Shown here: one piece after another, positions 1 through 64,000 of the stretch
Position numbering within the stretch: the first letter of the stretch is position 1
How the letters are laid out: every line of letters starts with the position of its first letter
DNA from: Candidatus Parcubacteria bacterium
GTDB lineage: Bacteria; Patescibacteriota; Minisyncoccia; JACPXH01
Assembly: GCA_016196625.1 (NCBI GenBank)
Contig: JACPXH010000006.1
Span: forward strand, 32,660-96,659
Reading direction: 5' to 3'
DNA: 64,000 nt
Notes under the pieces: model-generated
What the model saw: only the letters and a program-made list of their open reading frames with translations
Told to the model about the DNA's origin: nothing
Databases searched by the model: none
Made by a program: the position numbers and the translations under genes

Positions 1-654
1 CTCCGATGGTTCAGTCGTGGTTGACCTAGGTGGCTTGACCGTGGCCACATCTGGCTTCGGCGTCAGATCTGCGGGTTCGATGAGCTCATAGCGCTCATTC
101 CTCTTTTGCCCTCTAGTCGGCTTGAACCAGTCGGGGTAGGCCTTGAATATCCGCGAGACCGCGCGGCGATGATGCTCTCCTTCCCAGCTAAGAAGCCCGC
201 AGACCTCCATGTTGGTCAGCGGCTTCCTCGCCTCTCGCAGAACCCGCTTCATGGGTGGGATCCGGTCTTCGTCCCGGATGATCGTTTTTTTAAGTTCATC
301 CATCCCCATTCCCTCCTGCTGGCATTGCCAGCGCAACTGCTCGAGTTTACACCATGCCGCCACCTGTTCCGGCGTCGCTTCTTCGACTGGTGGCAGAGAA
401 GAGCGGTACTTCGGTTTGGGCCTGCGCCGTGGCGAAATCAGCGCCCTCCTGATTTCGGGAACGGCCAAACCCTGGCGCCGGGCCGTTCGCAGTGCTTGGG
501 CTTGATAGTTTCGGAAAGCCCGCGTGCCCGACAGGTTGTTCGGCACCCGGAGTATTTCTTGGCCGATCCGCCAGCACTCGTGTTTGGTGTCGCGTTCTGT
601 CTGAACGGCGCCAATTTTCTCAAGGAACTTTTTAAAGTCAGCTTTCTCGCTCAT
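1..654 (-). CDS. hypothetical protein (N-terminus at 654; C-terminus runs off window start)
   Basis: Hand reverse-complement translation gives an uninterrupted frame from ATG 652-654 to position 1 (MSEKADFKKFLEKIGAVQTERD...), with balanced amino-acid composition. The overlapping + strand ORF 106..717 is R/P/L-rich and looks like antisense. It is absent from the ORF track, probably because it is truncated by the window edge. Confidence 0.4.
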   Translation of the reverse strand, partial: MSEKADFKKFLEKIGAVQTERDTKHECWRIGQEILRVPNNLSGTRAFRNYQAQALRTARRQGLAVPEIRRALISPRRRPKPKYRSSLPPVEEATPEQVAAWCKLEQLRWQCQQEGMGMDELKKTIIRDEDRIPPMKRVLREARKPLTNMEVCGLLSWEGEHHRRAVSRIFKAYPDWFKPTRGQKRNERYELIEPADLTPKPDVATVKPPRSTTTEPSE

Positions 655-685
655 GTCCCGTCACCTCTTCGTAGATTGCCATTTG

Positions 686-1709
686 AATCCGGACACTTTG
701 GTATCGTGAGAACATGAGAAAAAAAGAACCGCAGCCACCTCTCGGCTGCGGAACGGGTAGAGATTGCGTATCTCCACGGGCGGGGATACTCGGGACGGGC
801 CGTCGCACGCGCTCTGGGTCGCGGGAAGTCATCCATTGCGGATGAGCTGGTACGGAACCGCGTGCGCGGGCGCTATGACTCCCGCAAGGCCCACCACAAA
901 GCGTATGTCAGGAGAAAATACGGCAAATATCAGGGGATGCGCATCGTGCACCACCCGTCTCTCCGGGACTTCGTGGAGCGGATGCTCATGGACGACCTTT
1001 CCCCGGAAGCCGTGGCAGGGCGGCTTCGCCATTGCCCCCCGCTTCCCCGCGTCTCCGCGCGCACCATCCGCCGCTTTCTCGCGAGCGTCTATGGAAGGAG
1101 GATTGCGGCGCACCGATGGCTCCGGCGGGCACGAAGGAGGCATCGGTACGGGAAGAAAACGCCTCTTCCGCCCCGCACCTTCATAGACCGGAGGCCTGCG
1201 TATATCAATCAACGTCGAAGGGTGGGCGATGGGGAGGCGGACTTCATTGTGTCAGGGAAGTCAGGGAGGGGTATGCTTCTTGTGGTGACGGACCGGAAAA
1301 CAAGAATGACGTTTCTGGAGCGCATCCTTCCCGTCTCCATTCCCCGCATGGAAGGGGCATTCCTTCACATCAAGAGGCGGTTCCCCGAACTCCGCACGCT
1401 CACCACGGACAATGACATTCTCTTCCGGCACCACGAACGGCTTGCCGCCCTCCTCCAGACACGCATCTTCTTCTGCCGTCCGTACCATGCGTGGGAGAAA
1501 GGAACAGTGGAGAATACGAACAAACGGGTGCGGCAAGACATTCCGAAGGGGAGCGACCTCTCCCGCGTTGTTCCCCGCCGCATCCGCGCGCTTGAAGCCA
1601 AGCTCAACCGGAGGCCGATGGCGTGCCTCCGCTACCGGACTCCGACGGAGATGCTCGCACGACATCGTACCCGCAAACAAAAAACGCCCCGATGAGGGGT
1701 GTCCGGATT
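686..1709. mobile_element. IS30-family insertion sequence (approximate ends)
   Basis: An 11 bp terminal inverted repeat, AATCCGGACAC at 686-696 and GTGTCCGGATT at 1699-1709, flanks the IS30 transposase ORF. The ~1.0 kb size is typical of IS30. The ends are approximate. Confidence 0.55.
714..1695 (+). CDS. IS30 family transposase, interrupted by a 1-nt frame change in an A7 tract (719-725)
   Basis: The 277 aa ORF 862..1695 carries the IS30 DDE signature (TTDNDILF ... YHAWEKGTVENTNKRVRQDIPKGSDLS). Its frame extends upstream to 718 without a start codon and encodes the HTH (LSAAERVEIAYLHGRGYSGRAVARALGRGKSSIADELVRNR). The ATG at 714 is in the other frame (MRKK...). Removing one A from the A7 run gives a continuous ~327 aa protein, MRKKNRSHLSAAERVEIAYLH... 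Confidence 0.8.
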
Positions 1710-1826
1710 GAGGAGTTTGGGTGTCGTTTTGGTTTGCCACTGGTTTTTATCATAGGAACTATTAGTTGTCAATGCTGGGCCAGTGGGGGTAATTCTGTGT
1801 CCAAGATATTTGGTATACTGTAAGCA

Positions 1827-2897
1827 ATGGACTTTTTCCCCATTGGTTTCATCTTAGTCCTTGTGATCCTTGCGGTCGGCTTCTTCATGTTGTTCCGGCG
1901 GCTTTCCCGATTCGAGCAGGGCAGGGCAGCCGACCCGATGCTGCAATTTATGAAAGACGCGCTTGACCGCATTGAGGCGACGCGCCGGGAAATGCAGGGC
2001 ACGTTGAACGAACGATTCGATCAGTCGGCTCGCCTCATGCAGACGCAGTTGGGCGAGAGTGCCAAGATCGTGCGGGACGTTACGGAAAAACTGGTCAAGC
2101 TCGACGAGACTAACCGTCAGGTGGTGAATTTCGCCGATCAGCTTAAAAACCTCCAAGACATTTTGAAAAACCCAAAGCAGCGTGGGGTCTTGGGCGAATA
2201 TTATCTCGAGACCGTGCTCAAGAACGTGCTCCCGCCGGATTCATTTCAGATGCAGTATGCGTTTCGCGACGGCACGATTGTGGATGCGGCCATTTTTGTG
2301 AAAGACAAGATTATTCCGGTTGATTCCAAGTTTTCGCTCGAGAACTATAACCGCATTCTGGAGGCGCGGGAGCCAGCAGAACGCGAGCGGTATGAGAAGG
2401 CATTCCGGCAGGATTTGAAAAACCGGATTGATGAAACCTCCAAGTACGTCAAGCCCTCGGAAGGCACCATGGATTTTGCCTTCATGTTCATTCCGGCCGA
2501 GGCGGTGTTCTACGATCTCTTGGTCAACAAGGTTGGCGTGGTGGAGGGGCAAGACCTCATTGAGTATGCGTTTCGGGAAAGACACGTGATCATTGTTTCG
2601 CCGACCTCGTTCCTTGCGTATCTGCAAACGGTTCTGCAAGGACTCCGGGCGCTCCAAATTGAGGAATCGGCCAAAGAGATTCGGCAACGCGTTGAAGATT
2701 TGGGTCGGCATCTCGCAAGCTACGAGACGTACATGAAGAAATTGGGCGCGCATCTTGGCACGACCGTGAATGCCTACAACGCGGCCTACAAGGAACTCGG
2801 TAAAGTGGATAAGGACGTGCTGCGCATCACGGGGGAAGCCGTCGGCACAGAGCCGATTTCGTTACCGCGGCCGACCGAACAGGAGGATGAATCCTAA
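1827..2897 (+). CDS. rmuC: DNA recombination protein RmuC
   Basis: N-terminal TM helix and coiled coil, then the conserved RmuC core (GVLGEYYLETVL..., DFAFMFIPAEAVFYD). Length 356 aa. Confidence 0.85.
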   Translation: MDFFPIGFILVLVILAVGFFMLFRRLSRFEQGRAADPMLQFMKDALDRIEATRREMQGTLNERFDQSARLMQTQLGESAKIVRDVTEKLVKLDETNRQVVNFADQLKNLQDILKNPKQRGVLGEYYLETVLKNVLPPDSFQMQYAFRDGTIVDAAIFVKDKIIPVDSKFSLENYNRILEAREPAERERYEKAFRQDLKNRIDETSKYVKPSEGTMDFAFMFIPAEAVFYDLLVNKVGVVEGQDLIEYAFRERHVIIVSPTSFLAYLQTVLQGLRALQIEESAKEIRQRVEDLGRHLASYETYMKKLGAHLGTTVNAYNAAYKELGKVDKDVLRITGEAVGTEPISLPRPTEQEDES

Positions 2898-2912
2898 TAG
2901 TGTCGGTGTCTT

Positions 2913-3305
2913 ATGGCTGCGACCGCCCGTCAAGGTTTTCTGGCGACTTTACACGGCTGGTTCGCTTCAAGCTTTTGGCGCCGCCCGGCAGTGCTCTTCG
3001 CGGTTGGCGCGGCGCTGTTCCTCAACCTTGGCACATGGGTTGCGCTCGCTGTGGCCCTGCCCCGGAGTCCGTTTCCGTTTACGCTCCACTACACCGCGGC
3101 TCTCGGTGCTGATTTTTTTGGCACCCGCAGCCAGCTATTCATTGTCCCGGGGATTGGATTCTTGCTTCTGGGGCTCAACATCCTCCTTGCCGCGTGGCTC
3201 TGGAATCGCGAGCGGGCGCTCGCTGCGTTTGTGTTGGGCCTTACGCCGTTTGTGCAGATAGGATTGGCCGCGGGTAGCGTGTTTTTGATACTGGCGAATG
3301 CTTGA
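2913..3305 (+). CDS. hypothetical membrane protein
   Basis: ATG start 16 nt after the rmuC stop. Four predicted hydrophobic helices. No recognisable family. Confidence 0.45.
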   Translation: MAATARQGFLATLHGWFASSFWRRPAVLFAVGAALFLNLGTWVALAVALPRSPFPFTLHYTAALGADFFGTRSQLFIVPGIGFLLLGLNILLAAWLWNRERALAAFVLGLTPFVQIGLAAGSVFLILANA

Positions 3306-3346
3306 TTTAGCCGCGGCTAAATTGATTGTGTAACTGGCGGGCAATC

Positions 3347-3646
3347 TCAACAAGTTGTCACAAGGGTTAGGGTTTTTGATACGTAGTAGAGCGGATTTTC
3401 GAACAATTCCGGTGAGGAAAATCTGAAGCAGAATCCCCTCACGTATTTTTCAAGGTTGATTGACCAATGGTGATGATACATCCTTCGGACAAAGGTGCGG
3501 TAGTTGCCGAAGATTCCTTCCACCTCAGAGGTGTGCCGGAACTCGAACCTGCGGTGAATATCACGGCTGTGCTCGACCGGCCAGATGCGATCAATGCGCT
3601 GGTAGATTCCTGCGCCATCAGTCCAGAGCCGAGAACCAGGTTCCAC
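3347..3646 (-). pseudogene. IS1595-family (ISXO2-like) transposase, C-terminal fragment only
   Basis: 'LWTDGAGIY ... HTSEVEGIFGNYRTFVRRMYHHHWSINLEKYVRGFCFRFS' matches the IS1595 C-terminal region (TDgwkgY ... HTNtIEgfWs.lKR ... YHhvS.khLqrYldEf.fRyN). The N-terminal ~200 aa and terminal repeats were not found, so this is a decayed remnant. Confidence 0.6.
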
Positions 3647-3770
3647 GAATTGGAAGAGAAATGACGCGGCATGCTCCCGCTTGACTTGACTTTTAACTCT
3701 ATAATGATATAACCTTTGTACACCGTATTGTTGGCATGTCTCCCTAAAACTCTAGCCGGAGGAGGGCGCG

Positions 3771-4307
3771 ATGCGAAGGTTACTGAGGTGGGTGGCGGTA
3801 GGGTGTTTCCTGGTAGTGGCAATTGGGGCAGGAGGAGCCCTGTACCTCGCTTACTGGACTCCTTATCCCGAACCGCTGCGCTTCACCCTGCCGGATTTCA
3901 GCGGCAGGGGTGAGACGCAGTATAGGTGGCTTGGGGGTGGGGACTTTCTCCCTAGCGACCTGATAAAGCATGTTAGCTTGGGGGAGTTCACCTCCGCCGC
4001 GGCTAACTGTGCCGGCAAGGTGGTTTTTCTTTACGCCTATCCCCACCACGCGGGGACTGGCGTCTACGTGGAGTACGCCACGGCAGGAGGAGATAAGGGT
4101 TTTGTCTCTGCCTACCAGTTTGTCCCCCATGCGTGGAAAGGCTACAAGGTGGGGGCCGAGATGGCGATGTCTCGGAAGATCAGCTGGGATGGAAGAACGG
4201 TAGTAACCGTTCTTCCGGTTGATGACAGAGTGCTTGTGATGGGGGTATCTGTGATTCCTTTCGCCGTAGGCGGCCTCAGTGCGTTGGTGGCGTATCGAAA
4301 AAAGTGA
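3771..4307 (+). CDS. hypothetical protein with N-terminal TM/signal anchor
   Basis: Strong SD (GGAGGAGGG) 7 nt before the ATG. -35/-10-like TTGACT/TATAAC elements at 3681-3713. Intrinsic terminator immediately downstream. Confidence 0.55.
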   Translation: MRRLLRWVAVGCFLVVAIGAGGALYLAYWTPYPEPLRFTLPDFSGRGETQYRWLGGGDFLPSDLIKHVSLGEFTSAAANCAGKVVFLYAYPHHAGTGVYVEYATAGGDKGFVSAYQFVPHAWKGYKVGAEMAMSRKISWDGRTVVTVLPVDDRVLVMGVSVIPFAVGGLSALVAYRKK

Positions 4308-4372
4308 AGCTCCACGGGCAGAGCCCGTGGCCCTCTGCGACGGTGGGTAGAGCTACCGAGCGCAATCCCACG

Positions 4373-4409
4373 CCCCTCGACCATGCGGTCGAGGGGCCCC
4401 TATTTTTTT
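4373..4409 (+). terminator. rho-independent terminator (CCCCTCGACC-loop-GGTCGAGGGG + T7)
   Basis: Perfect 10 bp GC-rich stem followed by TATTTTTTT. Confidence 0.7.
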
Positions 4410-4448
4410 GTTGACTCGCCTCTTCTTTTTGGCTACGCTGGGTGAGCT

Positions 4449-4766
4449 ATGTTGGCCATTATTCAAACCGGCGGTAAGCAATATCTGGTTGAGCCGGGCC
4501 AGAAATTGAAAATCGAAAAGCTCCCCGCCGAAGCGGACAAGGAGGTTGTGTTTGATGAAGTGCTGCTCGTGGCTGACGAAAAGAAGGTGTCGGTGGGGAC
4601 CCCGCACGTCAAAGGCGCCGAGGTTACAGCCAAGGTTGTGCAGCAGGGCCGCGCGAAGAAAGTGATTGTGTTCCATTACCGCGCCAAAACCCGCTACCAC
4701 AAAAAAGCCGGCCATCGGCAGCCGTTCACCGAGGTGGAGATTACGAAAATCAATTCCGGTACATAG
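4449..4766 (+). CDS. rplU: 50S ribosomal protein bL21
   Basis: MLAIIQTGGKQYLVEPGQKLKIEKL... is the canonical bL21 N-terminus. Length 105 aa. Confidence 0.9.
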   Translation: MLAIIQTGGKQYLVEPGQKLKIEKLPAEADKEVVFDEVLLVADEKKVSVGTPHVKGAEVTAKVVQQGRAKKVIVFHYRAKTRYHKKAGHRQPFTEVEITKINSGT

Positions 4767-4775
4767 ACGTACGCC

Positions 4776-4813
4776 CACCATTCTAATGTATTAATACATT
4801 AGAATGGTGGGCG
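4776..4813. repeat. AT-rich perfect palindrome, copy 1 (CCCACCATTCTAATGTATTAATACATTAGAATGGTGGG)
   Basis: The same 24-26 bp core TTCTAATGTATTAATACATTAGAA recurs at 15841-15874 and 40199-40232. All copies are intergenic. Confidence 0.8.
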
Positions 4814-4884
4814 GGGGGTTCTTTGCACTATGGGTCATCGCGGGTTTGGGGTGGACTGAACACGGAACAGAGGAGGTGGACACG

Positions 4885-5373
4885 ATGAGGCAGGAGAATT
4901 TCTTCGAGTGGGTTGGGTTCCGGGACCTCGCCGATCATTGCCTAGACGCGCTCGCGGAGTATGCGCGATCGGGCGAGCTCGCGCCGGAGTGGCGAGCTCC
5001 AATTGAGGAGGCGAGGGAGTTCTGCATTGCTGTGCTTCAGGGCAGGCGCATGCTGGAGACGATGCAGTTTCTGGGGTGGCGGCGAGGGGTTCTCGAGGCC
5101 TGGGAGTGGGCGCACGACGTGATCAAGGTGCTCCGAAAAGAGGAGCATGTCGTGGAGTTCATGGAGGCCGAAGTCAGCCGCTACCTGGCGCTGCTCGATC
5201 TGTTGCTTATCCTGGAGAAGCCCGTGTTCTCGCGTGAGGACAGCGAGGCGCTGACTGTTTTCTTCAAGGCTCTCCGGCAGGTGGCGATGGCAAGGCAGGA
5301 GCGAGAGCGGCAGGAGCGGAACGCCGAACGCGATCCGTTCGGGTCTTGCTATCGTGCCTGCGCGGTGGCGTAA
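4885..5373 (+). CDS. hypothetical protein
   Basis: ATG at 4885 preceded by GAGGAGGTG. The ORF-track start at 4804 overlaps the palindrome and is probably too far upstream. A hairpin terminator follows at 5391-5420. Confidence 0.45.
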   Translation: MRQENFFEWVGFRDLADHCLDALAEYARSGELAPEWRAPIEEAREFCIAVLQGRRMLETMQFLGWRRGVLEAWEWAHDVIKVLRKEEHVVEFMEAEVSRYLALLDLLLILEKPVFSREDSEALTVFFKALRQVAMARQERERQERNAERDPFGSCYRACAVA

Positions 5374-5534
5374 GTGGTGCCGGAGATCTATCAGGGCTGG
5401 AGAGCATGCTCTCCAGCCCTGAACTTTTCCGACAGCAAAGAAAAGGCGCTCCGTCTCGGTACGGGGCGCCTTCCATTTTTGCTGGTTGCTGGTGGTGTGC
5501 AGCCAGCTATTTACGCCCGGCCTGCCTAAGCCGT

Positions 5535-6131
5535 CTAGCGACGGCCGGCCAAGGCCGCCGACAACGTTTCTTCGTCGGCGTACTCTAGGTCCCCGCCCTT
5601 GGGGAGTCCTCGGCCCAGGCGCGTTACGGGAATGTGCAATGACCCAAGCTGACGCTCGAGATAGAGCGCAGTCAGGTCTCCCTCGGTGGTGGGGTTGAAC
5701 GCAAGGACGACCTCGCGAACGTCCTTACCCTTACGGATACGATCAAGAAGCTCGTTGATTCTCACGCGGCGGTTGGCCTCGCGATCTCCGGCTGCGAGCA
5801 GCCCGCCGAGCACGTGGTAGACACCTCTAAACTTTTTGGTTTTTTCAATGGCGATTGCATCAGTTTCTTTTTCGACTGCGGCGATGAGGCCCTGATCGCG
5901 CCTCGGATCATCGCAGACCGAACAGCCCTTGCCGGTCTCGTCCGATGGCAGGAAACATTTTGGGCAGCGGTAGACTTCTGCATCGAGTTTGGCGATTGCT
6001 TCGGCCAGGCTCGCGCGCAGCTCTGTTGGCTGGCGCAAAAGCCAGTACGAGAGCCGGGCCGCAGTGCGCGGGCCGATGGTGGGGAGCTTCATCAGTTCGC
6101 TGATGAGGATTCTGACTGGTTTGGGAAGCAT
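5535..6131 (-). CDS. recR: recombination protein RecR
   Basis: HhH (LISELMKLPTIGPRTAARL), C4 zinc finger (CPKCFLPSDETGKGCSVCDD) and Toprim domain. The start is set at MLPKPV. The 17-aa upstream extension in the ORF track (MLRFARNDE...) is a translation of the hairpin repeat. Confidence 0.9.
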   Translation of the reverse strand: MLPKPVRILISELMKLPTIGPRTAARLSYWLLRQPTELRASLAEAIAKLDAEVYRCPKCFLPSDETGKGCSVCDDPRRDQGLIAAVEKETDAIAIEKTKKFRGVYHVLGGLLAAGDREANRRVRINELLDRIRKGKDVREVVLAFNPTTEGDLTALYLERQLGSLHIPVTRLGRGLPKGGDLEYADEETLSAALAGRR

Positions 6132-6158
6132 GGACGGATTCTTCGAGGCAACAATTTC

Positions 6159-6498
6159 GTCATTGCGAGCGAAGCGAAGCAATCTCGAGGAGATCTTGGT
6201 ATGACGGATTTCTACTTTCGATCAGTGCAATCTTTTTCTGACGTGATCCAGCTTTTATTTTCTTTTCGGCAGATATAGCATCTTCCGCAGTAGGAAATGT
6301 TTCGGAATAGACAAGTTTTCCGATCCGATATTTTATCGTGAACCCGTCAGGGGAGCCATTTCGATGTTCGTGCATCCGTCTCATGATGTCATTCGTCACG
6401 CCAGTATAGAAAACAGTGTTCCGTTTATTCGTAGCGATGTATACGAAATACTCTTTCGGCATGAGATTGCTTCGTCGCTTCGGCTCCTCGCAATGACG
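6159..6498. mobile_element. MITE-like element: ~33 bp inverted repeats (GTCATTGCGAGCGAAGCGAAGCAATCTC / GAGATTGCTTCGTCGCTTCGGCTCCTCGCAATGAC) flanking a GIY-YIG gene
   Basis: The inverted repeats abut both ends of the gene exactly: the stop codon lies inside the left repeat (6160-6162) and the start codon ATG (6460-6462) immediately abuts the right repeat. The same repeat pair recurs without cargo at 12760-12848, 14494-14564, 19278-19355, and in degenerate form at 15924-15978. Confidence 0.65.
6160..6462 (-). CDS. small GIY-YIG nuclease family protein
   Basis: MPKEYFVYIATNKRNTVFYTGVTNDIMRRMHEHRNG is a GIY-YIG domain (100 aa). The C-terminal LEIASLRSQ is encoded by the flanking hairpin repeat. 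Confidence 0.75.
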   Translation of the reverse strand: MPKEYFVYIATNKRNTVFYTGVTNDIMRRMHEHRNGSPDGFTIKYRIGKLVYSETFPTAEDAISAEKKIKAGSRQKKIALIESRNPSYQDLLEIASLRSQ

Positions 6499-6505
6499 CG
6501 ACGGG

Positions 6506-7924
6506 CTATTCCGTCAGCGGCTCTCCCGCGAACTCTCCAATCTCTTCTTCTTTGGCTAAGTTTTTAAAGCTCGTCTGCTGCTCGTTGAAGTAAAGTTCAA
6601 TTCGGCCAATGGGGCCGTTGCGGTGTTTGGCTATGATGATTTCAGCGATGTTCTTTTTTTGCGAGGATTCTTTGTAGCGGTCCTCTCGGTATATGAACAT
6701 GACGACGTCCGCATCCTGTTCAATACTGCCGCTTTCTCTTAAATCCGAAAGTTTCGGCACCGGCGGGTGGCGTTGCTCAACCGCGCGCGAAAGCTGCGAG
6801 ATCGCAAGGATTGGCACATTGAGCTCGCGGGCCAGACCCTTGAGAGCTCGCGAAATTTCTGTAACCTGCTGCACCATGCTGTCGGCGGGCTTTAATGGTT
6901 GGATGAGCTGCAGATAGTCCACTATGAGAAGCCCCAAACTATGTTCAGCTTGGAGGCGCCGACCCATGGTCTTCATTTGGAGCACGTTGATCGAGGCGTT
7001 ATCGTCAACAAAAATAGACGCTTCCGCCAGCACGTCGAAGGCGATACGAATTCGGTCAAAATCAGAATCCGGTCCGTCATAGGACAGGCGGCCGGTGCGG
7101 AGCTTCCAGGTGTCCACGTGCGCTTCGGCCGCAATGAGGCGATCCACTAGGGATTCCCGGCTCATCTCAAGCGAGAAGATTCCGACTGTCACTTTTTCGT
7201 GAATGGCCGCATGTCGGGCTATGTCTAGGGCGAGCGACGTTTTGCCGAGGCTCGGGCGGGCAGCCAGCACAACCAGGTCTGATTTCTGAAGGCCGGCCAA
7301 GAGGTTGTCGAGATCGGTAAAGCCAGTGGGTGTGCCCCGCAGCGCGCCGTCGCCTTTGTGCAGGCGATCAATGCGCTCGAAGGCGTCAGCAAGCTGGCTG
7401 CGGATCGGGGTGAATTCTTGGGCGAGCGACTGCTGGGAAATCTTGAACACCCGCTGCTCAACGCTGTCGAGCATCTCGTCTATGTCTTCGGTTTCCTGAA
7501 AAGCCTTTTCGGCGATGTCGTAGGAGGTGGATATTAGTTCGCGCAGCGTATGCTTTTTGCGGACGATCTTGGCGTAGTGAACGATGTTGGCCGCGGTCCC
7601 GACGGAGTTGACCAGGGTCGCGAGGTAGCTTGCGCCGCCGATGTCTTCGAGCTTTCCTTTTTCGCGCAGCCGGTTGGTGGTCGCGAGCACGTCAGTGGGT
7701 TCATTTTTGGCGAATAACTCCAGCATGGCCGCGTAGATGGTCTGATGGCTGCCGCGGTAGAACATTCTGGGGTCGAGCAAGACGTCTGAAATCTTGTGAA
7801 TAGCGTCTCGATCTATCATCAAAGCGCCCAGCACCGACTGCTCGGCTTCGATGGCCTGCGGCGGCAGGCGGTCCGGCGCCTGCGAGGTGATGACCGCGCC
7901 GATCGGTTTGGGTGTTTCAGCCAT
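6506..7924 (-). CDS. dnaB: replicative DNA helicase DnaB
   Basis: DnaB N-terminal domain (QAIEAEQSVLGALM), Walker A (ARPSLGKTSLAL) and RecA-like core. Start set at MAETPKP (7924). The track's longer ORF to 8152 adds a non-homologous extension. Confidence 0.9.
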   Translation of the reverse strand: MAETPKPIGAVITSQAPDRLPPQAIEAEQSVLGALMIDRDAIHKISDVLLDPRMFYRGSHQTIYAAMLELFAKNEPTDVLATTNRLREKGKLEDIGGASYLATLVNSVGTAANIVHYAKIVRKKHTLRELISTSYDIAEKAFQETEDIDEMLDSVEQRVFKISQQSLAQEFTPIRSQLADAFERIDRLHKGDGALRGTPTGFTDLDNLLAGLQKSDLVVLAARPSLGKTSLALDIARHAAIHEKVTVGIFSLEMSRESLVDRLIAAEAHVDTWKLRTGRLSYDGPDSDFDRIRIAFDVLAEASIFVDDNASINVLQMKTMGRRLQAEHSLGLLIVDYLQLIQPLKPADSMVQQVTEISRALKGLARELNVPILAISQLSRAVEQRHPPVPKLSDLRESGSIEQDADVVMFIYREDRYKESSQKKNIAEIIIAKHRNGPIGRIELYFNEQQTSFKNLAKEEEIGEFAGEPLTE

Positions 7925-8075
7925 GTCGGAAATTATATATCGGTTATGGCACAGCCCGAAGGGCCGGGGAAGGGGATAAGTTGTGAGGAAGCTGGGACGG
8001 CGTTGACTAAATTTTGTGTTTGTGATACCGTAGCAAAAAGTAATCCAGGAAACGCTGGAAAGGACGATGTGGGCG

Positions 8076-8477
8076 ATGACGCTAGAGATGAAAAAGCGGT
8101 TGCGTAGTTTCGGGGTGTATGTGGTGAGGGGGATGGGCGTAGATCCGGCCACAGGAGCTTTGTTCAGTTACCCGTTCGTTGCTCTTTACCATGATACCGA
8201 AATGCCGACCGGGGAGGAGGTTGGGTTGCTTGAAGAAGCGGTGCGCATGCGTGCCAGGCGCTTCTTGCCCGGGGAGGTTCGTGGTTTCACCGCGAGGGAG
8301 CGAACACCGCAATCTTCCGGAAGATCGGCGGCGGACGGTGGACGTTCCGTAAACTCACGTGGACCGTGGGCCCCACGTGGTATTCGAAGCCGGGGGCACT
8401 CCGGGAGATCATCGCGGAGGCGATACGGTAGCGAGGCCTCGCGCGCCGAGGCAGGAGGGAAAAGATGGCGAACGTGA
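8076..8477 (+). CDS. hypothetical protein (C-terminal third R/S-rich, possibly mis-framed)
   Basis: ATG with an upstream GGA-rich spacer. The N-terminal 75 aa look protein-like. The remainder is low complexity. Confidence 0.3.
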   Translation: MTLEMKKRLRSFGVYVVRGMGVDPATGALFSYPFVALYHDTEMPTGEEVGLLEEAVRMRARRFLPGEVRGFTARERTPQSSGRSAADGGRSVNSRGPWAPRGIRSRGHSGRSSRRRYGSEASRAEAGGKRWRT

Positions 8478-9001
8478 TGGTGCTGCAATGGCGGGATTCC
8501 GAGAACGCATTTCTCGAACCGGAAAAGGGCCTCAAGGAGTTGCTCGCTGCGTGGCTGGACCGGACCCACGGCCAGAGCAAATTCAAGCCATTTTCCGCAT
8601 ACTTGGTCGAGCGGCTCGAGCCGATTGCCGAGATGATTGCAAGCGAGTTCGCGAAGGCGCACATGTCTGTTGAGGTCGTGGTGCTCTGGTGCGTGGTGCG
8701 CCAGAGCGGGCAGCCGTACCTCACGCTCGACTTATGCGTGAAAAGGGGGAGTGGAGACGCGCAGGGCTGTTACCAGATCTCTCGGCGCGATGTGATGCTC
8801 TCTTCGGAGGAGTCAACGTCAGCGACTCGCGAGCGAGTCGAGCGCTGGCTGGCAGACCTCGCGCAGGGGTTCACAAAGACCGATCCCGCGCTCCGGCTGG
8901 CCATTCGGGAGCTCGGGTGCGCGTTTTCCCGCAGGCGGACGATGCCGGAGGCATTGCAGACTGCTTTGTCCGTGGCAGGAAGCCGCAGGGCGGCGCGTTG
9001 A
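8465..9001 (+). CDS. hypothetical protein
   Basis: 178 aa ORF with balanced composition. No family recognised. Confidence 0.4.
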   Translation: MANVMVLQWRDSENAFLEPEKGLKELLAAWLDRTHGQSKFKPFSAYLVERLEPIAEMIASEFAKAHMSVEVVVLWCVVRQSGQPYLTLDLCVKRGSGDAQGCYQISRRDVMLSSEESTSATRERVERWLADLAQGFTKTDPALRLAIRELGCAFSRRRTMPEALQTALSVAGSRRAAR

Positions 9002-9026
9002 TGGGCGCAGTATAAGGAGGGAGAAG

Positions 9027-9458
9027 ATGGCGAAGCTGTTCTTTTCCAGCAAGGAAGACCTGCGAAGGATGGGGTACTCTGATTTGGTGTTCACTCACTG
9101 GCAAGACGGCGGCATCAGCCCCGCCGCCTTTCACCAAGAGGTCGGTCGGGCCTTCCTGCCTGCGGCGACTGCTCTTGTGAATGCGTTCGCCCTCGCGGGG
9201 ATGGAGGTTGATGCTACCGCAGTATGGAATGTCGAATCGTATGACAACGTGGGCGAGGTCCGTGTCTTCGCGGTCCATCTGGGCGTGCGAGTAGTCGGGA
9301 ACGGCGGGAACGGCTGGAGCTTCAAGGGGTTCGTAGTGGACACCCCCCTTGACTCAGATTGTTTGAAGGGGGGCGTCTTCGGAACGAGCTCTCGAGTTTC
9401 CTCACCGACGCCAATCAAAGGCTTGGGGGCATGTTTCTCGGCAAGGAGGAGAGATTAA
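9027..9458 (+). CDS. hypothetical protein, possibly continuing by frameshift into ORF 9359..9577
   Basis: SD GGAGGGAG before the ATG. C6 (9352-9357) and G6 (9368-9373) runs sit where the protein-like sequence switches frame. Confidence 0.35.
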   Translation: MAKLFFSSKEDLRRMGYSDLVFTHWQDGGISPAAFHQEVGRAFLPAATALVNAFALAGMEVDATAVWNVESYDNVGEVRVFAVHLGVRVVGNGGNGWSFKGFVVDTPLDSDCLKGGVFGTSSRVSSPTPIKGLGACFSARRRD

Positions 9459-9671
9459 GGCCCCAAGTCGACGACTTCGTCGCGCAGGTCAAGCAGTACG
9501 GTTACCTCGGGGACGATAAGGACGGCGTGGCGGGCAGGCACGATGGTTACGCCGTGTTCGAGTTGCCCGTGCGTTAGGCAATCGTGGGAGGGGTTCGCCA
9601 ACGCGCCCCGGGGGCTTACCCTCGGGGCGCTTCTAGTTTCTGCATTCGGTTTTTTCGTACCGTTCGCCTGC

Positions 9672-9701
9672 CACATTATACTACGATCGTATTATAATAT
9701 G
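9672..9701. repeat. near-palindrome CATTATACTACGATCGTATTATAATATG (family 2, copy 1)
   Basis: Related to 9759-9790 and 34804-34837. Built around TACGATCGTA. Confidence 0.7.
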
Positions 9702-9758
9702 TAAAAAGCCCGACAGATTATAGATTACGTGTTAGGCGCATCGGTATTAATGCCGCGT

Positions 9759-9790
9759 GCCGCATTATCCTACGATCGTAGGATAATGCG
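9759..9790. repeat. perfect palindrome GCCGCATTATCCTACGATCGTAGGATAATGCG (family 2, copy 2)
   Basis: Core ATTATCCTACGATCGTAGGATAAT is self-complementary over 24 bp. Copy 3 lies upstream of aspS. Confidence 0.8.
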
Positions 9791-9812
9791 TAAAACAGGG
9801 GTTAAGGTTTCG

Positions 9813-11291
9813 CTAAAGTTTTACCGTTAGCCGCGGACCGACCGGCGTATCTTCCACCATAAACCCAGCAGTTTCGATCTCCGCGCGTTTGGCATCGGCA
9901 GTTTGCCAATTTTTATCCGAACGGGCTTGCTCCCGTTCGGCCAGGGATTCCAGTACTTCTTTCGGTACTGGTTTTGACCAGAGGAAATTGAGCCCGAGGG
10001 CTTCGTCAACAAAGCGGTAGAAGTCGGTGAGCGTGCGGGTGCCTGCACGGGTAAGCTCGCCGCGTTCTTGCAGGTTTAAAAACCGCTCGGTTGTGGTCTG
10101 CAGCGTGGCGATAGCTTTGGGTGTGTCGAGGTCGTCGTTGAGCGCATCCGTAACGGTTCGTTTTACCGCCGCGGCCTGAGACCCGATCAAATCTTTCTCT
10201 GCCTTCGGCCCGCCGCTGTCGGCGGCGAGACTCTTCGTAGCCGGCAATTGCTGCCAGAGCTCCAGTCCGCGAATCTGCTGGGTGAGTGTCCGCCGACTCG
10301 CTTGGGCTGCGGCGAGCGCCTCCAACGTAAAGTTGAGCTTGGAGCGATAATGGGCCATGAGCACGAGGAAGCGATAGTCGAGCGGATCAAAACCTTTTTG
10401 GACGAGGTCAGCAACCGTGTAAAGGTTGCCGAGAGATTTTGACATTTTCTCGCCGTCCACCGTGAGAAATTCGTTATGCAGCCAAAAACGCGCGAGCGGT
10501 TTGCCGTACGCCGCTTCAGACTGGGCGATTTCGTTGGTGTGATGCACCGGAATGTGGTCAATCCCGCCCGTGTGGATGTCAAAAGGCTGGCCCAAATATT
10601 TAACCGACATGGCCGAGCACTCAATGTGCCAGCCCGGGAAACCTTTGCCCCACGGCGATTCCCACTCCATCTGGCGATGTGATTCGGGCGGAGAGAACTT
10701 CCAGAGCGCAAAATCAGTCGGATGCTTTTTCTCGCCCATTTGAACGCGCGCGCCGGCTTCTTGGCCTTCGACGTTAAGGCGGGCGAGCTTGCCATAATCA
10801 GAGAGTTTGGAGGTATCGAAATATATGCCGTCCGAAGTGCGGTACGTAAAACCTTTTGTTTCAAGTGTTTCAACAAGCGCGATCTGTTCGGCAATGTGAT
10901 CAGTGGCCTTAGGCATAACGTCAGGCAGTTTGACGTTGAGCATTTTCAAATCCTTGATGAACTGTTCCGTGTAGAATGCAGCGATTTCCCACGCGGTTTT
11001 GCCCTCGCGTTTCGCGCTCACTTCCATCCGGTCTTCGCCTTCGTCCGCATTTGAAAGCAGGTGCCCTACGTCCGTAATGTTCATTACGTGTTTTACCTCG
11101 TAGCCGTTGAGCTCCAAGACGCGCCGGAGAATGTCCACGAAGATGTACGCGCGCAGATTCCCGATGTGCGCAAAGTCATAGACCGTGGGGCCGCAGGCGT
11201 ACAGGCCCACGCGTTTATCTACGAGCGGGGTAAATAGTTCTTTGGAGCGGGTGAGAGTATTGAATAGCTTCATGAGCTTCTGGAGCTCCAC
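9813..11291 (-). CDS. cysS: cysteine--tRNA ligase
   Basis: Class I HIGH-type motif (HIGN) and KMSKS. The N-terminus ([14 protein letters not shown]) and the zinc-binding region are those of CysRS. Length 492 aa. Confidence 0.9.
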
Positions 11292-11299
11292 TAGCTTCG

Positions 11300-11674
11300 C
11301 TAGCTTTTTGTGGCGCGAGGGTTGAGGGTTTTGATCATAGCGTGAAGCATCTTCATCACTTCAGTAAGAAGTGCCGTTGTCCTTGCGTAATCCAGACGTT
11401 TTGTTTTCGGGAGGCGCTGCGCGATTTCGAGTTGCGTTTCCAGCTCGGCGCCAGAGCTGTACGCGATTCGGAGAAACTGGAGGAAGTCTTGTTTCGTGCC
11501 GCGATGGCGACCCTCTGCAATGTTTGAAGCAATCGTTACCGCTGACCGACGCATCTGGGCGATGAGTCCGTAGATCTCTTCTCGCGGGAATTGTTCAGTC
11601 AGTTCATAAATAGCAACCACCAGTTGGATGGCGCGCTGCCACACAATGAGGTTTCGGTATGAGTGTATCGTCAA
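11300..11674 (-). CDS. four-helix-bundle protein (23S rRNA intervening-sequence protein family)
   Basis: [50 protein letters not shown] matches the TIGR02436-type signature. Confidence 0.8.
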
Positions 11675-11682
11675 AGTCGCAG

Positions 11683-11760
11683 GACTCGAAAGCTCATAAA
11701 GCTGCAGAAGTTCGTGAAGCTAATGAAGCTGATGAAGCTAGCGAAGCTAGTGAAGCTCGC
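11683..11760. repeat. tandem 9-mer array (GAAGCTNNN)x8
   Basis: gaaagctca taaagctgc agaagttcg tgaagctaa tgaagctga tgaagctag cgaagctag tgaagctcg. Related arrays at 56503-56610. Confidence 0.7.
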
Positions 11761-12704
11761 TACAGCCATCGCTTCCACCGAAACACTGCCAGCATAATAA
11801 GTCCCAGCGTGCCGATTGAGCCCAGCATGATCCAGAAAGCTTCGGGTTCGTCCTTCAAGGGGATATGGGTGAGCGAAACCCCGAAGATGCCGACGACGAG
11901 CGACATGGGCAGCAGTATCGCCGCAAAGATCGTGAGCACCTTCATGACTTCGTTGAGCTTGACCGAAAAGAGCGAGGCGTTGGTGGTTTCCAGTGCATTT
12001 ATCATGTCGTGGTTGTTTTCAAGGTGATCCCAGACGCGGAGATAATCCCCGAGGAGATCGCGAAAGTAGGGCCGGGTGCCTGCACCGTAGAGCGCCGGGC
12101 CAAGGTCGACCAATGACTCGAGGAGCGAGCGCTGCGGTTTGATTGCGCGCCTGAATGAAAGTATGTCTCGCTTGACGATTGAAATTTCGCTGATCATTTC
12201 GCGCTCGCGACCCCGGAAGATTTCCGCTTCAATCACGTCAATTTTTTCGGCAATGTGATCCACCTTGGGGGGGAGTGCTGCAATGAGTGTTTCGATGAGG
12301 TGGTAGAGGAGAATGCCCGCGCCCCGGCCCATGAGCGCGTTTCGCGCGGACTCATAGAGCGTGGCCTTATCAAACATGGCTTTGAGTGGCAGGATGGTTT
12401 TGGCATGAACCGTGATGACGGTGTCTGCCGTAGCCAGGATGTCGAGTTCGTGCGCGTGCGTTTCGCGGGTTTTCTTGTCGTAGACCGGAAAGTGCAAGAC
12501 AAGATAGAGATAGTGGTCGTAGCGCTCCACCTTGGCGCGCAGCGACGGCGTAAGCAGTTCGTTCAAAATGAACGGATCGAACCGGTACGCGTGCGCCAGA
12601 GAGTTGATTGAAGTCTGTAGCGGCGGCTGAATGTCAATCCAAGTTACCTCTGACGCAAGTCCAGATGTTTTGGAGGCGGTAAGTTGGTGGACGATACGTT
12701 TCAT
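11760..12704 (-). CDS. CorA-family divalent cation transporter (GMN motif replaced by GVS)
   Basis: CorA cytoplasmic domain followed by two C-terminal TM helices. The loop motif reads LPMSLVVGIFGVSLTHIP where CorA has YGMNF. Confidence 0.75.
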   Translation of the reverse strand: MKRIVHQLTASKTSGLASEVTWIDIQPPLQTSINSLAHAYRFDPFILNELLTPSLRAKVERYDHYLYLVLHFPVYDKKTRETHAHELDILATADTVITVHAKTILPLKAMFDKATLYESARNALMGRGAGILLYHLIETLIAALPPKVDHIAEKIDVIEAEIFRGREREMISEISIVKRDILSFRRAIKPQRSLLESLVDLGPALYGAGTRPYFRDLLGDYLRVWDHLENNHDMINALETTNASLFSVKLNEVMKVLTIFAAILLPMSLVVGIFGVSLTHIPLKDEPEAFWIMLGSIGTLGLIMLAVFRWKRWL

Positions 12705-12759
12705 GTTCGTTGCACAGTTGCGTTGGTTCTGGAACTCATTTTAAAGCCTCCGTCGCTTC

Positions 12760-12848
12760 GTCATTGCGAGCCCCGAAGGGGCGTGGCAATCTCATGAATA
12801 AGCCACTGATGAGAGATTGCTTCGTCGCTTCGCTCCTCGCAATGACGG
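12760..12848. repeat. cargo-less copy of the GIY-YIG-associated hairpin inverted-repeat pair
   Basis: GTCATTGCGAG...CAATCTC + 20 bp spacer + AGATTGCTTCGTCGCTTCGCTCCTCGCAATGAC. Confidence 0.7.
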
Positions 12849-13039
12849 TTTTGAAACGGATTTTAGGTTGAGCGTCACTGGCGCAGTTTCGTTGTATGGG
12901 GGTCGTGCACTTTGGGGGTGGCGGTTTTGGAGTTGACGGTTCAGGGAGAATTTTCTAACATCATACCACAAGAAAAGCCCGAAGGGCGAAAAATGGCTTG
13001 CTGGCGGCGATTTCTTACGGGGTTTCGATAGCCCTTGAC

Positions 13040-13460
13040 ACGGTTTATACTTGGTAGTATATTGGTAGTATAATGGATACATAATTCGTAGCTCCTTTTG
13101 TCGTCTAGAGCCGTCCAGAGCGTCGCCTTCGTGCGACGAGGCCGTTCCCAGTACCGCCGCGCAATCTGCCTCCGCATGGTAGTAGCGGGAATGCGTTTGC
13201 GGGCGGTGTGGTCCTGGTGGCCTCGGTTTCGGCGCTTTGGTCGGTCTTGCCGTCTATGGTGGGGGCGCGATCTGCTCGTTTGCGATTGCGCAAGCCATGA
13301 CGGCGTTGCCTCGGCACAGCAAGCGACAGATCTGGGGAGGTGGACGTTTAAGCCACAGCCTGATCGCGGTGCCGCCGGGGTGGGGCCGGTAGGGTAATCG
13401 GTAAGCCAAGAGTGAGTCGTCACTCTGGCAAGCCGAACCTCTACCGGCCCCTTCTTTTTT
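13040..13460 (+). ncRNA. candidate non-coding RNA (~380 nt) of unknown class
   Basis: TTGACA-17-TATATT/TATAAT promoter-like elements at 13033-13074. Several internal helices, a stable terminal hairpin and a CTTCTTTTTT tail (13448-13460). No credible ORF on either strand. No RNase P, tmRNA or SRP signature recognised. Confidence 0.25.
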
Positions 13461-13465
13461 GGCAC

Positions 13466-13495
13466 TTGACATCTAGTTACTTATCGTAGTATAAT
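13466..13495 (+). promoter_or_regulatory. sigma70-type promoter TTGACA-18-TATAAT
   Basis: Near-consensus hexamers at 13466-13471 and 13490-13495. Confidence 0.6.
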
Positions 13496-13501
13496 GCTAT
13501 T

Positions 13502-13735
13502 TGTTGATTTGAGATCCAGCTTGAATTGTTGTTAGTTCTTGAAAACACCGCATTCCTCCACAAATCCGTGGGTTTCCGTGATTACCCTCCTACTCGCGGT
13601 CCGTCCTGAGAGCAATCAAGGGACGGGGGGTCCTTCTGGACTTTTAAACCCTCGGATTTGTGGAGGAATCGAATAGCGCGAAATGGGGGCGGAGCGGCTG
13701 CTAGGCAGCCGCTCCGCCCCAGAGTTCCGTTGACT
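13502..13735 (+). ncRNA. candidate structured RNA / cis-regulatory leader upstream of ORF 13756
   Basis: A 23 bp long-range helix (13549-13573 with 13647-13671) encloses a ~73 nt multi-hairpin insert. A perfect 16 bp hairpin follows at 13686-13720, then SD GAGGGAGGA and the ATG at 13756. Confidence 0.3.
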
Positions 13736-13755
13736 TAAACCCTTAGCGAGGGAGG

Positions 13756-14199
13756 ATGGTCATGAACGGTAATGGACAGGCGGCATGGGCCGAGGCGGGG
13801 ACCCGGGTAACGGCGTTCCTCGCCGGCCGCGTGGATTATCCGCAGGCGACCGGGCTGGCCGCGGACGTCGCGGCGCTCCGGGCGTACGGCCTGGATCGCC
13901 AGCGGGACTGGCGGTCGCGGGTTTTGAGCGCCGAGCAGGCGCTCTCAGCGATGCGGCGGGTTGAGGCCGAGGCCGCAGCCGCGGCCGAGCGGGTCAGGCA
14001 GGCCGCCGTGTTCAAGACGGCGTACCGGCCCGCGCCGGCGATCGAGCGCCTCACCGGCCGCGGTATCAACGCCGGAATCCGGTGCGGCCGGTCGAACACG
14101 GCCGAGCGGGCGCGGCGCGAGGTGAACCGGGCCGCGCGGGCAGCGGACAACAGCGCCGCGGCCGAGGGGTTCGGCTGCGGAACCAAGAAAGGAGGATAG
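13756..14199 (+). CDS. hypothetical protein (very high GC, Ala/Arg-rich)
   Basis: Strong SD. 147 aa ORF with GC well above the window's average. Confidence 0.4.
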   Translation: MVMNGNGQAAWAEAGTRVTAFLAGRVDYPQATGLAADVAALRAYGLDRQRDWRSRVLSAEQALSAMRRVEAEAAAAAERVRQAAVFKTAYRPAPAIERLTGRGINAGIRCGRSNTAERARREVNRAARAADNSAAAEGFGCGTKKGG

Positions 14200-14493
14200 C
14201 CATTAGTACCTAGTGCGATAAGAAGATAAGGGCGGCCAACACCAGAGCTTATGCATTGCGGGGTGGCAGAGAGCCCGAAATCTCTGCGAACCGGGGAATG
14301 CTTCGCGGTGCGGCCCGCGATTGCGGTCGCAACGATGTTCTTCTGCTACTGCGGGGCAGGCGCGAGTGCTTACACGAGCGCCTGCCCCGTTCCTCCGAGA
14401 TTTGTATGGAATGAATGGTTCGGCAAGATCGCCGCAAAGGACTCATCCATAAAAGCTTCAGAGGAATTGCCGTGCGCGTGGCGTACCCATCGT

Positions 14494-14564
14494 CGTCATT
14501 CTGAGCGAAACGAAGAATCTAGTCCGAACGAGATTCTTCAGTCGCTTCGCTCCCTCAGAATGAC
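14494..14564. repeat. variant cargo-less hairpin-repeat pair (GTCATTCTGAGCGAAACGAAGAATCT / AGATTCTTCAGTCGCTTCGCTCCCTCAGAATGAC)
   Basis: Same architecture as 12760-12848, with CATTCTGAG in place of CATTGCGAG. 10 bp spacer. Confidence 0.7.
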
Positions 14565-14899
14565 ATAAGGTGAGATTAACAACCTGCGAGAGCGTATACC
14601 GTCGGATTGTGGGAAAAGAAACTCCAGGCATTGATTATTGTTCAGTTTGTCTTTTCGATTCGACATTGTACTAAATCGCAAAGTTCCTCGAACTTTGCGA
14701 TCGTACGAATATCGCCGCGCGATGTTCCAGTATGCGTTCTCGCAGGCGGTTAAAGCCCTCCGGCCCCCCGGCAAACTGTGAGCTCAAAAACATTTGCCGG
14801 GCCCCGATGTGCTGAGCATTCAACGTTCTTCCGCCATCCGGCGGAATGGACAAACCCTGCTTCGCGTGAAGCGACGCAGGGTCAGGATAAGGAGGGGCC

Positions 14900-15226
14900 A
14901 TGTTCTCGAAAAACACAACAAGTACCCAAGCCATCGCGGATACGCTTGGGCTGGTGGAGCGTGAAGTGCTCGCGCTCTGTCGGGACAAATGCGACCCGCG
15001 CCGGCAAGCCGCGCTCAACCTTCTGTTGATGGTTGGCGACTTGATGAAAGATGCCGACTATCAGAAGGCCGAGTTTGCGGATCGTTTCCGCGGCGTAGCC
15101 AGCACTCTGGGCTACGAGGTGCGATCGAGCTGCGGCGTAACGGGCAGCGGATCGTCCCTCGGCGTACTCAAGGGGATGCTGGGCGCGATGATCGCGGTCG
15201 GGGAGGTGATCCATGATGCGCTTTAG
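14900..15226 (+). CDS. hypothetical protein
   Basis: ATG preceded by hairpin CCCTGCTTCGCGTGAAGCGACGCAGGG plus AAGGAGGGG. A near-identical leader precedes ORF 16209. Confidence 0.45.
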   Translation: MFSKNTTSTQAIADTLGLVEREVLALCRDKCDPRRQAALNLLLMVGDLMKDADYQKAEFADRFRGVASTLGYEVRSSCGVTGSGSSLGVLKGMLGAMIAVGEVIHDAL

Positions 15227-15422
15227 TTGGGGGATCATCTGCCAGGTCGCGATTGGGTTTGCGGGTATCGTGCTTACCGTATTGATCCTCGGCGCTGTCT
15301 GGCGGCATGGGACTTCCCTGCTGCAAGAGGTGTTGGGAGAATGGTTGCATCAACGGCCCGCATTCGGGCCGATTCAGCTGCTGCCGCGTTTGACGTGGTT
15401 GCGACTGGGGAGGGTGCGATGA
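15213..15422 (+). CDS. small hydrophobic protein
   Basis: SD GGGGAGGTGA. One TM helix. Overlaps the preceding ORF's stop. Confidence 0.35.
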   Translation: MMRFSWGIICQVAIGFAGIVLTVLILGAVWRHGTSLLQEVLGEWLHQRPAFGPIQLLPRLTWLRLGRVR

Positions 15423-15528
15423 GTTCTTAGGAATTTGTGCTGCTCACCGTGGTGGCTGCCGTTGCGGCTTGGTTCATCGTTAGGACTCTCGACCGGAGTT
15501 GATGCCGGTTGAGAGAAAGGAGGACGGC

Positions 15529-15693
15529 ATGATCGCCTTGGCCGTGCTCGTTCTCGCGCAGGCGTGCGCCGTTGGCTTCGCCTGCCTGCTTTTCACGGGC
15601 GGCGAGCCGTGGCAAGAACACGCGCTCGAGCCGATGCCCTCTCGGGTACGGCTCGTCCGCTGGCCGCTGCCAGCGAAACCAAGTCTCAACTGA
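15529..15693 (+). CDS. small hydrophobic protein
   Basis: AAAGGAGGACGGC-ATG. 55 aa with a single TM segment. Confidence 0.3.
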   Translation: MIALAVLVLAQACAVGFACLLFTGGEPWQEHALEPMPSRVRLVRWPLPAKPSLN

Positions 15694-15840
15694 TTTTTTG
15701 ATCTTTCTTTAGCCGCTTCGCGGTTGGCACCGCGGGGCGTTCATGAGTGACCTTCGGTTCCTCGTTCTCGCAGGCGTTTTCGGGGGAAGTCGCCTGTGAG
15801 TTTCAATCATTAAAACTTCTCCCTCCATCCGAGCTCGTCT

Positions 15841-15874
15841 CATTTTCTAATGTATTAATACATTAGAAAATGAT
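15841..15874. repeat. AT-rich palindrome, copy 2 (TTTCTAATGTATTAATACATTAGAAA)
   Basis: See 4776-4813. Confidence 0.8.
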
Positions 15875-16208
15875 GTGAGGCGGGTTGTGATGGAGTCATG
15901 ATGCTCGATCCGAGTTCAGAACGGGATTGCTTCGCCCCGTAGAATCCCGCTAGGATTTGTACGTGGCTCGCAATGACGACCGTTCAGGCTTCTGATGGAG
16001 CTCCGGGCTACATCGCAACATTCGCAAGAATTTTGTGATCGCCCGACCATCGCAGGGCGATGGTTTAGGACTCCGTGTTCTATTCATCTTATGCGAAAAC
16101 CCCGCCTTGCGCGGGGTTTTCGCTTGGTGGTAGGTTGGGCAAACACAAACCGCCGTTTTCGGGCAAGCCCTGCTTCGTGCAAAGCGATGCAGGGCAAGGA
16201 GGGGATAA

Positions 16209-16483
16209 TGGCCAAACGGTGTTGGATTCGAGTCGGCAGTAAGGCGTTTCAAGTTGAGCTGGGAGACAAGACGTGGCATCCGGCCGGAAGCTCGCCGTGC
16301 GCAAAGTGCGGTAGAAACGACGACCGGACCGCCAGCCTTCTCGTCACCGGCGTGATAGACCCAAAAGGGTTTTACGTGCCGATGACGTCTCAACTTTGGG
16401 ACATTGCCGCCAATGCTTTCCGACGCAGCGGCAATGTGCTGGCTGGGACGCTGTGCGCGAGTTGTTTGAGTCCGCTGGTTTGA
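16209..16483 (+). CDS. hypothetical Cys-rich (zinc-ribbon-like) protein
   Basis: Start MAKRCWIRVG after the hairpin+AAGGAGGGG leader. CxxC (CAKCG) and CASC pairs. Confidence 0.45.
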
Positions 16484-16499
16484 GGAAGGAGGAGGTGAG

Positions 16500-16826
16500 G
16501 TGATGAACGAACGATGGATTGAGGTGGATGGGCGGCGGTTTCGGGTGGTGCTGAGGGCGCCTCTGCGGTATCGGGGTGAACTCGTTCCGTGCCGCGGCTG
16601 CAGACAGCTCGGTAAGGCGATGACCGTCCGGCACGTCGAGCGGGTGTTTGGCGCCGACGGTGGAGAGCTCCTACGGGACTCGCCCGATGGGAGCCTCGCG
16701 GCCAACACCTTCAGCCGCGAGCACCTGTTGGCCGGACCGTTGTGCAGGGGATGCAGGTTTATCCGGACGATATGGAGTTTTCTTCGCCTTCCGTTGCGCC
16801 CCGTGCCCGTTGGCCCGAGCCGATAG
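16500..16826 (+). CDS. hypothetical Cys-rich protein
   Basis: SD GAAGGAGGAGGTGAGGTG. CRGCRQ...CRGCRF motifs. Confidence 0.4.
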   Translation: MMNERWIEVDGRRFRVVLRAPLRYRGELVPCRGCRQLGKAMTVRHVERVFGADGGELLRDSPDGSLAANTFSREHLLAGPLCRGCRFIRTIWSFLRLPLRPVPVGPSR

Positions 16827-16917
16827 TTACTCCGCAGTAACGTTCTTGCTGTACCTTTCGCCGCGCCCCGTGCCAGTTTGGCCCGGGGCGTCCTGTTTTC
16901 TTGGCTTAGCGGCGTAA

Positions 16918-16942
16918 TAGCACTCTCGTATGGAGAGTGCTA
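16918..16942 (+). promoter_or_regulatory. CIRCE operator (TAGCACTC-N9-GAGTGCTA)
   Basis: Matches the CIRCE consensus TTAGCACTC-N9-GAGTGCTAA at 8/9 + 8/9 positions. Lies 35 nt upstream of hrcA and abuts a TTGACA hexamer. Confidence 0.8.
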
Positions 16943-16977
16943 TTGACACGACATTGCCCCTTGTTTAAGATGGGGGC

Positions 16978-17748
16978 ATGGACGGGCGAACCCAAGGCAT
17001 TCTTTCAACCGTCGTGCGCGAATACATCCGCCGGGCCGAGCCCATTGGTTCGGAGTGGCTGGCCGAGAGTTTTAATTTTGGCATCGCGGCGGCCACCATG
17101 CGTCAAGAGTTGGCGCGTCTGGACGAGTCCGGCTACCTCATGCAGCCGCACACCTCGGCTGGCCGGGTCCCAACCGACAAGGGCTATCGGTTCTTTGTCA
17201 ACCTTCTGTTGGTCGAAGAGCGCCGCGGCCACGAGCGTTTGCTCCAAGCGATGCTCCGACAAGCAGAAGCGTTCGAGCGAGAGCGCCAAGACATCATGCG
17301 GGCTGCCGCCCAGTGGCTCGGCGAGCACTCGCGGAATCTTGGCATGGTGGGCTTATCTGGTGGCGAGGATGGGGTCCTTCGACGCGGCTCAGGACAAATG
17401 CTCTATGCATTTGGTTTCAAGCAACTACTCCGGCAGCCTGAATTAGGCGATGTGCAATACCTTGCCCAAGCGTTCTCGCTTTTTGAGAGCATAGAAGAGC
17501 GGATTGCCGATCTGGTAGACCGTGTGCCGACTGACGCAACCAGTGTTTTCATTGGTCGCGAGAACCCGCTGCGTGAAGCTCGGCAGTGGAGCATGGTGGT
17601 GGGGCAGTTTGAGCGGGCGGGCGGGCCGGGGATGGTGGCGATCGCGGGACCTACTCGGATGGACTACGACCGGAACATTGCGCTCGTGGAAGCGATGCGG
17701 CAGTTTTTGACGGCGAATCAGGAATTAAGAATTAGGAACGATGAATGA
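16978..17748 (+). CDS. hrcA: heat-inducible transcription repressor HrcA
   Basis: Winged-helix N-terminus plus HrcA C-terminal domain. First gene of the hrcA-grpE-dnaK-dnaJ arrangement. CIRCE lies upstream. Confidence 0.9.
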   Translation: MDGRTQGILSTVVREYIRRAEPIGSEWLAESFNFGIAAATMRQELARLDESGYLMQPHTSAGRVPTDKGYRFFVNLLLVEERRGHERLLQAMLRQAEAFERERQDIMRAAAQWLGEHSRNLGMVGLSGGEDGVLRRGSGQMLYAFGFKQLLRQPELGDVQYLAQAFSLFESIEERIADLVDRVPTDATSVFIGRENPLREARQWSMVVGQFERAGGPGMVAIAGPTRMDYDRNIALVEAMRQFLTANQELRIRNDE

Positions 17749-17789
17749 CAGTTTATTGCGTCCCATCCCTTATTCATAATTCCTGATGC

Positions 17790-18326
17790 ATGGTTCAAGA
17801 AGATTCCACGGCGGCTGCAGACGAAGCAAAAACATCCGACGTTACTCCGGCCACCGGAGATGAGTTGGAACAGGTGCGCCGCGAGCGCGACGAATACCTG
17901 GCCGGCTGGCAGCGGGCCAAGGCCGACTTCATCAACTTTAAGCGCGATGCGGAAAAGCTTGCCGGTGAGGTGCAGAAGTTCGCGCGCGAGGAGTTCGTCT
18001 ACCAGCTGCTGCCGGTGCTTGACCACTTCGAGCTGGCCGAAGCGCACCTGCCTCAAGAGCGGAAGAACGATGACTGGGTGAAGGGGATTTTCCAGATTAA
18101 AGTCGAACTGGAGGAGATTTTGAAGCGCGAAGGAGTTGAGGTTATGGCAGCGATGGGCAAACCCTTCGATCCCGAGTTCCACGAGTCGCTGGGCGCGCTT
18201 GAGACCGACGGGCCGGAGAACGTGGTGGTTGATGAGGTGCAGCGCGGCTATGTGTTGAACGGTCGGGTGCTGCGGCCGGCAAAGGTGAAGATATCGGTGA
18301 AACGAATCATGGATCAGGAGTCATGA
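17790..18326 (+). CDS. grpE: nucleotide exchange factor GrpE
   Basis: GrpE coiled-coil (LAGWQRAKADFINFKRDAEK) and C-terminal beta domain (GKPFDPEFHESL). Confidence 0.9.
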   Translation: MVQEDSTAAADEAKTSDVTPATGDELEQVRRERDEYLAGWQRAKADFINFKRDAEKLAGEVQKFAREEFVYQLLPVLDHFELAEAHLPQERKNDDWVKGIFQIKVELEEILKREGVEVMAAMGKPFDPEFHESLGALETDGPENVVVDEVQRGYVLNGRVLRPAKVKISVKRIMDQES

Positions 18327-18421
18327 ATCAGGAGATCGGGCACCGCCGTGATTCCTTATCCCAATTCCTGATTCTCAGCAAAAGGTCGTCATATTAGCAA
18401 GTAATTATTCCGGCGAAACAT

Positions 18422-18835
18422 ATGGCAATCATGCGTTGGCAGCCGTTCCGCGACTTCGATCGCTTCTTTGATGAGGACTTTGTGCCGATGATTCCGTTCG
18501 GTCGCATGCACGGCCCGGCCGTGGACGTGTCGGAAACCGAAACCGAGGTAGCGGTGGAGATGGCGGTGCCCGGGACGGAACGCGAGAAAATGGATATTAC
18601 GGTTGAGAACAACGTGCTCACGGTCTCAGCCAAGCACGAAGAGGAGAAAGAAGAGCACGGTAAGCAGTTCTATCGGAAAGAAATTCGGCGGGGTGCCTTC
18701 GAGCGTTCGGTGGCGCTTCCGGCAGAGGTGAAAGGCGAAGAGGCGAAGGCCACGGTGGACAAGGGCATTTTGAAAGTGGTTTTGCCGAAGTCAGAGCGGG
18801 CAAAGCCGAAGAAAGTGCAGATTGAAGTGAAATAA
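18422..18835 (+). CDS. Hsp20/alpha-crystallin family small heat-shock protein
   Basis: Alpha-crystallin domain (VDVSETETEVAVEMAVPGTEREKMDITVENNVLTVSAKHE...GILKVVLPK). A GC-rich hairpin terminator follows at 18838-18878. Confidence 0.9.
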   Translation: MAIMRWQPFRDFDRFFDEDFVPMIPFGRMHGPAVDVSETETEVAVEMAVPGTEREKMDITVENNVLTVSAKHEEEKEEHGKQFYRKEIRRGAFERSVALPAEVKGEEAKATVDKGILKVVLPKSERAKPKKVQIEVK

Positions 18836-18880
18836 GCAAAACCCCGAGGCGGCCTCCCGTCGCCTCGGGGTCGGGTCGGT

Positions 18881-19156
18881 TCACCACCCGGTGTAGTAAA
18901 GGGACATCTCCCCGGTTCCCACGACCTCAAGCTCGAATTTGCACCTTATCGGTGGTTCGAGGCCGTCCCGCTCCTTTCTGATCGTATCGGTAACAGCGTC
19001 GAGAATCTCGTCTTCATTGGCGATCGCCCGCATTGCGTCTGAATCAAGCTCAACAGGGACTCTCTTGCCAATCCAGCCGTTGGTTTTGGTCCTCAGTTGG
19101 TTGAGGACCAGCTGGACGAGATTCTGGCGTATCTCCCCAAGCACCAAGGTTGTCAT
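18881..19156 (-). CDS. hypothetical protein
   Basis: 91 aa ORF convergent with hsp20. Plausible composition. No family recognised. Confidence 0.35.
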   Translation of the reverse strand: MTTLVLGEIRQNLVQLVLNQLRTKTNGWIGKRVPVELDSDAMRAIANEDEILDAVTDTIRKERDGLEPPIRCKFELEVVGTGEMSLYYTGW

Positions 19157-19277
19157 GGCATCTCACCTCCTTTCTCGTTGTGCCATGGCTAATTTCCATA
19201 CAGTAATATAAAATATAAGTAACCAATAAGTCAAGACTTCAAAGTTTATGGTTCAAGCGAACGACTGTCCGAAAAAT

Positions 19278-19355
19278 GTCATTGCGAGGAGCGAAGTGAC
19301 GAAGCAACCTTGTATGTAGGCCACAAAGAGATTGCTTCGTTTCGCTCGCAATGAC
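19278..19355. repeat. cargo-less hairpin-repeat pair (GTCATTGCGAGGAGCGAAGTGACGAAGCAACC / GAGATTGCTTCGTTTCGCTCGCAATGAC)
   Basis: Same family as 6159-6498. 19 bp spacer. Sits ~90 nt upstream of dnaK. Confidence 0.7.
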
Positions 19356-19441
19356 AAAGGGGTATTCTCGGACAGTCTGGAAGTCGAGAACAGAAAACTT
19401 CTCGACGCCGCTCGAAGCATAAACAAGAGGAGATATCGCAT

Positions 19442-21370
19442 ATGCCAAAAATTCTCGGAATCGATCTTGGAACCACCAATTCGGCGATGGCTATCGTCGA
19501 AGGCGGCGAGCCGAAGATTATCGAAAATAAAGAAGGCAATCGCACGACGCCTTCAATGGTGGCAATCGGCAAATCCGGCGAGCGGCTCACGGGGCTCTTG
19601 GCCAAGCGCCAAGCCGTAACCAATCCGACCAATACGATTTTTTCGGTGAAGCGGCTCATCGGCCGGCGGTTTACTGATTCAGAAGTTGAACGCGACAAAA
19701 AGTGGCTGGCGTACGAAATCCGCGCCGCACAGAACAGCGGGGTGGAGGTTAAAATGGCGGACAAGTGGGCCACGCCTCAAGAAATCTCGGCCATGATTCT
19801 TCAGAAGTTAAAGCATGACGCCGAAGATAAACTCGGAGAAAAAATCACCGAAGCGGTCATCACCGTGCCCGCTTACTTCGACGAATCACAGCGCCGGGCC
19901 ACCAAAGAAGCAGGTGAGATTGCCGGGTTTAACGTGCGCCGCGTCTTGCCCGAACCCACCGCTGCCGCGCTTGCCTACGGCCTCGACAAAAAGAAAGAAG
20001 AAAAAATTCTCGTCTACGATTTCGGCGGAGGCACCTTTGATATTTCGGTCTTAGAGGTGAGCGCCGACACCGTGGAAGCGAAAGCCATCGGCGGAGATAC
20101 GCATTTGGGCGGAGACGATATTGATCAGCGCATTATCCAGCACCTGGTTGAGGAGTTCCGGAAAGACCAGGGCATTGATCTTTCCAAGGACGTGTTGGCA
20201 CTCCAGCGCTTGAAGGAAGCGGCCGAGAAAGCAAAGCACGAGCTTTCAACCACCCTTGAATCCGAGATTAACGTTCCCTTCATTACGTCTGATGCGAACG
20301 GCCCCAAGCATTTCGTGTATAAATTCACGCGCGCAAAACTAGAGAGTTTGGTGCAGGATTTGATTGACCGATCTCTTGAGCTGGTGCGGGGCGTACTCGC
20401 GGATGCAAAGCTCGACGTAAAAGACATCAATGAAGTCGTGTTGGTGGGCGGGCAGACTCGGATGCCGGCGATTCAGGAGGCCGTCAAGAAACTCTTTGGC
20501 AAAGAGCCGCACAAGGGCATCAACCCGGATGAAGTGGTGGCGATTGGTGCGGCGGTACAGGCGGGGATTTTACAGGGCGATGTGCGCGACGTTTTGCTGC
20601 TTGATGTTACGCCGCTGTCTTTGGGTATTGAGACGTTGGGCAGCGTCCTGACAAAACTCATTGATAAGAATACCACCATTCCCACCGCGAAGACCCAGCC
20701 GTTTTCGACTGCGTCCGACAATCAAACCTCAGTTGAAGTGCACGTGCTCCAGGGCGAGCGCGAAATGGCTTCGGACAATAAGACCTTGGGGCGATTCATC
20801 TTGGACGGCATTCCGCCGGCGCCCCGCGGCGTGCCGCAGGTGGAAGTAACCTTCGACGTGGATGCGAACGGCATTCTGACCGTCAAAGCCAAAGACAAGG
20901 CTACTCAAAAAGAGCAGTCCATCCGCATCGAAGGCTCAACCGGCCTTTCCAAAGAAGAGGTGGCGCGCATGAAAAAAGATGCCGAGCTTCATGCCGATGA
21001 AGATCGTAAGCGCCGGGAACTGGTCGAGGCGCGCAACGCCGCCGATACTCTCGTGTATACCTCTGAGAAAGTCCTCACCGACGCCGGCGAGAAAGTGCCG
21101 GCTGCGGATAAGTCGGCGGTCGAAGAGAAAGTTGCGGCGCTCAAGAAGGTTAAAGACGGCGAAGATAATGACGCGATCCGCCGCGCCACTGAAGAACTCT
21201 CGCAAGCAATCTCCAAGATCGGCCAGCTCCTCTATCAGCAGGCCGCTGGTAACGCTCAGGCGAACCCGGGCGCCCCGGCAGCCAAAGAGGGCGAGGAACC
21301 CATTGAGGGACAATACGAAGAAATAAAGAAAGAGGACGATTCATCCGCCGGCGAGCCACAAAAGACTTGA
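19442..21370 (+). CDS. dnaK: molecular chaperone DnaK (Hsp70)
   Basis: [18 protein letters not shown] and the rest of the Hsp70 ATPase and substrate-binding domains. Length 642 aa. Confidence 0.95.
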
Positions 21371-21437
21371 AGGGTCTGTTATTGCCTCACTTGACTGCAG
21401 CATGCGTGTCTGTTAGAGCATGGTATTTTTTTGAAGT

Positions 21438-22400
21438 GTGCGGTACAATGGATGGAGAATGACGGGATACTTTAAAGCCGGAGCCCTCATTTTTCTTACC
21501 ACTGCGCTCTTCGGAGTTACGTGGTACCTGACCGAGCGCATGCTTGCGAGCGCACGCTGGCAGCTGGCAGAGTGGGGCTGGCTTTTGGGGTTTGCAGCAG
21601 CTTATCTGCTCGGAGCGGTGTTGCTGTGCGTGTTGGTGAGGCCCGTGGGGCTGCAAGCAGGAGCTGCGCTACTCACGGCGTTCGTGGCCGTGGGGATTAC
21701 CTTTTGGGTGCACCGGCAGGCATTGAGCCTAGTCGCTGTGGGCGCAGCAGCCTTTTTCCTTTGTGTCTGGTATGCGGGAGCAAAAACTCTGCGGCTGGCT
21801 GATGAACTTGTGATTGCGCGCCCGCGCCAGCTCGCAGCACCGTCTGTACCAGTGTTGGTTACGGGTTTCGCGATTCTGGTCGGCGCTGCTTCCGTGACGA
21901 GTCCAGCCTTATCTGGTTTCAGCGAATCGGTGATTCCCCGGCCCATCTTCGACCGCGTTGTGGCGGCGTTGCCCGTGCAGGAAATCTTCCCGGGGTTCGC
22001 GCCCACCATGACGGTGGATGATTTTGTGGCCGCGAGTTTAGGTCGCGAGGGCGCAAAAGTATTAACGAAGCTTTCTGTCGCCGAACGGAAGGCGTTCGTC
22101 AAGCGCGGGCGAGAGGACCTCTCGCGTCAGTATGGTGTGGAGCTCAAGGGGTCAGAGCGGCTTGGCGATGTGCTCTATCAAGTATTGAGCGCGCGTTTGC
22201 TTACGGTGGTGGCGCCGTGGCGAAACTACATGCCGTATCTCGTCGCGCTCTCATTCTTTTTCTTCGTGAAGCTCATCGGTGGCGCGATGGGGTGGGCAGT
22301 TCGTTTGGCCGCGCCGGCGGCGATGGGCGCACTCATCAGCCTCAAGGTCGTGCGCCAGGAGTTTATTGATGTGAAAAAAGAAGTACTGCGGCTCAAGTAG
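21438..22400 (+). CDS. hypothetical polytopic membrane protein
   Basis: Several hydrophobic helices. Inserted between dnaK and dnaJ. The start is ambiguous (21438 or 21459). Confidence 0.5.
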   Translation: MRYNGWRMTGYFKAGALIFLTTALFGVTWYLTERMLASARWQLAEWGWLLGFAAAYLLGAVLLCVLVRPVGLQAGAALLTAFVAVGITFWVHRQALSLVAVGAAAFFLCVWYAGAKTLRLADELVIARPRQLAAPSVPVLVTGFAILVGAASVTSPALSGFSESVIPRPIFDRVVAALPVQEIFPGFAPTMTVDDFVAASLGREGAKVLTKLSVAERKAFVKRGREDLSRQYGVELKGSERLGDVLYQVLSARLLTVVAPWRNYMPYLVALSFFFFVKLIGGAMGWAVRLAAPAAMGALISLKVVRQEFIDVKKEVLRLK

Positions 22401-22404
22401 TATC

Positions 22405-23481
22405 ATGGCGAAAGACTATTATCACATTCTCGGCGTCGGGCAGAACGCCTCCAAAGACGAGATCAAGAAGGCTTTCCGTCGGCTGGCCCACGAATACCAC
22501 CCTGATCGCGGCGGTAATGCCGAGCGTTTCAAAGAGATTAACGCGGCCTACCAGGTGTTATCGGACGACTTGAAGCGCAGCCAGTACGATCGATTCGGTA
22601 CGACCTTCGAGGGCAGCGCCGGCTCTCAAGCCGGCGCTGGAACCGGTTTCGGTTTTGACTCCACGCCGGGGTTTGATTTCGAGGGATTGGATCTGGGAGA
22701 TATTTTCGGCGAGTTTTTCGGCGCGCGACCGCGGCAAACGCGCGCGCGGCCCAGACGCGGCCACGATTTGACGGTTGAACTGACCATTGATTTTGAGGAG
22801 GCCTTCTTTGGCACCGATAAGGAAGTAGCGCTGCGCAAGCACGCAGTCTGCAGCCGCTGTGAGGGCACGGGCCGCGAGCCGGGGACAGGCGAGACTACCT
22901 GTACGACTTGCCGCGGCGAAGGCGAGGTGCGGCAGACCTCGCGCAGCTTCTTCGGTACGTTCACGCAGGTCGCCATGTGCTCCATCTGTCATGGTCGGGG
23001 CAAGGTGGCTGAAACGCCGTGCCGGCAGTGCCGCGGGGCAGGCCGGGAGCTTGCCTCGAAGCGTCTGCGCGTTCACATTCCGGCTGGCATTGACGACGGC
23101 GGCACGATCAAACTTGCGCATGAAGGCGAGGCGGGTGAGTACGGCCAGCCCTCCGGGGATCTTTACGTTGCCGTGCATGTCCGGTCAAGCCCTCTGTTTC
23201 GCCGCGACGGCAACGATCTGCACACCACCACCGCCGTGTCTTTGACGCAAGCGGCACTGGGCGCAAGCATGCCGGTGCTCCTGCCCGACGGAACGATCCG
23301 TCTGGATGTGCCGGCCGGAGTCCAGAGCGGTGCGGTCATCCGTATTCGTGCCAAAGGCATGCCGCAGATCGGCGGCCGTGGCCGGGGAGATTTGTATGTC
23401 CATATTGAGGTGAAGACCCCGGAGCGATTGAGCCGCAAGGCAAAGAAATTGCTGGAGGAATTGCGGGAAGAAGGAGTATAA
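22405..23481 (+). CDS. dnaJ: molecular chaperone DnaJ
   Basis: J-domain with HPD, G/F-rich linker, four CxxCxGxG zinc-finger repeats and the C-terminal domain. Confidence 0.9.
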   Translation: MAKDYYHILGVGQNASKDEIKKAFRRLAHEYHPDRGGNAERFKEINAAYQVLSDDLKRSQYDRFGTTFEGSAGSQAGAGTGFGFDSTPGFDFEGLDLGDIFGEFFGARPRQTRARPRRGHDLTVELTIDFEEAFFGTDKEVALRKHAVCSRCEGTGREPGTGETTCTTCRGEGEVRQTSRSFFGTFTQVAMCSICHGRGKVAETPCRQCRGAGRELASKRLRVHIPAGIDDGGTIKLAHEGEAGEYGQPSGDLYVAVHVRSSPLFRRDGNDLHTTTAVSLTQAALGASMPVLLPDGTIRLDVPAGVQSGAVIRIRAKGMPQIGGRGRGDLYVHIEVKTPERLSRKAKKLLEELREEGV

Positions 23482-23527
23482 GCGAAATGACAAGTGCCAA
23501 AGCTCAAACAGTATTTGTGAATAATTC

Positions 23528-24142
23528 ATGAATCAAGACAAGATCAAAAAGTTTCTTGAAACTTTTATTACCAAGCGCGAGCGAACTATTGTCGTTGTTG
23601 ATTTTGGTAACGTAGAAAAATGGAAACATGGGCTTGGTTGGCAGATAGGTATACGAGAACTTGCGTCACTAGTAAAACATTTTACCTATGGCAAGCGTTT
23701 TCTTCGCCGGTTTTACTATGGCGCGGACTACGGCCAAAGCGAAAAATCAACCGAGCTGACTGACTGGTCAAAATATATGCTCCGCACCGCCGATCTGAAC
23801 GGTTTTAAGGTTATAGAGAAGCGCGTGAAATACATACACAGCCCCGACAATGCGCATGGTTTTGAGAAAAAGTGCGATTTGGACATTGAGATGGCAATTG
23901 ATCTTATACGAGAACGGGATAACTACGACAATATTATGCTGTTTTCCGGAGATGGTGATTTGGTTACAGCGCTCAAATATCTCAATGAAGAATATAATAA
24001 GAAGGCGACGATTATGAGCGCCCGGGGTCATATCGGCAGGGAAATTATTGATGCAAAGCGGGACAGAATAATTGAGGAGATTCTTTATGCGGATGATTTT
24101 GAGTATCGGTTAAATATGGATAGATTTCGCAAAAAGAGATGA
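23528..24142 (+). CDS. NYN-domain (LabA-like) protein
   Basis: VVDFGNVEKW ... IMLFSGDGDL matches the NYN/LabA fold signature. The gene and its surroundings are markedly AT-rich compared with flanking DNA. Confidence 0.6.
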   Translation: MNQDKIKKFLETFITKRERTIVVVDFGNVEKWKHGLGWQIGIRELASLVKHFTYGKRFLRRFYYGADYGQSEKSTELTDWSKYMLRTADLNGFKVIEKRVKYIHSPDNAHGFEKKCDLDIEMAIDLIRERDNYDNIMLFSGDGDLVTALKYLNEEYNKKATIMSARGHIGREIIDAKRDRIIEEILYADDFEYRLNMDRFRKKR

Positions 24143-24149
24143 AAAATCA

Positions 24150-24176
24150 GAAGCCCCGCCTTGCGGCAGGGCTTCG
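24150..24176 (+). terminator. hairpin terminator GAAGCCCCGCC-TTGC-GGCAGGGCTTC
   Basis: 11 bp stem directly after the NYN gene stop. No strong T-run. Confidence 0.45.
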
Positions 24177-24360
24177 ATCAAAATCCGTGCAAGCCAATGC
24201 TTACAAATACATAATAGCAAAACCATAGATAAAGTCAACATTTATCCACACCCCACAAAATGACCCAAAACATTCAACAATTAAGAGAGGAGTTTAATGG
24301 CAAAGTCGCGTGGCTCAACAACTATAGGATGACGTCAAGCGTCACTTTAGCATTTGGATT

Positions 24361-24903
24361 TTGGCGTTAAGTTTTTCGCTTGTGGATTTTCAGAAACTTC
24401 TTGCTACCGCAGGTATCCCAGCGAGTCTGGACGTGGTGCTCGCGCTCTTTGCGTTTCTAGCCGCGATTTTCTTCGGGTTTGCCGTCGGGCGTAAGCGCCT
24501 CATCGTCGCGATCCTCTCGGTGTATCTCGCGCGCGTAATCCTGGAAGCGAGTCCAAGCATGTTGGGTTTGCAGCGGATTTCGGGCTTGAAAAATGAGACG
24601 GTGTTCAGTATCGTTATGTTCGGTCTCGTCGCAGCGGCGCTATTCCTGCTGATGGGCCGTTCCATGACCGGCACGCCACTCCGCTTTTTCCGGCGTGACG
24701 GCTCAACCGTGCACACCGTTATTTTTAGCCTGCTTCTCGCGGGGCTACTCGTTAATACGGTCGTGCGGCTTGCAACGCCCGATGCGCTTGTGGCGCTCAC
24801 GCCGCAGGTGCGCCAGTGGTTTTTGGCAGAGCCTGTCCATCTCGCGTGGACAGTATTGCCGATTGCCGCCATTGCCTTTTTGCGACGTAAGCATAGCGAC
24901 TGA
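24361..24903 (+). CDS. hypothetical membrane protein (TTG start)
   Basis: 180 aa ORF with 5-6 hydrophobic helices. Non-ATG start as given in the ORF track. Confidence 0.4.
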   Translation: MALSFSLVDFQKLLATAGIPASLDVVLALFAFLAAIFFGFAVGRKRLIVAILSVYLARVILEASPSMLGLQRISGLKNETVFSIVMFGLVAAALFLLMGRSMTGTPLRFFRRDGSTVHTVIFSLLLAGLLVNTVVRLATPDALVALTPQVRQWFLAEPVHLAWTVLPIAAIAFLRRKHSD

Positions 24904-25033
24904 AAAAGTGTGGGGCAGTTGGATGCGGTTTGATAAAGGAACACCCTCGCTATCGTCCGCCGCTTCGCGGCATGCCGATAGCGCGCTCGCGGGCACGCAA
25001 CCAAATAAATTTGGTTGCTCTCAAGGCCCGCTC

Positions 25034-25107
25034 GCGCCCGTAGCTCAGTCCGGTAGAGCAGCTGGCTTTTAACCAGATGGTCGGAGGTTCGAATCCTCCC
25101 GGGCGCA
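25034..25107 (+). tRNA. tRNA-Lys (anticodon UUU)
   Basis: Cloverleaf: acceptor GCGCCCG/CGGGCGC, D-arm GCTC-AGTCCGGTA-GAGC, anticodon loop CTTTTAA (U33, UUU, A37), T-arm GGAGG-TTCGAAT-CCTCC, discriminator A. CCA is not encoded. Confidence 0.85.
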
Positions 25108-25109
25108 CT

Positions 25110-26018
25110 GTGAAAGCGAATGGTTTCCGAGAGGCCTGCCGACGTTTGAGGACGGACGGCGCCACGCTCGGCGAAATCGTGGCTGCAACGAGACGACCGA
25201 AAAGTTCGGTCTACTTTCACATCCAAGACATTAAACTCTCGGAAGAGTTCCGAGAGGCCCAATACGAGCGAGCCACCAAACGGATTATCGAGTTTAACGA
25301 GAGTCGGAGGGGAAAGAGTGCAGCTGGGCGTCATCCGGTTCCGTTCACTGTTTGGACCGTACCATTCGTTGAGCTAGTCAGTCATTTGTTGTTCGACGGA
25401 GAAATAAGTCGCAACGCGTGCGTGTACACCAACCGGAACCGGATGCTGATTCAGCGCGTGGCGCGGTTGATGCGACGAGTATACGATCATCAACCTCGAG
25501 AACTTGAGTCAACGCCGGGGGTGTATCGGATTTCTTATTATAACGTGGAGCTGGCCGCATACTTGCAGGGGAAAGCGGACGAACTTTTGCAGCGGATTTC
25601 AATCGCTCCACAGGAATTGAAGCTAACATTTCTCCGTTCATTTTTCGACGATGAAGGATCGGTTTATTTCATCCGCAGGAAACGACTGGTTCGGGGCTAT
25701 CAGCACAATGACAGCATTCTTAAACTCGTTCAGCAGCTATTGAAAGACTTTAGCATCAAAAGTAAGACTGACAAGAAATACCACGAGATCGTTATTAGTG
25801 GTCGAGAGCATCTGGAGCGTTTCTCGGCCGAGATCAACTTTTCGCCGTCCGTGGCGGTTAACCCGGATCGAAAAAACAGCATTTGGAGGCGGCCGCTCGA
25901 AAAACGCGAGATACTCCGAGTAGCTCTTGCTTCCTACCGCCGCGACGTTGTGGCCACCCGCTGTCCGTCGAGGCCGATAAGCGTAGACGACGTTACTATG
26001 GGCGCACCAAATGTATAA
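25110..26018 (+). CDS. LAGLIDADG-family homing endonuclease (two-motif, free-standing), GTG start
   Basis: Two LAGLIDADG-like motifs ~100 aa apart (VSHLLFDGEIS and TFLRSFFDDEGSV). Basic N-terminal region. The ORF begins 3 nt after the tRNA-Lys 3' end. The upstream part of the track ORF overlaps the tRNA. Confidence 0.5.
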   Translation: MKANGFREACRRLRTDGATLGEIVAATRRPKSSVYFHIQDIKLSEEFREAQYERATKRIIEFNESRRGKSAAGRHPVPFTVWTVPFVELVSHLLFDGEISRNACVYTNRNRMLIQRVARLMRRVYDHQPRELESTPGVYRISYYNVELAAYLQGKADELLQRISIAPQELKLTFLRSFFDDEGSVYFIRRKRLVRGYQHNDSILKLVQQLLKDFSIKSKTDKKYHEIVISGREHLERFSAEINFSPSVAVNPDRKNSIWRRPLEKREILRVALASYRRDVVATRCPSRPISVDDVTMGAPNV

Positions 26019-26511
26019 CCATCGTCCCGAGAATTATCATTGCCCGCTCTGCCAACTGGCATCGGGAGTTGACCTCGACCAGGACCACTCGCTCCAAAGT
26101 GATCTGGTCTATAAGGACGAGTTAATAATGGCATTTATCGCGAGGGACAAATGGCCCAATAATCCCGGACACGTTCTGATAGCTCCCGTTGGTCATTACG
26201 AAAATATTTATGACCTCCCGGACACGCTTATTCCGAAAATTCATTCGTTAGAAAAACTGATAGCGCTTGGTATCAAGCAGGAGTACCGTTCAGACGGCGT
26301 AAGCTCTCGCCAGCATAACGAGCCGGACGGCGGGCAAGATGTGTGGCACTATCATTTGGCAGTTTTTCCTCGGTATAAAAATGATGAACTCTATCTGAAT
26401 ATATACAAAAGACAAAGAAGTGAGCCGAAAGAACGAGCACAGTACGCGGAGAAACTAAGAAGATACCTTAGCGATAAAGCTGGCCCTCACATCTCCAGTC
26501 TGCACCGATAA
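26011..26511 (+). CDS. HIT-family (histidine triad) hydrolase
   Basis: CPLC N-terminal zinc-binding motif ... VWHYHLAVFP is an HxHxHxx-type triad. AT-rich. Confidence 0.55.
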   Translation: MYNHRPENYHCPLCQLASGVDLDQDHSLQSDLVYKDELIMAFIARDKWPNNPGHVLIAPVGHYENIYDLPDTLIPKIHSLEKLIALGIKQEYRSDGVSSRQHNEPDGGQDVWHYHLAVFPRYKNDELYLNIYKRQRSEPKERAQYAEKLRRYLSDKAGPHISSLHR

Positions 26512-26615
26512 AAACTGCAAAACTTGTCAGCCGAAGCCTTGGCGAAAGAGGGAAACTTGTTTTAACTTGGGAGGAACTTGTTCTTCACCGTCGTATCCGG
26601 TAGTATATAAGTGGT

Positions 26616-27107
26616 ATGTCCCTACACCGGAAAAAGTACCAAAATGCGGTTCTGTACTTGTGCCGGAAGCTAAAAGGCGAAGTACGCGGCAAGAAAAAGC
26701 TAGCGAAACTACTCTATTTCGCAGATTTTGATTTGTACGAGAAAAGTCAGAAATTAATAACTGGTGATGTTTATTATGCGTTTCCAATGGGGCCAGTGCC
26801 ATCTGCGTTGGAAGCAATTACTGCGGAAATGGCAAAAAAGAAAATGCTCGGTGTTGAGCACGTGGAAGAACGAGAAGGGTACAACCTGACGGAAGTATAT
26901 AAGTGTCTTACTGAACCAGACCTTTCTGTATTTGACGATGAAGAAAAGAAAATGCTTGACCGTATTATCGTAAAATATGGTCATCTAACAGGCAAGCAGC
27001 TAGAAGAGTTATCCCACGCCGAAGCACCATATATCGGTACGGAATTGCGAAAACGAATTCCCTACGAACTTGCCTTCTACCGTGGTACAGATTTTAGTGG
27101 TTCATGA
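26616..27107 (+). CDS. Panacea-domain (DUF4065, SocA-like) putative antitoxin
   Basis: KKLAKLLYFADFDLYEKSQKLITGDVYYAFPMGPVPSAL is the Panacea/DUF4065 core. Overlaps the next ORF by 4 nt (ATGA). Confidence 0.6.
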   Translation: MSLHRKKYQNAVLYLCRKLKGEVRGKKKLAKLLYFADFDLYEKSQKLITGDVYYAFPMGPVPSALEAITAEMAKKKMLGVEHVEEREGYNLTEVYKCLTEPDLSVFDDEEKKMLDRIIVKYGHLTGKQLEELSHAEAPYIGTELRKRIPYELAFYRGTDFSGS

Positions 27108-27472
27108 TTCAGTTTCTGTACCACGACAGCTTTCAGAAAGAAATCGCCGCCCTAGAGCGGCGCTTTCATACTATACGCGATGGTCTTTCTGCGTTTGAGA
27201 AATTGTGTGAAGTACAATTCAATCCAGCAAGTCCGCGACAGGTGATTGCGCCCGCAAAATTGCATCGTGTCACGCAAAACGATATTTGGACGCTCTGGAA
27301 AGTTGAGCTTGTTGTACCGAATTCCGGCTTGCGTCCGAACCAGTGGCCACGAATGTGGTTTGTAGTGAGGGGCGCGATTATTGCGTTTTTGTGCGTCTCG
27401 TCTCATATTGGTAACTACAACGATGAGAGTATGAATCGCCTTGCTTTGTCGAGGGCGTCCGACTTCTTTTGA
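27104..27472 (+). CDS. putative toxin partner, RelE/ParE-like C-terminus
   Basis: N-terminus MIQFLYHDSFQKEIAALERR and C-terminus RMWFVVRGAIIAFLCVSSHIGNY resemble RelE/HigB (R..Y.v....iIl.v.hH..Y). Translationally coupled to the Panacea gene. Confidence 0.4.
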   Translation: MIQFLYHDSFQKEIAALERRFHTIRDGLSAFEKLCEVQFNPASPRQVIAPAKLHRVTQNDIWTLWKVELVVPNSGLRPNQWPRMWFVVRGAIIAFLCVSSHIGNYNDESMNRLALSRASDFF

Positions 27473-27516
27473 TGCTAGCTGCAGCTTTTTTTTGTTGAGA
27501 GATTTCGGAAGCGAGG

Positions 27517-27560
27517 GCGGTCAGTCAATATCAACAGGCGGCCGGAACGGCCGCCTGTTG
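27517..27560 (+). terminator. rho-independent terminator (AATATCAACAGGCGGCC-GGAA-CGGCCGCCTGTTGATATT + TTTAG)
   Basis: Perfect 17 bp stem, then ATATTTTA. Confidence 0.7.
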
Positions 27561-27842
27561 ATATTTTAGAGGTCTTGCGTCTGTCGCGGTTTTCAGCTAT
27601 CTATAGGGAGGGTGTCCTTTTGCAACGAATCGAAGTAGATGATCTCGCTGGAGGACTTTGCCTCGCCCTCCTTGTTATCACGGCCCTTGTAGTTTTTGCC
27701 GCACCACTCGCACCTGATATTCCCGCCTGTTCCGCCTCCGCTCTCCCCAAACAGCCCCTACGTCTCCTCAAACCGCGCCATGGCGAACCTCCTCTCTCGG
27801 GTTCGGGAAGCTGCAGGTTTGCGATTGCTGCTTCGAGGAGAT

Positions 27843-27866
27843 CGTGCGTGCGTGCGTGCGTGCGTG
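27843..27866. repeat. tetranucleotide microsatellite (CGTG)x6
   Basis: Perfect six-unit repeat. Lies inside overlapping + and - ORFs of uncertain reality. Confidence 0.9.
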
Positions 27867-28018
27867 CGGTGCTTTCGCTCATGCCGCGGATCATCCCATG
27901 GTTCATCCGGATACTTCAGAGTAGGCGTCAGCGGCTCGAGGGCCAGGAAGCGATGATTGTCCAGCTTCGCCGGGCTCTCAAGCAGTGATCGTGGGCAGTG
28001 TGAATAGGAGGCAACGTT

Positions 28019-28594
28019 ATGCGACTCATCGGACAGTGTCCGGCTTGCGGCAAGGACGATCAGTGTTTTCGGGTGGAGCCGCCGCGGGGCGGCATCGTCG
28101 GCGTCGGATGTCGTTCCTGCGGGCAGATGTGGTCTTCGGTGCCCGGCGCGGTGGCCGAGGCGATCCGTAACGGACGGCGGCTCGTTCCAGTTTCTATCGA
28201 GCGCGATCCGCACCTCGTCATTGTCACGCAGCCCCTCAAGGCTGACATTCCGGGCGCTCACCTCCTGATTCGCGCGTTCAATGAAGCACTGCGGGCTGTC
28301 TTCGGTTTGGGGAAGTGCCATGCGATCGAGGAAGGCATCGAGGGTGTGTACGACGGAGAGCCGATTGAGTTGCGCAATTTTACCGATGCGTGGATCGGCC
28401 TCGAAGACGCCCACCGCTTCGCAGACGCTTCGGGCGATCCCGGCGCCAGCGAGCGCTGCCAAGAGATTCTCGGACAGTACGAGCTTCTCTTGCGGATGCT
28501 GTCGGTGAGGAGGGGCTGCGCGTCGGCCGCGAGTGGACCCGGGGCGCCATCCTCAAGCTGCATATCCGCGATTCGTGCCGCGAGGAGAAGGTGA
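28019..28594 (+). CDS. hypothetical zinc-ribbon protein (C-terminal part may be mis-framed and continue in ORF 28390..28776)
   Basis: CPACGK...CRSCG at the N-terminus. Protein-like for ~150 aa, then R/S-rich. ORF 28390..28776 in another frame has a protein-like C-terminus. Confidence 0.3.
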   Translation: MRLIGQCPACGKDDQCFRVEPPRGGIVGVGCRSCGQMWSSVPGAVAEAIRNGRRLVPVSIERDPHLVIVTQPLKADIPGAHLLIRAFNEALRAVFGLGKCHAIEEGIEGVYDGEPIELRNFTDAWIGLEDAHRFADASGDPGASERCQEILGQYELLLRMLSVRRGCASAASGPGAPSSSCISAIRAARRR

Positions 28595-28794
28595 AGTTGC
28601 TTCTCTGGTGCACGATTCAGCGGTGCTTGGGAGGTCAGGTCGTCGAGCAAGTGTTCCGGCGGCTTGATTGGGCGGTGAGTCGCGCTGCGCTCGCAGTCTA
28701 CGCATCAAGCATGAGCGAGGCGGAGATCGCGGAACAGTTCTGGTTGCGAGAATCGGTGGCACAAAACAGCTCGTAGGAGGAAACAACAAGAGGC

Positions 28795-28835
28795 GCCCCG
28801 TCCCGATGTATCGGGACGGGGCGCGATTCGTTTTT
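28795..28835 (+). terminator. rho-independent terminator (GCCCCGTCCCGAT-GTAT-CGGGACGGGGC + GATTCGTTTTT)
   Basis: 12 bp GC stem plus T-run. Confidence 0.65.
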
Positions 28836-29006
28836 CGCGGTCTGGGGCCATATGGAGTTGACCCCGTACCACAACGCGCCGCAGATACTTACTCTTAATT
28901 CGCCGTCCAACTAGTTATGGACGCACCGACCCGGCAATTTCGCTCCGCCGTTGTGGTACGGGGTTGACGGCGCATCCGTTGCCGCTATACTTGAAGCATC
29001 CATACC

Positions 29007-29408
29007 ATGGCGAAAGCGCACAAAACCGCAGCGAATGGCCCGGTGAATATTCGAGCTGAATTCAGAAAGCTTGGTATTTTGGTCGAGCATGGAAACGATC
29101 AATTTCGAGCGGTTCGGGAGCAATACGGGAGTATTCAGAGGACGCTCGATAGCCACACACAGGCCCTCGCCACCCATACGCGTATTCTCGACTACCATTC
29201 GAGACTTCTTGAGCATCATTCCGAACTTCTCGAAGCGCACTCGGAGACATTGAAGTCGCATACCGAGATGATTGCTAGTTTATCGGTAGATATGGCGATT
29301 GTGAAACAGGATATTGCGCTCATCAAAAGCGCTTTTAAGCAGAAGGTTGATCGAGATGAGTTCGCTGCTTTAGAGCGGCGAGTGGCGCTTCTCGAGAGGA
29401 AGAGGTAG
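29007..29408 (+). CDS. hypothetical coiled-coil protein with H-x3-L heptad repeats
   Basis: TTGACG-16-TATACT promoter at 28964-28991. Repeats of the form LDSHTQALATHTRILDYHSRLLEHHSELLEAHSETLKSHTEM. Confidence 0.5.
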   Translation: MAKAHKTAANGPVNIRAEFRKLGILVEHGNDQFRAVREQYGSIQRTLDSHTQALATHTRILDYHSRLLEHHSELLEAHSETLKSHTEMIASLSVDMAIVKQDIALIKSAFKQKVDRDEFAALERRVALLERKR

Positions 29409-29433
29409 GAAGCGGTTTTTATTACGCTTCAAG

Positions 29434-29468
29434 CCAAAATCCGGCCCCAGGGGCCGGATTTTGGCTTC
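29434..29468. terminator. bidirectional hairpin terminator (GCCAAAATCCGGCCCC-AGG-GGCCGGATTTTGGC)
   Basis: Perfect 15 bp stem flanked by A/T runs on both sides. Confidence 0.65.
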
Positions 29469-29536
29469 ATGGGCTTGCGTGGATTTTTAACAATGGCTCT
29501 ATAGAGCCGTTTCCGCGTTTTATTTGTTTGAACGCA

Positions 29537-29565
29537 TTGACAACTAACTTTCAAGGTGCTATAAT
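29537..29565 (+). promoter_or_regulatory. consensus sigma70 promoter TTGACA-17-TATAAT
   Basis: Perfect hexamers with a 17 bp spacer. Drives transcription into direct-repeat copy 1. Confidence 0.65.
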
Positions 29566-29576
29566 GTAAGAGTAAA

Positions 29577-29661
29577 ATAGAAGTTTCAGATGGAGTTCCT
29601 TGAGACAAAACCAGAATGGCGCCGCCGGCCTCCGCCAGATGGCGGGAACGGGCGAGAAGGA
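29577..29661 (+). repeat. ~85 bp direct repeat, copy 1 (flanks vapBC)
   Basis: ATAGAAGTTTCAGATGGAGTTCCTTGAGACAAAACCAGAATGGCGCCGCCGGCCTCCGCCAGATGGCGGGAACGGGCGAGAAGGA. About 93% identical to 30387-30472. Confidence 0.85.
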
Positions 29662-29691
29662 AGAGAGGAAGAAGGAGTTCTTCAAAAAATA

Positions 29692-30066
29692 TCACAAGGT
29701 AAGAATGTTGAGTTCGGCTATCTTTTTGAAATCCCGAACGTTGCGCGTGACCAGAGATGAGTTTGTCAGGAGAGCAGTTGCGGCGATGATGCTATCTCCG
29801 AGCTGAAGCCCGTAGCGTCGGCGAACGAGCGCGGCAATATCGGCCATCTGGGCATCAACCGGAACAAGTACGAATTGTTCAAGCAGACGATAGATTTTTT
29901 TCTCTTCATTCTCGCGGAGAATCGGCGCGGCGAAAAGTTCAAGACGAGTAATTGCGGAAACGAAAAGCCGCTCGCCATCGAGTAGCCATTGCTCGAGCGT
30001 TTTGCTGACTTGTTGGTCACGCTCGAGGTGATAGATGAGGATGTTCGTGTCAATTGTCAAGGGCAC
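29692..30066 (-). CDS. vapC: PIN-domain toxin VapC (GTG start)
   Basis: PLTIDTNILIYHL ... LVTRNVRDF is the PIN domain with its conserved acidic residues. Confidence 0.85.
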   Translation of the reverse strand: MPLTIDTNILIYHLERDQQVSKTLEQWLLDGERLFVSAITRLELFAAPILRENEEKKIYRLLEQFVLVPVDAQMADIAALVRRRYGLQLGDSIIAATALLTNSSLVTRNVRDFKKIAELNILTL

Positions 30067-30078
30067 AGGTGCATGGAA

Positions 30079-30255
30079 TCAGCGGCGGACTGTGGCGTAG
30101 AGTTTGCGCATGGCGCGCTGGTACTTGATGGGGTCAAGCTTGCGGTTGCGCCACAAACCAGCGGTCTCACGGATGACCTTTTTAATCTCCGTTGGATCCC
30201 GGCGCAGTAGGGCCATAGCGCCAATCGTTGTTTTCTCCCGTGTTTTCGTGATCAT
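30079..30255 (-). CDS. vapB: putative VapB antitoxin (58 aa, not in ORF track)
   Basis: Hand translation: MITKTREKTTIGAMALLRRDPTEIKKVIRETAGLWRNRKLDPIKYQRAMRKLYATVRR. Stop lies 12 nt before the vapC GTG. Size and position fit an antitoxin. Confidence 0.5.
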   Translation of the reverse strand: MITKTREKTTIGAMALLRRDPTEIKKVIRETAGLWRNRKLDPIKYQRAMRKLYATVRR

Positions 30256-30386
30256 ACGCGTTCAGTATTACGAATCCAATTGCAATAGTCAAGGAATGTT
30301 GCAGGTCGAGAGAGGTTGGGAATTTAAGTTCTCGTTCTCTCTCGGTTCAAAGATGGGTCGATGTTTCTTCTTCGCAATTGCTGATG

Positions 30387-30472
30387 ATAGAAGTTTCAGA
30401 TGGAGTTCCTTGAGACAAAAACCAGAATGGCGTCGCCGGCCTCTGCCAGATGGCGGAAACGGGCGAGAGGGA
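30387..30472 (+). repeat. ~85 bp direct repeat, copy 2
   Basis: See 29577-29661. Followed by SD GAGGGAGGTGAGTGAG and an ATG at 30483. Confidence 0.85.
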
Positions 30473-30482
30473 GGTGAGTGAG

Positions 30483-31021
30483 ATGAAGTGCGATGAGGCA
30501 TTGGCAGCGGCCAAGCCGTTGTCGGGCGTAAAGATGGCGCAGTATCAATCGCCCGAGACGGGCGAGCGGTACCGCGCCGGGCTCGAATCCGAATCCAACG
30601 GTCGGTTTTGGATGTGGAAGATCGTTGGGGGGGGTGGGAGGTTGGTCGGGCCCGACGGATTCCCGGCTTCCTCCTCAAGGATCTCCGTGAGCGGGACGGT
30701 TGGATACCGGATCCGCCGACGGGAGACGGAGAGGGGCGTCGGGCAGCGCGTGAGGCCTCGGCGGCCCGCACGCGAGCTCTCGAAGAGGCTCGCCAGCGGG
30801 TGTCAGAGGCCGAGGCGCGCCGCGCAGCCGAGGCCCCGCTGGTTGCGTCTCGGGAGGCAGCCGCGGCCAAGGAGGCCCAGCGGCAGGCGCTCCTAAAAAA
30901 GAAAGAGCTCCTCGAGCGCAAGCTCAAAGAGTTCGAGGGGACTGGTCGCGAGGAGCAGGTTTTGGAATGGCTCCTCAAGGCGGAGGAAGAGCTGGCCGCC
31001 ATTGAAAAAGGAGGTGAGTGA
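30483..31021 (+). CDS. hypothetical protein interrupted by a -1 frame change at a G8 tract (30627-30634)
   Basis: The N-terminal frame (MKCDEALAAAKPLSG...) and the C-terminal frame (coiled-coil EARQRVSEAEARRAAEA...EELAAIEKGGE) join at GTTGGGGGGGGTGGG. Confidence 0.35.
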
Positions 31022-31022
31022 G

Positions 31023-31226
31023 ATGGCCGGTAAGCGCGTGACCGCCGTCTGCCCGGCGTGCAGCTGGGTGTGGCGGGTCTCGCAGGGCGCCGCGACGCGG
31101 TGCCCGTGCGGAACGAGGACCGCCCCCGACCGGTGGGGGCAGAAATACTCGGTCAGCCGCCGTCGCGGCCGAGTGGTGATCGTCTTCGCGGCGAAAACCG
31201 TGAAGAAGGTCGTGAAAGTGTACTAG
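31023..31226 (+). CDS. small zinc-ribbon protein
   Basis: AAAGGAGGTGAGTGAG-ATG. CPACS...CPCG motif. 67 aa. Confidence 0.4.
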   Translation: MAGKRVTAVCPACSWVWRVSQGAATRCPCGTRTAPDRWGQKYSVSRRRGRVVIVFAAKTVKKVVKVY

Positions 31227-32228
31227 GCGGCGAAAAGCAGCCGCACTAAGCTGTCGAACCGGCCACTACGCTCAACCGCTCAAACGGGCAACCGTGAGAG
31301 CAGACGGGAGCGCACGCCGGGGAAAATAACCGACCGAGTGCGGGGCGAGCTGGCGGAATTGGGGTTTTCGTCAGTTCAGCAAGGTCGGCGCGACGTGTTG
31401 AGTCAAACCGGAGGCTAACGCACGGCGTAAGGAAGATAAATCCGGAAGACAGCGCGCGGGACCAGTCGTGGTGGCGTTGTCGGGGCAGGCGAGATGCCTG
31501 ATCAACCCTCGCATCCATCCCCGGAGGGAAGGTCGAAATTTCGTGCAGTTCTTTAGCGGGCAAGAAAGCGTCTTGTCCCATCATCCGAGTCCATCAGCAG
31601 TTTGCTGGCGGATTGCGATGGGGAGGAGAGATAACCACAGACAACCTGACCGAACGTTCCGCGGCATGCCGCAGATCAAGCGCGCGGCGAACTGCGAATG
31701 ACGGTGGTTGAGCGCTGTGGGCCCGATGGGCAAGCCAGAGAGCGGAAATGCTCAGGCGACTCTACTCCTTCTCTCTTCTGAATTCCGAAATAGTTTGGGG
31801 TTCAGACGAGGGAATTGGAAAGTTCGTTGGCAAAACCGCGGATCCATTCCGCACCGCGCCCGACGGGGATCGGGCTTTGTGCCGAGTCGCGTTGAGCGAT
31901 GGGGCAGTGAGGTACCTTGGCAGAAACAGCGGGTTGAACCCGCACGCACGCCCCAGTCGAGTTCGCTTCGTGCGGACCGAATGAGGGGCGAGGAGAGAGC
32001 TATGTTCGTTGTGTTTGGGGTGAAAGTTGGTACTGAGCACGTTTTTGGCCGCTTTCCAAATTTGGAAGAGGCCAAGGATGAGGGCGAAAAGGTTGGATCG
32101 CCCCACCGGGAATTCCCAGGTCTCTGGGGGACCAGGGGTCGGGCAATTGGCATTGGGCCCAAGTGGCGTGGGCGAGCGGGGATGCGGCGGAGGATGCCGT
32201 CGCAGAGAAGTTGAGCAGGTTGGCGATT

Positions 32229-32522
32229 ATGGCGGATTTCCGAAACACGCTGCTCGATCTGGTCAGCGTGTTCGGCTGGCAGCTCGAACACCTCTCGCCT
32301 GCGGCGAGAGCGAGGATCCGCAGGGATGCTTTCGGCGGGTTACCGCCCGCCGAAAGCTCGCAGCCTAAATTTCTGGGGGCGTGGGAGGCGGTTTCCTTTT
32401 CGTCTTCGTCGAACCGCTGCATCGTTTGTGCGGCGAAGCAGGAGACAGTGGGTGCCTACGCCATCTGCCCGCGGTGCGGCACTTCTTGTGTCGTTGCCGC
32501 GATGCTCCTTGGCGTGAAGTAG
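32229..32522 (+). CDS. hypothetical protein with C-terminal zinc ribbon (CIVC...CPRCG)
   Basis: Protein-like ORF. A hairpin terminator follows at 32528-32560. Confidence 0.4.
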   Translation: MADFRNTLLDLVSVFGWQLEHLSPAARARIRRDAFGGLPPAESSQPKFLGAWEAVSFSSSSNRCIVCAAKQETVGAYAICPRCGTSCVVAAMLLGVK

Positions 32523-32671
32523 TCAAATGCGGGAGGACGTCTTGAGGCGACGTCCTCCCTTCCACCGAATCCATCAGCGTTGTTGGTGGGTTCAGTGGAG
32601 CGGGAGTTCCTTGCCGGGAACCGTTGGAGTTTCAGCTCGCCAACCGGCGGGTCTGAAGCAAGGAGGGAGCG

Positions 32672-32839
32672 ATGGAGCGAACGGCGCAGGAGATCGCGAA
32701 GTACGAGGCCGGGATTGATCGCATTTTCGCCGAGACCACGGCGGGGATGTTTGCTCCCGGTCTGATGGGAACGCTCTTCGCGATTCCCGTTGTGGCCGGC
32801 GGGATCGCGCTCATCGTAGTCAAATTCTTCCCGCCCTAA
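32672..32839 (+). CDS. small membrane protein (55 aa, below ORF-track cutoff)
   Basis: AAGGAGGGAGCG-ATG. Hand translation MERTAQEIAKYEAGIDRIFAETTAGMFAPGLMGTLFAIPVVAGGIALIVVKFFPP. Confidence 0.3.
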   Translation: MERTAQEIAKYEAGIDRIFAETTAGMFAPGLMGTLFAIPVVAGGIALIVVKFFPP

Positions 32840-32858
32840 GGAAAGGAGGAGGGATGCA

Positions 32859-33053
32859 ATGATGTTCATGGCGAGGTATCTATTTCCTATCTGGGGCGTT
32901 GTTTTGCTCGCAGGGGCCGGTTCGATGGCGTGGGACTTCTACGGCGTACCGGTGGTGCTTCCACCGCACGTCGCCCGGGCCATCGGCGGCATGGCTCTCA
33001 CCGGGGCGGCTGCGTTCGTTTGCAGCGCCCTGGCGTGGTCGGAGAGGAGGTGA
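32859..33053 (+). CDS. small membrane protein
   Basis: AAGGAAAGGAGGAGGG-ATG. Two hydrophobic helices. 64 aa. Confidence 0.35.
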   Translation: MMFMARYLFPIWGVVLLAGAGSMAWDFYGVPVVLPPHVARAIGGMALTGAAAFVCSALAWSERR

Positions 33054-33263
33054 GCAGAGTGATCTGGCGCGCGTGGCGTTTTTATTGGATTGTGAACGGA
33101 ATCGTCTGCTGGTCATGGGCCGAAGTGCGCGAAGCCCGGGCCAAGTAGACAGACCGCACCACAAGGAGGTGATGCGGACGGGCAGGCCGAGTAATCCAGC
33201 CTGCCCCTTCCACCGAGCTAATCTCGTGTGAGGTTGGTTCAGGGGAGGTGTGGCCTTGAAAAG

Positions 33264-33476
33264 TTATCGGAATTTCTCCTTGGGCAGTTTGGACTGCTTC
33301 ACGATGGCGAGAAAGGTGCCAATGTGGATTGGTCGGGACCTTCCATGAAGGGGAACCGGCACCATGGTGCCGGTTCGAGAATTCTTGAAAATCACGTGGC
33401 TTCCTTTCTGTCGTGCCAAGACGAATCCGTTCTCTTTGAGGATTTGGATGACGCGTTTTGCGGGCAGTGAGCGCAT
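33264..33476 (-). CDS. hicA: HicA-family mRNA interferase toxin
   Basis: VIQILKENGFVLARQKGSHVIFKNSRTGTMVPVPLHG matches the HicA/YcfA signature (GSH...P.H). Confidence 0.8.
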   Translation of the reverse strand: MRSLPAKRVIQILKENGFVLARQKGSHVIFKNSRTGTMVPVPLHGRSRPIHIGTFLAIVKQSKLPKEKFR

Positions 33477-33480
33477 GCCG

Positions 33481-33741
33481 TTATCGTTTCGCTGGCACCT
33501 TTACGGGGATTTCGTCAACAATGAGATGGCGTGAATATGTAGGGATTGTTTCGTTGGATTCTCGAAATTCCTCCAGCCACAGTTCCAAGACTTCCTGCGC
33601 CATTCGTTGCGCTTGTTCGAAGTTCCGGCCAAATGTGACACAGCCGGGGAATGAGGGGAATGAGACGTTATAGCCACCCTCTTGAGCAGGTTCGAAGACT
33701 GCGTAGTAGTGGAGGATTTTTGTCCGCGTTGTTCGTGTCAT
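33481..33741 (-). CDS. hicB: HicB-family antitoxin
   Basis: YYAVFEPAQEGGYNVSFPSFPGCVTFGRNFEQAQRMAQEVLELWLE is the UPF0150/HicB fold signature. Sits directly upstream of hicA. Confidence 0.8.
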   Translation of the reverse strand: MTRTTRTKILHYYAVFEPAQEGGYNVSFPSFPGCVTFGRNFEQAQRMAQEVLELWLEEFRESNETIPTYSRHLIVDEIPVKVPAKR

Positions 33742-33998
33742 GTGTTTAGCCGAAGAGTTTTGTTGGTTGCATTATATGAATTATAGTCGGTTGCCGCAAG
33801 GTATCGGGGATTGCCGCTTCAGATCTCCGTGAAAACGCGCTTGCCCCGTACAAATCGCTGCGCGATTCTACGGGGCTTGCTCTCTCGAGCACGTTTTTCC
33901 GGAGGTTTGTGGCGGGGATTGCCACAAGGCGCTGTTCTTTTCAGGGCGGTGGCTAAAAGCCACCCAAATCTCCTCGGAAAGAGGAGCAGGAAGGGAGG

Positions 33999-34679
33999 AT
34001 GGAGATGAAGGCAATGCTTCACTGGTTGGTTCGAAGTTCTCCGGTCATCGTATGCCTGCTGGTTTTGGCTGGGTTGGTTGCCGGGGCGGCCGACGTGGTC
34101 CCGAAGCAGTACCGTGAGGTGTTCGGTTACTACCTCATGGTGCTTATCGTCGGTATCATCGCCGGGACTGGCGTCACGGGTTTCTTCGAGTGGCTTTTCC
34201 CCGACGAGAACTCGGAAGAGTCGCAAGGCCTTGCCTTTGCCCTAGGCGTCGTTGTCCTTGCCATCTTCGCGACTGTGAACCTCACCGGCGCGAGGCTTGG
34301 ACGAGAACTGGCGCCGACTAGGATCGTCTACCAAGATGGGAACGTGTATGCGTTCACCACCTGGTGGGAGGCCGATCTGGGCCGCTGGGTGGCCTACCAG
34401 CGCAACGAGACTACCGGCGAGGAGACCCTTGGCCTCATGCCCAAGACGATCCTCGCGATCTACGCCGAGGCCAACGAGGTTTCGTTCGACCCCCGCACTG
34501 GTCAATCCTGTGGTGCGGTGAAGTCGAAAGACAGGGGAAAACTACAGCGGTGTGTGGAGGGCGCGTGGTGGCTGTACGTGTCTCGTCCCCGGTCGGACGA
34601 CGAGTTCTTCTTCCCGCTCGGGTCGCGCACGATGCGCGCGAAGGGAGTGGAGAGGTTCGCATCGGCCAGCCGCCTGTAG
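33999..34679 (+). CDS. hypothetical membrane protein
   Basis: SD AAGGGAGG. Three N-terminal TM helices plus a soluble domain. Confidence 0.5.
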   Translation: MEMKAMLHWLVRSSPVIVCLLVLAGLVAGAADVVPKQYREVFGYYLMVLIVGIIAGTGVTGFFEWLFPDENSEESQGLAFALGVVVLAIFATVNLTGARLGRELAPTRIVYQDGNVYAFTTWWEADLGRWVAYQRNETTGEETLGLMPKTILAIYAEANEVSFDPRTGQSCGAVKSKDRGKLQRCVEGAWWLYVSRPRSDDEFFFPLGSRTMRAKGVERFASASRL

Positions 34680-34803
34680 TTAAACGGATGACGAGTCCGC
34701 CCGGTGGTCGTTCTTGCAAGAGCTGTATCGGCGGTGGTGTCTCTAAGCGTCGCTCGCGAATGCGAGCGGCGCTTTACGCTTATCGGTCCGCTGGCGCCTC
34801 GGT

Positions 34804-34837
34804 TGCCGCATTATAATACGATCGTAGGATAATGCAG
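34804..34837. repeat. palindrome GCCGCATTATAATACGATCGTAGGATAATGCAGC (family 2, copy 3)
   Basis: Same element as 9759-9790. Sits ~60 nt upstream of the aspS start. Confidence 0.8.
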
Positions 34838-34897
34838 CAGGGGGCGAGACATCGCAAGGCAGCGCGCGGGGTGCTGTGGTATAATGACGTTCTTATG

Positions 34898-36349
34898 GCG
34901 AGGTTGTGGACAAGTGAAACGCCTAAACACGTCGGCAAGACTGTGGAGCTTGTCGGTTGGGTGGCCAACCGTCGCGATCACGGCAAACTGATTTTTTTGG
35001 ATTTTCGTGATCGCAGCGGCGTGGTACAGGCGGTCGTCTCGCCCGAAAACGCCGAGGTGCATGCCGCGGCAGACAAGCTTCGGTCAGAGTGGGTGATTGC
35101 GCTTGAGGGTGAAGTGCGCGCGCGCCCTGAAAAAATGGTGAACCCCGCCATCTCGACCGGTTCGATTGAGGTCGCTGCGACTGCGATTCGCGTGCTCTCC
35201 GAATCCTCAACCCCGCCGTTTCCGCTTGATACCGTCGGCTATGACATTGGCGAGGATAACCGGATGAAGTATCGGTATCTTGATTTGCGCCGCGAGCGGA
35301 TGAAACGCAACCTGCTTTTGCGCCACGAGGTTACGCTCTTTATGCGTAACTGGCTCGCGAAGCGCGGGTTTGTTGAGGTGGAAACGCCGATTCTTACCAA
35401 ATCCACGCCCGAAGGTGCTCGGGATTACGTGGTGCCGTCTCGTCTGCAGGCGGGCAAGTTTTATGCCTTGCCGCAGTCGCCCCAACAATATAAGCAACTC
35501 CTCATGGTGGCGGGGCTTGAGCGGTATTTTCAAATTGCGCGGTGCTTTCGCGACGAAGACACAAGAGGCGACCGGCAGCCGGAATTCACCCAGCTCGATA
35601 TTGAAATGAGCTTTGTAACGCAGGAGGAGATTTTACAGCTGGTTGAAGAGCTGTACGTTGAATTGGTCAAGGTCGTGACCCCGCAGCATCATATCGCGCA
35701 GATACCGTTTCCGCGGCTTTCGTACGAAGAGGCAATGGCTAAATATCAAAGCGAAAAGCCGGATTTGCGCACGGACAAAACCGATAAGAATGAGCTGGCT
35801 TTTGCGTTTATCGTGGATTTTCCGATGTTCGAGTGGAAAGAGACGGAAGAGCGCTGGGATGCGGTGCACCACCCGTTCACGAAAGTTCAAAGTTCAAAGT
35901 TCAAAGTTCAAAGTTCGCAAGAAGAATTTATCGAATATATAAAGCAGAGTCCTGGTGAGTTGATCGCCCAGCAGTACGATTTCGTGTTGAACGGTTTTGA
36001 GATCGGTGGCGGGTCTATCCGCGAGCACAGCCCGAAGATTCTGGAGGCGGTGTTCGAGGTCCTCGGGCATACTCGGGAGGAAATCCATGCGAAGTTTGGA
36101 CATCTGCTCGAGGCTTTTTCTTACGGCGTTCCGCCCCACGGCGGCATCGCGCCCGGCATTGACCGACTGGTGATGGTGCTGGCGGGCGAGGAGAATATCC
36201 GCGAGGTGATTGCATTCCCCAAAACCGGCGACGGAAGAGACCTCATGATGAACGCACCGGCTGAAATTTCAGCCGAGCAGTTGCACGAACTCCACTTAGA
36301 AGTTCTGGGTGAGGGCAGGAAATCCGGTGAGCTCAAAAAATCCAAATAA
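34898..36349 (+). CDS. aspS: aspartate--tRNA ligase
   Basis: OB-fold anticodon-binding domain, class II motifs (QSPQQYKQLLMVAGLERYFQIARCFRDEDTRGDRQPEFTQLDIEMSF and the GGSIREH/GIDRLVM motif 3 region). The insertion domain is shorter than in E. coli AspRS. Start set at MARLW (34898). Confidence 0.9.
   Translation, partial: ARLWTSETPKHVGKTVELVGWVANRRDHGKLIFLDFRDRSGVVQAVVSPENAEVHAAADKLRSEWVIALEGEVRARPEKMVNPAISTGSIEVAATAIRVLSESSTPPFPLDTVGYDIGEDNRMKYRYLDLRRERMKRNLLLRHEVTLFMRNWLAKRGFVEVETPILTKSTPEGARDYVVPSRLQAGKFYALPQSPQQYKQLLMVAGLERYFQIARCFRDEDTRGDRQPEFTQLDIEMSFVTQEEILQLVEELYVELVKVVTPQHHIAQIPFPRLSYEEAMAKYQSEKPDLRTDKTDKNELAFAFIVDFPMFEWKETEERWDAVHHPFTKVQSSKFKVQSSQEEFIEYIKQSPGELIAQQYDFVLNGFEIGGGSIREHSPKILEAVFEVLGHTREEIHAKFGHLLEAFSYGVPPHGGIAPGIDRLVMVLAGEENIREVIAFPKTGDGRDLMMNAPAEISAEQLHELHLEVLGEGRKSGELKKSK
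35882..35916 (+). repeat. in-frame heptanucleotide tandem repeat (AAAGTTC)x5 inside aspS
   Basis: Encodes KVQSSKFKVQSS. A 7 nt unit is not a multiple of 3. Confidence 0.9.
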
Positions 36350-36428
36350 CAAAGCTCAAATGACAAATCGAATCCAAAATCCAAAGCCCAAAACCGTCTT
36401 TTGGCATTTGGGTTTCGGCATTTGACAT
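36338..36428. repeat. degenerate heptamer arrays in inverted orientation (…AAATCCA AAGCCCA AAACCG / TTTTGGC ATTTGGG TTTCGGC ATTTGAC)
   Basis: A 7 bp period of NNNCAAA units is followed by its inverted complement. Spans the aspS stop to the dacA promoter region. Confidence 0.7.
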
Positions 36429-36435
36429 TCCCGTT

Positions 36436-37431
36436 ATGTGGTCTCGTCTAGCCCTCGCGGGCGCCATCTTCCTCGTTTTTGCGGCTAGTCTGTTTGTGGA
36501 CGTGAGAGCGCCCAGACGCCGCGCTTCTCCGGGCGGGCAATTGGCGTCGGTCGGGCAATTGCCGGTAGCTGAAGGTGGAGGGGACATCTTTTTGGAAGCT
36601 GCCACCGCTCTTGATCTTGCGCCGCGGCGGAACTGGCAGACGGCAAACTTTGAAACTTTAAGCCGTGCAGCGGTCGCCGTGCTGCTGGCACGGGGCGAGC
36701 GCAAGAACGATCGGATTCTGCTCCAGAAAAACTTGCTCGAGCGGGTGCCCATTGCCAGTATCACCAAGCTCATGACGGCGATAGTGGCGCTGGATTACGA
36801 TGAGGCTCTACCGTTTGCCGAGCCGGCAGTGATCTCGCGGCAAGCCGCGACCACTGAAGGGCAAAGCGCCGGGCTTATGATGGGCGAGCGTCTGGCGGCT
36901 CAAGACTTGTTGGGGTTGATGCTGGTCGCCTCGGCCAACGATGCGGCCGTGGCGTTGGCGGAGCATGTCGGGCAGGTGGTTGCGCGACCCGGAGAAGATT
37001 CGGTGGCAGCATTCGTGCGGTTGATGAATGATCATAGCCGCATGCTCGGTCTTACCGACACCAGCTTTGCCAACCCGGCGGGGCTGGACGATCCCAATAA
37101 CTATTCGACCGCGGCCGATCTGGTGGAGTTGGTGAAGATATCGCGGCAGTATCCGGCTATTTGGGCGGAGTTGGCGAAATCCTCTCTTGACATAGCGTCG
37201 CTCGAGGGACGCAAGCACCACGTGCAGAGCACAGACGATCTGCTGGGTGTGTTGCCAGGGTTCGAGGGCGGCAAGACTGGCTTTACCTCGGAGGCCGGGG
37301 GAAGCATGGTGGCGGTAACGCGGATTGGTCCCCACGGAGAGGAAGTGGTTACGGTGGTGCTGGGCAGTGCTGACCGCTTTGGTGAGACGAGGCGGCTCAT
37401 CGAGTGGCTGGGACAGGCGTACCTGTGGTGA
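36436..37431 (+). CDS. D-alanyl-D-alanine carboxypeptidase (PBP5/6-type serine peptidase)
   Basis: SITKLMT (SxxK), SANDAA (SxN) and KTGFT (KTG) motifs. N-terminal signal/anchor. Confidence 0.85.
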   Translation: MWSRLALAGAIFLVFAASLFVDVRAPRRRASPGGQLASVGQLPVAEGGGDIFLEAATALDLAPRRNWQTANFETLSRAAVAVLLARGERKNDRILLQKNLLERVPIASITKLMTAIVALDYDEALPFAEPAVISRQAATTEGQSAGLMMGERLAAQDLLGLMLVASANDAAVALAEHVGQVVARPGEDSVAAFVRLMNDHSRMLGLTDTSFANPAGLDDPNNYSTAADLVELVKISRQYPAIWAELAKSSLDIASLEGRKHHVQSTDDLLGVLPGFEGGKTGFTSEAGGSMVAVTRIGPHGEEVVTVVLGSADRFGETRRLIEWLGQAYLW

Positions 37432-37507
37432 GTTTAGTCCCGGTGTTCCCGGGGCCTTTTGTTGGCAGCGATTGTCATTTCTCGGCTTTGGCGCTATAAT
37501 TCCAGTC

Positions 37508-38551
37508 ATGATGGCAGCCAGCGAAGTTGTCCGCATTCTCGCACTCACGACGATCTCGTTCGTCGTGGCCATGCTGGGGACCCCGATCCTCACGCACTTC
37601 CTCTACCGCTACCGTTTGGGCAAGCAAATCCGACAGGATCCCGCCACGCCGATTTATTCAAGCCTGCACAAGGCCAAAGAGGGTACACCCACCATGGGCG
37701 GCATTTTAGTTTGGGGGGTCGCATTTCTTTTGGTTGTGGTTTTCGGTCTTGCGGATCTCGCGTGGCCCGGGAGCGTTTTCGCGAAACTCAATTTCTTGTC
37801 TCGTTCGCAGACATTGCTGCCATTGGGTGCGTTGGTGTTGAGTGCCTTAATCGGCTTGGGTGACGATCTCTTAGGTATTTTCCGAATCGGCCCCAAAGGA
37901 GGAGGGCTCAACATGAAGCACCGGCTCGTGTTATACACCATCGTTGCCGCAATCGTGGCCTGGTGGTTTTACGCCAAGCTTGGCCGGCATGTGCTGCATG
38001 TGCCTTTTGCGGGCAATTTTGACTTGGACGGTTGGTTTATCGCTTTTGCCGCTTTTATTATCGTCGCCACGGCATTTTCAACCAACGAGGCTGACGGGCT
38101 TGACGGTCTTGCCGGAGGGGTCATGCTCATTGCCTACGCGGCGCTGGGCGCAATTGCCTTTCGCGCCGGGCTCTACGATCTGGCTGCGTTTTCCGGAGTG
38201 CTCATCGGTGGCCTACTCGCGTTCCTGTGGTTCAATATCCATCCGGCCCGGTTTTTCCTGGGCGATACGGGTGCCATGTCTCTTGGGGTTACGCTGGGCG
38301 TTATGGCCCTGTTGACGAATACGGCGCTCCTCTTGCCGCTTATCTTTTTCATTCCGTTTTTGGAGTCGGCTTCGGTGATTGCACAGGTGATTTCCAAAAA
38401 GTTTTTCGGCCGGAAGATTTTCCTCTCCACACCCATCCACCACCACTTTGAAGCCTTAGGTTGGCCGGAGTCCAAGGTAACCATGCGGTTTTGGATTGTG
38501 GCAGGCGTGATGGCAGTGGGTGGGGTGATTGCGGTGTTGGTGGGGCGGTGA
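37508..38551 (+). CDS. mraY: phospho-N-acetylmuramoyl-pentapeptide transferase MraY
   Basis: Ten TM helices. Conserved NEADGLDGLAGG and histidine-rich motifs. ATGATG start at 37508. Confidence 0.9.
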   Translation: MMAASEVVRILALTTISFVVAMLGTPILTHFLYRYRLGKQIRQDPATPIYSSLHKAKEGTPTMGGILVWGVAFLLVVVFGLADLAWPGSVFAKLNFLSRSQTLLPLGALVLSALIGLGDDLLGIFRIGPKGGGLNMKHRLVLYTIVAAIVAWWFYAKLGRHVLHVPFAGNFDLDGWFIAFAAFIIVATAFSTNEADGLDGLAGGVMLIAYAALGAIAFRAGLYDLAAFSGVLIGGLLAFLWFNIHPARFFLGDTGAMSLGVTLGVMALLTNTALLLPLIFFIPFLESASVIAQVISKKFFGRKIFLSTPIHHHFEALGWPESKVTMRFWIVAGVMAVGGVIAVLVGR

Positions 38552-38717
38552 GTGGTGTAGCGTTTATCCGAAAACATCTCTAAGCGATCGCGTGAGAATG
38601 TTTTCCGGAAAACTGGAGCGGGGTTTGGAGTTGAACGCTATAGATGTTGGCGGAGAAAAGAGAAGCGACAGGCCCGATCTCGGGCCTGTCGCAGACGTTC
38701 GCGCGGGGCTATCCGTG

Positions 38718-39935
38718 TTACGCGCGCGATTCTAACAGGAAAGAATTGTGGAGTTTGAGGTTCGCCGCACCCCCGTTCACAAACAACTCCACCGAGACGT
38801 CGTAGTGCGTCTCGCGCCACTTTTCGATGTGGTGGCGGGCCCGGCCGAAAATGTCTCGGCCAAGTTCTTCGGCGCAGTCTGCGGGCAGCTCAACCGTGAG
38901 CTCAACCCAGCGGCTCGACCCGAACTCAACCGTCGCAATCTGCTTTGCCTTGCTCACCCTGAATTCGAGTCGAATTTCTCCCAGCACGTAATCCGATTCG
39001 CCGATGCGCTCCACGTTGGAAGCGAGGTTGCCGTCTTCGGGCTGCATTGCTTTGAGCAACGAGGTGAGCCAGACATCGAGCAGAGCGATGCTGTCCGCCT
39101 GCTCTTTGATCCACTGAAGCGTCTCCGGCCGGCACGACCGTTTGTTCGTTTGCTCGAGCCGGTCAAGCGCGGCGAGCGCCTCGGCGTTTCGGATGTCGCG
39201 CTTGGCAAGCTCCGGGCCGCCGCGGCGCGCCCGAGCCATGACGAGCACCCGCTGGATCTCGTCAGGCATAAGGGGCTGCTCGAGCCAGAGTTCGATGGTG
39301 GTATCGGTGGTGATAGGAGGAACGCCGACGTGATCTCGGATGAGACGGAGGATGCGATCCTGTTCGGTCTCAGAGACGAACCGCCCATGCGCTTTCCACT
39401 CGGCGAAGGACTCTCCTTTGCGCAGGTCGTTGCCAGCCGGTCCGGGCCGGTAGGCAGCGATCATGAACCGGAACGCCACGACGCTCTCCTCAGTCGGCCT
39501 CGATGTCCAGTCCTGAATTATGCTGCCGAGCATGGCCAGTTTCGTCTCAAGGAGCGTGCCGTGTCGTGTCGTTCCGGATCCTTTAGTGTCCGGCCAGTGG
39601 CCGTCCTTCACAAGCCGTGCGTCCGGCAGCTGCCAATAGAGTTCCCGCAGGTGTTGGCGGAACTGTTTGTCCGCCTTCGCGAACGCGGCCCGAGCTTGGC
39701 CTCGCGGCTCGTCATGGCACAGGCCAAGCTCGGTTAGTTCGTAGGAGCGGCCGAGCAGCATAACCAGCTCTTCGGCGACTCCGTCGTTATGCGCTTTGGC
39801 TGCGGCCAATAGTGCTCTGGTGAGCACCCGACTGTGCTGTGCTGGCGTTATTTCTTCGCTCGCGTTGAGTAGGTGGGCGGCCAGGAACTGATGGAGATTC
39901 GCTTTCTCTGGATCTACTTCGATCAGATTCTTCAT
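38718..39935 (-). CDS. hypothetical protein (405 aa), high GC
   Basis: Start MKNLIEVDPEK after GGAGGGAAAC. No family recognised. The long + strand ORF opposite is R-rich antisense. Confidence 0.5.
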   Translation of the reverse strand: MKNLIEVDPEKANLHQFLAAHLLNASEEITPAQHSRVLTRALLAAAKAHNDGVAEELVMLLGRSYELTELGLCHDEPRGQARAAFAKADKQFRQHLRELYWQLPDARLVKDGHWPDTKGSGTTRHGTLLETKLAMLGSIIQDWTSRPTEESVVAFRFMIAAYRPGPAGNDLRKGESFAEWKAHGRFVSETEQDRILRLIRDHVGVPPITTDTTIELWLEQPLMPDEIQRVLVMARARRGGPELAKRDIRNAEALAALDRLEQTNKRSCRPETLQWIKEQADSIALLDVWLTSLLKAMQPEDGNLASNVERIGESDYVLGEIRLEFRVSKAKQIATVEFGSSRWVELTVELPADCAEELGRDIFGRARHHIEKWRETHYDVSVELFVNGGAANLKLHNSFLLESRA

Positions 39936-40198
39936 GTTTCCTCCCTGCGGCCGTAGCCGCTCCGCCTCTTGGCGGCTGCCTTCCTGCCCGTAGGCCGGAA
40001 GCCGCGACTGAAAGCCCGTAGGCTCCAGATCGCGGATGTGGTAGTGAAAAGAACCCATCCGCCCTCATGCGGATTGACTCTACGGTATCGTCGTATCTTT
40101 GGGGGTGTCAAGCTAGTGTAGAGTACACATCAATGGGTGACGATTCGCCATGCGAGGGGTGACTAACGCGCAATGCCGCGACCTCAAAAGCTGCGAGT

Positions 40199-40232
40199 CC
40201 ATTCTAATGTATTAATACATTAGAATGATGGT
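40199..40232. repeat. AT-rich palindrome, copy 3 (CCATTCTAATGTATTAATACATTAGAATGATGG)
   Basis: Lies in the divergent intergenic region between 39935 and 40445. Confidence 0.8.
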
Positions 40233-40444
40233 GTTTGCTTGCGAAAAGCTGATTGCGTTGTTCATGTGGTCTAGGGCGGGCGTCGAGTCCGCTGCCGCGC
40301 CAACAATTCTAATAGAATTTGAGTGGGGGGCAGTTACAAGAAGCTTGTAGAAAGCTTGCAGAACGCAGCGCGCTCGGGTTACTGTGGATGCGTCCGCAAA
40401 CCGCTGCCCGGAACAGGGCGGCCAGAAAAGGGAGGAGGGAGGCG

Positions 40445-41227
40445 ATGTTCAATTCGGCATGGGAGGTTGATCGGGGTCGGGTCTTTGAAAACATCGGAAC
40501 GTGGGGGGAGTTTTTGCTCGATTGGGGTCGGAACCGAACCCAGCTGGGAGCGGTCGGGCTTCTCTACGGCGGAACCGAAGTGCCTATCTCGGCCACCACC
40601 CTCGAAGAACGGGCAAGGGAAATTGCCCGGCGTCTGGACTTTTATCTGAAGTGGGCCCTCCAAGAGGAGTGGGCGGCGGAACCGAACACTGCCGTTGCCG
40701 TAACTAGCCAGCAGCTCATCGTCAAGCACTGGCTCAAGGTGTTGATGCGCGCCGCGGATGATTGTTTCTGTGGCAGCCACCAACTCCTGCTCGCCTTTCT
40801 CCACACGCGGTGGCCGTCGCTCCTGGCGCCGCCGTATCCCCGCTTCGTCGCCGAGTACCTCTCTGAGATTTGCCATGTGTGGCAGTTCGGCGATCCTGCG
40901 CGTAGGGATATCAGGTTGCCCATTCAGAACCTTACGGACTTCGTTGTCCCAGCCCTGTGCGTCTGGGGACTCGGCTACAGGTTGGCGGAAGATCATGCCC
41001 GGCCAGATGCCGCCGACATGATCTCGGTTTGGCTTAGGTACAGATCGTACGACCTCTCTTCCGCGATGCAGCACATCTCTGGTTGCGGTCGGCCGTGGGT
41101 TGACCTCCGCCTTGATGTTGACGAAGTCGATGAAGAGGCGAATATCCGGGCAACGCTCGCACTGTTCAAGCTTCGGCATCAAGCCGGCAAGGATGTCCTG
41201 ACCGGATCTCCGAAAGCTCCGTTCTAG
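40445..41227 (+). CDS. hypothetical protein (260 aa), high GC
   Basis: SD AAAGGGAGGAGGGAGG before the ATG. No family recognised. Terminator at 41231-41270. Confidence 0.5.
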   Translation: MFNSAWEVDRGRVFENIGTWGEFLLDWGRNRTQLGAVGLLYGGTEVPISATTLEERAREIARRLDFYLKWALQEEWAAEPNTAVAVTSQQLIVKHWLKVLMRAADDCFCGSHQLLLAFLHTRWPSLLAPPYPRFVAEYLSEICHVWQFGDPARRDIRLPIQNLTDFVVPALCVWGLGYRLAEDHARPDAADMISVWLRYRSYDLSSAMQHISGCGRPWVDLRLDVDEVDEEANIRATLALFKLRHQAGKDVLTGSPKAPF

Positions 41228-41285
41228 CACGGCAGCCCCAGCGAAGATGCTTCGCTGGGGCTGCTTCTCTTTGTGTGGTATAATC

Positions 41286-41320
41286 AAGCTGGTGCAGTCG
41301 TTTTCGTTTTGACATTTGAG
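41286..41320 (+). repeat. heptamer tandem array (TCGTTTT CGTTTTG ACATTTG AGCTTTG AGTTTTG AGTTTCA)
   Basis: Lies between an extended -10 (TGTGGTATAAT, 41271-41281) and the D-aminoacylase start codon. Confidence 0.7.
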
Positions 41321-41343
41321 CTTTGAGTTTTGAGTTTCAGAAC

Positions 41344-42927
41344 ATGCCCGCTTACGACCTTCTCATCAAAAACGGCACGGTGATTGACGGCACGGGCCGC
41401 AAGCGTTTTCAGGCTGACGTTGCCATTTACGAGGACAAAATTGCGAAAGTGGCCGTAATCCCCGATACGGCGGCCCGGACGGTGATTGACGCTTCCGGAA
41501 AGTTCGTCTCTCCCGGCTTCATTGACATCCTGAATCACTCGGACACGTATTTGACGCTGCTTACCATGCCGGTACAGGAATCGCTGCTCTATCAAGGAAT
41601 TACCACAGCCATCGGCGGCAACTGCGGTTCATCTCTGGCGCCCTTGGTGAGTGGGGCCGTCATCAAAACGATCCAGAAGTGGACTTCGGTGCAGGCCGTC
41701 AATGTCAACTGGCAGACTTTCTCCGAGTACCTTGAAACGCTGGAGAAAAGCCGTCTGGGAGTGAATTTCGGATCGCTCGTGGGGCATGCCACTTTGCGCC
41801 GGGGGCTGCTTAAAGAGGAGTTCCGGCCGCTCCGGCAAAGCGAATTTGACGATATGTCATTCTTACTCGAAGCCGCGATGGATGAAGGGGCGTTTGGACT
41901 TTCCACTGGTCTTTCGTACAGCCATGCGAAAATCGCGCCGACCGAAGAAATCACCGATCTGGCCGCGATCGTGGCGCGACACGGGGGCGTATACGCCACG
42001 CACGTACGGGCCGAGTCGGATGAGCTTCTGGACGCCATCACCGAGACTGTGAAGATCGCGCACGACTCGGGCGTGTCCTTGGAGGTTTCGCATTTGAAGG
42101 CCATGGGTCGCAAGTACTGGGGCAACTTTGAGGGTGCGATCGCGCTCTTGGAAGACGCGCGCGATGCGGGGATTGATCTTAATTTCGACGTGCATCCGTA
42201 TACCGTTACGGGTTCGGTGTTGTATATTCTTTTGCCCGACTGGGTGGTGGAAGGCGGGAGACGGCGCATGCTCGAGCGTTTGAAAAATCCCGAAACCGCA
42301 GCCAAGGCGAAAGAAGACCTTGACGCGCTCGGCTTTGATTACGATCACATCATGATCGGCTCCACCCACGCGGACCGAACCTTCGTGGGTAAGACCATGG
42401 TCGAGATCGCGACGCGCCAAGGCGTAAGCGTAACCGAAGCCATTATTAGGCTCCTTATCGCAACCGAGGGCCACGTGATTACGCTTTCAGACGTGCTCTC
42501 GGAAGACAACGTGAAGCTCGGCGTCACGCATCCGGCGTCCTTCGTTGTGTCGGACGGCCAAGGGTACACGCTCATGCATCGCCAGTCCGGGGAGCTCGTG
42601 CACCCGCGCTGTTTCGGCGCGTTCCCGCGGCTCATGGCCGAATACGTCAGGCGCCAGCATCTCCTGGACTGGGAGGAAGCGATCTGGAAAATTACCGGGG
42701 GCCCGGCCGAAAAGTATCATCTCGCGGGGCGCGGCACGCTTGAGCGGGGCGCGTGGGCAGATGTGGTTGTGTTTGATCCCCAGACTATCGCCGAGCGCGC
42801 GACCTTCACCAACCCGTACCAGTATGCCCAAGGGGTTGAGCACCTTTTGATAAACGGGGTTTCAGTGATTGCGCAAGGGGAACACACCGGCGCGCGGGCC
42901 GGAAGAGTGTTGCGACGGAATGAGTAG
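41344..42927 (+). CDS. N-acyl-D-amino-acid deacylase (D-aminoacylase) family amidohydrolase
   Basis: MPAYDLLIKNGTVIDGTG ... SPGFIDILNHSD and the metal-dependent amidohydrolase core. ~528 aa. Confidence 0.8.
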   Translation: MPAYDLLIKNGTVIDGTGRKRFQADVAIYEDKIAKVAVIPDTAARTVIDASGKFVSPGFIDILNHSDTYLTLLTMPVQESLLYQGITTAIGGNCGSSLAPLVSGAVIKTIQKWTSVQAVNVNWQTFSEYLETLEKSRLGVNFGSLVGHATLRRGLLKEEFRPLRQSEFDDMSFLLEAAMDEGAFGLSTGLSYSHAKIAPTEEITDLAAIVARHGGVYATHVRAESDELLDAITETVKIAHDSGVSLEVSHLKAMGRKYWGNFEGAIALLEDARDAGIDLNFDVHPYTVTGSVLYILLPDWVVEGGRRRMLERLKNPETAAKAKEDLDALGFDYDHIMIGSTHADRTFVGKTMVEIATRQGVSVTEAIIRLLIATEGHVITLSDVLSEDNVKLGVTHPASFVVSDGQGYTLMHRQSGELVHPRCFGAFPRLMAEYVRRQHLLDWEEAIWKITGGPAEKYHLAGRGTLERGAWADVVVFDPQTIAERATFTNPYQYAQGVEHLLINGVSVIAQGEHTGARAGRVLRRNE

Positions 42928-42953
42928 CGGAGAGTTCAGACGATTCTCATACG

Positions 42954-44255
42954 ATGGGCAGATTTGCGGAGTTCAAAAACAAACGGGTGCTTATCATGGG
43001 CTTGGGGCTCCATGGCGGCGGGGTGGGGGCAGCGCGTTTTTTTGCTCAAGCCGGCGCGCAGGTTACCGCCACTGATTTGCGTTCGGCGTCAGAACTTGCG
43101 CCCTCGCTCAAGGCTCTGGAAGGGTTACCCGTCCGGTACGTTCTCGGCCGGCACCGCGAAGAAGATGTTCTGCACACCGATCTGGTGATTCAAAATCCAG
43201 GCGTGCCGGCAAACTCGCCCTACTTGCGGGTGGCGCGTCGGGCCGGGATCGCCATTGATACGGACGTCGGGGTATTCGCGCGTCTCTGCCCGGCGCCCAC
43301 GATCGGTATCACCGGCACCAAAGGTAAATCCACCACCGCCACCCTCATCGCGCAGTGCCTCAAGCGGCATTTCAAGAGCGTGGTACTCGCGGGCAACATC
43401 AGAACGTCCGTGCTCTCGGTGCTGGGGGCCATCAGTCCCGCAACCAAAGTGGTTTTAGAGCTTTCCTCATGGCAGTTGGAGGGGCTGGCCAAGATTCGTT
43501 TCTCGCCCCACATGGCAGTGATTACCAATATTTTCCCCGAGCATCTCAACCGCTACCGCAGCTTCGACGCCTATGCGCGGGCCAAGGGGCTCATCGCTAA
43601 GCACCAGACCCGGCAGGATCATCTGTTTATCCCTCACGGGAACCCACTCATCCGGAAGGTTACTGCCGGCACCAAAGCGCGCGTGCATGTGTGGAGCCGG
43701 CGCGATGCGCTGCCGGATGATCTCCGTGTCCGGGGCGAACACAATTACGAGAACATGCGAGCCGCACAGGCAGTGGCCCGATTCATCGGTGTCTCGAAGG
43801 CAGATGTTGGTCGAGTGTTCAAGTCGTTCCGTGGACTCGAGGGTCGCTGTGAGGTGGTGCGACGACTCGGCGGCATCACCTACATCAACGATACCACTGC
43901 CACCATGCCCGAAGCAGCCATTGCGGCGATCGAAGCAATGCCGCGTCCGCCCATTGTGATTGCGGGTGGCGCCGATAAAAATCTAGATTATTCGGGTTTG
44001 GCTAGAGCGATTGAGCGACGCGCTAAAGCCGTCGTGCTGATCAGGGGATCGGCAACGGATAAGCTCAAGCCGGAGCTAGGCGGCAGGCCGCCGGAAGTCG
44101 GTTCTATGGCCCAGGCGGTACGCCTTGCCCGAAAGCAGGCTCGGCCCGGGGATACTGTTTTGCTCTCGCCGGGTGCAGCCAGCTTTGGGTTGTTTTTGCA
44201 CGAATTCGATCGGGGCCAGAAATTTGTCGAGGCAGTAAGCAAGCTTAAGCGGTAA
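42954..44255 (+). CDS. murD: UDP-N-acetylmuramoylalanine--D-glutamate ligase MurD
   Basis: Rossmann N-terminus (VLIMGLGLHGGG) and Mur ligase P-loop (GITGTKGKSTT). Confidence 0.9.
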   Translation: MGRFAEFKNKRVLIMGLGLHGGGVGAARFFAQAGAQVTATDLRSASELAPSLKALEGLPVRYVLGRHREEDVLHTDLVIQNPGVPANSPYLRVARRAGIAIDTDVGVFARLCPAPTIGITGTKGKSTTATLIAQCLKRHFKSVVLAGNIRTSVLSVLGAISPATKVVLELSSWQLEGLAKIRFSPHMAVITNIFPEHLNRYRSFDAYARAKGLIAKHQTRQDHLFIPHGNPLIRKVTAGTKARVHVWSRRDALPDDLRVRGEHNYENMRAAQAVARFIGVSKADVGRVFKSFRGLEGRCEVVRRLGGITYINDTTATMPEAAIAAIEAMPRPPIVIAGGADKNLDYSGLARAIERRAKAVVLIRGSATDKLKPELGGRPPEVGSMAQAVRLARKQARPGDTVLLSPGAASFGLFLHEFDRGQKFVEAVSKLKR

Positions 44256-44262
44256 CTGCCAT

Positions 44263-45363
44263 ATGCTTGGGCGAACTCGGCGCGCAGATTACGTGCTCAT
44301 CGGGATCGTGGTCGCGCTTGTTGGCTACGGTCTTTTGGTGCTGTCGAGCGCTTCGGTGGTGCTGGCTGAAGGCCGTTTCGGCAGCCCGTACTTTTTCCTG
44401 CGCCGGCAGCTCGTGAGTCTGGGGATCGGCCTTGTGATTTTCTTTATGGCCCAGCGCATTCCCTATACCGTTTGGAAGCGGTTTGCGCCGTTCTTTCTCA
44501 TTCTTTCGGTGCTTTTGCTCGTGTTGGTTTTTGTGCCAAACTTCGGTTTCACCCACCTCGGGGCGCGCCGATGGTTTCGAATAGGAACATTCTCCATCCA
44601 GCCGGCCGAGATCGTAAAGCTTACGTTCATTTTATATCTGGCCGCGTGGCTCGAAGCGAAGCGCGAAGAGATACGGGAAGTCTGGCAGGGGGTGGTGCCG
44701 TTTGTGCTGGTGCTCGGCGTGATCGCCACGCTCATTTTGCTTGAGCCGGACTTGGGCACGCTTATGGTCGTTGCGGGCGCGGGAGTGTTCATGTACGCAA
44801 CCTCCGGCGCGCGCTTGCGGCACCTGGGCGTGCTCGCCTTGCTTGGACTCCTTGCTTTTTTGCTCGCGGTGCGCCTTGCGCCCTACCGGACTGAACGACT
44901 CCTGGCGTTTTTCAACCCGGGCGCCGATCCGCAGGGCATCGGCTATCACATCAATCAGTCGCTCATTGCCATCGGTTCGGGCGGCGTGTGGGGCAGGGGA
45001 CTCGGACACTCCATTCAAAAGTTCAACTACCTGCCGGAACCCATCGGAGATTCCATCGCTGCCATTTTAGGCGAGGAGCTTGGGTTTGTGGGGTTGGCCG
45101 TTCTTATTGCGCTTTTTTTGGCATTTATCCTTCGGGGTTTGGTGGTTGCCCGACGCGCGCCTGATCGGTTCGGCCGGTTTGTCGCGGTGGGAATCGTTTC
45201 GTGGCTGGGGCTACAAGCATTTGTCAACATTGGGGCGGTGAGCGGACTCGTGCCCTTTACCGGAATTCCGCTCCCCTTCGTGAGCTACGGCGGGAGCGCC
45301 CTGGTTGTTGCCTTGGCGGCCGTCGGTATTTTGGTTAATATTTCGAAGCATGCCCACCTTTAG
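44263..45363 (+). CDS. ftsW: SEDS-family peptidoglycan glycosyltransferase FtsW
   Basis: Ten-TM FtsW/RodA signature. Positioned between murD and murG. Confidence 0.85.
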   Translation: MLGRTRRADYVLIGIVVALVGYGLLVLSSASVVLAEGRFGSPYFFLRRQLVSLGIGLVIFFMAQRIPYTVWKRFAPFFLILSVLLLVLVFVPNFGFTHLGARRWFRIGTFSIQPAEIVKLTFILYLAAWLEAKREEIREVWQGVVPFVLVLGVIATLILLEPDLGTLMVVAGAGVFMYATSGARLRHLGVLALLGLLAFLLAVRLAPYRTERLLAFFNPGADPQGIGYHINQSLIAIGSGGVWGRGLGHSIQKFNYLPEPIGDSIAAILGEELGFVGLAVLIALFLAFILRGLVVARRAPDRFGRFVAVGIVSWLGLQAFVNIGAVSGLVPFTGIPLPFVSYGGSALVVALAAVGILVNISKHAHL

Positions 45364-46495
45364 TCTTAAACCCGATGTAACGGCGCGCATCGTGCTTTCC
45401 GGCGGTGGCACCGGCGGACATTTATTTCCCTTAGTTGCGGTCGCGCGCCAGCTTGCGATGAAAGCGGCGGCTCAAGGCCGACCGCTTGAACTTCACTATG
45501 TGGGGCCAAAACCACAGGCTGCCTCCACGTTGACGAACGAAGGAGTTGTCACTCACTTTATTTTTGCCGGCAAACTGCCACGCTACTACGCGTGGCGGCT
45601 GCCGTGGGAGCTCGTCAAACTGCCGATAAGTTTCGTACAGACGTTAGTGGTGCTTTTGAAGCTCATGCCTGATGCGGTGTTCGCCAAGGGTGGGTACGGC
45701 AGCGTGCCGGTCGCGCTGGTGGCGTGGCTGTACCGAATTCCGGTGTTTGTGCACGAATCTGACACGATCCCCGGTTTGGCCAACAGGATCATAGCTCATG
45801 TGGCGAGGCGCATTGCCGTGGCCTTTCCTGATGCGGCGCGCTTCTTTCGCGAATCGAAGGTGACTGTGACTGGCAATCCGCTCCGTCGTCCTCTCCTTGA
45901 AGGTTCAGCCGCGCGCGCGCGAGAGATATTTGCGATTAGAACGGACAAACCCATATTGCTTATTTTGGGCGGGTCGCAAGGTGCGGAGGCCATCAATGAT
46001 TTGGTCGTCGCATCGCTTCGGGATTTGCTCATCCGCTACGAGGTTATCCACCAGGTTGGCGAGGCTACCTTTGAGCGGGTGAGCGAGGAGGCGAAGGTTG
46101 AAATTGGCACAGGTTTGGAGACTGGTTACCACGCGCGGCCATTTCTGAGCGAAGCAGAGCTCGCCGACGCCTATGCGGCGGCCAGCCTCATCATTTCCCG
46201 GGCGGGCTCCGGTTTGTTCGAGATTGCCGCTTTGGGCAAGCCGGCGATTTTAATTCCGTTGCCGTCAGCCGCTCAGGACCACCAGCGCGAGAACGCTTAT
46301 GCGTATGCGCACACCGGCGCGGCGCTCATTTTGGAACAGGGGAACCTGACGCCGCATCTTTTTGCCGAGCGCATTTCTTCACTGCTTGAGCATCCCGAGA
46401 CCACGGCGCAGATGGACGAGCGCGCGAAGGCTTTTGCGAAGATTGACGCGGATGAAAAGGTGGCGGAGGAGGTGTGGAGGTTGGCGGTCGGTTAA
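45350..46495 (+). CDS. murG: undecaprenyldiphospho-muramoylpentapeptide beta-N-acetylglucosaminyltransferase MurG
   Basis: IVLSGGGTGGHLFPLVAVARQL G-loop and GT28 C-terminal domain. Start at MPTFSLKP (45350). Overlaps the ftsW stop. Confidence 0.9.
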   Translation: MPTFSLKPDVTARIVLSGGGTGGHLFPLVAVARQLAMKAAAQGRPLELHYVGPKPQAASTLTNEGVVTHFIFAGKLPRYYAWRLPWELVKLPISFVQTLVVLLKLMPDAVFAKGGYGSVPVALVAWLYRIPVFVHESDTIPGLANRIIAHVARRIAVAFPDAARFFRESKVTVTGNPLRRPLLEGSAARAREIFAIRTDKPILLILGGSQGAEAINDLVVASLRDLLIRYEVIHQVGEATFERVSEEAKVEIGTGLETGYHARPFLSEAELADAYAAASLIISRAGSGLFEIAALGKPAILIPLPSAAQDHQRENAYAYAHTGAALILEQGNLTPHLFAERISSLLEHPETTAQMDERAKAFAKIDADEKVAEEVWRLAVG

Positions 46496-46546
46496 CTGCG
46501 TCAAACATGTTTCGGTGATCGCAGTGAAATGTTACGCGGGCGATGG

Positions 46547-46583
46547 CTACTGCCATCGCCCGCTGTCTTTTCGGGTCAAGTAG
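46547..46583 (+). terminator. rho-independent terminator (GCGGGCGATGGC-TACT-GCCATCGCCCGC + TGTCTTTT)
   Basis: 12 bp stem plus T-run after murG. Confidence 0.65.
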
Positions 46584-46735
46584 GTAAAAGAGAAGCGGCC
46601 CGACGGCGAGTGCCGTCGGCCGCTGGTTAGAAGAGCCAGATGACGATGAGGAGCGTAAGGAGGAGGCACGCCCATGCGGCCACACAAGCGACCCTGGCTG
46701 CCTCACGCCTTCTCTCTATTTCCTCCTCAATGCTC

Positions 46736-46858
46736 TTTCGCCGTCATTGGCGCAAAATTGATTTCACCTTCCGATGGGTTCAGCCCAATACCGTACCCGA
46801 AAAGAAAGGCACTGAGTCCAACACCGACGACCAAGACGATGGTGATCATCCGTTCCTC
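46736..46858 (-). CDS. very small membrane protein (40 aa, below ORF-track cutoff)
   Basis: Hand translation MITIVLVVGVGLSAFLFGYGIGLNPSEGEINFAPMTAKEH. Preceded by AAGGAGGAACGG and the hairpin GCCGCCAACGGCGGC. Confidence 0.3.
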
Positions 46859-46905
46859 CTTGCCGCCGTTGGCGGCTGTTTAGGGGGACATCGTGCGAGC
46901 GGTTG

Positions 46906-47331
46906 TCAGACCGGCATCGTGATCGGGTTTTTCTTGAGCTCGGTAAGGATTTGCGCTCCCCACCGCGCTGGCACCCGTACGGGGTGGTGCTCGAAGAAGC
47001 GGTTGAGACCAACCTCGCGAAGTTCCCCACTGCACCAGCAGTCCTCGTACGCGGTGTCGAAATACCGCGTGTCGAGGACCCGAAGCTCAAAATCCTCCGG
47101 GTCCTTGCATGGGGTTCTCTGATAGTGGAAGACCCGGGCCTCCTTTCCCCGAATTTTCATTGGTGCGCTTCCAAACTCGAGGAAGCGAAGCAAGACGAAG
47201 AACGGCGGCAGGCCCGCTATTCGGGCGATGTCGCCTAACTCCATCCACCCCCAGCTGTCCTCTGCGGTCCGGCGGTCCTCTTCGGGGACTTCGTATATCA
47301 CCGGTTTCGCAACCCGCATGCGTTTTGGCAT
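46906..47331 (-). CDS. hypothetical protein
   Basis: 141 aa ORF with balanced composition. Its leader repeats the hairpin+SD of the neighbouring small gene (GCCGCCTATGGCGGCAAGGAGG). Confidence 0.45.
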   Translation of the reverse strand: MPKRMRVAKPVIYEVPEEDRRTAEDSWGWMELGDIARIAGLPPFFVLLRFLEFGSAPMKIRGKEARVFHYQRTPCKDPEDFELRVLDTRYFDTAYEDCWCSGELREVGLNRFFEHHPVRVPARWGAQILTELKKNPITMPV

Positions 47332-47520
47332 GGGCTACCTCCTTGCCGCCATAGGCGGCTGGTTAGGGGTTAAGGTGGATTGGGAATGAGCACAAAAGAT
47401 ACGGTAGCACGTGCCTATACTCTGTGTCAAGTATTGAGCAACGAAACGCTCTGCACCATTAAGTTTTAGAAGTTTCAGGCAGTTGGCATTTTGGCTTCAT
47501 TTCGTGCTAAAATAGAGTTA

Positions 47521-49086
47521 ATGCCTGAACAAAAGCAGGTTCGGGTTCGGTTTGCGCCGAGCCCCACTGGCTCGTTCCACATCGGGAATGCGCGCACGGC
47601 GCTGTTTAATTATTTGTTTGCCCGCCATGAGGACGGAACGTTTGTGCTGCGGATTGAAGATACGGACGCGGAGCGTTCGAGCGGGGAATTCGAAGCGGAG
47701 ATTCTGGCGGGGCTCACGTGGCTTGGCCTTCACTGGGACGAAGGGCCGGATAGTGGCGGTCCCTACGCTCCGTACCGGCAAAGCGAGCGGCGAACGTCGT
47801 ACGAGGAATATGCGAGGCGGCTTTTGGCAAAGGGGCAAGCATATTTTTGCTACTGCACCGAAGAGGAGTTGGAAGCGCAGAAGCAAGACCTCGCGAGCCG
47901 GGGTGAGTCGCCAAGGTACTCGGGGCGATGCCGCAATTTGACGGAGGCAGAGCGAGCCAAGTTCCAGAGAGAAGGCAGGTCGGCGGTGCTGCGTTTTCAG
48001 GTACCCGAGCGCGAGGTGAGTTTCAAGGATCTCATCCGCGGCAAGATATCGTTTGATATGGCGCTGGTGGGCGACTTCTCGATTGCGAAAGTGGCCCTAA
48101 ACCGCCCGACTGCTCTGCAGTCGGGCGGTCAGGCGACTCGAGCGACGGAGTCGCTCGAGTTTAGCCCCCTCTACAACTTTTCCGTGGTCGTTGACGATTT
48201 CGAGATGCGAATTTCACACGTGATCCGCGGGGAAGACCATATCTCCAACACTCCCAAGCAGCTGCTCTTGCAAGAAGCGCTCGGCTTCTCGTGCCCGGAG
48301 TATGCGCATTTGCCTTTGATTTTGGGGCCAGATCGGTCGAAGCTTTCCTCACGGCACGGCGCAACGTCGCTCAAAGCGTATCGAGAAGATGGCTTTTTAG
48401 CAGGAGCAATGTTGAACATTCTTGCGTTCCTTGGCTGGAACCCGGGCGGCACGCGCGAGATGTTATCGCTCGAGGAACTCATCAAGGAGTTTTCTCTCGC
48501 GAGGGTGCACAAGGCCGGCGCAGTATTTAACGCAAACCGCCTCGAGTGGCTCAACGCGCAGTACCTTCGAGCCCTCGCGCCCGAAGCGCTGCTTGAGTGC
48601 GCGGTGCCATTTTTGGTTTCCGCCGGATTACTTCAACCAGCCGACGGGGGATACCGAATAGTAAAAACCGGTGAACAGATGTCAGACTCGTACCTGCAGG
48701 CAGTGCTGAGGCTTGAACAAGGCCGCATGAAGAAGCTTTCCGAGATTGCGGCACTCACCGAGTTTTTCTTTGTGGACGTGCCTGACTACGACGCAAACCT
48801 TCTGCCGTGGAAAGGACGCGGTAAAGAAGATACCCGCGAGGCGCTGGAGGCCGTAGGCGCGGTTATCGAGGCTGTCCCCGCCGAGGACTTCACCGTGGGT
48901 CGGCTCTCCGAGGGTCTGCTGGCCGTTGCGGCCGAGCGGGGAGATCGGGGCATCGTCCTATGGCCGTTAAGGGTGGCGCTCACCGGCAGAGAAGCGTCGC
49001 CGGATCCGATCGAGATTGCGGCGATATTGGGGAAAGATAAGACGGCGAAACGCCTGCAAGCAGCGATTACTAAACTTCGGGACTGA
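47521..49086 (+). CDS. gltX: glutamate--tRNA ligase
   Basis: VRVRFAPSPTGSFHIGNARTALFNY (HIGH-type), KLSSRHG (KMSKS-type) and the anticodon-binding C-terminus. Confidence 0.9.
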   Translation: MPEQKQVRVRFAPSPTGSFHIGNARTALFNYLFARHEDGTFVLRIEDTDAERSSGEFEAEILAGLTWLGLHWDEGPDSGGPYAPYRQSERRTSYEEYARRLLAKGQAYFCYCTEEELEAQKQDLASRGESPRYSGRCRNLTEAERAKFQREGRSAVLRFQVPEREVSFKDLIRGKISFDMALVGDFSIAKVALNRPTALQSGGQATRATESLEFSPLYNFSVVVDDFEMRISHVIRGEDHISNTPKQLLLQEALGFSCPEYAHLPLILGPDRSKLSSRHGATSLKAYREDGFLAGAMLNILAFLGWNPGGTREMLSLEELIKEFSLARVHKAGAVFNANRLEWLNAQYLRALAPEALLECAVPFLVSAGLLQPADGGYRIVKTGEQMSDSYLQAVLRLEQGRMKKLSEIAALTEFFFVDVPDYDANLLPWKGRGKEDTREALEAVGAVIEAVPAEDFTVGRLSEGLLAVAAERGDRGIVLWPLRVALTGREASPDPIEIAAILGKDKTAKRLQAAITKLRD

Positions 49087-49194
49087 AGAAATCCCAATGT
49101 CAACCCCGTCAGAAAATAAGGTTTTGCCCTATCGAAAGTGGAAGCTTTCTCTTTTAGGTGATGGGTCGAAGAAAGTAAGGCCAACGAGTTTTCT

Positions 49195-49292
49195 AACGGG
49201 GTCAAAATCCAAATACCAAATCAAGCTCAAGGCCAAAAGCTCAAAACAGTTTTGTCATTGGGATTTTGGATTTGATTTGACATTTGAGCTTT
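49195..49292. repeat. inverted heptamer arrays (…CAAAATC CAAATAC CAAATCA AGCTCAA … / TTTTGTC ATTGGGA TTTTGGA TTTGATT TGACATT TGAGCTT TGGCATT TG)
   Basis: Same repeat style as 36338-36428. Located between gltX and the M23 peptidase gene. Confidence 0.7.
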
Positions 49293-50536
49293 GGCATTTG
49301 TCATTTATTTCTCTCCGGGCAGCTATTTTGGCAATCATCCTCGCATTCACGGCGCTGTTGTGGCCGGCATTGGTGCAGGGGGCTCCGATTGACGACCTCC
49401 GACAGCAAATCGAGGCGAAATCCAAAGAGATCCAGAGTCTCGAGGAGGAAGCGCGCAAGTATCAAGCGGAAATCAAGGCGAAACAGAAAGAACAGAACAC
49501 CCTCGCGAATCAAATCATCCAAATTGCAAGCCGCATCGCAAAACTCTCGCTCGACATTCGGCTCACCGAAGCGAAGATTGCCAAGACCGAGTTTCAAATT
49601 GAGCAGATTGCCCTTGAGATCGACCGGCGCAACGAAGAGATTGAAGGCGAGAAGCGAACGTTGGCGCAGGCGATTCGGGTGCTCTCAGCCTACGACGGGG
49701 AAGCGATGCTTGCGGTCGTGCTCAAGAATCCGACCTTCTCCAAGTTCCTCGATCAGGTGCAGTACGTATCCAACCTGCAGGGAGAAATTCAGCGCAAGCT
49801 CGAGAGCGTCAAGTTGCTCAAGGCAAGTCTCGAGGAGGAAAAAAGCGATCTGGAAACAAAACGCGACGAGCTGGACGATCTACGAGGACAGCTCGACGCC
49901 CAGCGGCAGCTCGCCCGCGACCAGCGGAGCGAACGAGAAAGTTTGCTCAAGCAGACACGCAACCAAGAAGCGCGCTACCAGTCGTTGCTGAAAGATATCC
50001 GCAGCCGCCAGCTCGAAATCCAACAGGAAATCGTTGATCTGGAAGAAAAGCTGCGCCGCGCCATTGATCCTTCCGGCGTGCCCGGCGCGCGTCCGGGCGT
50101 GCTCACTTGGCCTCTGGAGGGAGTGTTGAGTCAGGGGTATGGCCCCACTAGTGCTACTGGGTTTACCAATGACGGCTATAAATTTCACAACGGCGTGGAC
50201 ATTGCAGCTGCCTTCGGTAGCCCCGTGCGCGCCGCGCGCGACGGCAAGGTCGTGGGAGTAGGGGACTTGGGCCGGTGGGCCTACGGCCGGTGGGTGGCGG
50301 TCGAACACGGCAACGGACTGAACACGCTCTACGCGCATCTCTCGTTGGCTGCGGCTCGTCCCGGTCAGACGGTTCGACGCGGTGAGATTGTTGGTTATGA
50401 AGGCTCAACCGGCTTTTCCACCGGCCCGCATTTGCACTTTACGGTTTACGCTTCAAGCACTTTTCGTTTCGAGGAGCGGCCATACGGCACGCTGCCGGTG
50501 GGCGGGTCAATCAATCCGCTCGACTATTTGCCGTGA
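49288..50536 (+). CDS. M23-family peptidase with N-terminal signal peptide and long coiled coil (EnvC-like)
   Basis: LytM/M23 catalytic domain (HNGVDIAAAFGSPVRAARDGKV...YAHLS...TGPHLHF). TTG start proposed at 49288. The track's ORF from 49016 crosses the repeat region. Confidence 0.75.
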
Positions 50537-50697
50537 GAATTTTTCCGGAGGGTTGACGTAGTTCTACTGTGGCCTATATAACTATGGTACGGAGGAAGAA
50601 ATCATTGTAAGTCTGTTTTTGGGAGGTAGCAGTCGCGGTTTTATGTGTCGGTATGCCCCGCGCCGGAGATATCGGCGCGTGGGGGGAGGGAGGAAGC

Positions 50698-51207
50698 GTG
50701 GACTTGAAAAGCGAGCTCGACGGAGAAATCGAGCGGCTACGTAGTTGGCTTAAAGAGCTGGCAGCGCAACGTTTGCCGGCTTTTCAGCGGTGGAAGGCGG
50801 CCCAGCAGAGTTTGCGCGCAGCTGAGTGGGCAGTCCGCTTGCTGCTCGTGCGTGCCGACGGTTCGCTGTTATACGAGAGGTTTTGCGAGCTGCAAGCGGA
50901 GTATCTGGGCAAACTGGCCGAGCTTGAAGAGGAGGAGGCGTGGGGAGTGGACGCTTATCCGTTGTTCCGGCATGTGCTGGAAGGGCAAGTACAGTTGGTG
51001 AAGGAGGCGGCGGCAGTAGCCGGAGCGCATGGGCAAACCGTCCCCGAGTGGATTGGGGCCGCGCTTTCGCTCGCCATCGCGACGTTGGTCAACGGAGCCG
51101 AGCAGGCCGGGATGTTCGACCGCGCCGAGGGGATAGCGGTGCGCACCGGCTATGCCGAGCGAATCGCAGCGGTACTCAATGCATCATCAAAGGAGGGAGG
51201 GTTATGA
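50698..51207 (+). CDS. hypothetical protein (GTG start)
   Basis: GGGAGGGAGGAAGC-GTG. 169 aa. Confidence 0.4.
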   Translation: MDLKSELDGEIERLRSWLKELAAQRLPAFQRWKAAQQSLRAAEWAVRLLLVRADGSLLYERFCELQAEYLGKLAELEEEEAWGVDAYPLFRHVLEGQVQLVKEAAAVAGAHGQTVPEWIGAALSLAIATLVNGAEQAGMFDRAEGIAVRTGYAERIAAVLNASSKEGGL

Positions 51208-51692
51208 TTAGTGGATTCGTTCTGGCGGCGCTGATGGTTTTTGTTTGGTTGGTAGGATGGTGTCTGGGCGTGCGCAGTCGACGTCAGCACGAGAAGCTGC
51301 AACGCCACCAGCACCGTCTCCTCAAGGTGCATAGTGCGCTCATGGGTTGTGCCCACGAGGGCAAGATCAGCTGGGACGACGCGACATTCAAGTTCTTCCG
51401 GCAGGAGCTCAACAAGCTTATCTTCGGCCTGACACCGTCGCTCAAGGCGATCGTGTCGTTCCTGCAGGCAAGCGCGTTGATGGAACTTGCACAGGATGTC
51501 GAACGGCGCGCGGCAGTGATCCGCCCGCTCAACCCCGATGTTCAAGAGGTGGTTTCGTTGCTCTACCACGAGATCGCGAGCGTTCTGTGGAGCTTTAGTT
51601 GGTTTGTTCGTTTTTTCAGGACCGTGGATGTGATCGAGGATCTGCTGCGAATGCGGCGCATCTTGTCTGAGCCGCAACCATACGCGGCTTGA
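51204..51692 (+). CDS. hypothetical membrane protein
   Basis: AAGGAGGGAGGGTT-ATG overlapping the previous stop. One N-terminal TM helix. Terminator at 51697-51735. Confidence 0.45.
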   Translation: MISGFVLAALMVFVWLVGWCLGVRSRRQHEKLQRHQHRLLKVHSALMGCAHEGKISWDDATFKFFRQELNKLIFGLTPSLKAIVSFLQASALMELAQDVERRAAVIRPLNPDVQEVVSLLYHEIASVLWSFSWFVRFFRTVDVIEDLLRMRRILSEPQPYAA

Positions 51693-51988
51693 GTTGCACT
51701 GACCCCGCGCCACTTGGCGCGGGGTCTGATACTTCTTGGCAGCAGGGGAGTGAGGAGCGGTGGCTCGCGGCCGTGCGTGCACGCCTTACGGCACGCGCGG
51801 AAACTTTTGTGAGATATTTTTCATTGCGCACGGTATGCTGCCGCTGTGTTCATAGCCGACGTTTGTGAACATCGGTGGGCGGTTAGAATTTCCCAGCTTT
51901 TTGGTTTAGGTGGGTGTGGATAACTGATTCGGCTGCTTTGTGGTCTAGTAATATAATTGGGTATAATAACCCTTACATGTAGTTAAGC

Positions 51989-52966
51989 ATGATTCATTCT
52001 GCTGCTTCTCCCCAGTCTCATGAGATCGGAACTTCCCTACCAGAGCTCGACGATTTTCTCCTCTCTTTGGAGACGAATGGTTTTTCGCCAGAGACCGTCT
52101 ATAACTACGAGCGCGACTTGAATGCGTTCGCCTACTTCTTGCAGCACGACGTTCGCCTCGATTTTTCTCAGGTCACGAAAATTACCGTTGATCGGTTCAA
52201 GGCCTACTTGAGTTCGTTAGATCGCAAAACGTCGCAGGGGCAGCAGGCGCATGAACGCCTTTCGGCGAATTCGATGAACCGGATGCTTTCCAGTCTGCGT
52301 CGCTATCTTACGTACCTTATCGATCGTGACCTCCCGGTGCCCCTTACGCCGGCGAGCGTCAAATTAGTTAAGACGCCCCGTCGTCATCCGCGCGTTGCGG
52401 AGCTTGAATTGTTGGTAAAACTGATTGAATCGCCGGCGCAGTTTGAACATGTTAACGCCGTGGCGTTGCGCAACCGTGCGATGCTTGAAGTACTGTTTGC
52501 AACCGGCATGCGGATCTCCGAGCTTATTTCGCTCAATCGCAACCAGGTCGATGCTTCCGGCCGCATTTTCATCCGTGGCAAGGGCAAGAAGGAACGGTTC
52601 GTATACTTGACCTCGCGTGCAAAAAGACACATAGATAAGTACTTGTCAATACGTGCTGACAGCCACCCGGCTCTTTTTATCCCCTACCGCGGCCAGAACG
52701 TCGCAAGTACGCGCACCCGCATCTCGTCCAATTACCTCCAGATGAAAATCAAACAGTACCGCGAGCGTCTGGGCATCAACGTGCCCACCTCGGCCCATTC
52801 GCTCCGGCACGGCTTTGCGACGTATCTGGCCGAAGCTGGAGCAAGCCCGGCCGCGATTCAAATTCTACTCGGGCACGAGTCGCTCGATACGACGACCCGG
52901 TATGTCCACGCCTCGGATCGGTACGCCGAAGAGACGCATCGGAAGTTTCACCCTTTGAAAAAGTAG
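51989..52966 (+). CDS. tyrosine site-specific recombinase (XerC/XerD-like)
   Basis: N-terminal SAM-like domain and C-terminal catalytic domain with R...HxxR...Y (GMRISEL, HSLRHGFATYL, TTTRYVHAS). Confidence 0.85.
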   Translation: MIHSAASPQSHEIGTSLPELDDFLLSLETNGFSPETVYNYERDLNAFAYFLQHDVRLDFSQVTKITVDRFKAYLSSLDRKTSQGQQAHERLSANSMNRMLSSLRRYLTYLIDRDLPVPLTPASVKLVKTPRRHPRVAELELLVKLIESPAQFEHVNAVALRNRAMLEVLFATGMRISELISLNRNQVDASGRIFIRGKGKKERFVYLTSRAKRHIDKYLSIRADSHPALFIPYRGQNVASTRTRISSNYLQMKIKQYRERLGINVPTSAHSLRHGFATYLAEAGASPAAIQILLGHESLDTTTRYVHASDRYAEETHRKFHPLKK

Positions 52967-52983
52967 CTGTCGAGCCACAAAAG

Positions 52984-53012
52984 GTTCGCCCACCTGGCAT
53001 ACTCCCAGGTGG
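52984..53012. terminator. bidirectional hairpin (GCCCACCTGG-CATACTC-CCAGGTGGGC)
   Basis: Perfect 10 bp stem between convergent genes. Confidence 0.55.
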
Positions 53013-53047
53013 GCGCGTGTTCGCGGCGGCCGTCATGATGCGACCTC

Positions 53048-53362
53048 CTACGCGTTCCGGCCGGTGGGCGGACGTATCGGCAGCACGATCGTAGACGTGA
53101 GTTTGGCGATGGGCGTAATGCGGACGCCCTTAGCGGTCTCGCCATTCTTGCGCGTGCCGCGTTTTGGTCTGACGCGGACCACGCAGCAGAGTTCAGGCGC
53201 GCCGTTCAAGTCAACCATCTGAAGACCGACGATGATAACTTCCGTACCCGTCTTGAACTTTGTTCCCCCGCCGTCGCCGTTCCAGAACGTACCCTGGACC
53301 GGTTGCCCCCCGACCGTAAACCGGAAAGGTCCGGGCGCTCGCGCGCCGCGAATTCGCTTCGG
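53048..53362 (-). CDS. hypothetical protein (105 aa)
   Basis: AAGGAGGGGG before the start at MPKRIRG. The longer track ORF (to 53554) adds an unlikely N-terminal extension. Confidence 0.4.
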   Translation of the reverse strand, partial: PKRIRGARAPGPFRFTVGGQPVQGTFWNGDGGGTKFKTGTEVIIVGLQMVDLNGAPELCCVVRVRPKRGTRKNGETAKGVRITPIAKLTSTIVLPIRPPTGRNA

Positions 53363-53460
53363 CATCGCACCCCCTCCTTTCGGGCGATGGTGTGTTGATG
53401 AAGTGCCGCGCTTCAGTCTCACTTTACAGCGTCTCGTCCAACCTGCAAGATGTGGATAAT

Positions 53461-54660
53461 ATGAAGATCTCTTACTCGGCTCTCGACACCTTCCAGAGCT
53501 GCCCGCAAAAATACAAATTTCAGGAGATTGATCGCATTCGCGTCCCCAAGTCAAAAGAGGCGGTGTTTGGGACGCTGGTGCATCAGACGCTCAAGTTCCT
53601 CTATTCGCAAGAGCCGGCAGTGCCCACGCTCGAAGAGGCGCTTCAATACTTTCGTGACCACTGGCCCATCGACGCGGCTCGGGGCAGGCCCCTTGACGGC
53701 AGTGCCGCCCAGACGCTCTGGGCAAGCGAAGCGGAGGAAGCGGCGTACAAAGCCGAAGGAGAACGGATGGTGGCTGAGTACTACCGAGAAGCATTCCCCC
53801 ACTCTAGCCGCACCGTGGCGGTTGAGACGTCTTTTGAGGCGCCGATCGAGGATCCGGCGTCAGGCGAAATGCATCTGCTCAAAGGCAAGATTGACCGCAT
53901 TGACAAGCACCCTGACGGCACCTTTGAGATCGTGGATTACAAAACTGCGCGCCGCATGCCCGCACAGTCCTCGGTTGATGACGACTTGCAGCTGTCGTTG
54001 TATCAATTGGGGCTGGCCGAGCGGTGGCCCAATTTGAAAATTCCGAAAGTGAAGTTGACACTCTATTTTCTCCGGCATGGGCTCGCGGTTTCAACGAGCC
54101 GCACCGCAGTAAACATTCAGGAGACCAAGGCCGAAGTGGTGCGGCTCATCAACGAAATTAAGACAAGCGATTTTCGTCCCATGCCCGGGCCACTCTGCGA
54201 CTGGTGCGGATACCGGCCCATCTGTCCCATGTGGCGGCACTTGTACGAGAAAGACAAAGTTGAGATGGATCCGGAAATGGTGCGCGCAAAGCTCCGAGAG
54301 TTTTTCGAGCTTAAAAAAACCGCGGCTGATTCAGATGCGCGCCTCGTGGGATTACGAAAAGAAATCGGATCGTATCTCGACGCGAAAGGGTTGGATCGGG
54401 TCTTCGGTGACGAGGGTCACATCACGCGACTCAAGGTGGCGCGCTCGACCTACGACTTGAGCAAGCTCAAAGAGATTCTCGAGCCGCTCGGCAAATGGGA
54501 AGCCGTGCTCGCCGTGGACTCGGCGAAATTGAAGCAGCTTTTATCCGAACTCCCCTCCCCGATTCGCAAAAAGATTGAATCAGCGAAGGTGGTCAAATCC
54601 GAAGGCACCTCGATTCAGGCCACCCGGGCGAAGGTCAAGGCGCCTGCGCGTGCATATTGA
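53461..54660 (+). CDS. PD-(D/E)XK nuclease family protein, Cas4/RecB-like with Cys cluster
   Basis: N-terminal CPQKY and C-terminal CDWCGYRPICPMW cysteines (Cas4/AddB-type Fe-S arrangement). D...IVDYKT nuclease motif (DRIDKHPDGTFEIVDYKT). Confidence 0.65.
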   Translation: MKISYSALDTFQSCPQKYKFQEIDRIRVPKSKEAVFGTLVHQTLKFLYSQEPAVPTLEEALQYFRDHWPIDAARGRPLDGSAAQTLWASEAEEAAYKAEGERMVAEYYREAFPHSSRTVAVETSFEAPIEDPASGEMHLLKGKIDRIDKHPDGTFEIVDYKTARRMPAQSSVDDDLQLSLYQLGLAERWPNLKIPKVKLTLYFLRHGLAVSTSRTAVNIQETKAEVVRLINEIKTSDFRPMPGPLCDWCGYRPICPMWRHLYEKDKVEMDPEMVRAKLREFFELKKTAADSDARLVGLRKEIGSYLDAKGLDRVFGDEGHITRLKVARSTYDLSKLKEILEPLGKWEAVLAVDSAKLKQLLSELPSPIRKKIESAKVVKSEGTSIQATRAKVKAPARAY

Positions 54661-54825
54661 CAGAAAAACAGCTTGGTGATTGTGTGTGCTTGGCGGCGTT
54701 GGGGTCGTCACAATCTGCTGGAAGATGAAGAAGCCGGATAACCTTCGTTGTCAGTCCGACGTAACTGCGGCGGGGTGACCAGAATGAAGAGGGCTCGGCC
54801 AAGGCCGAACCCCCCACCTTTTATT

Positions 54826-55218
54826 TTATGGACAGTTCGCCGCTTTCGTGTATCCGGCTTGCTCTGCCTCCGCGATCGTCGCAAACCAAATGCGGTTTTC
54901 TGGTTTGATGCGGTTGGCAGACGCGCAATCCTTCGGGTAGTAGCGTTTGCCGTTGCGGCTCGCAAGGAAATTCCCTTGCGCTTGGGTTTTTAACTGTTGA
55001 CTTGCGGTTTGGCTGCTAGCAGTGCTCCCCTCTTCCCGGACAAATAGTTTTTGCAGGTCCACTTCGTGGAGCGTAACCGGCGGTTTCGGATGCGGCGTAG
55101 TGAGCCGCCCGAGGCCGAAACTTCCGAGCGCCACAAGACCAACTGCAAGACCCACGAGAATGTCGCGCTGCCAGTCGGCCCAGAGGACCTTGATTTTCTC
55201 GAGGAAGTCAGCTAACAT
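54826..55218 (-). CDS. membrane-anchored protein with C-terminal Ada-like metal-binding ('YxxxC...RpC') domain
   Basis: N-terminal TM helix. C-terminus KRYYPKDCASANRIKPENRIWFATIAEAEQAGYTKAANC resembles the Ada N-terminal zinc-binding / 'sunset' domain family. Confidence 0.4.
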   Translation of the reverse strand: MLADFLEKIKVLWADWQRDILVGLAVGLVALGSFGLGRLTTPHPKPPVTLHEVDLQKLFVREEGSTASSQTASQQLKTQAQGNFLASRNGKRYYPKDCASANRIKPENRIWFATIAEAEQAGYTKAANCP

Positions 55219-55222
55219 TATT

Positions 55223-55317
55223 AAGCTTTTAGCTTCTAGCTTTTAGCTTTTAGGACGAGACGATTGGTCGCATCACATTCGGAAGCTAAAAGCTATAAGC
55301 TAACAGCTAAAAGCTAA
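55223..55317. repeat. inverted heptamer arrays (AAGCTTTT AGCTTCT AGCTTTT AGCTTTT AG / ~30 bp loop / AAGCTAAA AGCTATA AGCTAAC AGCTAAA AGCTAAG)
   Basis: Near-perfect long imperfect hairpin that fills the divergent region between the 54826..55218 gene and rpmA. Confidence 0.75.
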
Positions 55318-55320
55318 GAA

Positions 55321-55599
55321 ATGGCCAAACAAAAAGCAACTGGTTCTACACGGCTCGGCCGCGACTCTCAGTCCAAGCGCCTCGGGGTCAAGCTCTACGA
55401 CGGGCAGCTTGTCCGACCTGGCAACGTGCTCGTGCGCCAGCGCGGCACCAAGATTTTCCCCGGCATCAACGTCCGGCGCGGGAGCGACGACACGCTCTAC
55501 GCCGCCACAGCCGGCAAGGTGAAATTTGTCGGCAAAACTAAGGTCCGCTTTGACGGTCGCCGCCGGAAGGTGAAAGTGGTAAACGTGCTGCCGGGTTAA
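55321..55599 (+). CDS. rpmA: 50S ribosomal protein bL27
   Basis: [24 protein letters not shown]... is the canonical bL27 sequence. Confidence 0.9.
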
Positions 55600-55656
55600 A
55601 CTTTGGTTGACAAAGCGTGCTTTCGACAGAGCGAGCGCAAGTATTCTTGTTAAATA

Positions 55657-55685
55657 AGGCCGCGCGCCCATGGGCGCGCGGCCTT
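55657..55685. terminator. bidirectional hairpin (GGCCGCGCGCCC-ATG-GGCGCGCGGCC)
   Basis: Perfect 12 bp GC stem between the convergent rpmA and rplI. Confidence 0.6.
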
Positions 55686-55688
55686 AGA

Positions 55689-56141
55689 TCAATCCACTGC
55701 CGCTGCTTCCGCAATCACCTTTATCCGCGCTTCCAGTCCGTGCTCAAGGTTGAGCACCACATCATACTCACCCGGCTCTTTAATGGGCTCTTCCAGCGTG
55801 ATTTGCTCTTTGGTTAAGTCAAAGCCGTTTGCCTTTAGCTCTGTTGCGAGCATGGCTGCGGTAATCGCACCGAAGAATATTGCGGCTTCATTTACTTTCT
55901 CGGTAATGCGCAGCTCATAGCCGTCGAGTTTTCCAGTGAGTTCTTCGGCGCGCTTGAGCGCCGCTTCGGCCTCAGCCTCCAGTCTTTTTTTGAGCTGTTC
56001 GAGCTCTTTGAGTGCTGAGGGCGTGGCAACTTTTGCCAGCTTTTGCGGCAATAGAAAATTGCGGGCGTGGCCGTCGGCCACGTCTTTAACGTCGTACTTG
56101 CTGCCGAGGTTTTCGATGTCTTGGAGGAGGATGACTTTCAC
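55689..56141 (-). CDS. rplI: 50S ribosomal protein bL9
   Basis: MKVILLQDIENLGSKYDVKDVADGHARNFLLP is the bL9 N-domain. 150 aa. Confidence 0.9.
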   Translation of the reverse strand: MKVILLQDIENLGSKYDVKDVADGHARNFLLPQKLAKVATPSALKELEQLKKRLEAEAEAALKRAEELTGKLDGYELRITEKVNEAAIFFGAITAAMLATELKANGFDLTKEQITLEEPIKEPGEYDVVLNLEHGLEARIKVIAEAAAVD

Positions 56142-56229
56142 GGCGGTAGTTCGGGATTAGTAGCTAGGGGTTAGGGCGGTCGTCAATCGTCGTCCTAGCT
56201 ACGAACTACTAATCCTTAGATTCTGGTCT

Positions 56230-56499
56230 TTACTTAATTTCGAATTCGCTGAATTTTCCTGTCGCTTCACTCCATTCGAATTCCACTTTCTCCACTCGTG
56301 CCCAGCGCGGCCCAGTATAGCACCATTCCAAAAATGCTTTCAAGTTTTCCTCGGCGCCCTCCGCTACGATCGAGACGTTACCGCCCGAATCGTTGCAGGC
56401 CCAACCAGTAAGACTCAGTTCAGCCGCCCGCTCCTGCGCCGAGGTTCGGAAGAATACGCCCTGGACTAACCCGTGGACGGTAATGTGGAGACGCTTCAC
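56230..56499 (-). CDS. acyP: acylphosphatase
   Basis: VHGLVQGVFFRTSAQ ... GWACNDSGGNVSIVAEG is the acylphosphatase signature. The track ORF extends to 56553 through the 9-mer repeat array, so the start is probably a GTG near 56499. Confidence 0.7.
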   Translation of the reverse strand: MKRLHITVHGLVQGVFFRTSAQERAAELSLTGWACNDSGGNVSIVAEGAEENLKAFLEWCYTGPRWARVEKVEFEWSEATGKFSEFEIK

Positions 56500-56502
56500 C
56501 GT

Positions 56503-56610
56503 AGCTTCATTAGCTTCGAGAGCTTCACTAGCTTCACGAGCTTTGCGCCACACGTTTTTGGAAAGCTAACGAAGCCAAAGAAGCTAGCGAAGCTTCTGAA
56601 GCTACAACCC
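56503..56610. repeat. inverted 9-mer arrays (TAGCTTCAT TAGCTTCGA GAGCTTCAC TAGCTTCAC GAGCTTTGC / spacer / AGCTAACGA AGCCAAAGA AGCTAGCGA AGCTTCTGA AGCTACAAC)
   Basis: Same GAAGCT-based 9-mer unit as 11683-11760, present here as an inverted pair. Confidence 0.7.
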
Positions 56611-57825
56611 CTTCACCACCTCCACCGCCTTATCCAGTTGCGGATCCCGGTTCGCCTCGATATCCTTGGGGGTGCGCTCAATTACGATGTCCGGTTCAAG
56701 ACCGGATTTGTTGAGGTTTTGACCCTTCGGCGTAAGCCATTTGGCCACGGTGATTTTGATGCTCGAGCCGTCCCGGAGCTGCTCGAGCTGTTGAACCGAT
56801 CCCTTGCCGAAGGTTTTGGCGCCAATGAGCTTGGCGCCGCGGTTATCGCGCAGCGCTCCGGCCAGAATTTCTGAAGCCGAGGCCGAGCCTTCGTTGACCA
56901 AGATCACGACGGGTAGCCCCTTGAGTTTGTCCGGGCCTTGGGCGCGGTAGGAGTTCTGCTTGCCGTCTCCGAAATCTTCCGTCACGACCAGTGCCCCTCG
57001 CTCCAGGAACCAGCCGGCAATGGACTGCGCCACCTCGAGAAACCCACCGGGGTTGGAGCGCAGGTCCAGAATTATGCGCTTGGCGTCTGCCTTCAGCAGT
57101 TCGTTTGCGATCTTCCTGAAGTCTGTGCCTGCTTGTTCGGTAAAGTGAAACAGCTGCACGTAGGCGATCTCCGGTTCAACCGTGCGCCACGCAAGATTAG
57201 GCACCACAATCTGTTCGCGCACCACGGCAATCTCCCGGGGTTCTGGTTCGCCTTCACGGCCGATGGTGAGTTTAACCGCTGTGTCCTTGGGGCCGCGAAT
57301 TTTTCGGACTGCCTCATCCAGGCTTATGTCCACCGTGGCGGCCCCGTCGATTTTCAAAATGGCATCGCCCGGCAAGAGCCCGGCCCGTTTTGCCGGCGAG
57401 CCTTCCAGCGGGGAGATGACTTTGAGGACGCCATCGCGGATGCCGATTTCTGCTCCAATTCCTTCAAAGCTTCCTTTCACCTCGTCCGAGAACTGCTTGG
57501 CCTCGGGCGGATCGAAGAATACCGTATAGGGGTCACCGAGGCTTTTCACGAGGCCTCGTACGGCCCCGTAGAGGAGTTTCTGGCGGTCAATGTCCTCGCG
57601 ATCGGCATACCGCGCCTCCACGAGCCGCCACGCATCCCAGAGTATGCTCGCGTCCACCTCGGCCGGCTTTAGTTCGGCGTTGCGCACTCCCACTGGCGGC
57701 AGGGAGGGGAGGTTGGCGATGCGGTAGTTTGTGCCTACAAAAACTCCCAAGCCAAAAGCAGTTACCAACCCGATGAGCAGGACTGGGACGAGCTTCTGTA
57801 ACAAACTTTTGGCAGAGGGATTCAT
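56602..57825 (-). CDS. ctpA: carboxyl-terminal processing protease (S41, with PDZ domain)
   Basis: PDZ (GSPAKRAGLLPGDAILKIDG) and S41 catalytic region (RSNPGGFLEVAQ ... S/K dyad). N-terminal anchor. Confidence 0.85.
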   Translation of the reverse strand: MNPSAKSLLQKLVPVLLIGLVTAFGLGVFVGTNYRIANLPSLPPVGVRNAELKPAEVDASILWDAWRLVEARYADREDIDRQKLLYGAVRGLVKSLGDPYTVFFDPPEAKQFSDEVKGSFEGIGAEIGIRDGVLKVISPLEGSPAKRAGLLPGDAILKIDGAATVDISLDEAVRKIRGPKDTAVKLTIGREGEPEPREIAVVREQIVVPNLAWRTVEPEIAYVQLFHFTEQAGTDFRKIANELLKADAKRIILDLRSNPGGFLEVAQSIAGWFLERGALVVTEDFGDGKQNSYRAQGPDKLKGLPVVILVNEGSASASEILAGALRDNRGAKLIGAKTFGKGSVQQLEQLRDGSSIKITVAKWLTPKGQNLNKSGLEPDIVIERTPKDIEANRDPQLDKAVEVVKGL

Positions 57826-57830
57826 ACGTT

Positions 57831-58889
57831 TCAGTCGAAGAGTTGTTCCATGGCGGAGCGGATGTTGTCGTAGGTGCCGCCTTTCGGCACAAGCACGAAG
57901 GCGCCCTCAACGGAGGTTTCTTCCAGCAATCCTTCGGGCGCAGTGTCGAAAACCTTGCGCTTGGCGGGCATGGCTCCGAGCCGCGCAGCAACCCCCAAGA
58001 GCGCTTGGACTTCCTCGGTGCTTGCATCGGTCAATACATGGCTCGCAATGCTGTCGAGGATTTTGTTGAGCGTGACAGGGTTTGCCAAGATTCCGAGCGT
58101 GAGCACCTTGTCTTTGAGCGCCAGCAGCACTTGTTGTTGTCGGCGGGCGCGGTCGAAATCGCTCGTGGCGAACCGTGAACGGACGTAAAAGAGGGCTTGT
58201 TCGCCATTCAGGCGGTTTGGGCCGGCTTCAACCACGAAAGCGCCGTTGTGGGCGGCGAAGGCCGGATAGCCAGTCCACTGGGTTGGCTCTACGAAGGGTT
58301 CTTTGAGCGTTACGTCAACTCCTCCGACCGCATCCACGATTTCCCGGAAGGCTTCAAAATCAACGCTCAGCGCGTGATCAATCTTGTAGCCGGTAATTTC
58401 GCTCACCACGCGCTTAGCATACGCGAGTCCGCCGCCGCGGGGGTGGCGCTCCTCACCGCGCGCGTAAGCCGCGTTGATCCGCTCGCGCGCCCCGTGGTTG
58501 GGGATGCGGACAAAAAGATCCCGGGGGATGGAGACGAGCGCGACCTGATTGCGTTTGGTGTTGATGACGGCCATGAGCAGCGTGTCCGTGAGCAGTCCCC
58601 CATCGGGATCTCCGCGACCCCGCAAGCCCAGGAGCAAAATGTTGATGCGGTCGGGGTCTTCCTTCGCCACGAAATCGGCCTGAGGAAGGATTTTCGCCTC
58701 GTCGATTGCGCCCGCCACACTGATGTGATTTATGGTGTAGCCGGTTTTGCCGAACAGAGCCGAAAGCGCCACCACGATCACCAGCATCATCCCCCACAGC
58801 CACCAGCGCCTCCGTCTGTGTCGGGGGCGCGGTTCGATGGCGGGGCCGGTTTTGGGCGGGATCGAGTCGGGCATGGCTACTGGAACCAC
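57831..58889 (-). CDS. LytR-CpsA-Psr (LCP) family protein
   Basis: N-terminal TM helix. LCP core (NILLLGLRGRGDPDGGLLTDTLLMAVINTKRNQVALVSIPRDLFV). Confidence 0.85.
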   Translation of the reverse strand: MVPVAMPDSIPPKTGPAIEPRPRHRRRRWWLWGMMLVIVVALSALFGKTGYTINHISVAGAIDEAKILPQADFVAKEDPDRINILLLGLRGRGDPDGGLLTDTLLMAVINTKRNQVALVSIPRDLFVRIPNHGARERINAAYARGEERHPRGGGLAYAKRVVSEITGYKIDHALSVDFEAFREIVDAVGGVDVTLKEPFVEPTQWTGYPAFAAHNGAFVVEAGPNRLNGEQALFYVRSRFATSDFDRARRQQQVLLALKDKVLTLGILANPVTLNKILDSIASHVLTDASTEEVQALLGVAARLGAMPAKRKVFDTAPEGLLEETSVEGAFVLVPKGGTYDNIRSAMEQLFD

Positions 58890-59905
58890 TGATGCATATC
58901 GCGGCTGGACACCCGGCGCTTGGCCATAATGAGGCGCCGTTTCAAGAGTGCTCTCGGGAGCAGTCTGAGTGTTTCCCCAAGCGCGCGTAAGGTCGTCGGT
59001 TCAGCGAAGAGGACGTACAGCCACGAGGCGACTTCCTTGGCCAACCACCACGGCAGGTCAGCGAGGGCGTTGAGGGCTAGGTCGTTTTTAACGACGAGGA
59101 GGCGGGCGTTTTTCCACGAGTGGTACTTGGCGAGTGCATTGATGGCGCTGCGTTCTCTCACGATCTCAAGAGGGTTGCGTGCGGCACTCCGGCCCGAGCC
59201 GCGCTGGTGCCAGGCGAGACAAGCGGGGTCGTAGACGATCTTCCAGCCGGCAAGCCTCGCCCGCCACGAGAGATCTACATCGTCTTTGTACATGAAAAAG
59301 TCTTCGTCGAGGTATTCGCAGCGATCTTGCAGGCAGAGCCTAATGTCTTCGAGCGCCTCCCGGCGCCAGAAGGAAACGGCGCCGTTCACGCCGAACACCT
59401 CGCCCGGCGCATTGTATTGGCCGTGATCCGTCTCGCCTTGGCCGCGGTCGATGATGCGCCGAGACTTCAGCATGATGAGACCAGTGGTATCGATAATATT
59501 AAGCGCGCGTTCGTCTTCGTCGGCCGAAAAGTCGTAGCGGTGCACCTTGCCTTGCACCGCAGCGATTTGAGAATCGCGGGCGAAGACGGCGAGGGCAAGT
59601 TCTAGGTACCGTGCGTCGAGCACGGCGTCGTGGTTGAGGAGCAACACCGTCTCGCCACGGCTCGCCACAATACCTTGGTTGACCGCGGCGCAAAATCCGA
59701 TGTTCGTCGGATTTTCGATGATGCGTATTCGTTCGTCCTCGTGCCCCCATTGCCGGACGATCTCAAGGCCGCCGTCATTAGAGGCTTGATCAATGATGAT
59801 CGTCTCCCAGTTCTTGCCGGTCTGTTCTTTAATGGAAGCGAGTACCGGCCCGAGGAAGCGGGCTGAGTTGAACGTAATGAGAATAATGCTGAAACGCGGC
59901 GGCAC
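58877..59905 (-). CDS. family 2 glycosyltransferase
   Basis: FSIILITFNSARFL ... DQASNDG ... LLLNHDAVL is the GT2 (GT-A) signature with DxD. Confidence 0.85.
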   Translation of the reverse strand: MPPRFSIILITFNSARFLGPVLASIKEQTGKNWETIIIDQASNDGGLEIVRQWGHEDERIRIIENPTNIGFCAAVNQGIVASRGETVLLLNHDAVLDARYLELALAVFARDSQIAAVQGKVHRYDFSADEDERALNIIDTTGLIMLKSRRIIDRGQGETDHGQYNAPGEVFGVNGAVSFWRREALEDIRLCLQDRCEYLDEDFFMYKDDVDLSWRARLAGWKIVYDPACLAWHQRGSGRSAARNPLEIVRERSAINALAKYHSWKNARLLVVKNDLALNALADLPWWLAKEVASWLYVLFAEPTTLRALGETLRLLPRALLKRRLIMAKRRVSSRDMHQWFQ

Positions 59906-59934
59906 GAACTGGTTTTACTTTACTTAGTCTTGTT

Positions 59935-61464
59935 TTACTGATGTTCCGTTGCAGGCTGGAGCTCGTGTTTTCCGGAAGGCCAAAGGGCGAGCATAATTAC
60001 CGTGAGCGCCAAAAGCCACACACGGCTTTGCAGTAGTACCACATCAAACATGCTATACCCTGCCGCCCAAAATAGGAACGCGCCCACAAAACTTGCGAGC
60101 GGCGGCTGCAGCATGGTCGCACCCAGGCGCAGACTCTCGCGTAGTGTCGTCCAGCCGAGCCACAGGAAGACACCCAGCCCCGCAATGCCCAGTTCTGCGG
60201 TCAGCTGCAGATAGAGGTTGTGAGCCGAAGATCCTTTTTTGCTCTCCCGCGGGCTTTGCTCCAAAATTAGTGGGTAGTTCCCCAGGCCTACGCCGAGCAG
60301 CGGCCGGTGGACAATTGCAGCCAAGGTCGTTTTCCAGATGCGTAACCGCCCCTGATTAGAAATTTCAGAGATGTCCGTAATCGTAAGCGCGCGTTCGTAG
60401 ATGATTTCCGAACTGGTGCGTTGGTTGGAGGCAAGTTTGAGCAGCAGCGAAGCTGCCGGGAAGAGGGCAAAAAAAAGAACGATGGTTGCCGCTACGATGC
60501 CCGCATGAAGGCGGGAAATGTATTGGCTTAAGGTCGGCCACCAACGGCGCAACGTTTGAGGCAGGAAGACGAGCGCTGCTGCCAGCACCGGCAGGGCCGA
60601 AATCCACGTGCCGCGCGAGCCAGACAGGATGATGCCAAGCAGAACCGCGATAACCAGGGCCCACCACCGCCAGCGTTGGCGGGCCCGTGCGGCGGTGCTC
60701 GTGGCTCCCAAAAGGACAAGCGGGATGCTCAAAATGAGCCACATGGCAAAGGAGTGCGAATCCGGGAACACTGAGAATATGCGTAGTGTTGGGGGGGTCG
60801 CGGGCAGGAAGTTGAACCACGAGTTGGAAACCAGCAGCACCTGACTTAATGCTTCGCCAAAGAGCATGGGGATAACGGACAGCGCCCAGAAACTCCAAAA
60901 CGTATTCAGGCCCAATGCCTTGACCAAGACGAGCTGCAAGAAACCTATTAGAACGACGATGACGATACCAGTGCAGAGCGCCCGGGTCAACACCTCGCGC
61001 TTTCCCCCTCGGCCGATGTGAGTCCCCACGATGGCCGCCAGCAGCAACGTGAGTACGAGAAACAGGAGTCTTTCCAGCGCAAAGGTTCGATCGGTGGCAA
61101 TTAGCACCGAGAGCGCAGCGACTCCTAGCAGCAGGTGGGCGCCGATCACAAGATGCTTGGTTGCCGGAGTGTCCGGGGACATTCGGTTCGAGGGGCGTGC
61201 CGGCCGCTCGAGCCACGCGCGTAGCCCCAAGACGGGAATAAGGAATATCCAGGCGTTCAAGTTGTCGCTTGGGCCGAGCGTGAGTGCGGGCAGAATCGGC
61301 ATTGAGGCCAGAAAGAGTGCCAAGCCCTCTTCGAGGGGCGAACACGCTACGAAAAACAGAGCAAGCCCGGTCCAGATAAGGAGTGCTTCGCGCGGGAGCA
61401 CGCCGAGTGCCACGATCGCACTGGTGATGACGAGCAGCGTCAAGAGGACCGTGCGTGAGCTCAT
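59935..61464 (-). CDS. O-antigen ligase / Wzy-like polytopic membrane protein
   Basis: More than 10 TM helices. A periplasmic loop with RGxWISAL-like motif and NLYLQLTAELGIAG is typical of the O-antigen ligase/polymerase (Wzy_C) family. Confidence 0.5.
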   Translation of the reverse strand: MSSRTVLLTLLVITSAIVALGVLPREALLIWTGLALFFVACSPLEEGLALFLASMPILPALTLGPSDNLNAWIFLIPVLGLRAWLERPARPSNRMSPDTPATKHLVIGAHLLLGVAALSVLIATDRTFALERLLFLVLTLLLAAIVGTHIGRGGKREVLTRALCTGIVIVVLIGFLQLVLVKALGLNTFWSFWALSVIPMLFGEALSQVLLVSNSWFNFLPATPPTLRIFSVFPDSHSFAMWLILSIPLVLLGATSTAARARQRWRWWALVIAVLLGIILSGSRGTWISALPVLAAALVFLPQTLRRWWPTLSQYISRLHAGIVAATIVLFFALFPAASLLLKLASNQRTSSEIIYERALTITDISEISNQGRLRIWKTTLAAIVHRPLLGVGLGNYPLILEQSPRESKKGSSAHNLYLQLTAELGIAGLGVFLWLGWTTLRESLRLGATMLQPPLASFVGAFLFWAAGYSMFDVVLLQSRVWLLALTVIMLALWPSGKHELQPATEHQ

Positions 61465-62621
61465 GCCGCAGTGGTAAGTTGATGGAAGACGTCGGTGATG
61501 ATGCGGGCGGTTTTCTCCCAGCGGAAATTTGCGCTGTGCGCGCGTCCCAGTTCCACCCGGAGCGTCCGAAGCCGCTCGTTGGTCAGCACGTTGTGGATGG
61601 CGACCGCAATTTGTTCCGCGTCAGCGGGGTTGCCGACATACCAAGCGGCTTCCCCGCCTGCTTCTGTGAGCGCGTGTGCGCGGTTCGTGAGCACCGGCGT
61701 GCCACAGGCGAGCGATTCAATGACCGGCAGCCCGAACCCTTCGTAGTCAGACAGGTATACCGTGAGGGCGGCCGTGCGGTAGAGCGCCGCAAGGTCTGCC
61801 TCCGGCACGTGATGCTTCCAGATTACCACGGGACGTCCTGCGTTCGCATTTAGGTGCGCGATGCGTCGTGCCACGTCAAAGGGTGGTCGGGTCTCATTGC
61901 GGCCGATGAGCACGTACTGCAGGTCGCCAAATTCGTTCGCGAGCGCCTCAACCGCATATAGCACTTGGGGGATGTGCCGGCGGGTGAAAATTGTGCCCGG
62001 AGTCAACAGAAAACGTCCGCCCAGATTATAGTCCTTTTTCACCCGCTCGGCTTCCCCGGCTGGCAGAGGCTTGGAGAAAACCGGATCGGCAGCGAGGGGG
62101 GCCACCGTGATGCGTTTTTCCGGCAGCCGATAGAAGCGCATGATCTCGCTTTTGGTGAACGCAGACGGTACGACGATCGCTGCGGCCCGTTCGGCCGACC
62201 AGCTGGCCATGGTGCGGAACACCCACCGCGTCTTGAGGGTCAGCCACTCGGGGTGCGCTTCGTAGGAAATGTCTTGGATCATGGGTACGGCCTTGCCGCG
62301 AAACAGCGGGCTCACCAGATACATGGGGCTAAACAGCACGTCCACATGATCTCGGCGCGCCGCCCGGGCCAGGCCGAAATACCGAAACACGTTGGTTGAA
62401 CCGCCGAGGATTCGTGGCGTCCCCCACGTGAGCGCCTGAATGTCGTCAGAAACAGCCTTCCGGAAATACAAGTTTGCAGCGAACGGTTTGGTCTTCGCCC
62501 ACTCGTGAAGCAAGTTCTTAAGCACCCGGCCCACGCCGGTGCGTTCTCCTTCCAGTTGATGGCAATCAATGCCGATGAGCATGATTTGACTTGCAGGATA
62601 CTTCTTGCGGCTATGCATTCT
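61461..62621 (-). CDS. family 4 (GT-B) glycosyltransferase
   Basis: EGFGLPVIESLACGTPVL (EX7E motif) and the Rossmann pair. Start probably MHSRKK (62621). Confidence 0.85.
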   Translation of the reverse strand, partial: RMHSRKKYPASQIMLIGIDCHQLEGERTGVGRVLKNLLHEWAKTKPFAANLYFRKAVSDDIQALTWGTPRILGGSTNVFRYFGLARAARRDHVDVLFSPMYLVSPLFRGKAVPMIQDISYEAHPEWLTLKTRWVFRTMASWSAERAAAIVVPSAFTKSEIMRFYRLPEKRITVAPLAADPVFSKPLPAGEAERVKKDYNLGGRFLLTPGTIFTRRHIPQVLYAVEALANEFGDLQYVLIGRNETRPPFDVARRIAHLNANAGRPVVIWKHHVPEADLAALYRTAALTVYLSDYEGFGLPVIESLACGTPVLTNRAHALTEAGGEAAWYVGNPADAEQIAVAIHNVLTNERLRTLRVELGRAHSANFRWEKTARIITDVFHQLTTAA

Positions 62622-62622
62622 C

Positions 62623-62823
62623 TCACTCTGCTGTTGAGACATCTGCTTGGCGTACTATTTCGGCAATAAGGTGTTTGGAAATGTCGCCGCGGTGCGGATT
62701 GGGAATACGCAGCTTTAACGTTCCTCTCGCCATGAACAAATGGCGGCCGCCAGAATAGGGGCCGTCAAATCCCAAGCGCCGGAATTTCTGAACCAATTTC
62801 CTCCAAGAAATGCTTTCAGGCAT
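62623..62823 (-). CDS. HicA-like (YcfA family) putative toxin
   Basis: RKLVQKFRRLGFDGPYSGGRHLFMARGTLKLRIPNPHRGDISKHLIAEIVRQADVS follows the HicA pattern (G.H...., PH..DI....I..I..QAG). Confidence 0.5.
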   Translation of the reverse strand: MPESISWRKLVQKFRRLGFDGPYSGGRHLFMARGTLKLRIPNPHRGDISKHLIAEIVRQADVSTAE

Positions 62824-63061
62824 GCTTCGCGAACTCGCGCCGGCCGATCTTGATCCCAAAGCCCGGAATCTCCTCTCGATCCCTCACCTTCAACAGGAGC
62901 CAATCTTCCAAAACCTCCCGAAGTTCACCTCGGCAATCCTCGAGATTCTTCGCGTTCGCCCAAACACCTCTCAGTTCGGGAATTTCGCCGAAATAACCCC
63001 CGTCTTTCAGTAATTTATAGCGGGCGTTTTTTAGCTTTTTCTCAATGTATTGACTAAGCAT
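62816..63061 (-). CDS. HicB-family antitoxin
   Basis: YKLLKDGGYFGEIPELRGVWANAKNLEDCRGELREVLEDWL is the UPF0150/HicB signature. Sits directly upstream of the HicA-like gene and overlaps it. Confidence 0.65.
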   Translation of the reverse strand: MLSQYIEKKLKNARYKLLKDGGYFGEIPELRGVWANAKNLEDCRGELREVLEDWLLLKVRDREEIPGFGIKIGRREFAKHA

Positions 63062-63076
63062 GGGTATACCGTACTA

Positions 63077-63187
63077 CACCCTTAATTCTGCCACAAGAGC
63101 ATGATCAGCTGGCCATGCCCACTCGCGCAGCAAATTTCCAAGCATCCAGCCTTCCAGCTGATGGCAACCAATGCCGATGAGCATGGG
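63077..63187 (-). pseudogene. 5' fragment of a GT4 glycosyltransferase paralogue
   Basis: 63146-63185 matches the 5' end of the GT4 gene at 62548-62590 at 34/36 nt. Translated, it gives MLIGIGCHQLEGWMLGNLLREWA, against MLIGIDCHQLEG...NLLHEWA in the intact gene. Confidence 0.35.
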
Positions 63188-63194
63188 TCAGGGG

Positions 63195-64000
63195 CTAAAG
63201 CCGGATTTCTTTTTCCAGCCATTCGATTTTCTCATGTTTTCGTCTCCAGAAGATATCTTCCCAGATATAGTGAACCGCGAGCATGGAGTACTTTCCATAT
63301 CTTTTTATGATGTCGTTGCGGATTTTCTCCACTGGCACCATGCTCTTGCCGTAAAACAATCGGGAGTATATCTTTTGCTGCCACGGCGCAATGTGATCGA
63401 ACACGTCGTCGTGATGGTACGCCTCAAAGAGGAGAATGCGCGCGGTTTCAGGACCAACGCCATAGAGCTTGATGAGTTCGCGTTTCGCGCTATCTTTGTC
63501 GAATGTTCGCAGCTTCATTTCGTCAATTGTCCCATTGGCGAAGTCTTGGGACAAGCGCTTGACGAATTTTGCCCGATAGCCAATTTTCAAATCTCGCAGC
63601 GTTTGCTCGGGGACATTTGCGATCTCCTGCGGGAGCCAGATCGCCCACAGCTCATGGCTGTCAAACGTAGCACGCGTTCCGAACGCTCCGAGCAGCGCGT
63701 CGAGCATCTGCTGGCTTCGGCGAACCGTGGCGTTTTGCAGCATAATCGCAATGTTCAGCAACTCATACAATGTGTTTGGACTCTGGCTTCTCATCCCCAA
63801 CCACTTTTTGAAGACAGGATAAAATCGTTTGTCCTTCTGTGCGAGCCGCGTGAACTCCCGGAGGTCTTTGTTTAGCGCAAACCGCCAGATGATCTCTTTT
63901 CGTATTTCCTTCCGTGCTTCAGTGGTCAGCGGCTTCGATCCGTACACCGTGATCTTAAGCTGCGGTTTACTCGTCGTGTCCCGGTTTTCAATTTTCAGGC
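63195..64000 (-). CDS. HhH-GPD superfamily DNA glycosylase (AlkA/Ogg-like), N-terminus beyond window end
   Basis: LIKLYGVGPETARILL is the helix-hairpin-helix GPD motif, with the catalytic Asp region downstream. The ORF is open at the window edge. Confidence 0.55.
   Translation of the reverse strand, partial: LKIENRDTTSKPQLKITVYGSKPLTTEARKEIRKEIIWRFALNKDLREFTRLAQKDKRFYPVFKKWLGMRSQSPNTLYELLNIAIMLQNATVRRSQQMLDALLGAFGTRATFDSHELWAIWLPQEIANVPEQTLRDLKIGYRAKFVKRLSQDFANGTIDEMKLRTFDKDSAKRELIKLYGVGPETARILLFEAYHHDDVFDHIAPWQQKIYSRLFYGKSMVPVEKIRNDIIKRYGKYSMLAVHYIWEDIFWRRKHEKIEWLEKEIRL

Follow-up and report, generated by a model that had tools for sequence, protein, structure and literature searches.

A repeated AT-rich palindrome in a Patescibacteria genome is a putative operator for YerC/YecD-type (TrpR/HisR-family) regulators

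The window analysed here, a 64-kb stretch (64,000 nucleotides) of a Candidatus Parcubacteria genome that was assembled from a metagenome (MAG) and bears HYZ80_ locus tags, contains a long AT-rich palindrome that recurs three times in intergenic DNA, and the question is what this element does there. The organism is present in sequencing runs SRR12113416 and SRR12113417. To our knowledge, CPR/Patescibacteria encode very few transcription factors, and their gene regulation is almost unstudied. The palindrome probably represents an operator of the TrpR/HisR family (YerC/YecD), in which two 20-bp registers overlap with a shift of 8 bp, a reading drawn from sequence comparisons.

The 24-mer TTCTAATGTATTAATACATTAGAA has three exact copies in the window, at 4781-4804, 15845-15868 and 40202-40225. 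The 64 kb holds no further copies with up to three mismatches, none appears in 100 shuffles, and a fuzzy search allowing up to eight mismatches finds no degenerate copies. The sequence-only reading that drew attention to the locus was right that a thrice-repeated palindrome exists, but its 26-bp form bounded by A and T fits copies 1 and 3 and not copy 2, which has T...A. Its coordinates were also slightly off (copy 1 spans 42 bp, not 38), and the genome it called GC-rich is only moderately so, at 56.7%. The maximal palindromes are as follows.

4772-4813: copy 1, a 42-bp perfect palindrome, CGCCCACCATT-CTAATGTATTAATACATTAG-AATGGTGGGCG, beginning 6 nt past the rplU stop codon.
15840-15873: copy 2, a 34-bp perfect palindrome, TCATTTT-CTAATGTATTAATACATTAG-AAAATGA.
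40200-40227: copy 3, a 28-bp perfect palindrome, CATT-CTAATGTATTAATACATTAG-AATG.

The contexts are those first described, namely 3' of rplU, in a block of small genes, and in the divergent region between two orphan genes of the dcw cluster. The surrounding features are these.

4449-4766, plus strand: rplU, ribosomal protein L21 (MBI3304977.1, 50S ribosomal protein L21), directly 5' of copy 1.
4885-5373, plus strand: orphan gene 3' of copy 1 (MBI3304978.1, hypothetical protein, singleton cluster), with no Pfam match.
15995-16826, plus strand: two small paralogous CxxC...CxxC ORFs (15995-16483 and 16500-16826) 3' of copy 2, with no Pfam match.
38718-40058, minus strand: 446-aa orphan gene left of copy 3 (MBI3305020.1, hypothetical protein), with no Pfam match.
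40306-40320: mini-palindrome AATTCTAATAGAATT, resembling the two arms (ATTCTAAT / TAGAAT) of the main palindrome minus the centre.
40448-41227, plus strand: orphan gene right of copy 3, in an ORF that opens at 40319, with no Pfam match.

The rplU gene has its own promoter (TTGACT-17-TACGCT, ~4409-4437). The NCBI annotation starts MBI3304978.1 at 4804, within the palindrome arm; judging from its Shine-Dalgarno sequence (GAGGAGG), the ATG at 4885 is the better candidate. Copy 2 lies past the small-ORF block and ~1.1 kb upstream of hrcA. The two CxxC...CxxC ORFs next to it are candidate regulated genes, and they have the motif ANTFxREH..AGPLCxxC in common with a sister-MAG homologue. Copy 3 lies between divergent orphan genes that are themselves flanked by mraY (37325-38551) and murG (~45366-46474). 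The right-hand orphan gene likely starts at the ATG at 40448, which follows a GGGAGG, and its 3' end is kept in the sister MAG (L005 2-167, 94% identity). Within the window, TTCTAAT is found only in the three palindrome copies and the mini-palindrome, which may be what remains of a second copy that once lay in the intergenic region of copy 3.

Two ideas about these neighbourhoods were dropped. An insertion between rplU and rpmA was rejected because rpmA (55321-55587) is 50 kb from rplU. A foreign origin of the orphan genes is not supported by their GC3, which is 0.69-0.79 against 0.66-0.75 in housekeeping genes. An Rfam gathering scan of the whole window returned tRNA-Lys alone, and an E-value scan of 13400-16300 gave chance matches only, including a plant miRNA hairpin model over copy 2.

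The exact 20-mer core is rare, occurring in only eight places in two huge sequence collections. A comparison with IMG/VR, bearing on viral origin, gave no exact match. Two of the three metagenome matches (L006 and L007) lie 31-43 nt upstream of genes for YerC/YecD TrpR-like proteins (PF01371). L006 belongs to a proteobacterium of 74% GC, in which the PF01371 gene is followed by hisG, while L007 is a Komeilibacteria-like contig of 36% GC. The two proteins are 41% identical to each other. Relatives of the L007 protein are YerC/YecD proteins of Komeilibacteria/Patescibacteria, from a family with many members across CPR bacteria. Proteobacterial and CPR PF01371 proteins have the recognition helix (S-TTV-RVA) in common, and this conservation would explain an operator common to both lineages. 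Among the other core matches, L008 is a repeat-rich contig, and the L002 core is within an IS element beside a DDE transposase; both matches may be due to chance or unrelated.

Near-identical palindromes also lie 5' of YerC/YecD genes in L009-L011, L012/L013, L014, L015/L016 (four sites), L019, L020, L021 (two sites) and L022. An identical or near-identical core is placed over the promoters of these genes in at least ten other lineages. The palindromes of this set overlap TTGACx-17-TAnnnT promoters, the overlap being seen at L009, L012, L014, L015, L019, L021 and L022. In these other CPR bacteria, the palindrome appears to cover the -10 element and transcription start of the regulator gene and its neighbours, an arrangement that would allow classical repression. 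L019 has a window-like GC content of 56%, and its site (TGTACTAATGTATTAATACATTAATGCA) matches the 20-bp window core at 19/20 positions. Nearly all regulator-linked sites carry outer TGTA/TACA quartets, mostly at both ends and at one end in L009, L014 and L019. The conserved 28-bp CPR operator reads TGTA-yyAr-TGTr-TTAA-yACA-yTrr-TACA.

A position weight matrix (PWM) was trained on nine regulator-linked sites from other CPR contigs, none of them found via the window sequence. Its top three positions in the 64 kb are exactly copy 2 (35.4 bits), copy 1 (22.7 bits) and copy 3 (22.7 bits). Away from the copies no position exceeds 9.1 bits, frames shifted across them reach 10.1, and 20 shuffles give at most 13.1 bits. 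Copy 2 is within the range of the training sites (30-44 bits); copies 1 and 3 fall under it because they do not have the outer TGTA/TACA quartets. The matrix also recovers the L021 sites, on which it was not trained.

The 28 bp centred on each window copy reads xxTT-CTAA-TGTA-TTAA-TACA-TTAG-AAxx. It can be viewed as two overlapping HisR/TrpR-type 20-bp sites (TGTAyTAr-N4-yTArTACA) with an 8-bp offset, which would accommodate two adjacent dimers, probably together with a small-molecule co-repressor. In 7/7 lineage copies the outer quartet is CATT, TTTT or CACT, never TGTA, and each 20-bp register matches ~16/20 positions. The sequence-only reading had proposed a dimeric transcription-factor operator. 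That proposal now has a candidate family and a matrix that picks exactly the three copies, but not the promoter overlap, since a consensus scan finds no sigma-70-type promoter overlapping any window copy. The recognisable -35 element nearest to copy 3, that of the MBI3305020.1 gene, is 89 nt downstream of where the copy begins.

The repressor would be a YerC/YecD-type helix-turn-helix protein of the TrpR/HisR family, presumably encoded elsewhere in this genome. With TrpR-like proteins as queries, tblastn and six-frame HMM searches of the 64-kb window and the sister-MAG loci examined find no PF01371 gene. HrcA is the only HTH regulator in the window, and Pfam scans of 40 window ORFs return GrpE, Hsp20, PIN, HicA, L9 and 23S-IVS protein only, with no transcription factor. 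A ranking of the family matches by GC-type amino-acid composition did not yield the genome's own regulator either, the proteins whose gene contexts were inspected (P0228, P0172, P0149, P0214, P0223, P0206 and P0226) all coming from other assemblies; nor do any of the NCBI matches checked belong to this MAG. A 108-aa ORF at 14900-15226 has an HTH-looking N-terminus but is unrelated to the TrpR-like family (hhalign probability 0.4%). There is also a weak TrpR-like match on the minus strand of L003 (E ~0.06-0.2), in a non-coding frame. The boxes of Fur/Zur/PerR, PadR (ATGT-N8-ACAT), LexA, NrdR, IscR, CIRCE and parS, compared by eye, misfit in spacing or sequence; CIRCE was considered since hrcA is nearby.

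Conservation in a sister MAG suggests that the palindrome matters as a sequence. The whole sister assembly, CAYPCM01, has four exact core copies, and the 22-bp core is invariant in 7/7 copies across the two genomes, which are ~70-85% identical. Copy 2 is orthologous to the sister locus L003, where 32 bp are 100% identical and the flanks are 79% identical over 154 nt. The identity within diverged flanks and the invariant core indicate purifying selection on the palindrome sequence. The sister-MAG neighbours of the copies encode adenylosuccinate lyase (purB), cysteine desulfurase (sufS) and a small membrane protein. Genes for histidine or tryptophan biosynthesis or transport are not among the copy neighbours, those in the window being without Pfam matches, and the window neighbours have no homology to the regulator-linked targets in other CPR bacteria.

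The arms beyond the core behave differently from the core. They are still palindromic, and the differences between copies are symmetric on both sides. The stem extensions had been taken as specific to each flank, but they are not independent, copy 1, L005 and L001 having arms that resemble one another (CGCCCACCATT, CGCCCCCATT and CACCACT). Such symmetric differences are not predicted by transcription-factor binding and suggest selection for, or generation of, a hairpin. The RNA hairpins formed by copies 1, 2 and 3 have energies of -35.2 (z = -7.5), -26.5 and -19.1 kcal/mol, respectively, and overall the hairpins range from -19 to -36 kcal/mol, with z down to -7.9. The outer stem of copy 2 contains G-U pairs, which form on the plus strand only, and it is kept in L003 via changes on both sides.

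These properties could also be those of a REP/MITE-like structured repeat, the leading alternative, spread or maintained as a DNA or RNA hairpin with no repressor involved. It might serve as an mRNA 3'-end stabiliser, RNase III site or cruciform, and its core would merely resemble or derive from a TrpR-type operator. Perfect palindromes of 28-42 bp far exceed what a transcription factor needs, and the hairpin stability, the symmetric arm changes and the plus-strand G-U stem all fit this explanation. So do the positions of the copies, four of the seven in this lineage separating co-directional genes at 0-25 nt past a stop codon (one of them within the suf operon, between sufD and sufS). The presence of copies also differs between related genomes, the L005 copy and purB being missing from the syntenic window position 46474-46536. 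Copy 1 and L005, whose loci are not orthologous, have 46 bp in common (95.7% identity). A further small repeat family occurs close by.

The core itself speaks against such a repeat. It does not covary but stays invariant, both among non-orthologous copies and in an orthologous pair whose flanks have diverged by ~20%. Dozens of copies scattered independently of promoters had been named as a sign of a generic REP or IS end; the counts are four exact copies in the sister MAG and three in the 64 kb here, with none degenerate. There are no target-site duplications and no Y1/RAYT transposase among the scanned window ORFs, and copy 3 is in a divergent promoter region, away from any gene 3' end. A repeat of this kind would also not be expected to match an independently derived repressor-site matrix far above chance, and we regard it as an unlikely account.

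Hairpins directly 3' of rplU, gatA, murG and sufD could suggest rho-independent (intrinsic) terminators. The sequence-only reading had argued against this, and correctly, because no T-tract follows any copy, whereas the genuine terminators of this genome are canonical and have a T-run. A terminator scan lists copy 3 alone, weakly, with the tail ATGGTGTTTG, and this copy lies between divergent genes. Nor would a terminator need an invariant AT-rich core or a match to a repressor matrix. Termination is the most improbable of the roles considered.

A compact bidirectional promoter is another possible reading, in which outward -10-like hexamers (TAGAAT at both ends, TAATGT/TACATT inside) would drive the flanking genes. 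TAGAAT, which agrees with TATAAT at 5/6 positions, points outward on each strand of copy 1, copy 3 and L005. Leaderless or short-leader mRNAs are frequent in this genome, and the L004 ATG is 9 nt past a TAGAAA. At the regulator-linked site L014, TAATGT inside the operator is the -10 element of the regulator promoter. Yet the window copies have no -35-like hexamer at 16-18 bp and no TG extension, while the genuine promoters found elsewhere in this genome are canonical (TTGACA/TATAAT) with strong TTGACA boxes. The gene left of copy 3 has its own promoter ~90 nt away (TTGACA-18-TACCGT at 40111-40082, minus strand, read from the sequence), and the start codon downstream of copy 1 is 80 nt off. We consider a promoter role very unlikely.

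It is equally improbable that the copies mark recombination or insertion sites where accessory cassettes begin or end, like attC or the end of a mobile element. The copies do adjoin lineage-specific orphans in conserved clusters (after rplU and between mraY and murG), a sister-MAG copy accompanies a purB gene for which the window has no counterpart in the syntenic position, and the IS-borne L002 core could be read in the same way. However, no integrase or recombinase is near any copy. What bounds the purB insertion is a duplicated terminator hairpin and not a pair of palindromes, each locus having a single palindrome. The orphan genes have native-like GC3, as in the MBI3304978.1 gene (0.785, typical of native coding sequence), and one copy has been kept at the orthologous locus. 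A marker would also leave the identity with repressor operators unexplained.

The operator reading remains the probable one, and the mode of action may differ between lineages. In the window lineage, the likelier role of the bound protein would be that of a roadblock or insulator separating a housekeeping gene from the gene that follows it, which is often lineage-specific. A stable RNA or DNA hairpin would come from the GC-rich arms, whose symmetric variation suggests a hairpin or roadblock role. Two wider proposals follow, that a TrpR/HisR-type operator has been remodelled into an "operator-in-a-hairpin", and that YerC/YecD is a global regulator in CPR bacteria; we doubt that both hold together. 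If the first is true, a module placed directly 3' of housekeeping genes would combine a ligand-sensing YerC/YecD protein with a GC-clamped hairpin as a conditional roadblock or insulator, uncoupling lineage-specific or salvage genes (the orphans, purB and sufS) from upstream essential operons. Such shielding of accessory genes inside compact operons would be unusual. If the proposal is false, the palindrome would be an ordinary site bound by a repressor from a known family, in a new phylum.

If the second is true, ultra-small CPR genomes would have in YerC/YecD one of their few global regulators. The YerC/YecD regulon would consist of nucleotide-salvage/one-carbon genes (glyA-folD, purine nucleoside phosphorylase, phosphoribosyltransferase and purB) rather than histidine biosynthesis, and would also take in radical-SAM/small-protein genes. 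The link between a conspicuous palindrome and the YerC/YecD family, together with the 28-bp CPR operator, opens the way to computational regulon prediction in uncultivated bacteria, and it supplies an EMSA probe and a candidate target gene set for experiments.

Among known processes, template switching at quasipalindromes (the Ripley model) makes imperfect palindromes perfect, and it is a mutational mechanism rather than a function. It could explain the copy-specific symmetric flanks around a perfect 24-bp palindrome, but it leaves the likeness among the copy 1, L005 and L001 arms unexplained. REP/BIME elements are like the window copies in forming hairpins, in lying past stop codons between co-directional genes, and in their variable presence in related genomes. 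They differ in being imperfect palindromes with tens to hundreds of copies and RAYT (Y1) transposases, whereas the palindromes of the window and the sister MAG are three to four perfect copies with an invariant core equal to a repressor operator.

HisR is a closer parallel. Its published consensus, TGTAnTArnnnnyT..TACA, describes a single 20-bp site for histidine biosynthesis or transport, with sites such as tgtactaatatgttaataca in Francisella and tgtattaacgcattagtaca in Dyella, and L-histidine-dependent binding has been demonstrated for HisR of Ruminococcus gnavus (Ashniev et al. 2022, PMC9413887). Like the window palindrome, HisR operators are AT-rich palindromes made from TGTAyTAr half-sites with a TTAA-like centre, and the two sites quoted differ at few positions from the L006 and window registers. 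The exact window core stands 5' of the hisR-hisG pair in L006, and the CPR regulator-linked sites have an autoregulatory placement over the promoter. The differences are that the window has two overlapping registers (28 bp) rather than a single 20-bp site, that its lineage is without the outer TGTA/TACA quartets, and that its sites have extra GC-rich palindromic arms and no promoter overlap. The neighbours also differ, being orphans (purB and sufS in the sister MAG) and not his genes; as far as we know, CPR bacteria generally do not have histidine biosynthesis.

The E. coli TrpR consensus is TGTACTAGTTAACTAGTACA, as quoted in PMC9413887. The TrpR operators (trpEDCBA, aroH and trpR) have the TGTA...TTAA...TACA frame in common with the window palindrome. 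They have inner CTAG boxes in contrast to CTAA/TGTA here, and the regulators are distantly related. Lawson & Carey (1993) are reported to have found tandem binding of TrpR dimers, shifted by 8 bp from one another. This shift is the exact period of the CPR 28-mer, TGTA-N4-TGTA-N4-TACA-N4-TACA.

Exactly three copies of the 24-mer TTCTAATGTATTAATACATTAGAA occur in the window, which has a GC content of 56.7% (4781-4804, 15845-15868 and 40202-40225), confirming the three-copy palindrome of the sequence-only reading. No additional window copy is present at up to three mismatches, a fuzzy search allowing up to eight substitutions gives no degenerate relatives in the window, and the 24-mer is absent from 100 dinucleotide-preserving shuffles of the window. 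NCBI records of the window proteins stand under 'Candidatus Parcubacteria bacterium' (locus tags HYZ80_), which makes the source a member of the CPR/Patescibacteria. The genomic surroundings are as that reading described them, and its coordinates are nearly right, except that copy 1 is longer than had been given. Taken to their full length, the perfect palindromes are:

4772-4813, 42 bp: copy 1, starting 6 nt after the rplU stop codon
15840-15873, 34 bp: copy 2, 3' of a small-ORF block and 5' of two small CxxC...CxxC ORFs, followed by hrcA-grpE-hsp20
40200-40227, 28 bp: copy 3, flanked by a divergent pair of orphan genes located between mraY and murG

The NCBI start of the hypothetical protein MBI3304978.1 (4804-5373) is an ATG within the right arm of copy 1; initiation at the ATG of 4885, which follows GAGGAGG, is more plausible. 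A 15-bp palindrome, AATTCTAATAGAATT (40306-40320), shares the divergent intergenic region with copy 3, about 80 nt to its right, and looks like the main palindrome minus its central 13 nt.

The exact 20-bp core CTAATGTATTAATACATTAG is found in only five stretches across the GTDB species-representative genomes and in three JGI metagenome contigs, and matches no viral contig. Four of the five GTDB stretches are on contigs of one MAG, CAYPCM01, which is labelled Saccharibacteria. Related to the window organism, CAYPCM01 shares 68-85% nucleotide identity with it in syntenic stretches. A 22-bp core is invariant in all seven copies of the two genomes. The sister-MAG copy orthologous to copy 2 (L003) is 100% identical to it over 32 bp, compared with 79% in the surrounding 154 nt, which points to selection on the palindrome sequence itself. 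Another copy (L001) lies within the suf operon, with sufD on one side and a cysteine-desulfurase gene on the other, and a third (L004) is 11 nt 3' of a gatA-like stop codon and 8 nt 5' of a small membrane-protein gene. The fourth (L005) lies between murG and the adenylosuccinate-lyase gene purB; gene and palindrome together (6225-7890) are inserted 3' of murG in the sister MAG, and the syntenic place in the window (46474-46536) has neither. A terminator hairpin, GGCGGCCGACGGCGAGTGCCGTCGGCCGC, is duplicated at the borders of this insertion and single in the window (46596-46624), where purB is missing. The palindrome is very improbable as a cassette-boundary or recombination site: no recombinase accompanies it, and it is the duplicated terminator hairpin that borders the purB indel.

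The fifth GTDB stretch is the interior of an IS element in an unrelated MAG (L002, 1900-1935), where the exact core has other flanks, with a DDE transposase (DUF4277 + DDE_Tnp_1) on one side and a divergent small CxxC gene on the other. This core could be a chance match, an IS-internal regulatory palindrome, or a vehicle for the spread of such sites.

A second small repeat family, GATTGCTTCGTCGCTTCGCTCCTCGCAATGAC, occurs at 6465-6498, 12815-12846 and 19278-19309 (minus strand) of the window and at 2039-2071 of L001, with at most two mismatches or a single indel separating the copies. A GIY-YIG (UPF0213-like) gene (6160-6462) has one of the copies directly at its start. A longer variant at about 15925-15978 keeps both ends around an internal insertion, and is part of some 170 nt 3' of copy 2 that are present in the window and absent in L003. 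The region placed between copies 2 and 3 has many short ORFs without a Pfam match and bears genes for a PIN-domain toxin, a HicA toxin and a 23S-rRNA-intervening-sequence (bAvd-like) protein:

29692-30066, minus strand: toxin/intervening-sequence gene
33264-33476, minus strand: toxin/intervening-sequence gene
11300-11674, minus strand: toxin/intervening-sequence gene

Two of the three metagenome matches have the exact core directly 5' of a gene of the Trp-repressor fold (PF01371, YerC/YecD). In L006 (74% GC) 31 nt separate the palindrome from a downstream 105-aa YerC/YecD gene, which hisG follows; in L007 (36% GC) the distance is about 43 nt, to a homologue 41% identical to the L006 protein. 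The L006 protein has its relatives among proteobacterial YerC/YecD proteins, and the L007 protein in Komeilibacteria and other Patescibacteria. The third match (L008, 5600-5720) has the 20-bp core amid nested short repeats (CCTAATGTATTA / GGAGGGGCTAATATTGCACCTCC); no TrpR-like gene is associated with it, and the match is probably fortuitous or unrelated. By profile search YerC/YecD is widely distributed among CPR bacteria (Komeilibacteria, Buchananbacteria and Kerfeldbacteria among them), and the recognition helix (S-TTV-RVA) is common to the proteobacterial and CPR proteins. Ten CPR YerC/YecD genes were then selected by protein, independently of the DNA motif, and every DNA context obtained for them has a closely related palindrome on the promoter of the regulator:

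L009-L011: TGTTACAATGTATTAAAACATTGGCAAT
L012/L013: TGTTATAATGTTTTAATACATTAATACA
L014: TGTATTAATGTGTTAATACGATAATACT
L015/L016: TGTATTAGTGTGTTAATACACTAATACA, and three further sites before a radical-SAM gene and small proteins
L019 (56% GC): TGTACTAATGTATTAATACATTAATGCA
L020: TGTATTAGCGTGTTAATACGCTAATACA
L021: two sites
L022: TGTACCAGTGTATTAACACATTGATACA

At these loci the palindrome is overlapped or abutted by a TTGACx box, a 17-nt spacer and a TAnnnT hexamer (in L019, TTGACG-17-TAGTGT and then the operator); judged from sequence, this layout is the geometry of an autoregulated repressor. Neighboring genes include glyA-folD and those for a purine/uridine phosphorylase, a phosphoribosyltransferase-like protein, a LOG-family protein and radical-SAM enzymes. 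A nucleotide-salvage or one-carbon role is conceivable but speculative; the L005 site precedes purB. In L015 (500-3830, the same as L016) and L009 (10001-13285), both from other CPR bacteria, a conserved radical-SAM-like enzyme (motifs GVKRGGLSSG...AGCVACGMCD) is encoded in a cluster with YerC/YecD. The L015 cluster adds several 65-100-aa proteins, among them some CxxC zinc ribbons and several with ...GH ends, and has four operators 5' of the radical-SAM-like and small-protein genes. It may be a regulated operon for the synthesis of a peptide natural product (RiPP) or a cofactor.

A symmetric, lineage-weighted PWM was built from nine regulator-linked sites (L009, L012, L014, four in L015, L019 and L020), none of them found via the window sequence. 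The training sites score 30-44 bits, and the untrained L021 sites are recovered at 36-37 bits. The top three positions of the 64-kb window are copy 2 (35.4 bits) and copies 1 and 3 (22.7 bits each). Shifted frames over the copies reach at most 10.1 bits, the best position not overlapping a copy 9.1 bits, and the maximum over twenty shuffled windows is 13.1 bits. The window palindromes are thus members of the family of regulator-linked sites, at scores well above chance. A REP-like hairpin repeat that works without a repressor would account for the arms, the post-stop positions and the presence/absence differences of the copies, but it leaves the PWM match, the invariant core and the low copy number unexplained, and is rather unlikely.

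The core is probably bound by a YerC/YecD repressor of the TrpR/HisR family, as two dimers in registers offset by 8 bp and probably with a small-molecule co-repressor. The basis for this is membership in the regulator-linked family, purifying selection on the core, and low copy number. The regulator would be encoded in the genome of the window organism; neither the window nor the sister-MAG loci examined contain a PF01371 gene, and the window has no recognizable regulator besides HrcA.

The dimeric transcription-factor operator proposed from sequence alone is partly supported, in that a regulator family can be named and the PWM matches; lack of promoter overlap, missing outer quartets and post-stop placement count against it. 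The outer TGTA/TACA quartets are replaced in all seven lineage copies by CATT, TTTT or CACT, so each register has one perfect and one partial half-site. The window genome has canonical sigma-70 promoters, often with very short leaders:

4409-4451: rplU promoter, TTGACT-17-TACGCT, -10 hexamer ending 9 nt before the ATG
16943-16980: hrcA promoter, TTGACA-17-TAAGAT, -10 hexamer ending 6 nt before the ATG
13466: perfect promoter, TTGACA-18-TATAAT

The rplU and hrcA genes have no Shine-Dalgarno sequence, and their mRNAs appear to be leaderless or nearly so. None of the recognized sigma-70 promoters in the window overlaps a palindrome, the nearest to copy 3 being 89 nt off. The outward-facing TAGAAT hexamers of the palindrome could make it a bidirectional promoter, but no -35 element accompanies them, and this reading is very improbable.

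In four of the seven copies the palindrome follows a stop codon by 0-25 nt, between co-directional genes, and palindromy reaches well past the extent of an operator. The arms are alike in copy 1, L005 and L001 (CGCCCACCATT, CGCCCCCATT, CACCACT), with differences mirrored on both sides, and copy 1 and L005 have 46 bp in common at 95.7% identity despite their different loci. The predicted RNA hairpins range in free energy from -19 to -36 kcal/mol; an intrinsic terminator is scarcely credible, as there is no U-tract. The arms, mirrored changes, post-stop positions and other non-operator features suggest that the hairpin is either selected, as an RNA 3'-end/processing structure or a roadblock-aiding pause, or generated by template-switch symmetrization beside a perfect palindrome. 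With a YerC/YecD repressor on the core, the bound protein would block transcription without covering a promoter, serving as a roadblock or insulator that separates a housekeeping gene from the one that follows, and the GC-rich arms may help via the hairpin. The palindrome is a testable handle on CPR gene regulation.

No paper was found tying the YerC/YecD (TrpR/HisR) family to CPR bacteria. E. coli TrpR dimers bind in tandem at an 8-bp offset. The CPR sites, with the consensus TGTA-yyAr-TGTr-TTAA-yACA-yTrr-TACA, are two HisR-type 20-bp sites overlapping at that offset. HisR (YerC) is a TrpR-family repressor with 20-bp palindromic operators, and about half of the hisR genes are autoregulated; binding by R. 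gnavus HisR needed L-histidine (Ashniev et al. 2022, PMC9413887). The proteobacterial HisR consensus, TGTAnTArnnnnyT..TACA, is near the E. coli TrpR box TGTAcTnGTnnACnAgTACA, and two listed sites, tgtactaatatgttaataca (Francisella) and tgtattaacgcattagtaca (Dyella), come close to matching the present registers (PMC9413887). The window palindrome would be a new kind of system only if the hairpin-roadblock reading is true, and it is best filed as a known kind of operator, that of TrpR/HisR, in a new phylum, with atypical placement and hairpin arms.

Follow-up and report, generated by a model that had tools for sequence, protein, structure and literature searches.

Background

Chenal et al. (Nat Commun 2025) recently described SsnA, a 94-aa single-domain GIY-YIG protein (CDD cd10448) which binds the hairpin repeat NTS (CGTCATTCCCGCGMAVGCGGGAATCYRG) solely as single-stranded DNA, cuts a few nucleotides upstream of NTS and is inactive on double-stranded DNA (PMC11893778). 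The three bases preceding the palindrome of NTS control cutting, the C following it controls binding, and the identity of the loop is dispensable for SsnA (PMC11893778). Direct binding and cutting were demonstrated for four members of the Ssn family, whose homologues have a repeat nearby in 71% of cases and on both sides in 42% (PMC11893778). The repeat-gene-repeat layout of ssn resembles that of an insertion sequence, possibly a domesticated one, and in N. meningitidis SsnA reduces transformation by NTS-bearing DNA (PMC11893778).

A second related group is the superfamily of CGTC-tagged REPs, of which four families have been described and which includes dRS3 of Neisseria and RPE-4/6 of Rickettsia (PMC3733652). 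These repeats were reported to “apparently lack a dedicated transposase” (Di Nocera et al. 2013; PMC3733652).

The present analysis concerns a window of 64 kb, i.e. the whole stretch of DNA analysed, from a candidate-phyla-radiation bacterium; its GIY-YIG and RecR proteins are recorded under Candidatus Parcubacteria. The G + C content of the window is 57%. An earlier note on this window had interpreted a small GIY-YIG gene and its flanking repeats as an autonomous mobile element accompanied by MITEs. We provide here the characteristics of this locus, compare it with the Ssn system, to which it probably belongs, and evaluate how such modules could be exchanged between genomes.

Results and discussion

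A single nuclease gene bracketed by hairpin units lies between dnaB and recR

A tblastn search of the 64 kb of the window retrieved one GIY-YIG gene, an ssn-like gene located at 6160-6462 on the minus strand. Its 100-aa product matches Pfam PF01541 (GIY-YIG, E 9e-15) over residues 5-77, as anticipated by the earlier note; this is the sole domain match in the element, in which no transposase of a known class was found. As had also been proposed, two inverted hairpin units bracket the ORF exactly. The upstream unit (6463-6498, minus strand) has the form CGTC-ATTGC-GAGGAGCCGAAGCGACGAA-GCAAT-CTC and adjoins the ATG of the gene (6460-6462) with zero spacer; it is written GAGATTGC...CTCGCAATGAC(G) in plus-strand letters and CGTCATTGCGAGGAGCCGAAGCGACGAAGCAATCTC when read on the gene strand from 6498 to 6463. 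The downstream unit (6158-6186, plus strand, or 6159-6186 without its first letter) is inverted relative to the upstream one and has the form CGTC-ATTGC-GAGCGAAGCGAA-GCAAT-CTC, which corresponds to (C)GTCATTGCGAGCGAAGCGAAGCAATCTC in plus-strand letters and to GAGATTGCTTCGCTTCGCTCGCAATGACG on the gene strand (6186-6158). The partner arm quoted in the earlier note is true of another copy of the pair (copy B, see below), and the gene-bearing copy at 6159-6498 (copy A) has an extra G (TTCGGCTCC). The downstream unit contains the motif GCGAAGC, a DNA mini-hairpin of unusual stability, and encloses the end of the gene, the final 8 codons (EIASLRSQ), rather than 7 as first counted, and the stop codon lying inside it.

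The neighbouring genes are dnaB (6506-8152) and recR (5535-6131), both on the minus strand with the GIY-YIG gene between them. Since the unit-gene-unit element fills almost the whole dnaB-recR gap and the three genes have the same orientation, no space is left for a separate promoter; the gene shows no visible one and is probably transcribed by read-through from dnaB into recR. The element also affects gene calling: the N-terminal extension of RecR, “MLRFARNDEIVASKNPS”, is a spurious read through the repeat unit, in agreement with the earlier note, and the element accounts for very common spurious ORF ends such as “LRFARND”, “IASLRSQ” and “SLAMT”.

Residues Y8, Y19, R29, H33 and E66 of the protein are invariant among the 24 homologues compared. 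The protein shares 42% identity with the SsnA orthologue of N. gonorrhoeae (pairwise E 6e-26; tblastn E 4e-16), a 94-aa ORF with NTS on its flanks, and its Y8, Y19 and E66 align with Y6, Y17 and E64 of this orthologue. The predicted structure (pLDDT 89) is a compact GIY-YIG fold without extra domain, closest to UPF0213 (1zg2) and then to Slx1 nuclease domains. The homologous family is large, with 8,870 clusters at 50% identity (E <= 1e-10). PADLOC and NCBIfam searches of the protein matched no specific family, and assignments to a defence system or to a group I intron endonuclease, unsupported by these searches, were rejected.

Each repeat unit is a conserved hairpin

The repeat unit follows the form YGTC-ATTGC-loop-GCAAT-C(TC) over about 28-36 nt. 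Every arm of a pair is itself a conserved hairpin with a stem of 5 bp, always beginning with AT, and a loop of 9-16 nt or longer, which has a mini-stem of its own of 2-3 bp. The arms do form inverted pairs, as the earlier note had stated, but they are not simple terminal inverted repeats: each is a REP-like hairpin maintained with covariation. Stem conservation was evaluated on 80 loci around homologues, with one genome per species. In this sample a variant 5' core is followed by its complementary 3' half (26 vs 1 for ATCCT and 18 vs 0 for ATTCT). Moreover, 12 of the 59 short pairs mix cores between their two units, every unit remaining self-complementary. Complementarity of the variant cores, together with these mixed-core pairs, indicates that conservation concerns the hairpin within the unit, in addition to any complementarity between arms; arm-to-arm pairing as the sole conserved structure was rejected, the mixed-core pairs keeping their intra-unit pairing.

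Two types of loop occur, one short (GAGCGAAGCGAA) and one long (GAGGAGCGAAGCGACGAA), and in each a mini-stem closes a GNA triloop. This mini-stem covaries (GC, AU, CG), with an observed score reached by none of 500 shuffles. When the units were anchored on the palindrome only, GTC was found to precede the stem in 277 of them and C to follow it in about 268, both being invariant columns among the aligned units. The base before GTC is T in 354 cases, C in 93, A in 34 and G in 29, that is T or C in 87%. The nearest-neighbour fold energy of single units does not differ from that of shuffles (z about 0), so that the intra-unit hairpin is supported by covariation and not by energy. Whole pairs fold as one long hairpin at -22 to -29 kcal/mol (z -6 to -8). 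A search of Rfam with the repeats gave no match at gathering or permissive thresholds.

Gene-less pairs in the window

The gene-bearing pair is accompanied in the window by three gene-less head-to-head pairs, all situated in intergenic regions, with spacers of about 9-19 nt. The earlier note had counted at least five inverted pairs, four of them with short spacers. Four pairs stand in total, three of them gene-less, and the supposed degenerate pair at 15923-15978 is, from its sequence, a solo unit on the minus strand, unpaired and with a 35-nt loop.

Copy B (12759-12847) is made of a plus-strand unit (12759-12793) and a minus-strand unit (12813-12847) separated by a 19-nt spacer (12794-12812, ATGAATAAGCCACTGATGA). 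Its fold energy in the single-stranded state is -28.8 kcal/mol (z -6.4), and its spacer (ATGAATAAG...TGA) resembles what would be left of the start and stop of a gene. Remnants of stop codons at spacer ends were considered as a statistical test of an origin by deletion, but this test was dropped for lack of power, most of the stop codon being already provided by the unit consensus. The second pair (14494-14565; units 14494-14520, plus, and 14530-14565, minus) has the variant core ATTCT/AGAAT that had been pointed out previously and folds at -21.9 kcal/mol (z -6.5). The third, copy D (19277-19356; units 19277-19309, plus, and 19328-19356, minus), lies upstream of dnaK and ends 86 nt before its ATG, very close to the distance of about 90 nt initially given; its left unit has a mutation in the 3' half of the stem (GCAAC), and the pair folds at -26.1 kcal/mol (z -8.1). 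A further match at 58042 was rejected as a repeat unit.

These repeats are more frequent than expected by chance. A repeat 26-mer has 2 matches in the window vs 0 in shuffles, CATTGCGAG has 8 matches vs 0.9 expected by chance, and the strict unit pattern has 317 matches over the 506 kb formed by the window and related loci vs 0 in shuffles.

Gene and repeat are associated across many phyla

The canonical bracket, with a forward unit upstream and a reverse unit downstream of the gene, was found at 34 of the 81 genome loci and, in an independent metagenome set, at 33 of 47 loci. The remaining genome loci, which are more than half of them, are mostly one-sided or otherwise oriented ((-,+), (+,+), (-,-)), and at some loci the GIY-YIG gene is located outside the pair or between direct repeats of whole pairs. 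Where the bracket surrounds a homologue, the ATG generally follows closely, 0-35 nt downstream of the upstream unit, and the stop codon usually overlaps the downstream unit (TGAGATTGC or TAGATTGC). Convergent pairs number 59 with a spacer of 0-100 nt (gene-less) and 29 with a spacer of 270-400 nt (gene inside). The earlier note had reasoned that arms always paired with a GIY-YIG ORF, or never so outside this locus, would point to generic hairpins; from these counts, the repeats are neither always nor never found with the ORF.

Hosts of the homologues include Patescibacteria, Planctomycetes, Chloroflexi, Cyanobacteria, Proteobacteria, Bacteroidetes, Bacillota and Actinobacteria, among others, and few members of the family are found on plasmids and phages. 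A single in-frame nonsense codon is present in 4 of the 81 genes. In a neighbour-joining tree, proteins located beside non-ATTGC cores cluster regardless of phylum, and 8 of the 11 variant-core proteins have another variant-core protein as nearest neighbour vs 1.45 expected. Protein similarity follows the core variant of the repeat by this nearest-neighbour test only, the mean pairwise distance within the variant-core group not being below random (p 0.96); protein and repeat co-vary in this sense.

The locus as a probable member of the Ssn/SRM system

The window locus shares with the Ssn system a single-domain GIY-YIG protein of about 94-100 aa with the same catalytic Tyr/Tyr/Glu residues, inverted hairpin repeats on both sides of the gene, many gene-less copies and a co-variation of protein and repeat. 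Its protein also falls within the limit of E < 1e-10 by which Ssn homologues were defined (PMC11893778). NTS and the window unit have a common frame, YGTC-AT...AT-C, in which the GTC before and the C after the palindrome, the positions found critical in the Ssn study, are kept in most units of the window repeat class. On the basis of this homology, layout and repeat frame, the locus probably represents an Ssn/SRM module, i.e. an Ssn-family nuclease gene bracketed by two inverted cognate hairpin repeats, and hence a member of an already described system. The specificity of its protein for single-stranded DNA would be an extrapolation from SsnA at 42% identity.

The window class also differs from the published repeats. 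NTS has a stem of 8-9 bp and a loop of 3-5 nt, whereas the stem of the window class is limited to 5 bp (ATTGC) and its loop reaches 9-16 nt or more and is structured, with a C-GNA-G mini-hairpin. The published degenerate SRM motif, a search aid built from 29 genomes and not a definition, has no match in the window and none among the 317 ATTGC-class units. It matches 5 of 133 loci, and does match those of Neisseria, Azospirillum and Sinorhizobium. Since the motif misses all 317 units, the ATTGC class lies outside what was tested in the Ssn study (PMC11893778). Among the proteins most closely related to that of the window, which come from outside the Proteobacteria, this long-loop class is the prevailing one; it is found in candidate-phyla-radiation bacteria, Planctomycetes, Chloroflexi and Cyanobacteria, among others. 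What is new here in comparison with the published system is this class, missed by its motif, and the comparative evidence for transfer of the module (see below).

With this locus, a candidate-phyla-radiation genome joins the carriers of the Ssn system reported in 2025. Ssn enzymes are of interest as tools for cutting single-stranded DNA at specific sites; with a further large class of repeats, in which the stem differs and the loop is long and structured, more enzyme/site pairs would become available for testing.

A similar frame is found in the CGTC-tagged REPs, which share with the window units an unpaired C/TGTC tag, a stem pairing A-T then T-A, a predominance of head-to-head dimers and a presence in many phyla. 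They differ by a stem of 8-9 bp and a loop of 4-5 nt, the window units having a shorter stem and a longer loop, and by their tail, CCA vs CTC/CTT in the window class. Ssn-type genes bracketed by CGTC-type repeats were found in Neisseria, Azospirillum and Sinorhizobium.

Comparative evidence for module transfer

The genome of a relative (L102; GCA_964522735.1) contains the window's element at the equivalent dnaB-recR site, with nucleotide identities that vary along the region. They amount to 96.8% over the element (93% at third codon positions) and 100% over the next 27 nt, vs 87% for dnaB (69% at third positions) and 74% for recR (52%). Judged from these identities, the unit-gene-unit module is younger than the host genes flanking it. 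The same site has other occupants in further relatives: a PF05635 gene between AGCT-type inverted arms in L098-100 and L105, and other gene-less palindromes in L101 and L103. A second site with contrasted occupancy is found between sufB and sufC, where Azospirillum lipoferum 4B has the gene with one repeat pair on either side. In the cultured relative A. ramasamyi this site is empty, with a 91-nt gap devoid of gene and repeats between flanking genes 97% identical to those of 4B. Both sites provide the insertion polymorphism between relatives that the earlier note had regarded as necessary support for mobility.

The limits of the exchanged segment are revealed by comparing pairs of loci. For L041/L058 and L004/L129, the module alone is shared, with 85-89% identity between unrelated flanks, and the similarity begins with GTCATT and ends with AATGAC plus 0-3 nt. 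For L136/L147, the module is 96% identical and the flanks 83-88%. Such alignments show the exchanged entity as a block bounded by the outer ends of the units. Neither the copies in the window nor the mapped ends of the modules showed a target-site duplication. In the metagenome collection, no near-identical copy was detected at a second site, the best reaching 65%, and polymorphism within populations was not observed, two contig sets from several samples being identical. Within one genome, several gene-less pairs with a common spacer can be found (L009, L024, L027 and L040), many same-spacer pairs lying in local tandem clusters and not dispersed; the window, with one gene and diverged pairs, bears no sign of a recent burst.

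Possible mechanism and alternative explanations

A bolder reading of the observations, possible although somewhat less likely than not, is that Ssn modules are still-mobile selfish elements which spread between genomes and sites via single-stranded DNA with the nuclease setting their ends, that the ATTGC long-loop repeats form a separate and very widespread specificity class, and that Ssn is the long-missing dedicated enzyme of the entire CGTC-tagged REP superfamily. In our main explanation, that of an Ssn/SRM module, the protein would, by homology to SsnA, bind the unit only in single-stranded DNA folded as a hairpin; binding would depend on the C that directly follows the stem and cutting on the GTC that directly precedes it, with cleavage expected a few nucleotides 5' of the unit. 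In the gene-bearing copy the cuts are therefore predicted just outside both outer ends and on opposite strands. Ssn cuts in single-stranded DNA might in this way define the ends of a recombining block, which could spread by recombination or repair on single-stranded DNA during transformation or replication. Gene-less pairs may be derivatives produced by internal deletion or independently amplified, persisting as REP-like hairpins, and incoming DNA may be a target of the system in the window host. Several observations count against this explanation: an enzyme that hydrolyses DNA lacks the means to rejoin it unaided, the published motif does not match the units of the window, single units have no predicted stability by energy, more than half of the genome loci depart from the canonical bracket, plasmids and phages seldom carry the family, and neither a near-identical second copy nor polymorphism within the two sampled populations was found.

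A less likely explanation is that of a domesticated host system comparable to REP/RAYT, immobile, in which the hairpins and the nuclease would govern what becomes of single-stranded DNA, such as by restricting incoming transforming DNA, or would serve as hairpins in transcripts, the apparent transfers resulting from ordinary homologous recombination. The coincidence of the block of excess identity with the element, instead of a random recombination tract, is difficult to reconcile with such recombination, as are the occurrence of an identical module type in unrelated flanks and the mixture of phyla in the protein tree. The nonsense copies also argue against this explanation, as does the location of the gene inside operons such as dnaB-recR and sufB-sufC, one close relative having an empty site. 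In its favour, cyanobacterial copies are found at orthologous positions in several genomes of the Nostoc type and group in a clade coherent with their taxonomy, and the rarity of the family on plasmids and phages and the presence of one gene per 64 kb in the window fit with this explanation. It is also favoured by the lowering of NTS-DNA transformation by SsnA in N. meningitidis, for which the authors themselves propose a domestication (PMC11893778).

A true autonomous transposon with MITEs, the GIY-YIG protein acting as a transposase able to move the gene-less pairs in trans, was the interpretation of the earlier note and appears improbable. Its conserved layout, gene-less pairs and polymorphism were recovered, but no target-site duplication and no known transposase came with them. 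The IS-like arrangement of unit, gene and unit, the sharp-ended modules in unrelated contexts, the filled and empty sufB-sufC sites and the nonsense codons, reminiscent of decaying selfish genes, are all features that a transposon would produce, yet the absence of target-site duplication at every copy is at odds with it. To our knowledge, GIY-YIG enzymes hydrolyse DNA and no strand-transfer chemistry is known in this superfamily, which further argues against a transposase. The same-spacer gene-less pairs within one genome could be taken as products of transposition, but they often form local tandem clusters; one gene with diverged pairs in the window does not evoke a recent burst, and at some loci the gene lies beyond the pair or between direct repeats of whole pairs. 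The inactivity of SsnA on double-stranded DNA also counts against this interpretation (PMC11893778).

Generic terminator or REP-like hairpins, functionally unlinked to the GIY-YIG gene between them, would agree with the intergenic location and strong folding of the gene-less pairs, but this explanation is hardly credible given the bracket found around homologues in dozens of phyla, far above chance, the protein similarity that follows the repeat core, and the four family members that bind and cut their repeats directly (PMC11893778).

Among these explanations, that of an Ssn/SRM module exchanged as a block is the one that we favour. The youth of the module relative to its flanks, the sharp ends in unrelated contexts and the filled and empty sites bear on a question raised by the 2025 study, namely whether these modules are mobile now or were so formerly. 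The sequences are compatible with a parasite, with a domesticated tool and with a module that is both.

Comparison with other hairpin-associated and nuclease-encoding elements

REP/RAYT (REPIN) and IS200/IS605 elements also have hairpins recognised as single-stranded DNA, organised in doublets and BIME-like clusters, and a usually low-copy gene between inverted repeats without target-site duplication, a layout to which that of the window element is only analogous. Their enzyme is an HUH tyrosine (Y1) transposase, whereas that of the window is a hydrolytic GIY-YIG nuclease, not an HUH enzyme, and therefore forms no covalent intermediate through which DNA could be rejoined. Free-standing GIY-YIG homing endonucleases of the Seg or I-TevI type are likewise encoded by small, selfish-looking nuclease genes, and the identity of these elements similarly exceeds that of their flanks at one site in relatives. 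Unlike them, the window protein has no DNA-binding domain and is nearest in fold to the UPF0213/Slx1 branch, not to I-TevI, and the Ssn family does not cut double-stranded DNA.

The elements encoding PF05635, the “23S rRNA intervening sequence protein”, also consist of a small ORF within inverted arms, with gene-less pairs nearby. They differ from the Ssn modules by an unrelated four-helix-bundle protein and by unrelated arms, made of arrays of AGCTTC-type 9-mers. A copy of a PF05635 element is also present in the window.

Variable occupation of the dnaB-recR gap

The gap between dnaB and recR, in which the window carries its ssn-like gene (the small GIY-YIG nuclease gene of the Ssn family), is occupied differently from one relative to another. 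Two loci fetched from related genomes, L098 (2577-3001) and L105 (501-925), contain at this place a gene of the PF05635 family with TTAGCTTTTAGGTGTTAG / CTAACACCTAAAAGCTAA arms, while the gap is filled by TTTTCAAT-type palindromes in a third relative (L101, 465-640) and by AAATGTCAAAGCTCAAA-type palindromes in a fourth (L103, 2857-3001). The dnaB-recR intergenic site appears to be a hairpin-element hot spot. The DnaB of L098 (1-2577, a product of 898 aa) contains an intein with a LAGLIDADG domain, unlike the DnaB ORF of the window, which is devoid of intein.

Other inverted-repeat elements in the window

A PF05635 element is also present in the window, at 11265-11740. Its ORF (11300-11674, minus strand) matches PF05635, the bAvd-like 23S rRNA intervening-sequence protein family, with an E-value of 4e-35 and is bordered on both sides by arrays of AGCTTC-type 9-mers. 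Arm pairs of the same element type but lacking the gene are found at 55216-55323 and 56501-56605. This element is a second family of the "small gene between inverted arms" kind in the window, unrelated to the ssn-like gene and its hairpin units.

The palindrome filling the dnaB-recR gap of L103 has a counterpart of its type in the window, the inverted repeat AAATCAAGCTCAAGGCCAAAAGCTCAAA / TTTGAGCTTTGGCATTTGTCATTTATTT located at 49218-49310. Inverted repeats of other sequence types occur at 9674-9788 (arms of 25 nt matching at 88%) and 13552-13669 (arms of 24 nt matching at 96%).

Arrangement of genes and units in other genomes

In several genomes the ssn-like gene lies between direct repeats of an entire unit pair (two inverted hairpin units) and not within a single pair, as observed in L009 (2908-3415 and 5881-6041), L077, L040, L091 and L188 (1091-1599). 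This layout fits an insertion beside a unit pair already present, or a recombination with it. Solo outer termini also form arrays adjoining complete units, for example GCTCAGGATGAC or GTCATCCTGAG repeated three to five times at a spacing of 10-25 nt; such arrays are located at 2383-2480 and 2800-2870 in L091, at 1390-1450 in L081, and around the gene in L008 and L031. Two ssn-like genes stand in tandem between gltA and lpxB in a Sinorhizobium meliloti pSymB record (L189, 930-1480), each accompanied by GTCATCCTCGGG...CCCGAGGATGAC units of its own.

Nostoc-type genomes share an ssn-like gene at an orthologous site (L017, L065 and L069, around 3300-3600), where the unit loops vary by insertions of mini-hairpins of 21-22 nt and where one of these genomes has a 196-nt insertion starting exactly at GTCATTGCGAT.

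Disrupted ssn-like genes

Four of the 81 ssn-like genes (L019, L026, L044 and L057) are interrupted by a single in-frame stop codon, their sequence being otherwise intact. The ssn-like gene of L156 is split by a 155-nt insert (2158-2312). This insert, which is unrelated to the units, has terminal inverted repeats of its own, TTAGCCATTTTA...TAAATTTTGGCTAA.

Follow-up and report, generated by a model that had tools for sequence, protein, structure and literature searches.

Two candidate non-coding RNA elements, one a covarying four-way-junction leader, open a lineage-specific island in a Candidatus Parcubacteria genome

What does a gene-free stretch of about 1 kb do in a genome of a group whose members have small, gene-dense genomes? 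The question arises for the interval between corA and a small ORF in a Candidatus Parcubacteria MAG, of which a single 64,000-nt stretch of DNA (hereafter the window) was analyzed. To our knowledge, almost nothing is known about regulatory RNAs of CPR/Patescibacteria. The gap forms the opening part of an island of ~4.2 kb that occupies the corA-hrcA interval; the island is lineage-specific, and its hrcA side is a heat-shock operon. We consider it on balance probable that the gap carries, on the + strand, two non-coding units with a function, an RNA referred to here as RNA1 and a leader likely to control translation of the small ORF in cis. Both elements match no Rfam family and have so far been seen only in one narrow clade. 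The features of the locus are listed in Table 1.

Table 1. Features of the corA-proximal part of the island, in window coordinates.
Feature	Position	Strand	Basis or remark
Copy of multi-copy palindromic repeat, GTCATTGCGAG...CTCGCAATGAC	12745-12850		inverted repeat; context, outside both RNAs
Conserved block 5' of promoter 1	12949-13034	+	93% identity to L006 (80/86), P = 1.7e-7 vs neutral rate 0.70
Promoter 1 (putative)	-35 TTGACA 13035-13040, 17 nt, -10 TATATT 13058-13063	+	11/12 consensus
RNA1, candidate stand-alone non-coding RNA, GC-rich, ~380-390 nt	about 13070-13460	+	fold, conservation
Intrinsic-terminator-like element	13382-13460	+	long hairpin 13382-13451, then U-tract TTCTTTTTT 13452-13460
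Promoter 2 (putative)	13466-13495, TTGACA-18-TATAAT	+	12/12 consensus; ahead of leader and small ORF
Four-way-junction leader motif, 118 nt	13552-13669	+	alignment, pair counts, covariance model
P1	13552-13575 with 13646-13669	+	24 nt, 96% complementary inverted repeat
P2	13576-13599	+	invariant loop CCCUCC at 13585-13590
P3	13601-13626	+	length variable
P4	13630-13641	+	GUCC-UUCU-GGAC
Perfect 16-bp GC-rich hairpin, UAG loop, no U-tract	13686-13701 with 13705-13720	+	inverted repeat
Translation-initiation region	13732-13764	+	MFE and centroid structures
Small orphan ORF HYZ80_01525, 145 aa	13762-14199	+	downstream of leader

The absence of genes from the gap, claimed in the original prediction, was borne out. 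The codon-phase test was flat, with a GC spread over the three codon phases of 0.03-0.04 (12801-13700) compared with 0.2-0.48 in neighbouring genes. None of the gap ORFs was found as a called protein among ~15 billion proteins, and Pfam and PHROGs searches of these ORFs gave no match. A conserved protein-coding frame, named beforehand as an outcome that would refute the idea, was looked for by comparison with the related locus L006 and none appeared; the indels that separate RNA1 of the window from that of L006 measure 3, 2, 2, 2, 51, 1, 2 and 1 nt, so that every reading frame is broken. An 83-aa ORF annotated within RNA1 of L006 was rejected because its frame is disrupted in the window. One annotated protein of a related genome, HYW67_03145, is spurious.

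Comparison with relatives set the background rate of change against which the gap was judged. Synteny of the island is kept in L006 and L009, while a more distant relative is without it and has grpE directly next to corA. CorA identity among the genomes bearing homologues is 75-93%, placing them in a single narrow clade. Between the window and L006, 4-fold degenerate sites are 61% identical when pooled (70% in corA, 0.46 in cysS), and neighbouring protein genes have 73-89% nucleotide identity, all below RNA1. The island is a mosaic in which conserved segments are interspersed with replaced ones: segments 12705-12948 and 13676-14100 are essentially unalignable with L006 (44-53% identity; 44.5% for the former), and homology begins abruptly at 12949. 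The GTCATTGCGAG repeat segment is not conserved in L006. With many dispersed copies (further ones at ~6159-6498, 14495-14565, 15917-15980 and 19272-19360) and terminal inverted repeats, it is a MITE/REP-type element, and the Logan contigs L001 and L003 end inside it. The conserved block 5' of promoter 1 includes a small hairpin (GCCC-GAAG-GGC) and is ordinary in structure (fold z = 0.12); it may serve to bind a regulator or act like an UP element. Further 3', two more non-coding blocks (14200-14470 and 14576-14760) show identities of 91% and 85-96%, comparable to RNA1. The region 14200-14900 is extremely structured (fold z = -11.5), and these blocks have helix-preserving changes as well as hairpin-sized insertions. 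Altogether, conserved structured non-coding sequence makes up roughly half of the island length.

Both promoters named in the original prediction were recovered at the expected positions, the first together with its tandem repeat. By their hexamers (TTGACA/TATAAT) and spacers of 16-18 nt, both sites are putative sigma-70 promoters. Promoter-like sites numbered 5 in 6 kb compared with 2.6 in shuffles, and the two best both lie inside the gap. At promoter 1, an 11-nt TTGGTAGTATA repeat is present in tandem copies at 13051-13061 and 13062-13072, a duplication that yields an additional TATAAT at 13069-13074; L006 has a single TTGGTAGTATA copy and there promoter 1 is a perfect TTGACA-17-TATAAT. The equivalent of promoter 2 in L009 and L014 is a perfect TTGACA-17-TATAAT, 55-65 nt 5' of the leader motif. 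Promoters are conserved in L006, L009 and L014. The predicted terminator likewise proved to be in place, with a GC-rich hairpin directly before the U-tract UUCUUUUUU, the arrangement expected of an intrinsic terminator; the hairpin occurs in MFE and centroid structures alike. The terminator was missed by a simple terminator scan, whose loop and stem limits the hairpin probably exceeds. In L006 the terminator stem is kept and the U-tract is deleted. Following promoter and terminator logic, both units would be transcribed from the + strand, RNA1 from promoter 1 to the U-tract and the leader from promoter 2.

RNA1 is strongly conserved between the window and L006. It folds better than dinucleotide shuffles (z = -6.5), into a predicted series of four successive long hairpin domains, the last of which is the terminator; the minus strand folds nearly as well (z = -5.3). 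A single homologue was found, in L006 at the same syntenic position. The two copies share 94.0% identity in an alignment of 367 nt, compared with 0.61-0.70 for 4-fold sites (P about 1e-30). Substitutions relative to L006 fall preferentially at positions predicted to be unpaired (odds ratio 3.0, P = 0.004), and a 51-nt insertion in L006 sits at a hairpin apex, the insert folding by itself. However, several L006 changes disrupt pairs predicted for the terminator hairpin and the 13256-13260 stem, and compensatory changes number 0 among 116 consensus pairs between the window and L006; with a single homologue and no compensatory pair, the RNA1 fold remains predicted only. Furthermore, a 113-nt deletion in L006 removes promoter 2 along with the U-tract before it and the P1 5' strand after it, so that RNA1 continues directly into the leader. 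RNA1 therefore need not be a separate transcript, and a discrete sRNA of ~380 nt is not conserved as a feature of the locus. RNA1 is absent from L009 and L014, where leader and promoter are present, which indicates that the leader and the downstream blocks work without it. When RNA1 was compared by RNAduplex with the leader and the start regions of the island, the duplexes were all long and non-specific, and no site was shared by the window and L006. The proposed ~380-nt RNA thus kept its promoter, terminator, conservation and non-coding status, but lost its standing as a separate unit in L006, and its fold is without compensatory support.

The leader is the element for which structure is best documented. 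The long-range helix of the original prediction was confirmed as P1, of which the three-way junction was a misreading: P1 encloses three hairpins, making the junction, with the sequence UUUUAAA, a four-way one. The leader folds far better than dinucleotide shuffles (z = -9.0), and the motif occurs in four further loci of the same clade (L002, L006, L009 and L014), at the same position in all five. The alignment and pair counts were based on four sequences (window, L002, L009 and L006), with L014 as a fifth, partial copy. Over the four sequences, 40 pairs are formed in 94.5% of cells, and in 6 pairs, distributed across P1-P4, both partners have changed, a covariation signal that partly rests on few independent events since all homologues come from one narrow clade. 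The observed covariation score was matched in only 1 of 500 shuffles, and pairing fell to 32-52% when the 3' partners were slid along. The partial L014 copy has G-C where L009 has an A.C mismatch. Variation is compatible with G-U pairing on the + strand only, as in L002, where three P1 changes are all G-U or C-G when read on that strand alone, and the covariance model gave 146 bits on the + strand compared with 47 bits on the - strand. P3 ranges from 5 bp with a GCAA tetraloop up to ~19 bp, while the CCCUCC loop of P2 is invariant in 5/5 copies. The leader core has 89.5% identity to L006, where the P1 3' strand is 100% identical despite deletion of its 5' partner, so P1 pairing is not the sole constraint there. 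The paired segments, whose lack of conservation or compensation had been named as grounds for abandoning the idea, show both. What emerges is a covarying 5' UTR structure on the putative mRNA strand, in 4-5 sequences from one clade. The compensatory changes together with the absence of a conserved frame make the reading as a cis-regulatory leader well supported; taken as a whole, the original interpretation, small RNAs or a leader, is partly supported.

Two further features lie between the junction and the ORF. The 16-bp hairpin is present as described, but its sequence is not conserved among relatives: L002, L009 and L006 have unrelated hairpins of ~7, 6 and 40 bp at this site, and only the presence of a hairpin recurs. 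In the initiation region, GACU (13732-13735) is predicted to pair with GGUC (13758-13761) and CCCUU (13740-13744) with GAGGG (13748-13752), covering half of the Shine-Dalgarno (SD) sequence GGGAGG (13750-13755). L002 retains UUGACUUNAACCYUU plus a similar predicted helix over the SD, so that the SD is partly paired in the predictions for the window and L002, while that of L009 is predicted to be unsequestered. The ORF probably does not start at ATG 13756, as first assumed; ATG 13762 (MNGNG...) is likelier according to NCBI and the homologues. Compared with L002, this ORF has 29 differences at first, 28 at second and 53 at third codon positions, a third-position excess. The 145-aa protein has only 2 cluster representatives among 1.84 billion, and its family has no match in Pfam, NCBIfam, PHROGs or PADLOC; the same four resources returned no meaningful match for the ORFs of the island. 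An AlphaFold2 model is helical (pLDDT 77), and Foldseek of this model against the PDB returned nothing at E <= 0.001 (best E = 4.8).

Searches for known RNA families gave no identity for either element. Rfam 15, run on the whole window at gathering thresholds, found only a tRNA-Lys at 25034; permissive searches of 12500-14300 (E <= 10) and 14150-17000 (E <= 1) returned only sub-threshold chance matches to miRNAs and snoRNAs, and no family matched the homologous loci. This agrees with the earlier failure to recognize RNase P, tmRNA, SRP, 6S or a riboswitch core by eye. ARAGORN likewise reported only the tRNA-Lys at 25034, and a tRNA or tmRNA was rejected; the leader is cloverleaf-shaped, yet its P1 has 24 bp and its P4 loop 4 nt. 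RNase P, tmRNA, SRP, 6S and group II introns, as well as a retron msr-msd, a DGR template repeat and an IS-associated guide RNA, were rejected as having no Rfam or ARAGORN match. There is no reverse transcriptase, recombinase or TnpB/IscB nearby, and no long A-mutated repeat. An RNA thermometer (ROSE, fourU) was dismissed given that the SD is unpaired in the L009 prediction and the adjacent hairpins are very stable (16 to ~40 bp) and unconserved. Exact 18-23-mer scans with the most conserved leader stretch gave one chance match in GTDB (L004, a Comamonadaceae intergenic site) and one in JGI metagenomes (L005, inside a Bacteroidetes regulator gene), so that absence elsewhere applies to these exact k-mers only, and IMG/VR scans with k-mers from the leader, RNA1 and block B gave none. 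In BLASTN searches, only the ubiquitous palindromic repeat matched phages and nothing matched plasmids. A search of the literature on structured RNAs of CPR found nothing specific.

In the account that we favor, RNA1 would be an RNA gene that is transcribed from a consensus sigma-70 promoter of its own and, in the window genome, ends in an intrinsic terminator; it would have been gained in the sub-lineage of the window and L006 and kept under strong purifying selection. It may work in concert with the island, in trans or as an additional 5' domain, because the relative that fused RNA1 to the leader nevertheless retained RNA1. The 5' leader (about 13502-13761) would belong to the first island gene, encoding the small orphan protein. 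Its core junction may expose the invariant CCCUCC(U) loop. Being complementary to the SD, this loop could pair with it, but such a pairing would be trivially possible for any SD and shows no covariation outside the SD core. After the junction would follow the variable hairpin and then a partly sequestered ribosome-binding site. Most likely, translation initiation of the ORF would be controlled in cis, with the junction presenting the anti-SD loop and/or binding a factor.

Several other accounts of the same observations were weighed. It is possible but unlikely that a single long, structured transcript spans the 5' part of the island, with RNA1 as its 5' domain and the leader junction and the non-coding blocks 14200-14470 and 14576-14760 as further domains, the terminator and promoter 2 being a partial or regulated break. 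The joining of RNA1 to the leader core in L006, with neither U-tract nor second promoter, would fit such a transcript, as would the 3' non-coding blocks with their equal conservation, strong folding and helix-preserving changes; but the window has a textbook U-tract followed directly by a 12/12 consensus promoter, L009 and L014 carry leader and promoter without any RNA1, and the L006 layout is most simply explained as a derived deletion. We regard it as quite improbable that RNA1, the junction and the two downstream blocks (14200-14470 and 14576-14760) form a new large multi-domain RNA class, specific to this Parcubacteria lineage, with >1.2 kb of constrained sequence and a function of its own beyond regulating orphan ORFs, such as an RNP scaffold, a processing platform or a ribozyme-like activity. 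That the leader works on transcription, as a put/EAR-like processive antiterminator or as an attenuator with P1 strand switching, is distinctly unlikely. A consensus promoter does lie 55-65 nt 5' of the motif in three genomes, the hairpins that follow it are very stable, the operon is long and rich in hairpins, and the identity of the P1 3' strand in L006 without its partner hints at a second interaction. However, the post-junction hairpins are all without a U-tract, leaving no obvious terminator for the leader to regulate, a conserved alternative pairing was not found, and Rfam shows no match to known antiterminator RNAs.

The presence of RNA1 in two closely related genomes only, its absence from L009, the uneven 4-fold identity (0.46 in cysS, 0.70 in corA), which suggests recombination, the mosaic island and the absence of compensatory changes would all agree with an RNA1 that has no selected function and owes its 94% identity to recent recombination or transfer, for example as a decaying mobile or foreign remnant. 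This is nonetheless decidedly improbable, given that RNA1 is syntenic between the two genomes, with a perfect promoter kept in L006, exceeds every neighbouring protein gene in conservation, has changes that avoid predicted stems and a large insertion at a hairpin apex, and shows no integrase, transposase or flanking repeat as a mark of mobility. For the leader, a four-way-junction aptamer of a new small-molecule riboswitch would account for a 5' UTR in which several helices meet at a conserved junction whose nucleotides, like those of the loop, are invariant, and known riboswitches include four-way junctions, e.g., SAM-I. We find this very improbable: the product of the regulated gene is an orphan, helical protein in which nothing points to metabolism or transport, and its family has neither a match in the protein databases searched nor a structural neighbour; the known copies all occur with one gene family, an Rfam riboswitch match is absent, and the most conserved single-stranded element is the anti-SD-like loop and not the junction pocket. 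Extremely improbable, finally, is that the inverted repeats are DNA-level elements (MITE/REP-type palindromes or operators) without RNA function. A 24-bp inverted repeat around ~70 nt looks MITE-like, and multi-copy palindromic repeats do occur in the window; yet neither RNA1 nor the leader is repeated within the window or the related contigs, the covariance model found no second leader copy in the 64 kb, the leader keeps its position at five loci, G-U compatibility is confined to the + strand and P2-P4 covary as well.

The cis-regulatory leader and RNA1 gene that we favor would add to the RNA repertoire of these bacteria a covariation-supported leader and a strongly constrained ~385-nt RNA gene, both outside Rfam. 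The locus also supplies coordinates, a covariance model and natural deletion and insertion variants for tests of RNA regulation in uncultivated bacteria, while its very narrow known distribution limits general impact for now. Each element represents a new RNA family, though one of a type already familiar. RNA1 resembles stand-alone sRNA genes in its consensus sigma-70 promoter, long terminal hairpin with U-tract, lack of a frame and strong conservation, but with ~385 nt and four long hairpin domains it far exceeds the usual size of base-pairing sRNAs, it has no evident target or Hfq-type module, and in L006 it becomes part of the leader after terminator and promoter loss. Large structured RNAs such as OLE, GOLLD, ROOL, HEARO and raiA share with this locus hundreds of nt of conserved structured RNA, an accessory region and tolerance of apex insertions; unlike them, the RNAs here are matched by none of the Rfam models, are limited to two to five loci and show covariation confined to the 118-nt leader junction. 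The put RNA of phage HK022 and Bacillus EAR are likewise promoter-proximal structured RNAs heading a long hairpin-rich unit, but no sequence or structure match to them was found and no terminators are demonstrated downstream of the leader here. SD-occluding leaders (ribosomal-protein leaders, anti-SD hairpins and translational riboswitch platforms) differ in that the leader here displays its anti-SD in a hairpin loop of a four-way junction ~160 nt 5' of the SD, has no Rfam leader or riboswitch match and precedes an orphan gene. It shares with them its position between promoter and first gene, conserved covarying helices, a CCUCC-containing complement of the SD and an SD that is predicted to be partly paired in two homologues.

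The gap between corA and a small orphan ORF (145 aa; HYZ80_01525 in NCBI, from a Candidatus Parcubacteria MAG) is non-coding, as originally predicted: codon-phase GC spread over 12801-13700 is flat (0.03-0.04, against 0.2-0.48 in real genes), none of its ORFs occurs among about 15 billion called protein sequences, and the longest have no match in Pfam or PHROGs. Against dinucleotide shuffles, the fold z-score is -6.5 for RNA1, a candidate RNA on the + strand (13075-13462), and -9.0 for the leader of the orphan ORF (13497-13760). Both promoters lie where the original prediction placed them, and the hairpin and U-tract closing RNA1, the long-range helix (P1) and the perfect 16-bp hairpin are all present. 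The three-way junction proposed within P1 has to be redrawn as four-way, since P1 encloses three hairpins (P2-P4). A Shine-Dalgarno sequence (SD) does follow the 16-bp hairpin (GGGAGG, 13750-13755), but the start it serves is most likely ATG 13762 and not 13756.

Features of the gap 12705-13755 and its upstream border
Feature	Position	Strand	Basis
corA, last gene of upstream block	11760-12704	-	Pfam CorA
Promoter 1, TTGACA-17-TATATT	13035-13063	+	11/12 consensus positions
Tandem TTGGTAGTATA	13051-13072	+	sequence
Terminator: long hairpin, then TTCTTTTTT	13382-13451, then 13452-13460	+	sequence and fold
Promoter 2, TTGACA-18-TATAAT	13466-13495	+	12/12 consensus positions
Long-range helix (P1)	13552-13575 with 13646-13669	+	24 nt, 96% complementary
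Perfect 16-bp hairpin	13686-13720	+	inverted-repeat match

The gap belongs to an island of about 4.2 kb in which small + strand ORFs are interleaved with more non-coding stretches; it extends as far as a CIRCE-like operator and the genes hrcA-grpE-hsp20-dnaK (from 16978). The same island lies between corA and hrcA in L006 (NCBI GCA_016186535.1; CorA 93% identical) and in the Logan contig L009 (corA about 77% nucleotide identity). It is absent from a more distant relative, L008 (CorA 51%), where grpE is 78 nt from corA, so the island is confined to a narrow clade. Homologues of the orphan ORF were limited to 2 matches among 5.8 billion proteins and 2 cluster representatives among 1.84 billion.

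A counterpart of RNA1 was found in L006 only; in L009 corA and the ORF are just 346 nt apart, and RNA1 is absent. Homology between the window and L006 begins abruptly at 12949 and ends at 13452, with 93% identity over 12949-13034 and 94.0% over RNA1 (367 aligned nt), compared with about 44% over 12705-12948, about 53% over 13676-14100, 70% at 4-fold degenerate sites of corA and 61% at those of five flanking genes pooled. RNA1 is under purifying selection (binomial P about 1e-30 for a neutral rate of 0.70), and no reading frame survives its indels (1-3 nt and one of 51 nt). A recent recombination without function, as another source of the 94% identity, is quite improbable; changes are three times commoner at positions left unpaired in the fold predicted from the sequence of the window alone (P = 0.004), and the 51-nt insertion of L006 sits at a hairpin apex and is predicted to fold by itself. 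A covariation check of these two sequences from one clade found compensatory changes in 0 of 116 consensus pairs, and a few differences in L006 make the terminator hairpin weaker, so the RNA1 fold is still a prediction. Wholly within the L006 homologue (L006 4640-4891, - strand; L010 8442-8693), NCBI records an 83-aa hypothetical protein, HYW67_03145 (MBI2624466.1); in the window its frame is broken into two, and the annotation is thus probably spurious.

The leader motif precedes every orphan-ORF homologue found (L002, L009 and L006), and L014 carries a partial fifth copy. When the window, L002, L009 and L006 were aligned and scored on a P1-P4 model of 40 pairs, 94.5% of cells were paired. 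Six pairs distributed over P1-P4 had changed on both sides (for example U-A to G-C, U-A to C-G and C-G to G-U in P1, and C-G to U-A in both P3 and P4); the covariation score was reached by 1 of 500 shuffles, and sliding the 3' partners lowered pairing to 32-52%. At the three places where L002 departs from the window in the P1 5' strand, the pair formed with the unchanged 3' strand is G-U or C-G, which fits a + strand RNA only, and L014 has G-C where L009 has an A.C mismatch. A covariance model of the four aligned sequences scored 146 bits on the + strand versus 47 on the - strand, with no other copy in the 64-kb window. P3 varies in length, from 5 bp capped by a GCAA tetraloop to about 19 bp. 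Little or nothing changes in the P2 loop (CCCUCC), the P4 loop (UUCU) or the junction segment UUU(U/G)AAA. Perfect consensus promoters stand 55-65 nt before the motif in the window, L009 and L014. The hairpins between junction and SD (16, about 7, 6 and about 40 bp) have unrelated sequences in each genome, so the 16-bp hairpin is not itself conserved. Across these 4-5 sequences of one clade, the junction is a real, structurally constrained 5'-UTR element.

L006 lacks 13453-13565, comprising the U-tract, promoter 2 and the P1 5' strand, and the last RNA1 stem there abuts the leader core. As P1 is intact in L009, L014 and L002, and the leader promoter in the first two, this arrangement is best read as a derived deletion. 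It means that one transcript can carry both RNA1 and the leader, as a single multi-domain long RNA would; with a terminator and second promoter between them in the window, we consider such a molecule unlikely, and RNA1 would instead be an RNA of this lineage with a functional link to the island. The P1 3' strand is 100% identical in L006 despite its lost partner, which shows constraint beyond P1 pairing.

The leader would regulate how the orphan ORF is expressed, most likely at the initiation of translation, because its invariant loop is anti-SD-like and the SD is partly sequestered: a conserved segment, UUGACUUNAACCYUU, is predicted to pair with the SD and start region in the window and L002. 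Control at the level of transcription, by processive antitermination, is unlikely, and a riboswitch very improbable. The orphan product may possibly bind its own leader in an autoregulatory manner; it is predicted to be helical with an Arg-rich C-terminal helix, and its model has no structural neighbour.

Two further conserved, highly structured non-coding blocks, 14200-14470 and 14576-14899, lie in the island and have no Rfam match (14200-14900 fold, z = -11.5). The former is 91% identical to L006, with a compensatory G-C to C-G change in a CGCGG/CCGCG stem. Within the latter, identity is 96% to L006 (14584-14663), 91% to L009 (14584-14657) and 95% to L002 (14584-14626); it is closed by a 16-bp helix, CUGCGAGAGCGUAUAC/GUAUGCGUUCUCGCAG, in which one C-G pair is U-A in L006, and which encloses a 61-nt insertion in the window. 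Among the small ORFs without a family match (14900-15226, 15213-15422, 15499-15693, 16208-16483 and 16500-16826), the first four, being conserved in both L006 and L009, are probably real genes. The five include a 108-aa protein that shares 90% identity with its counterpart in L006, two short proteins that appear to carry hydrophobic, membrane-like segments, and two apparently paralogous CxxC...CxxC zinc-ribbon-like proteins, of which L009 has a single one. A similar hairpin, CCCTGCTTCGCGTGAAGCGACGCAGGG, directly precedes the SDs of ORF 14900 (14855-14881) and ORF 16208 (16168-16194), and also lies 5' of the ORF 14900 homologue in L009 (3560-3586); L006 has a different hairpin there.

Several repeats were also observed. 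The 24-nt perfect palindrome TTCTAATGTATTAATACATTAGAA (15845-15868, 4781-4804 and 40202-40225; two copies in the L006 island) could be a regulator operator or a small mobile palindrome. The CIRCE-like inverted repeat ATAGCACTC-N9-GAGTGCTAT (within 16918-16971) overlaps the -35 of a TTGACA-17-TAAGAT promoter directly 5' of the hrcA operon. The palindromic family GTCATTGCGAG ... CTCGCAATGAC occurs at 12745-12850, 14495-14565, 15917-15980, 19272-19360 and about 6159-6498; the short-read Logan contigs L001 and L003 end inside the 12745-12850 copy, and its fragments are 91-94% identical to unrelated phage records. Adjoining corA is a gene for a 23S rRNA-intervening-sequence/bAvd-like four-helix-bundle protein (11300-11674), which is not beside corA in L006 (where it lies elsewhere on the contig) or L009; no reverse transcriptase or template repeat was seen nearby.

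Just as the original prediction could not place these RNAs as RNase P, tmRNA, SRP, 6S or a riboswitch, Rfam 15 gave no match, whether at gathering thresholds or at E <= 10, in the gap, elsewhere in the island or in the homologous loci, and ARAGORN no tRNA or tmRNA in the gap. BLASTN against phages matched only the ubiquitous palindromic repeat (12812-12848) and against plasmids nothing. Searches of GTDB genomes and JGI metagenomes with exact patterns, which mismatched copies would escape, returned chance matches only. Neither RNA fits a described family; in kind, the leader is a structured 5' leader and RNA1 a promoter-terminator-bounded non-coding RNA, and the unusual aspect is the amount of conserved structured RNA in an island of a small genome.
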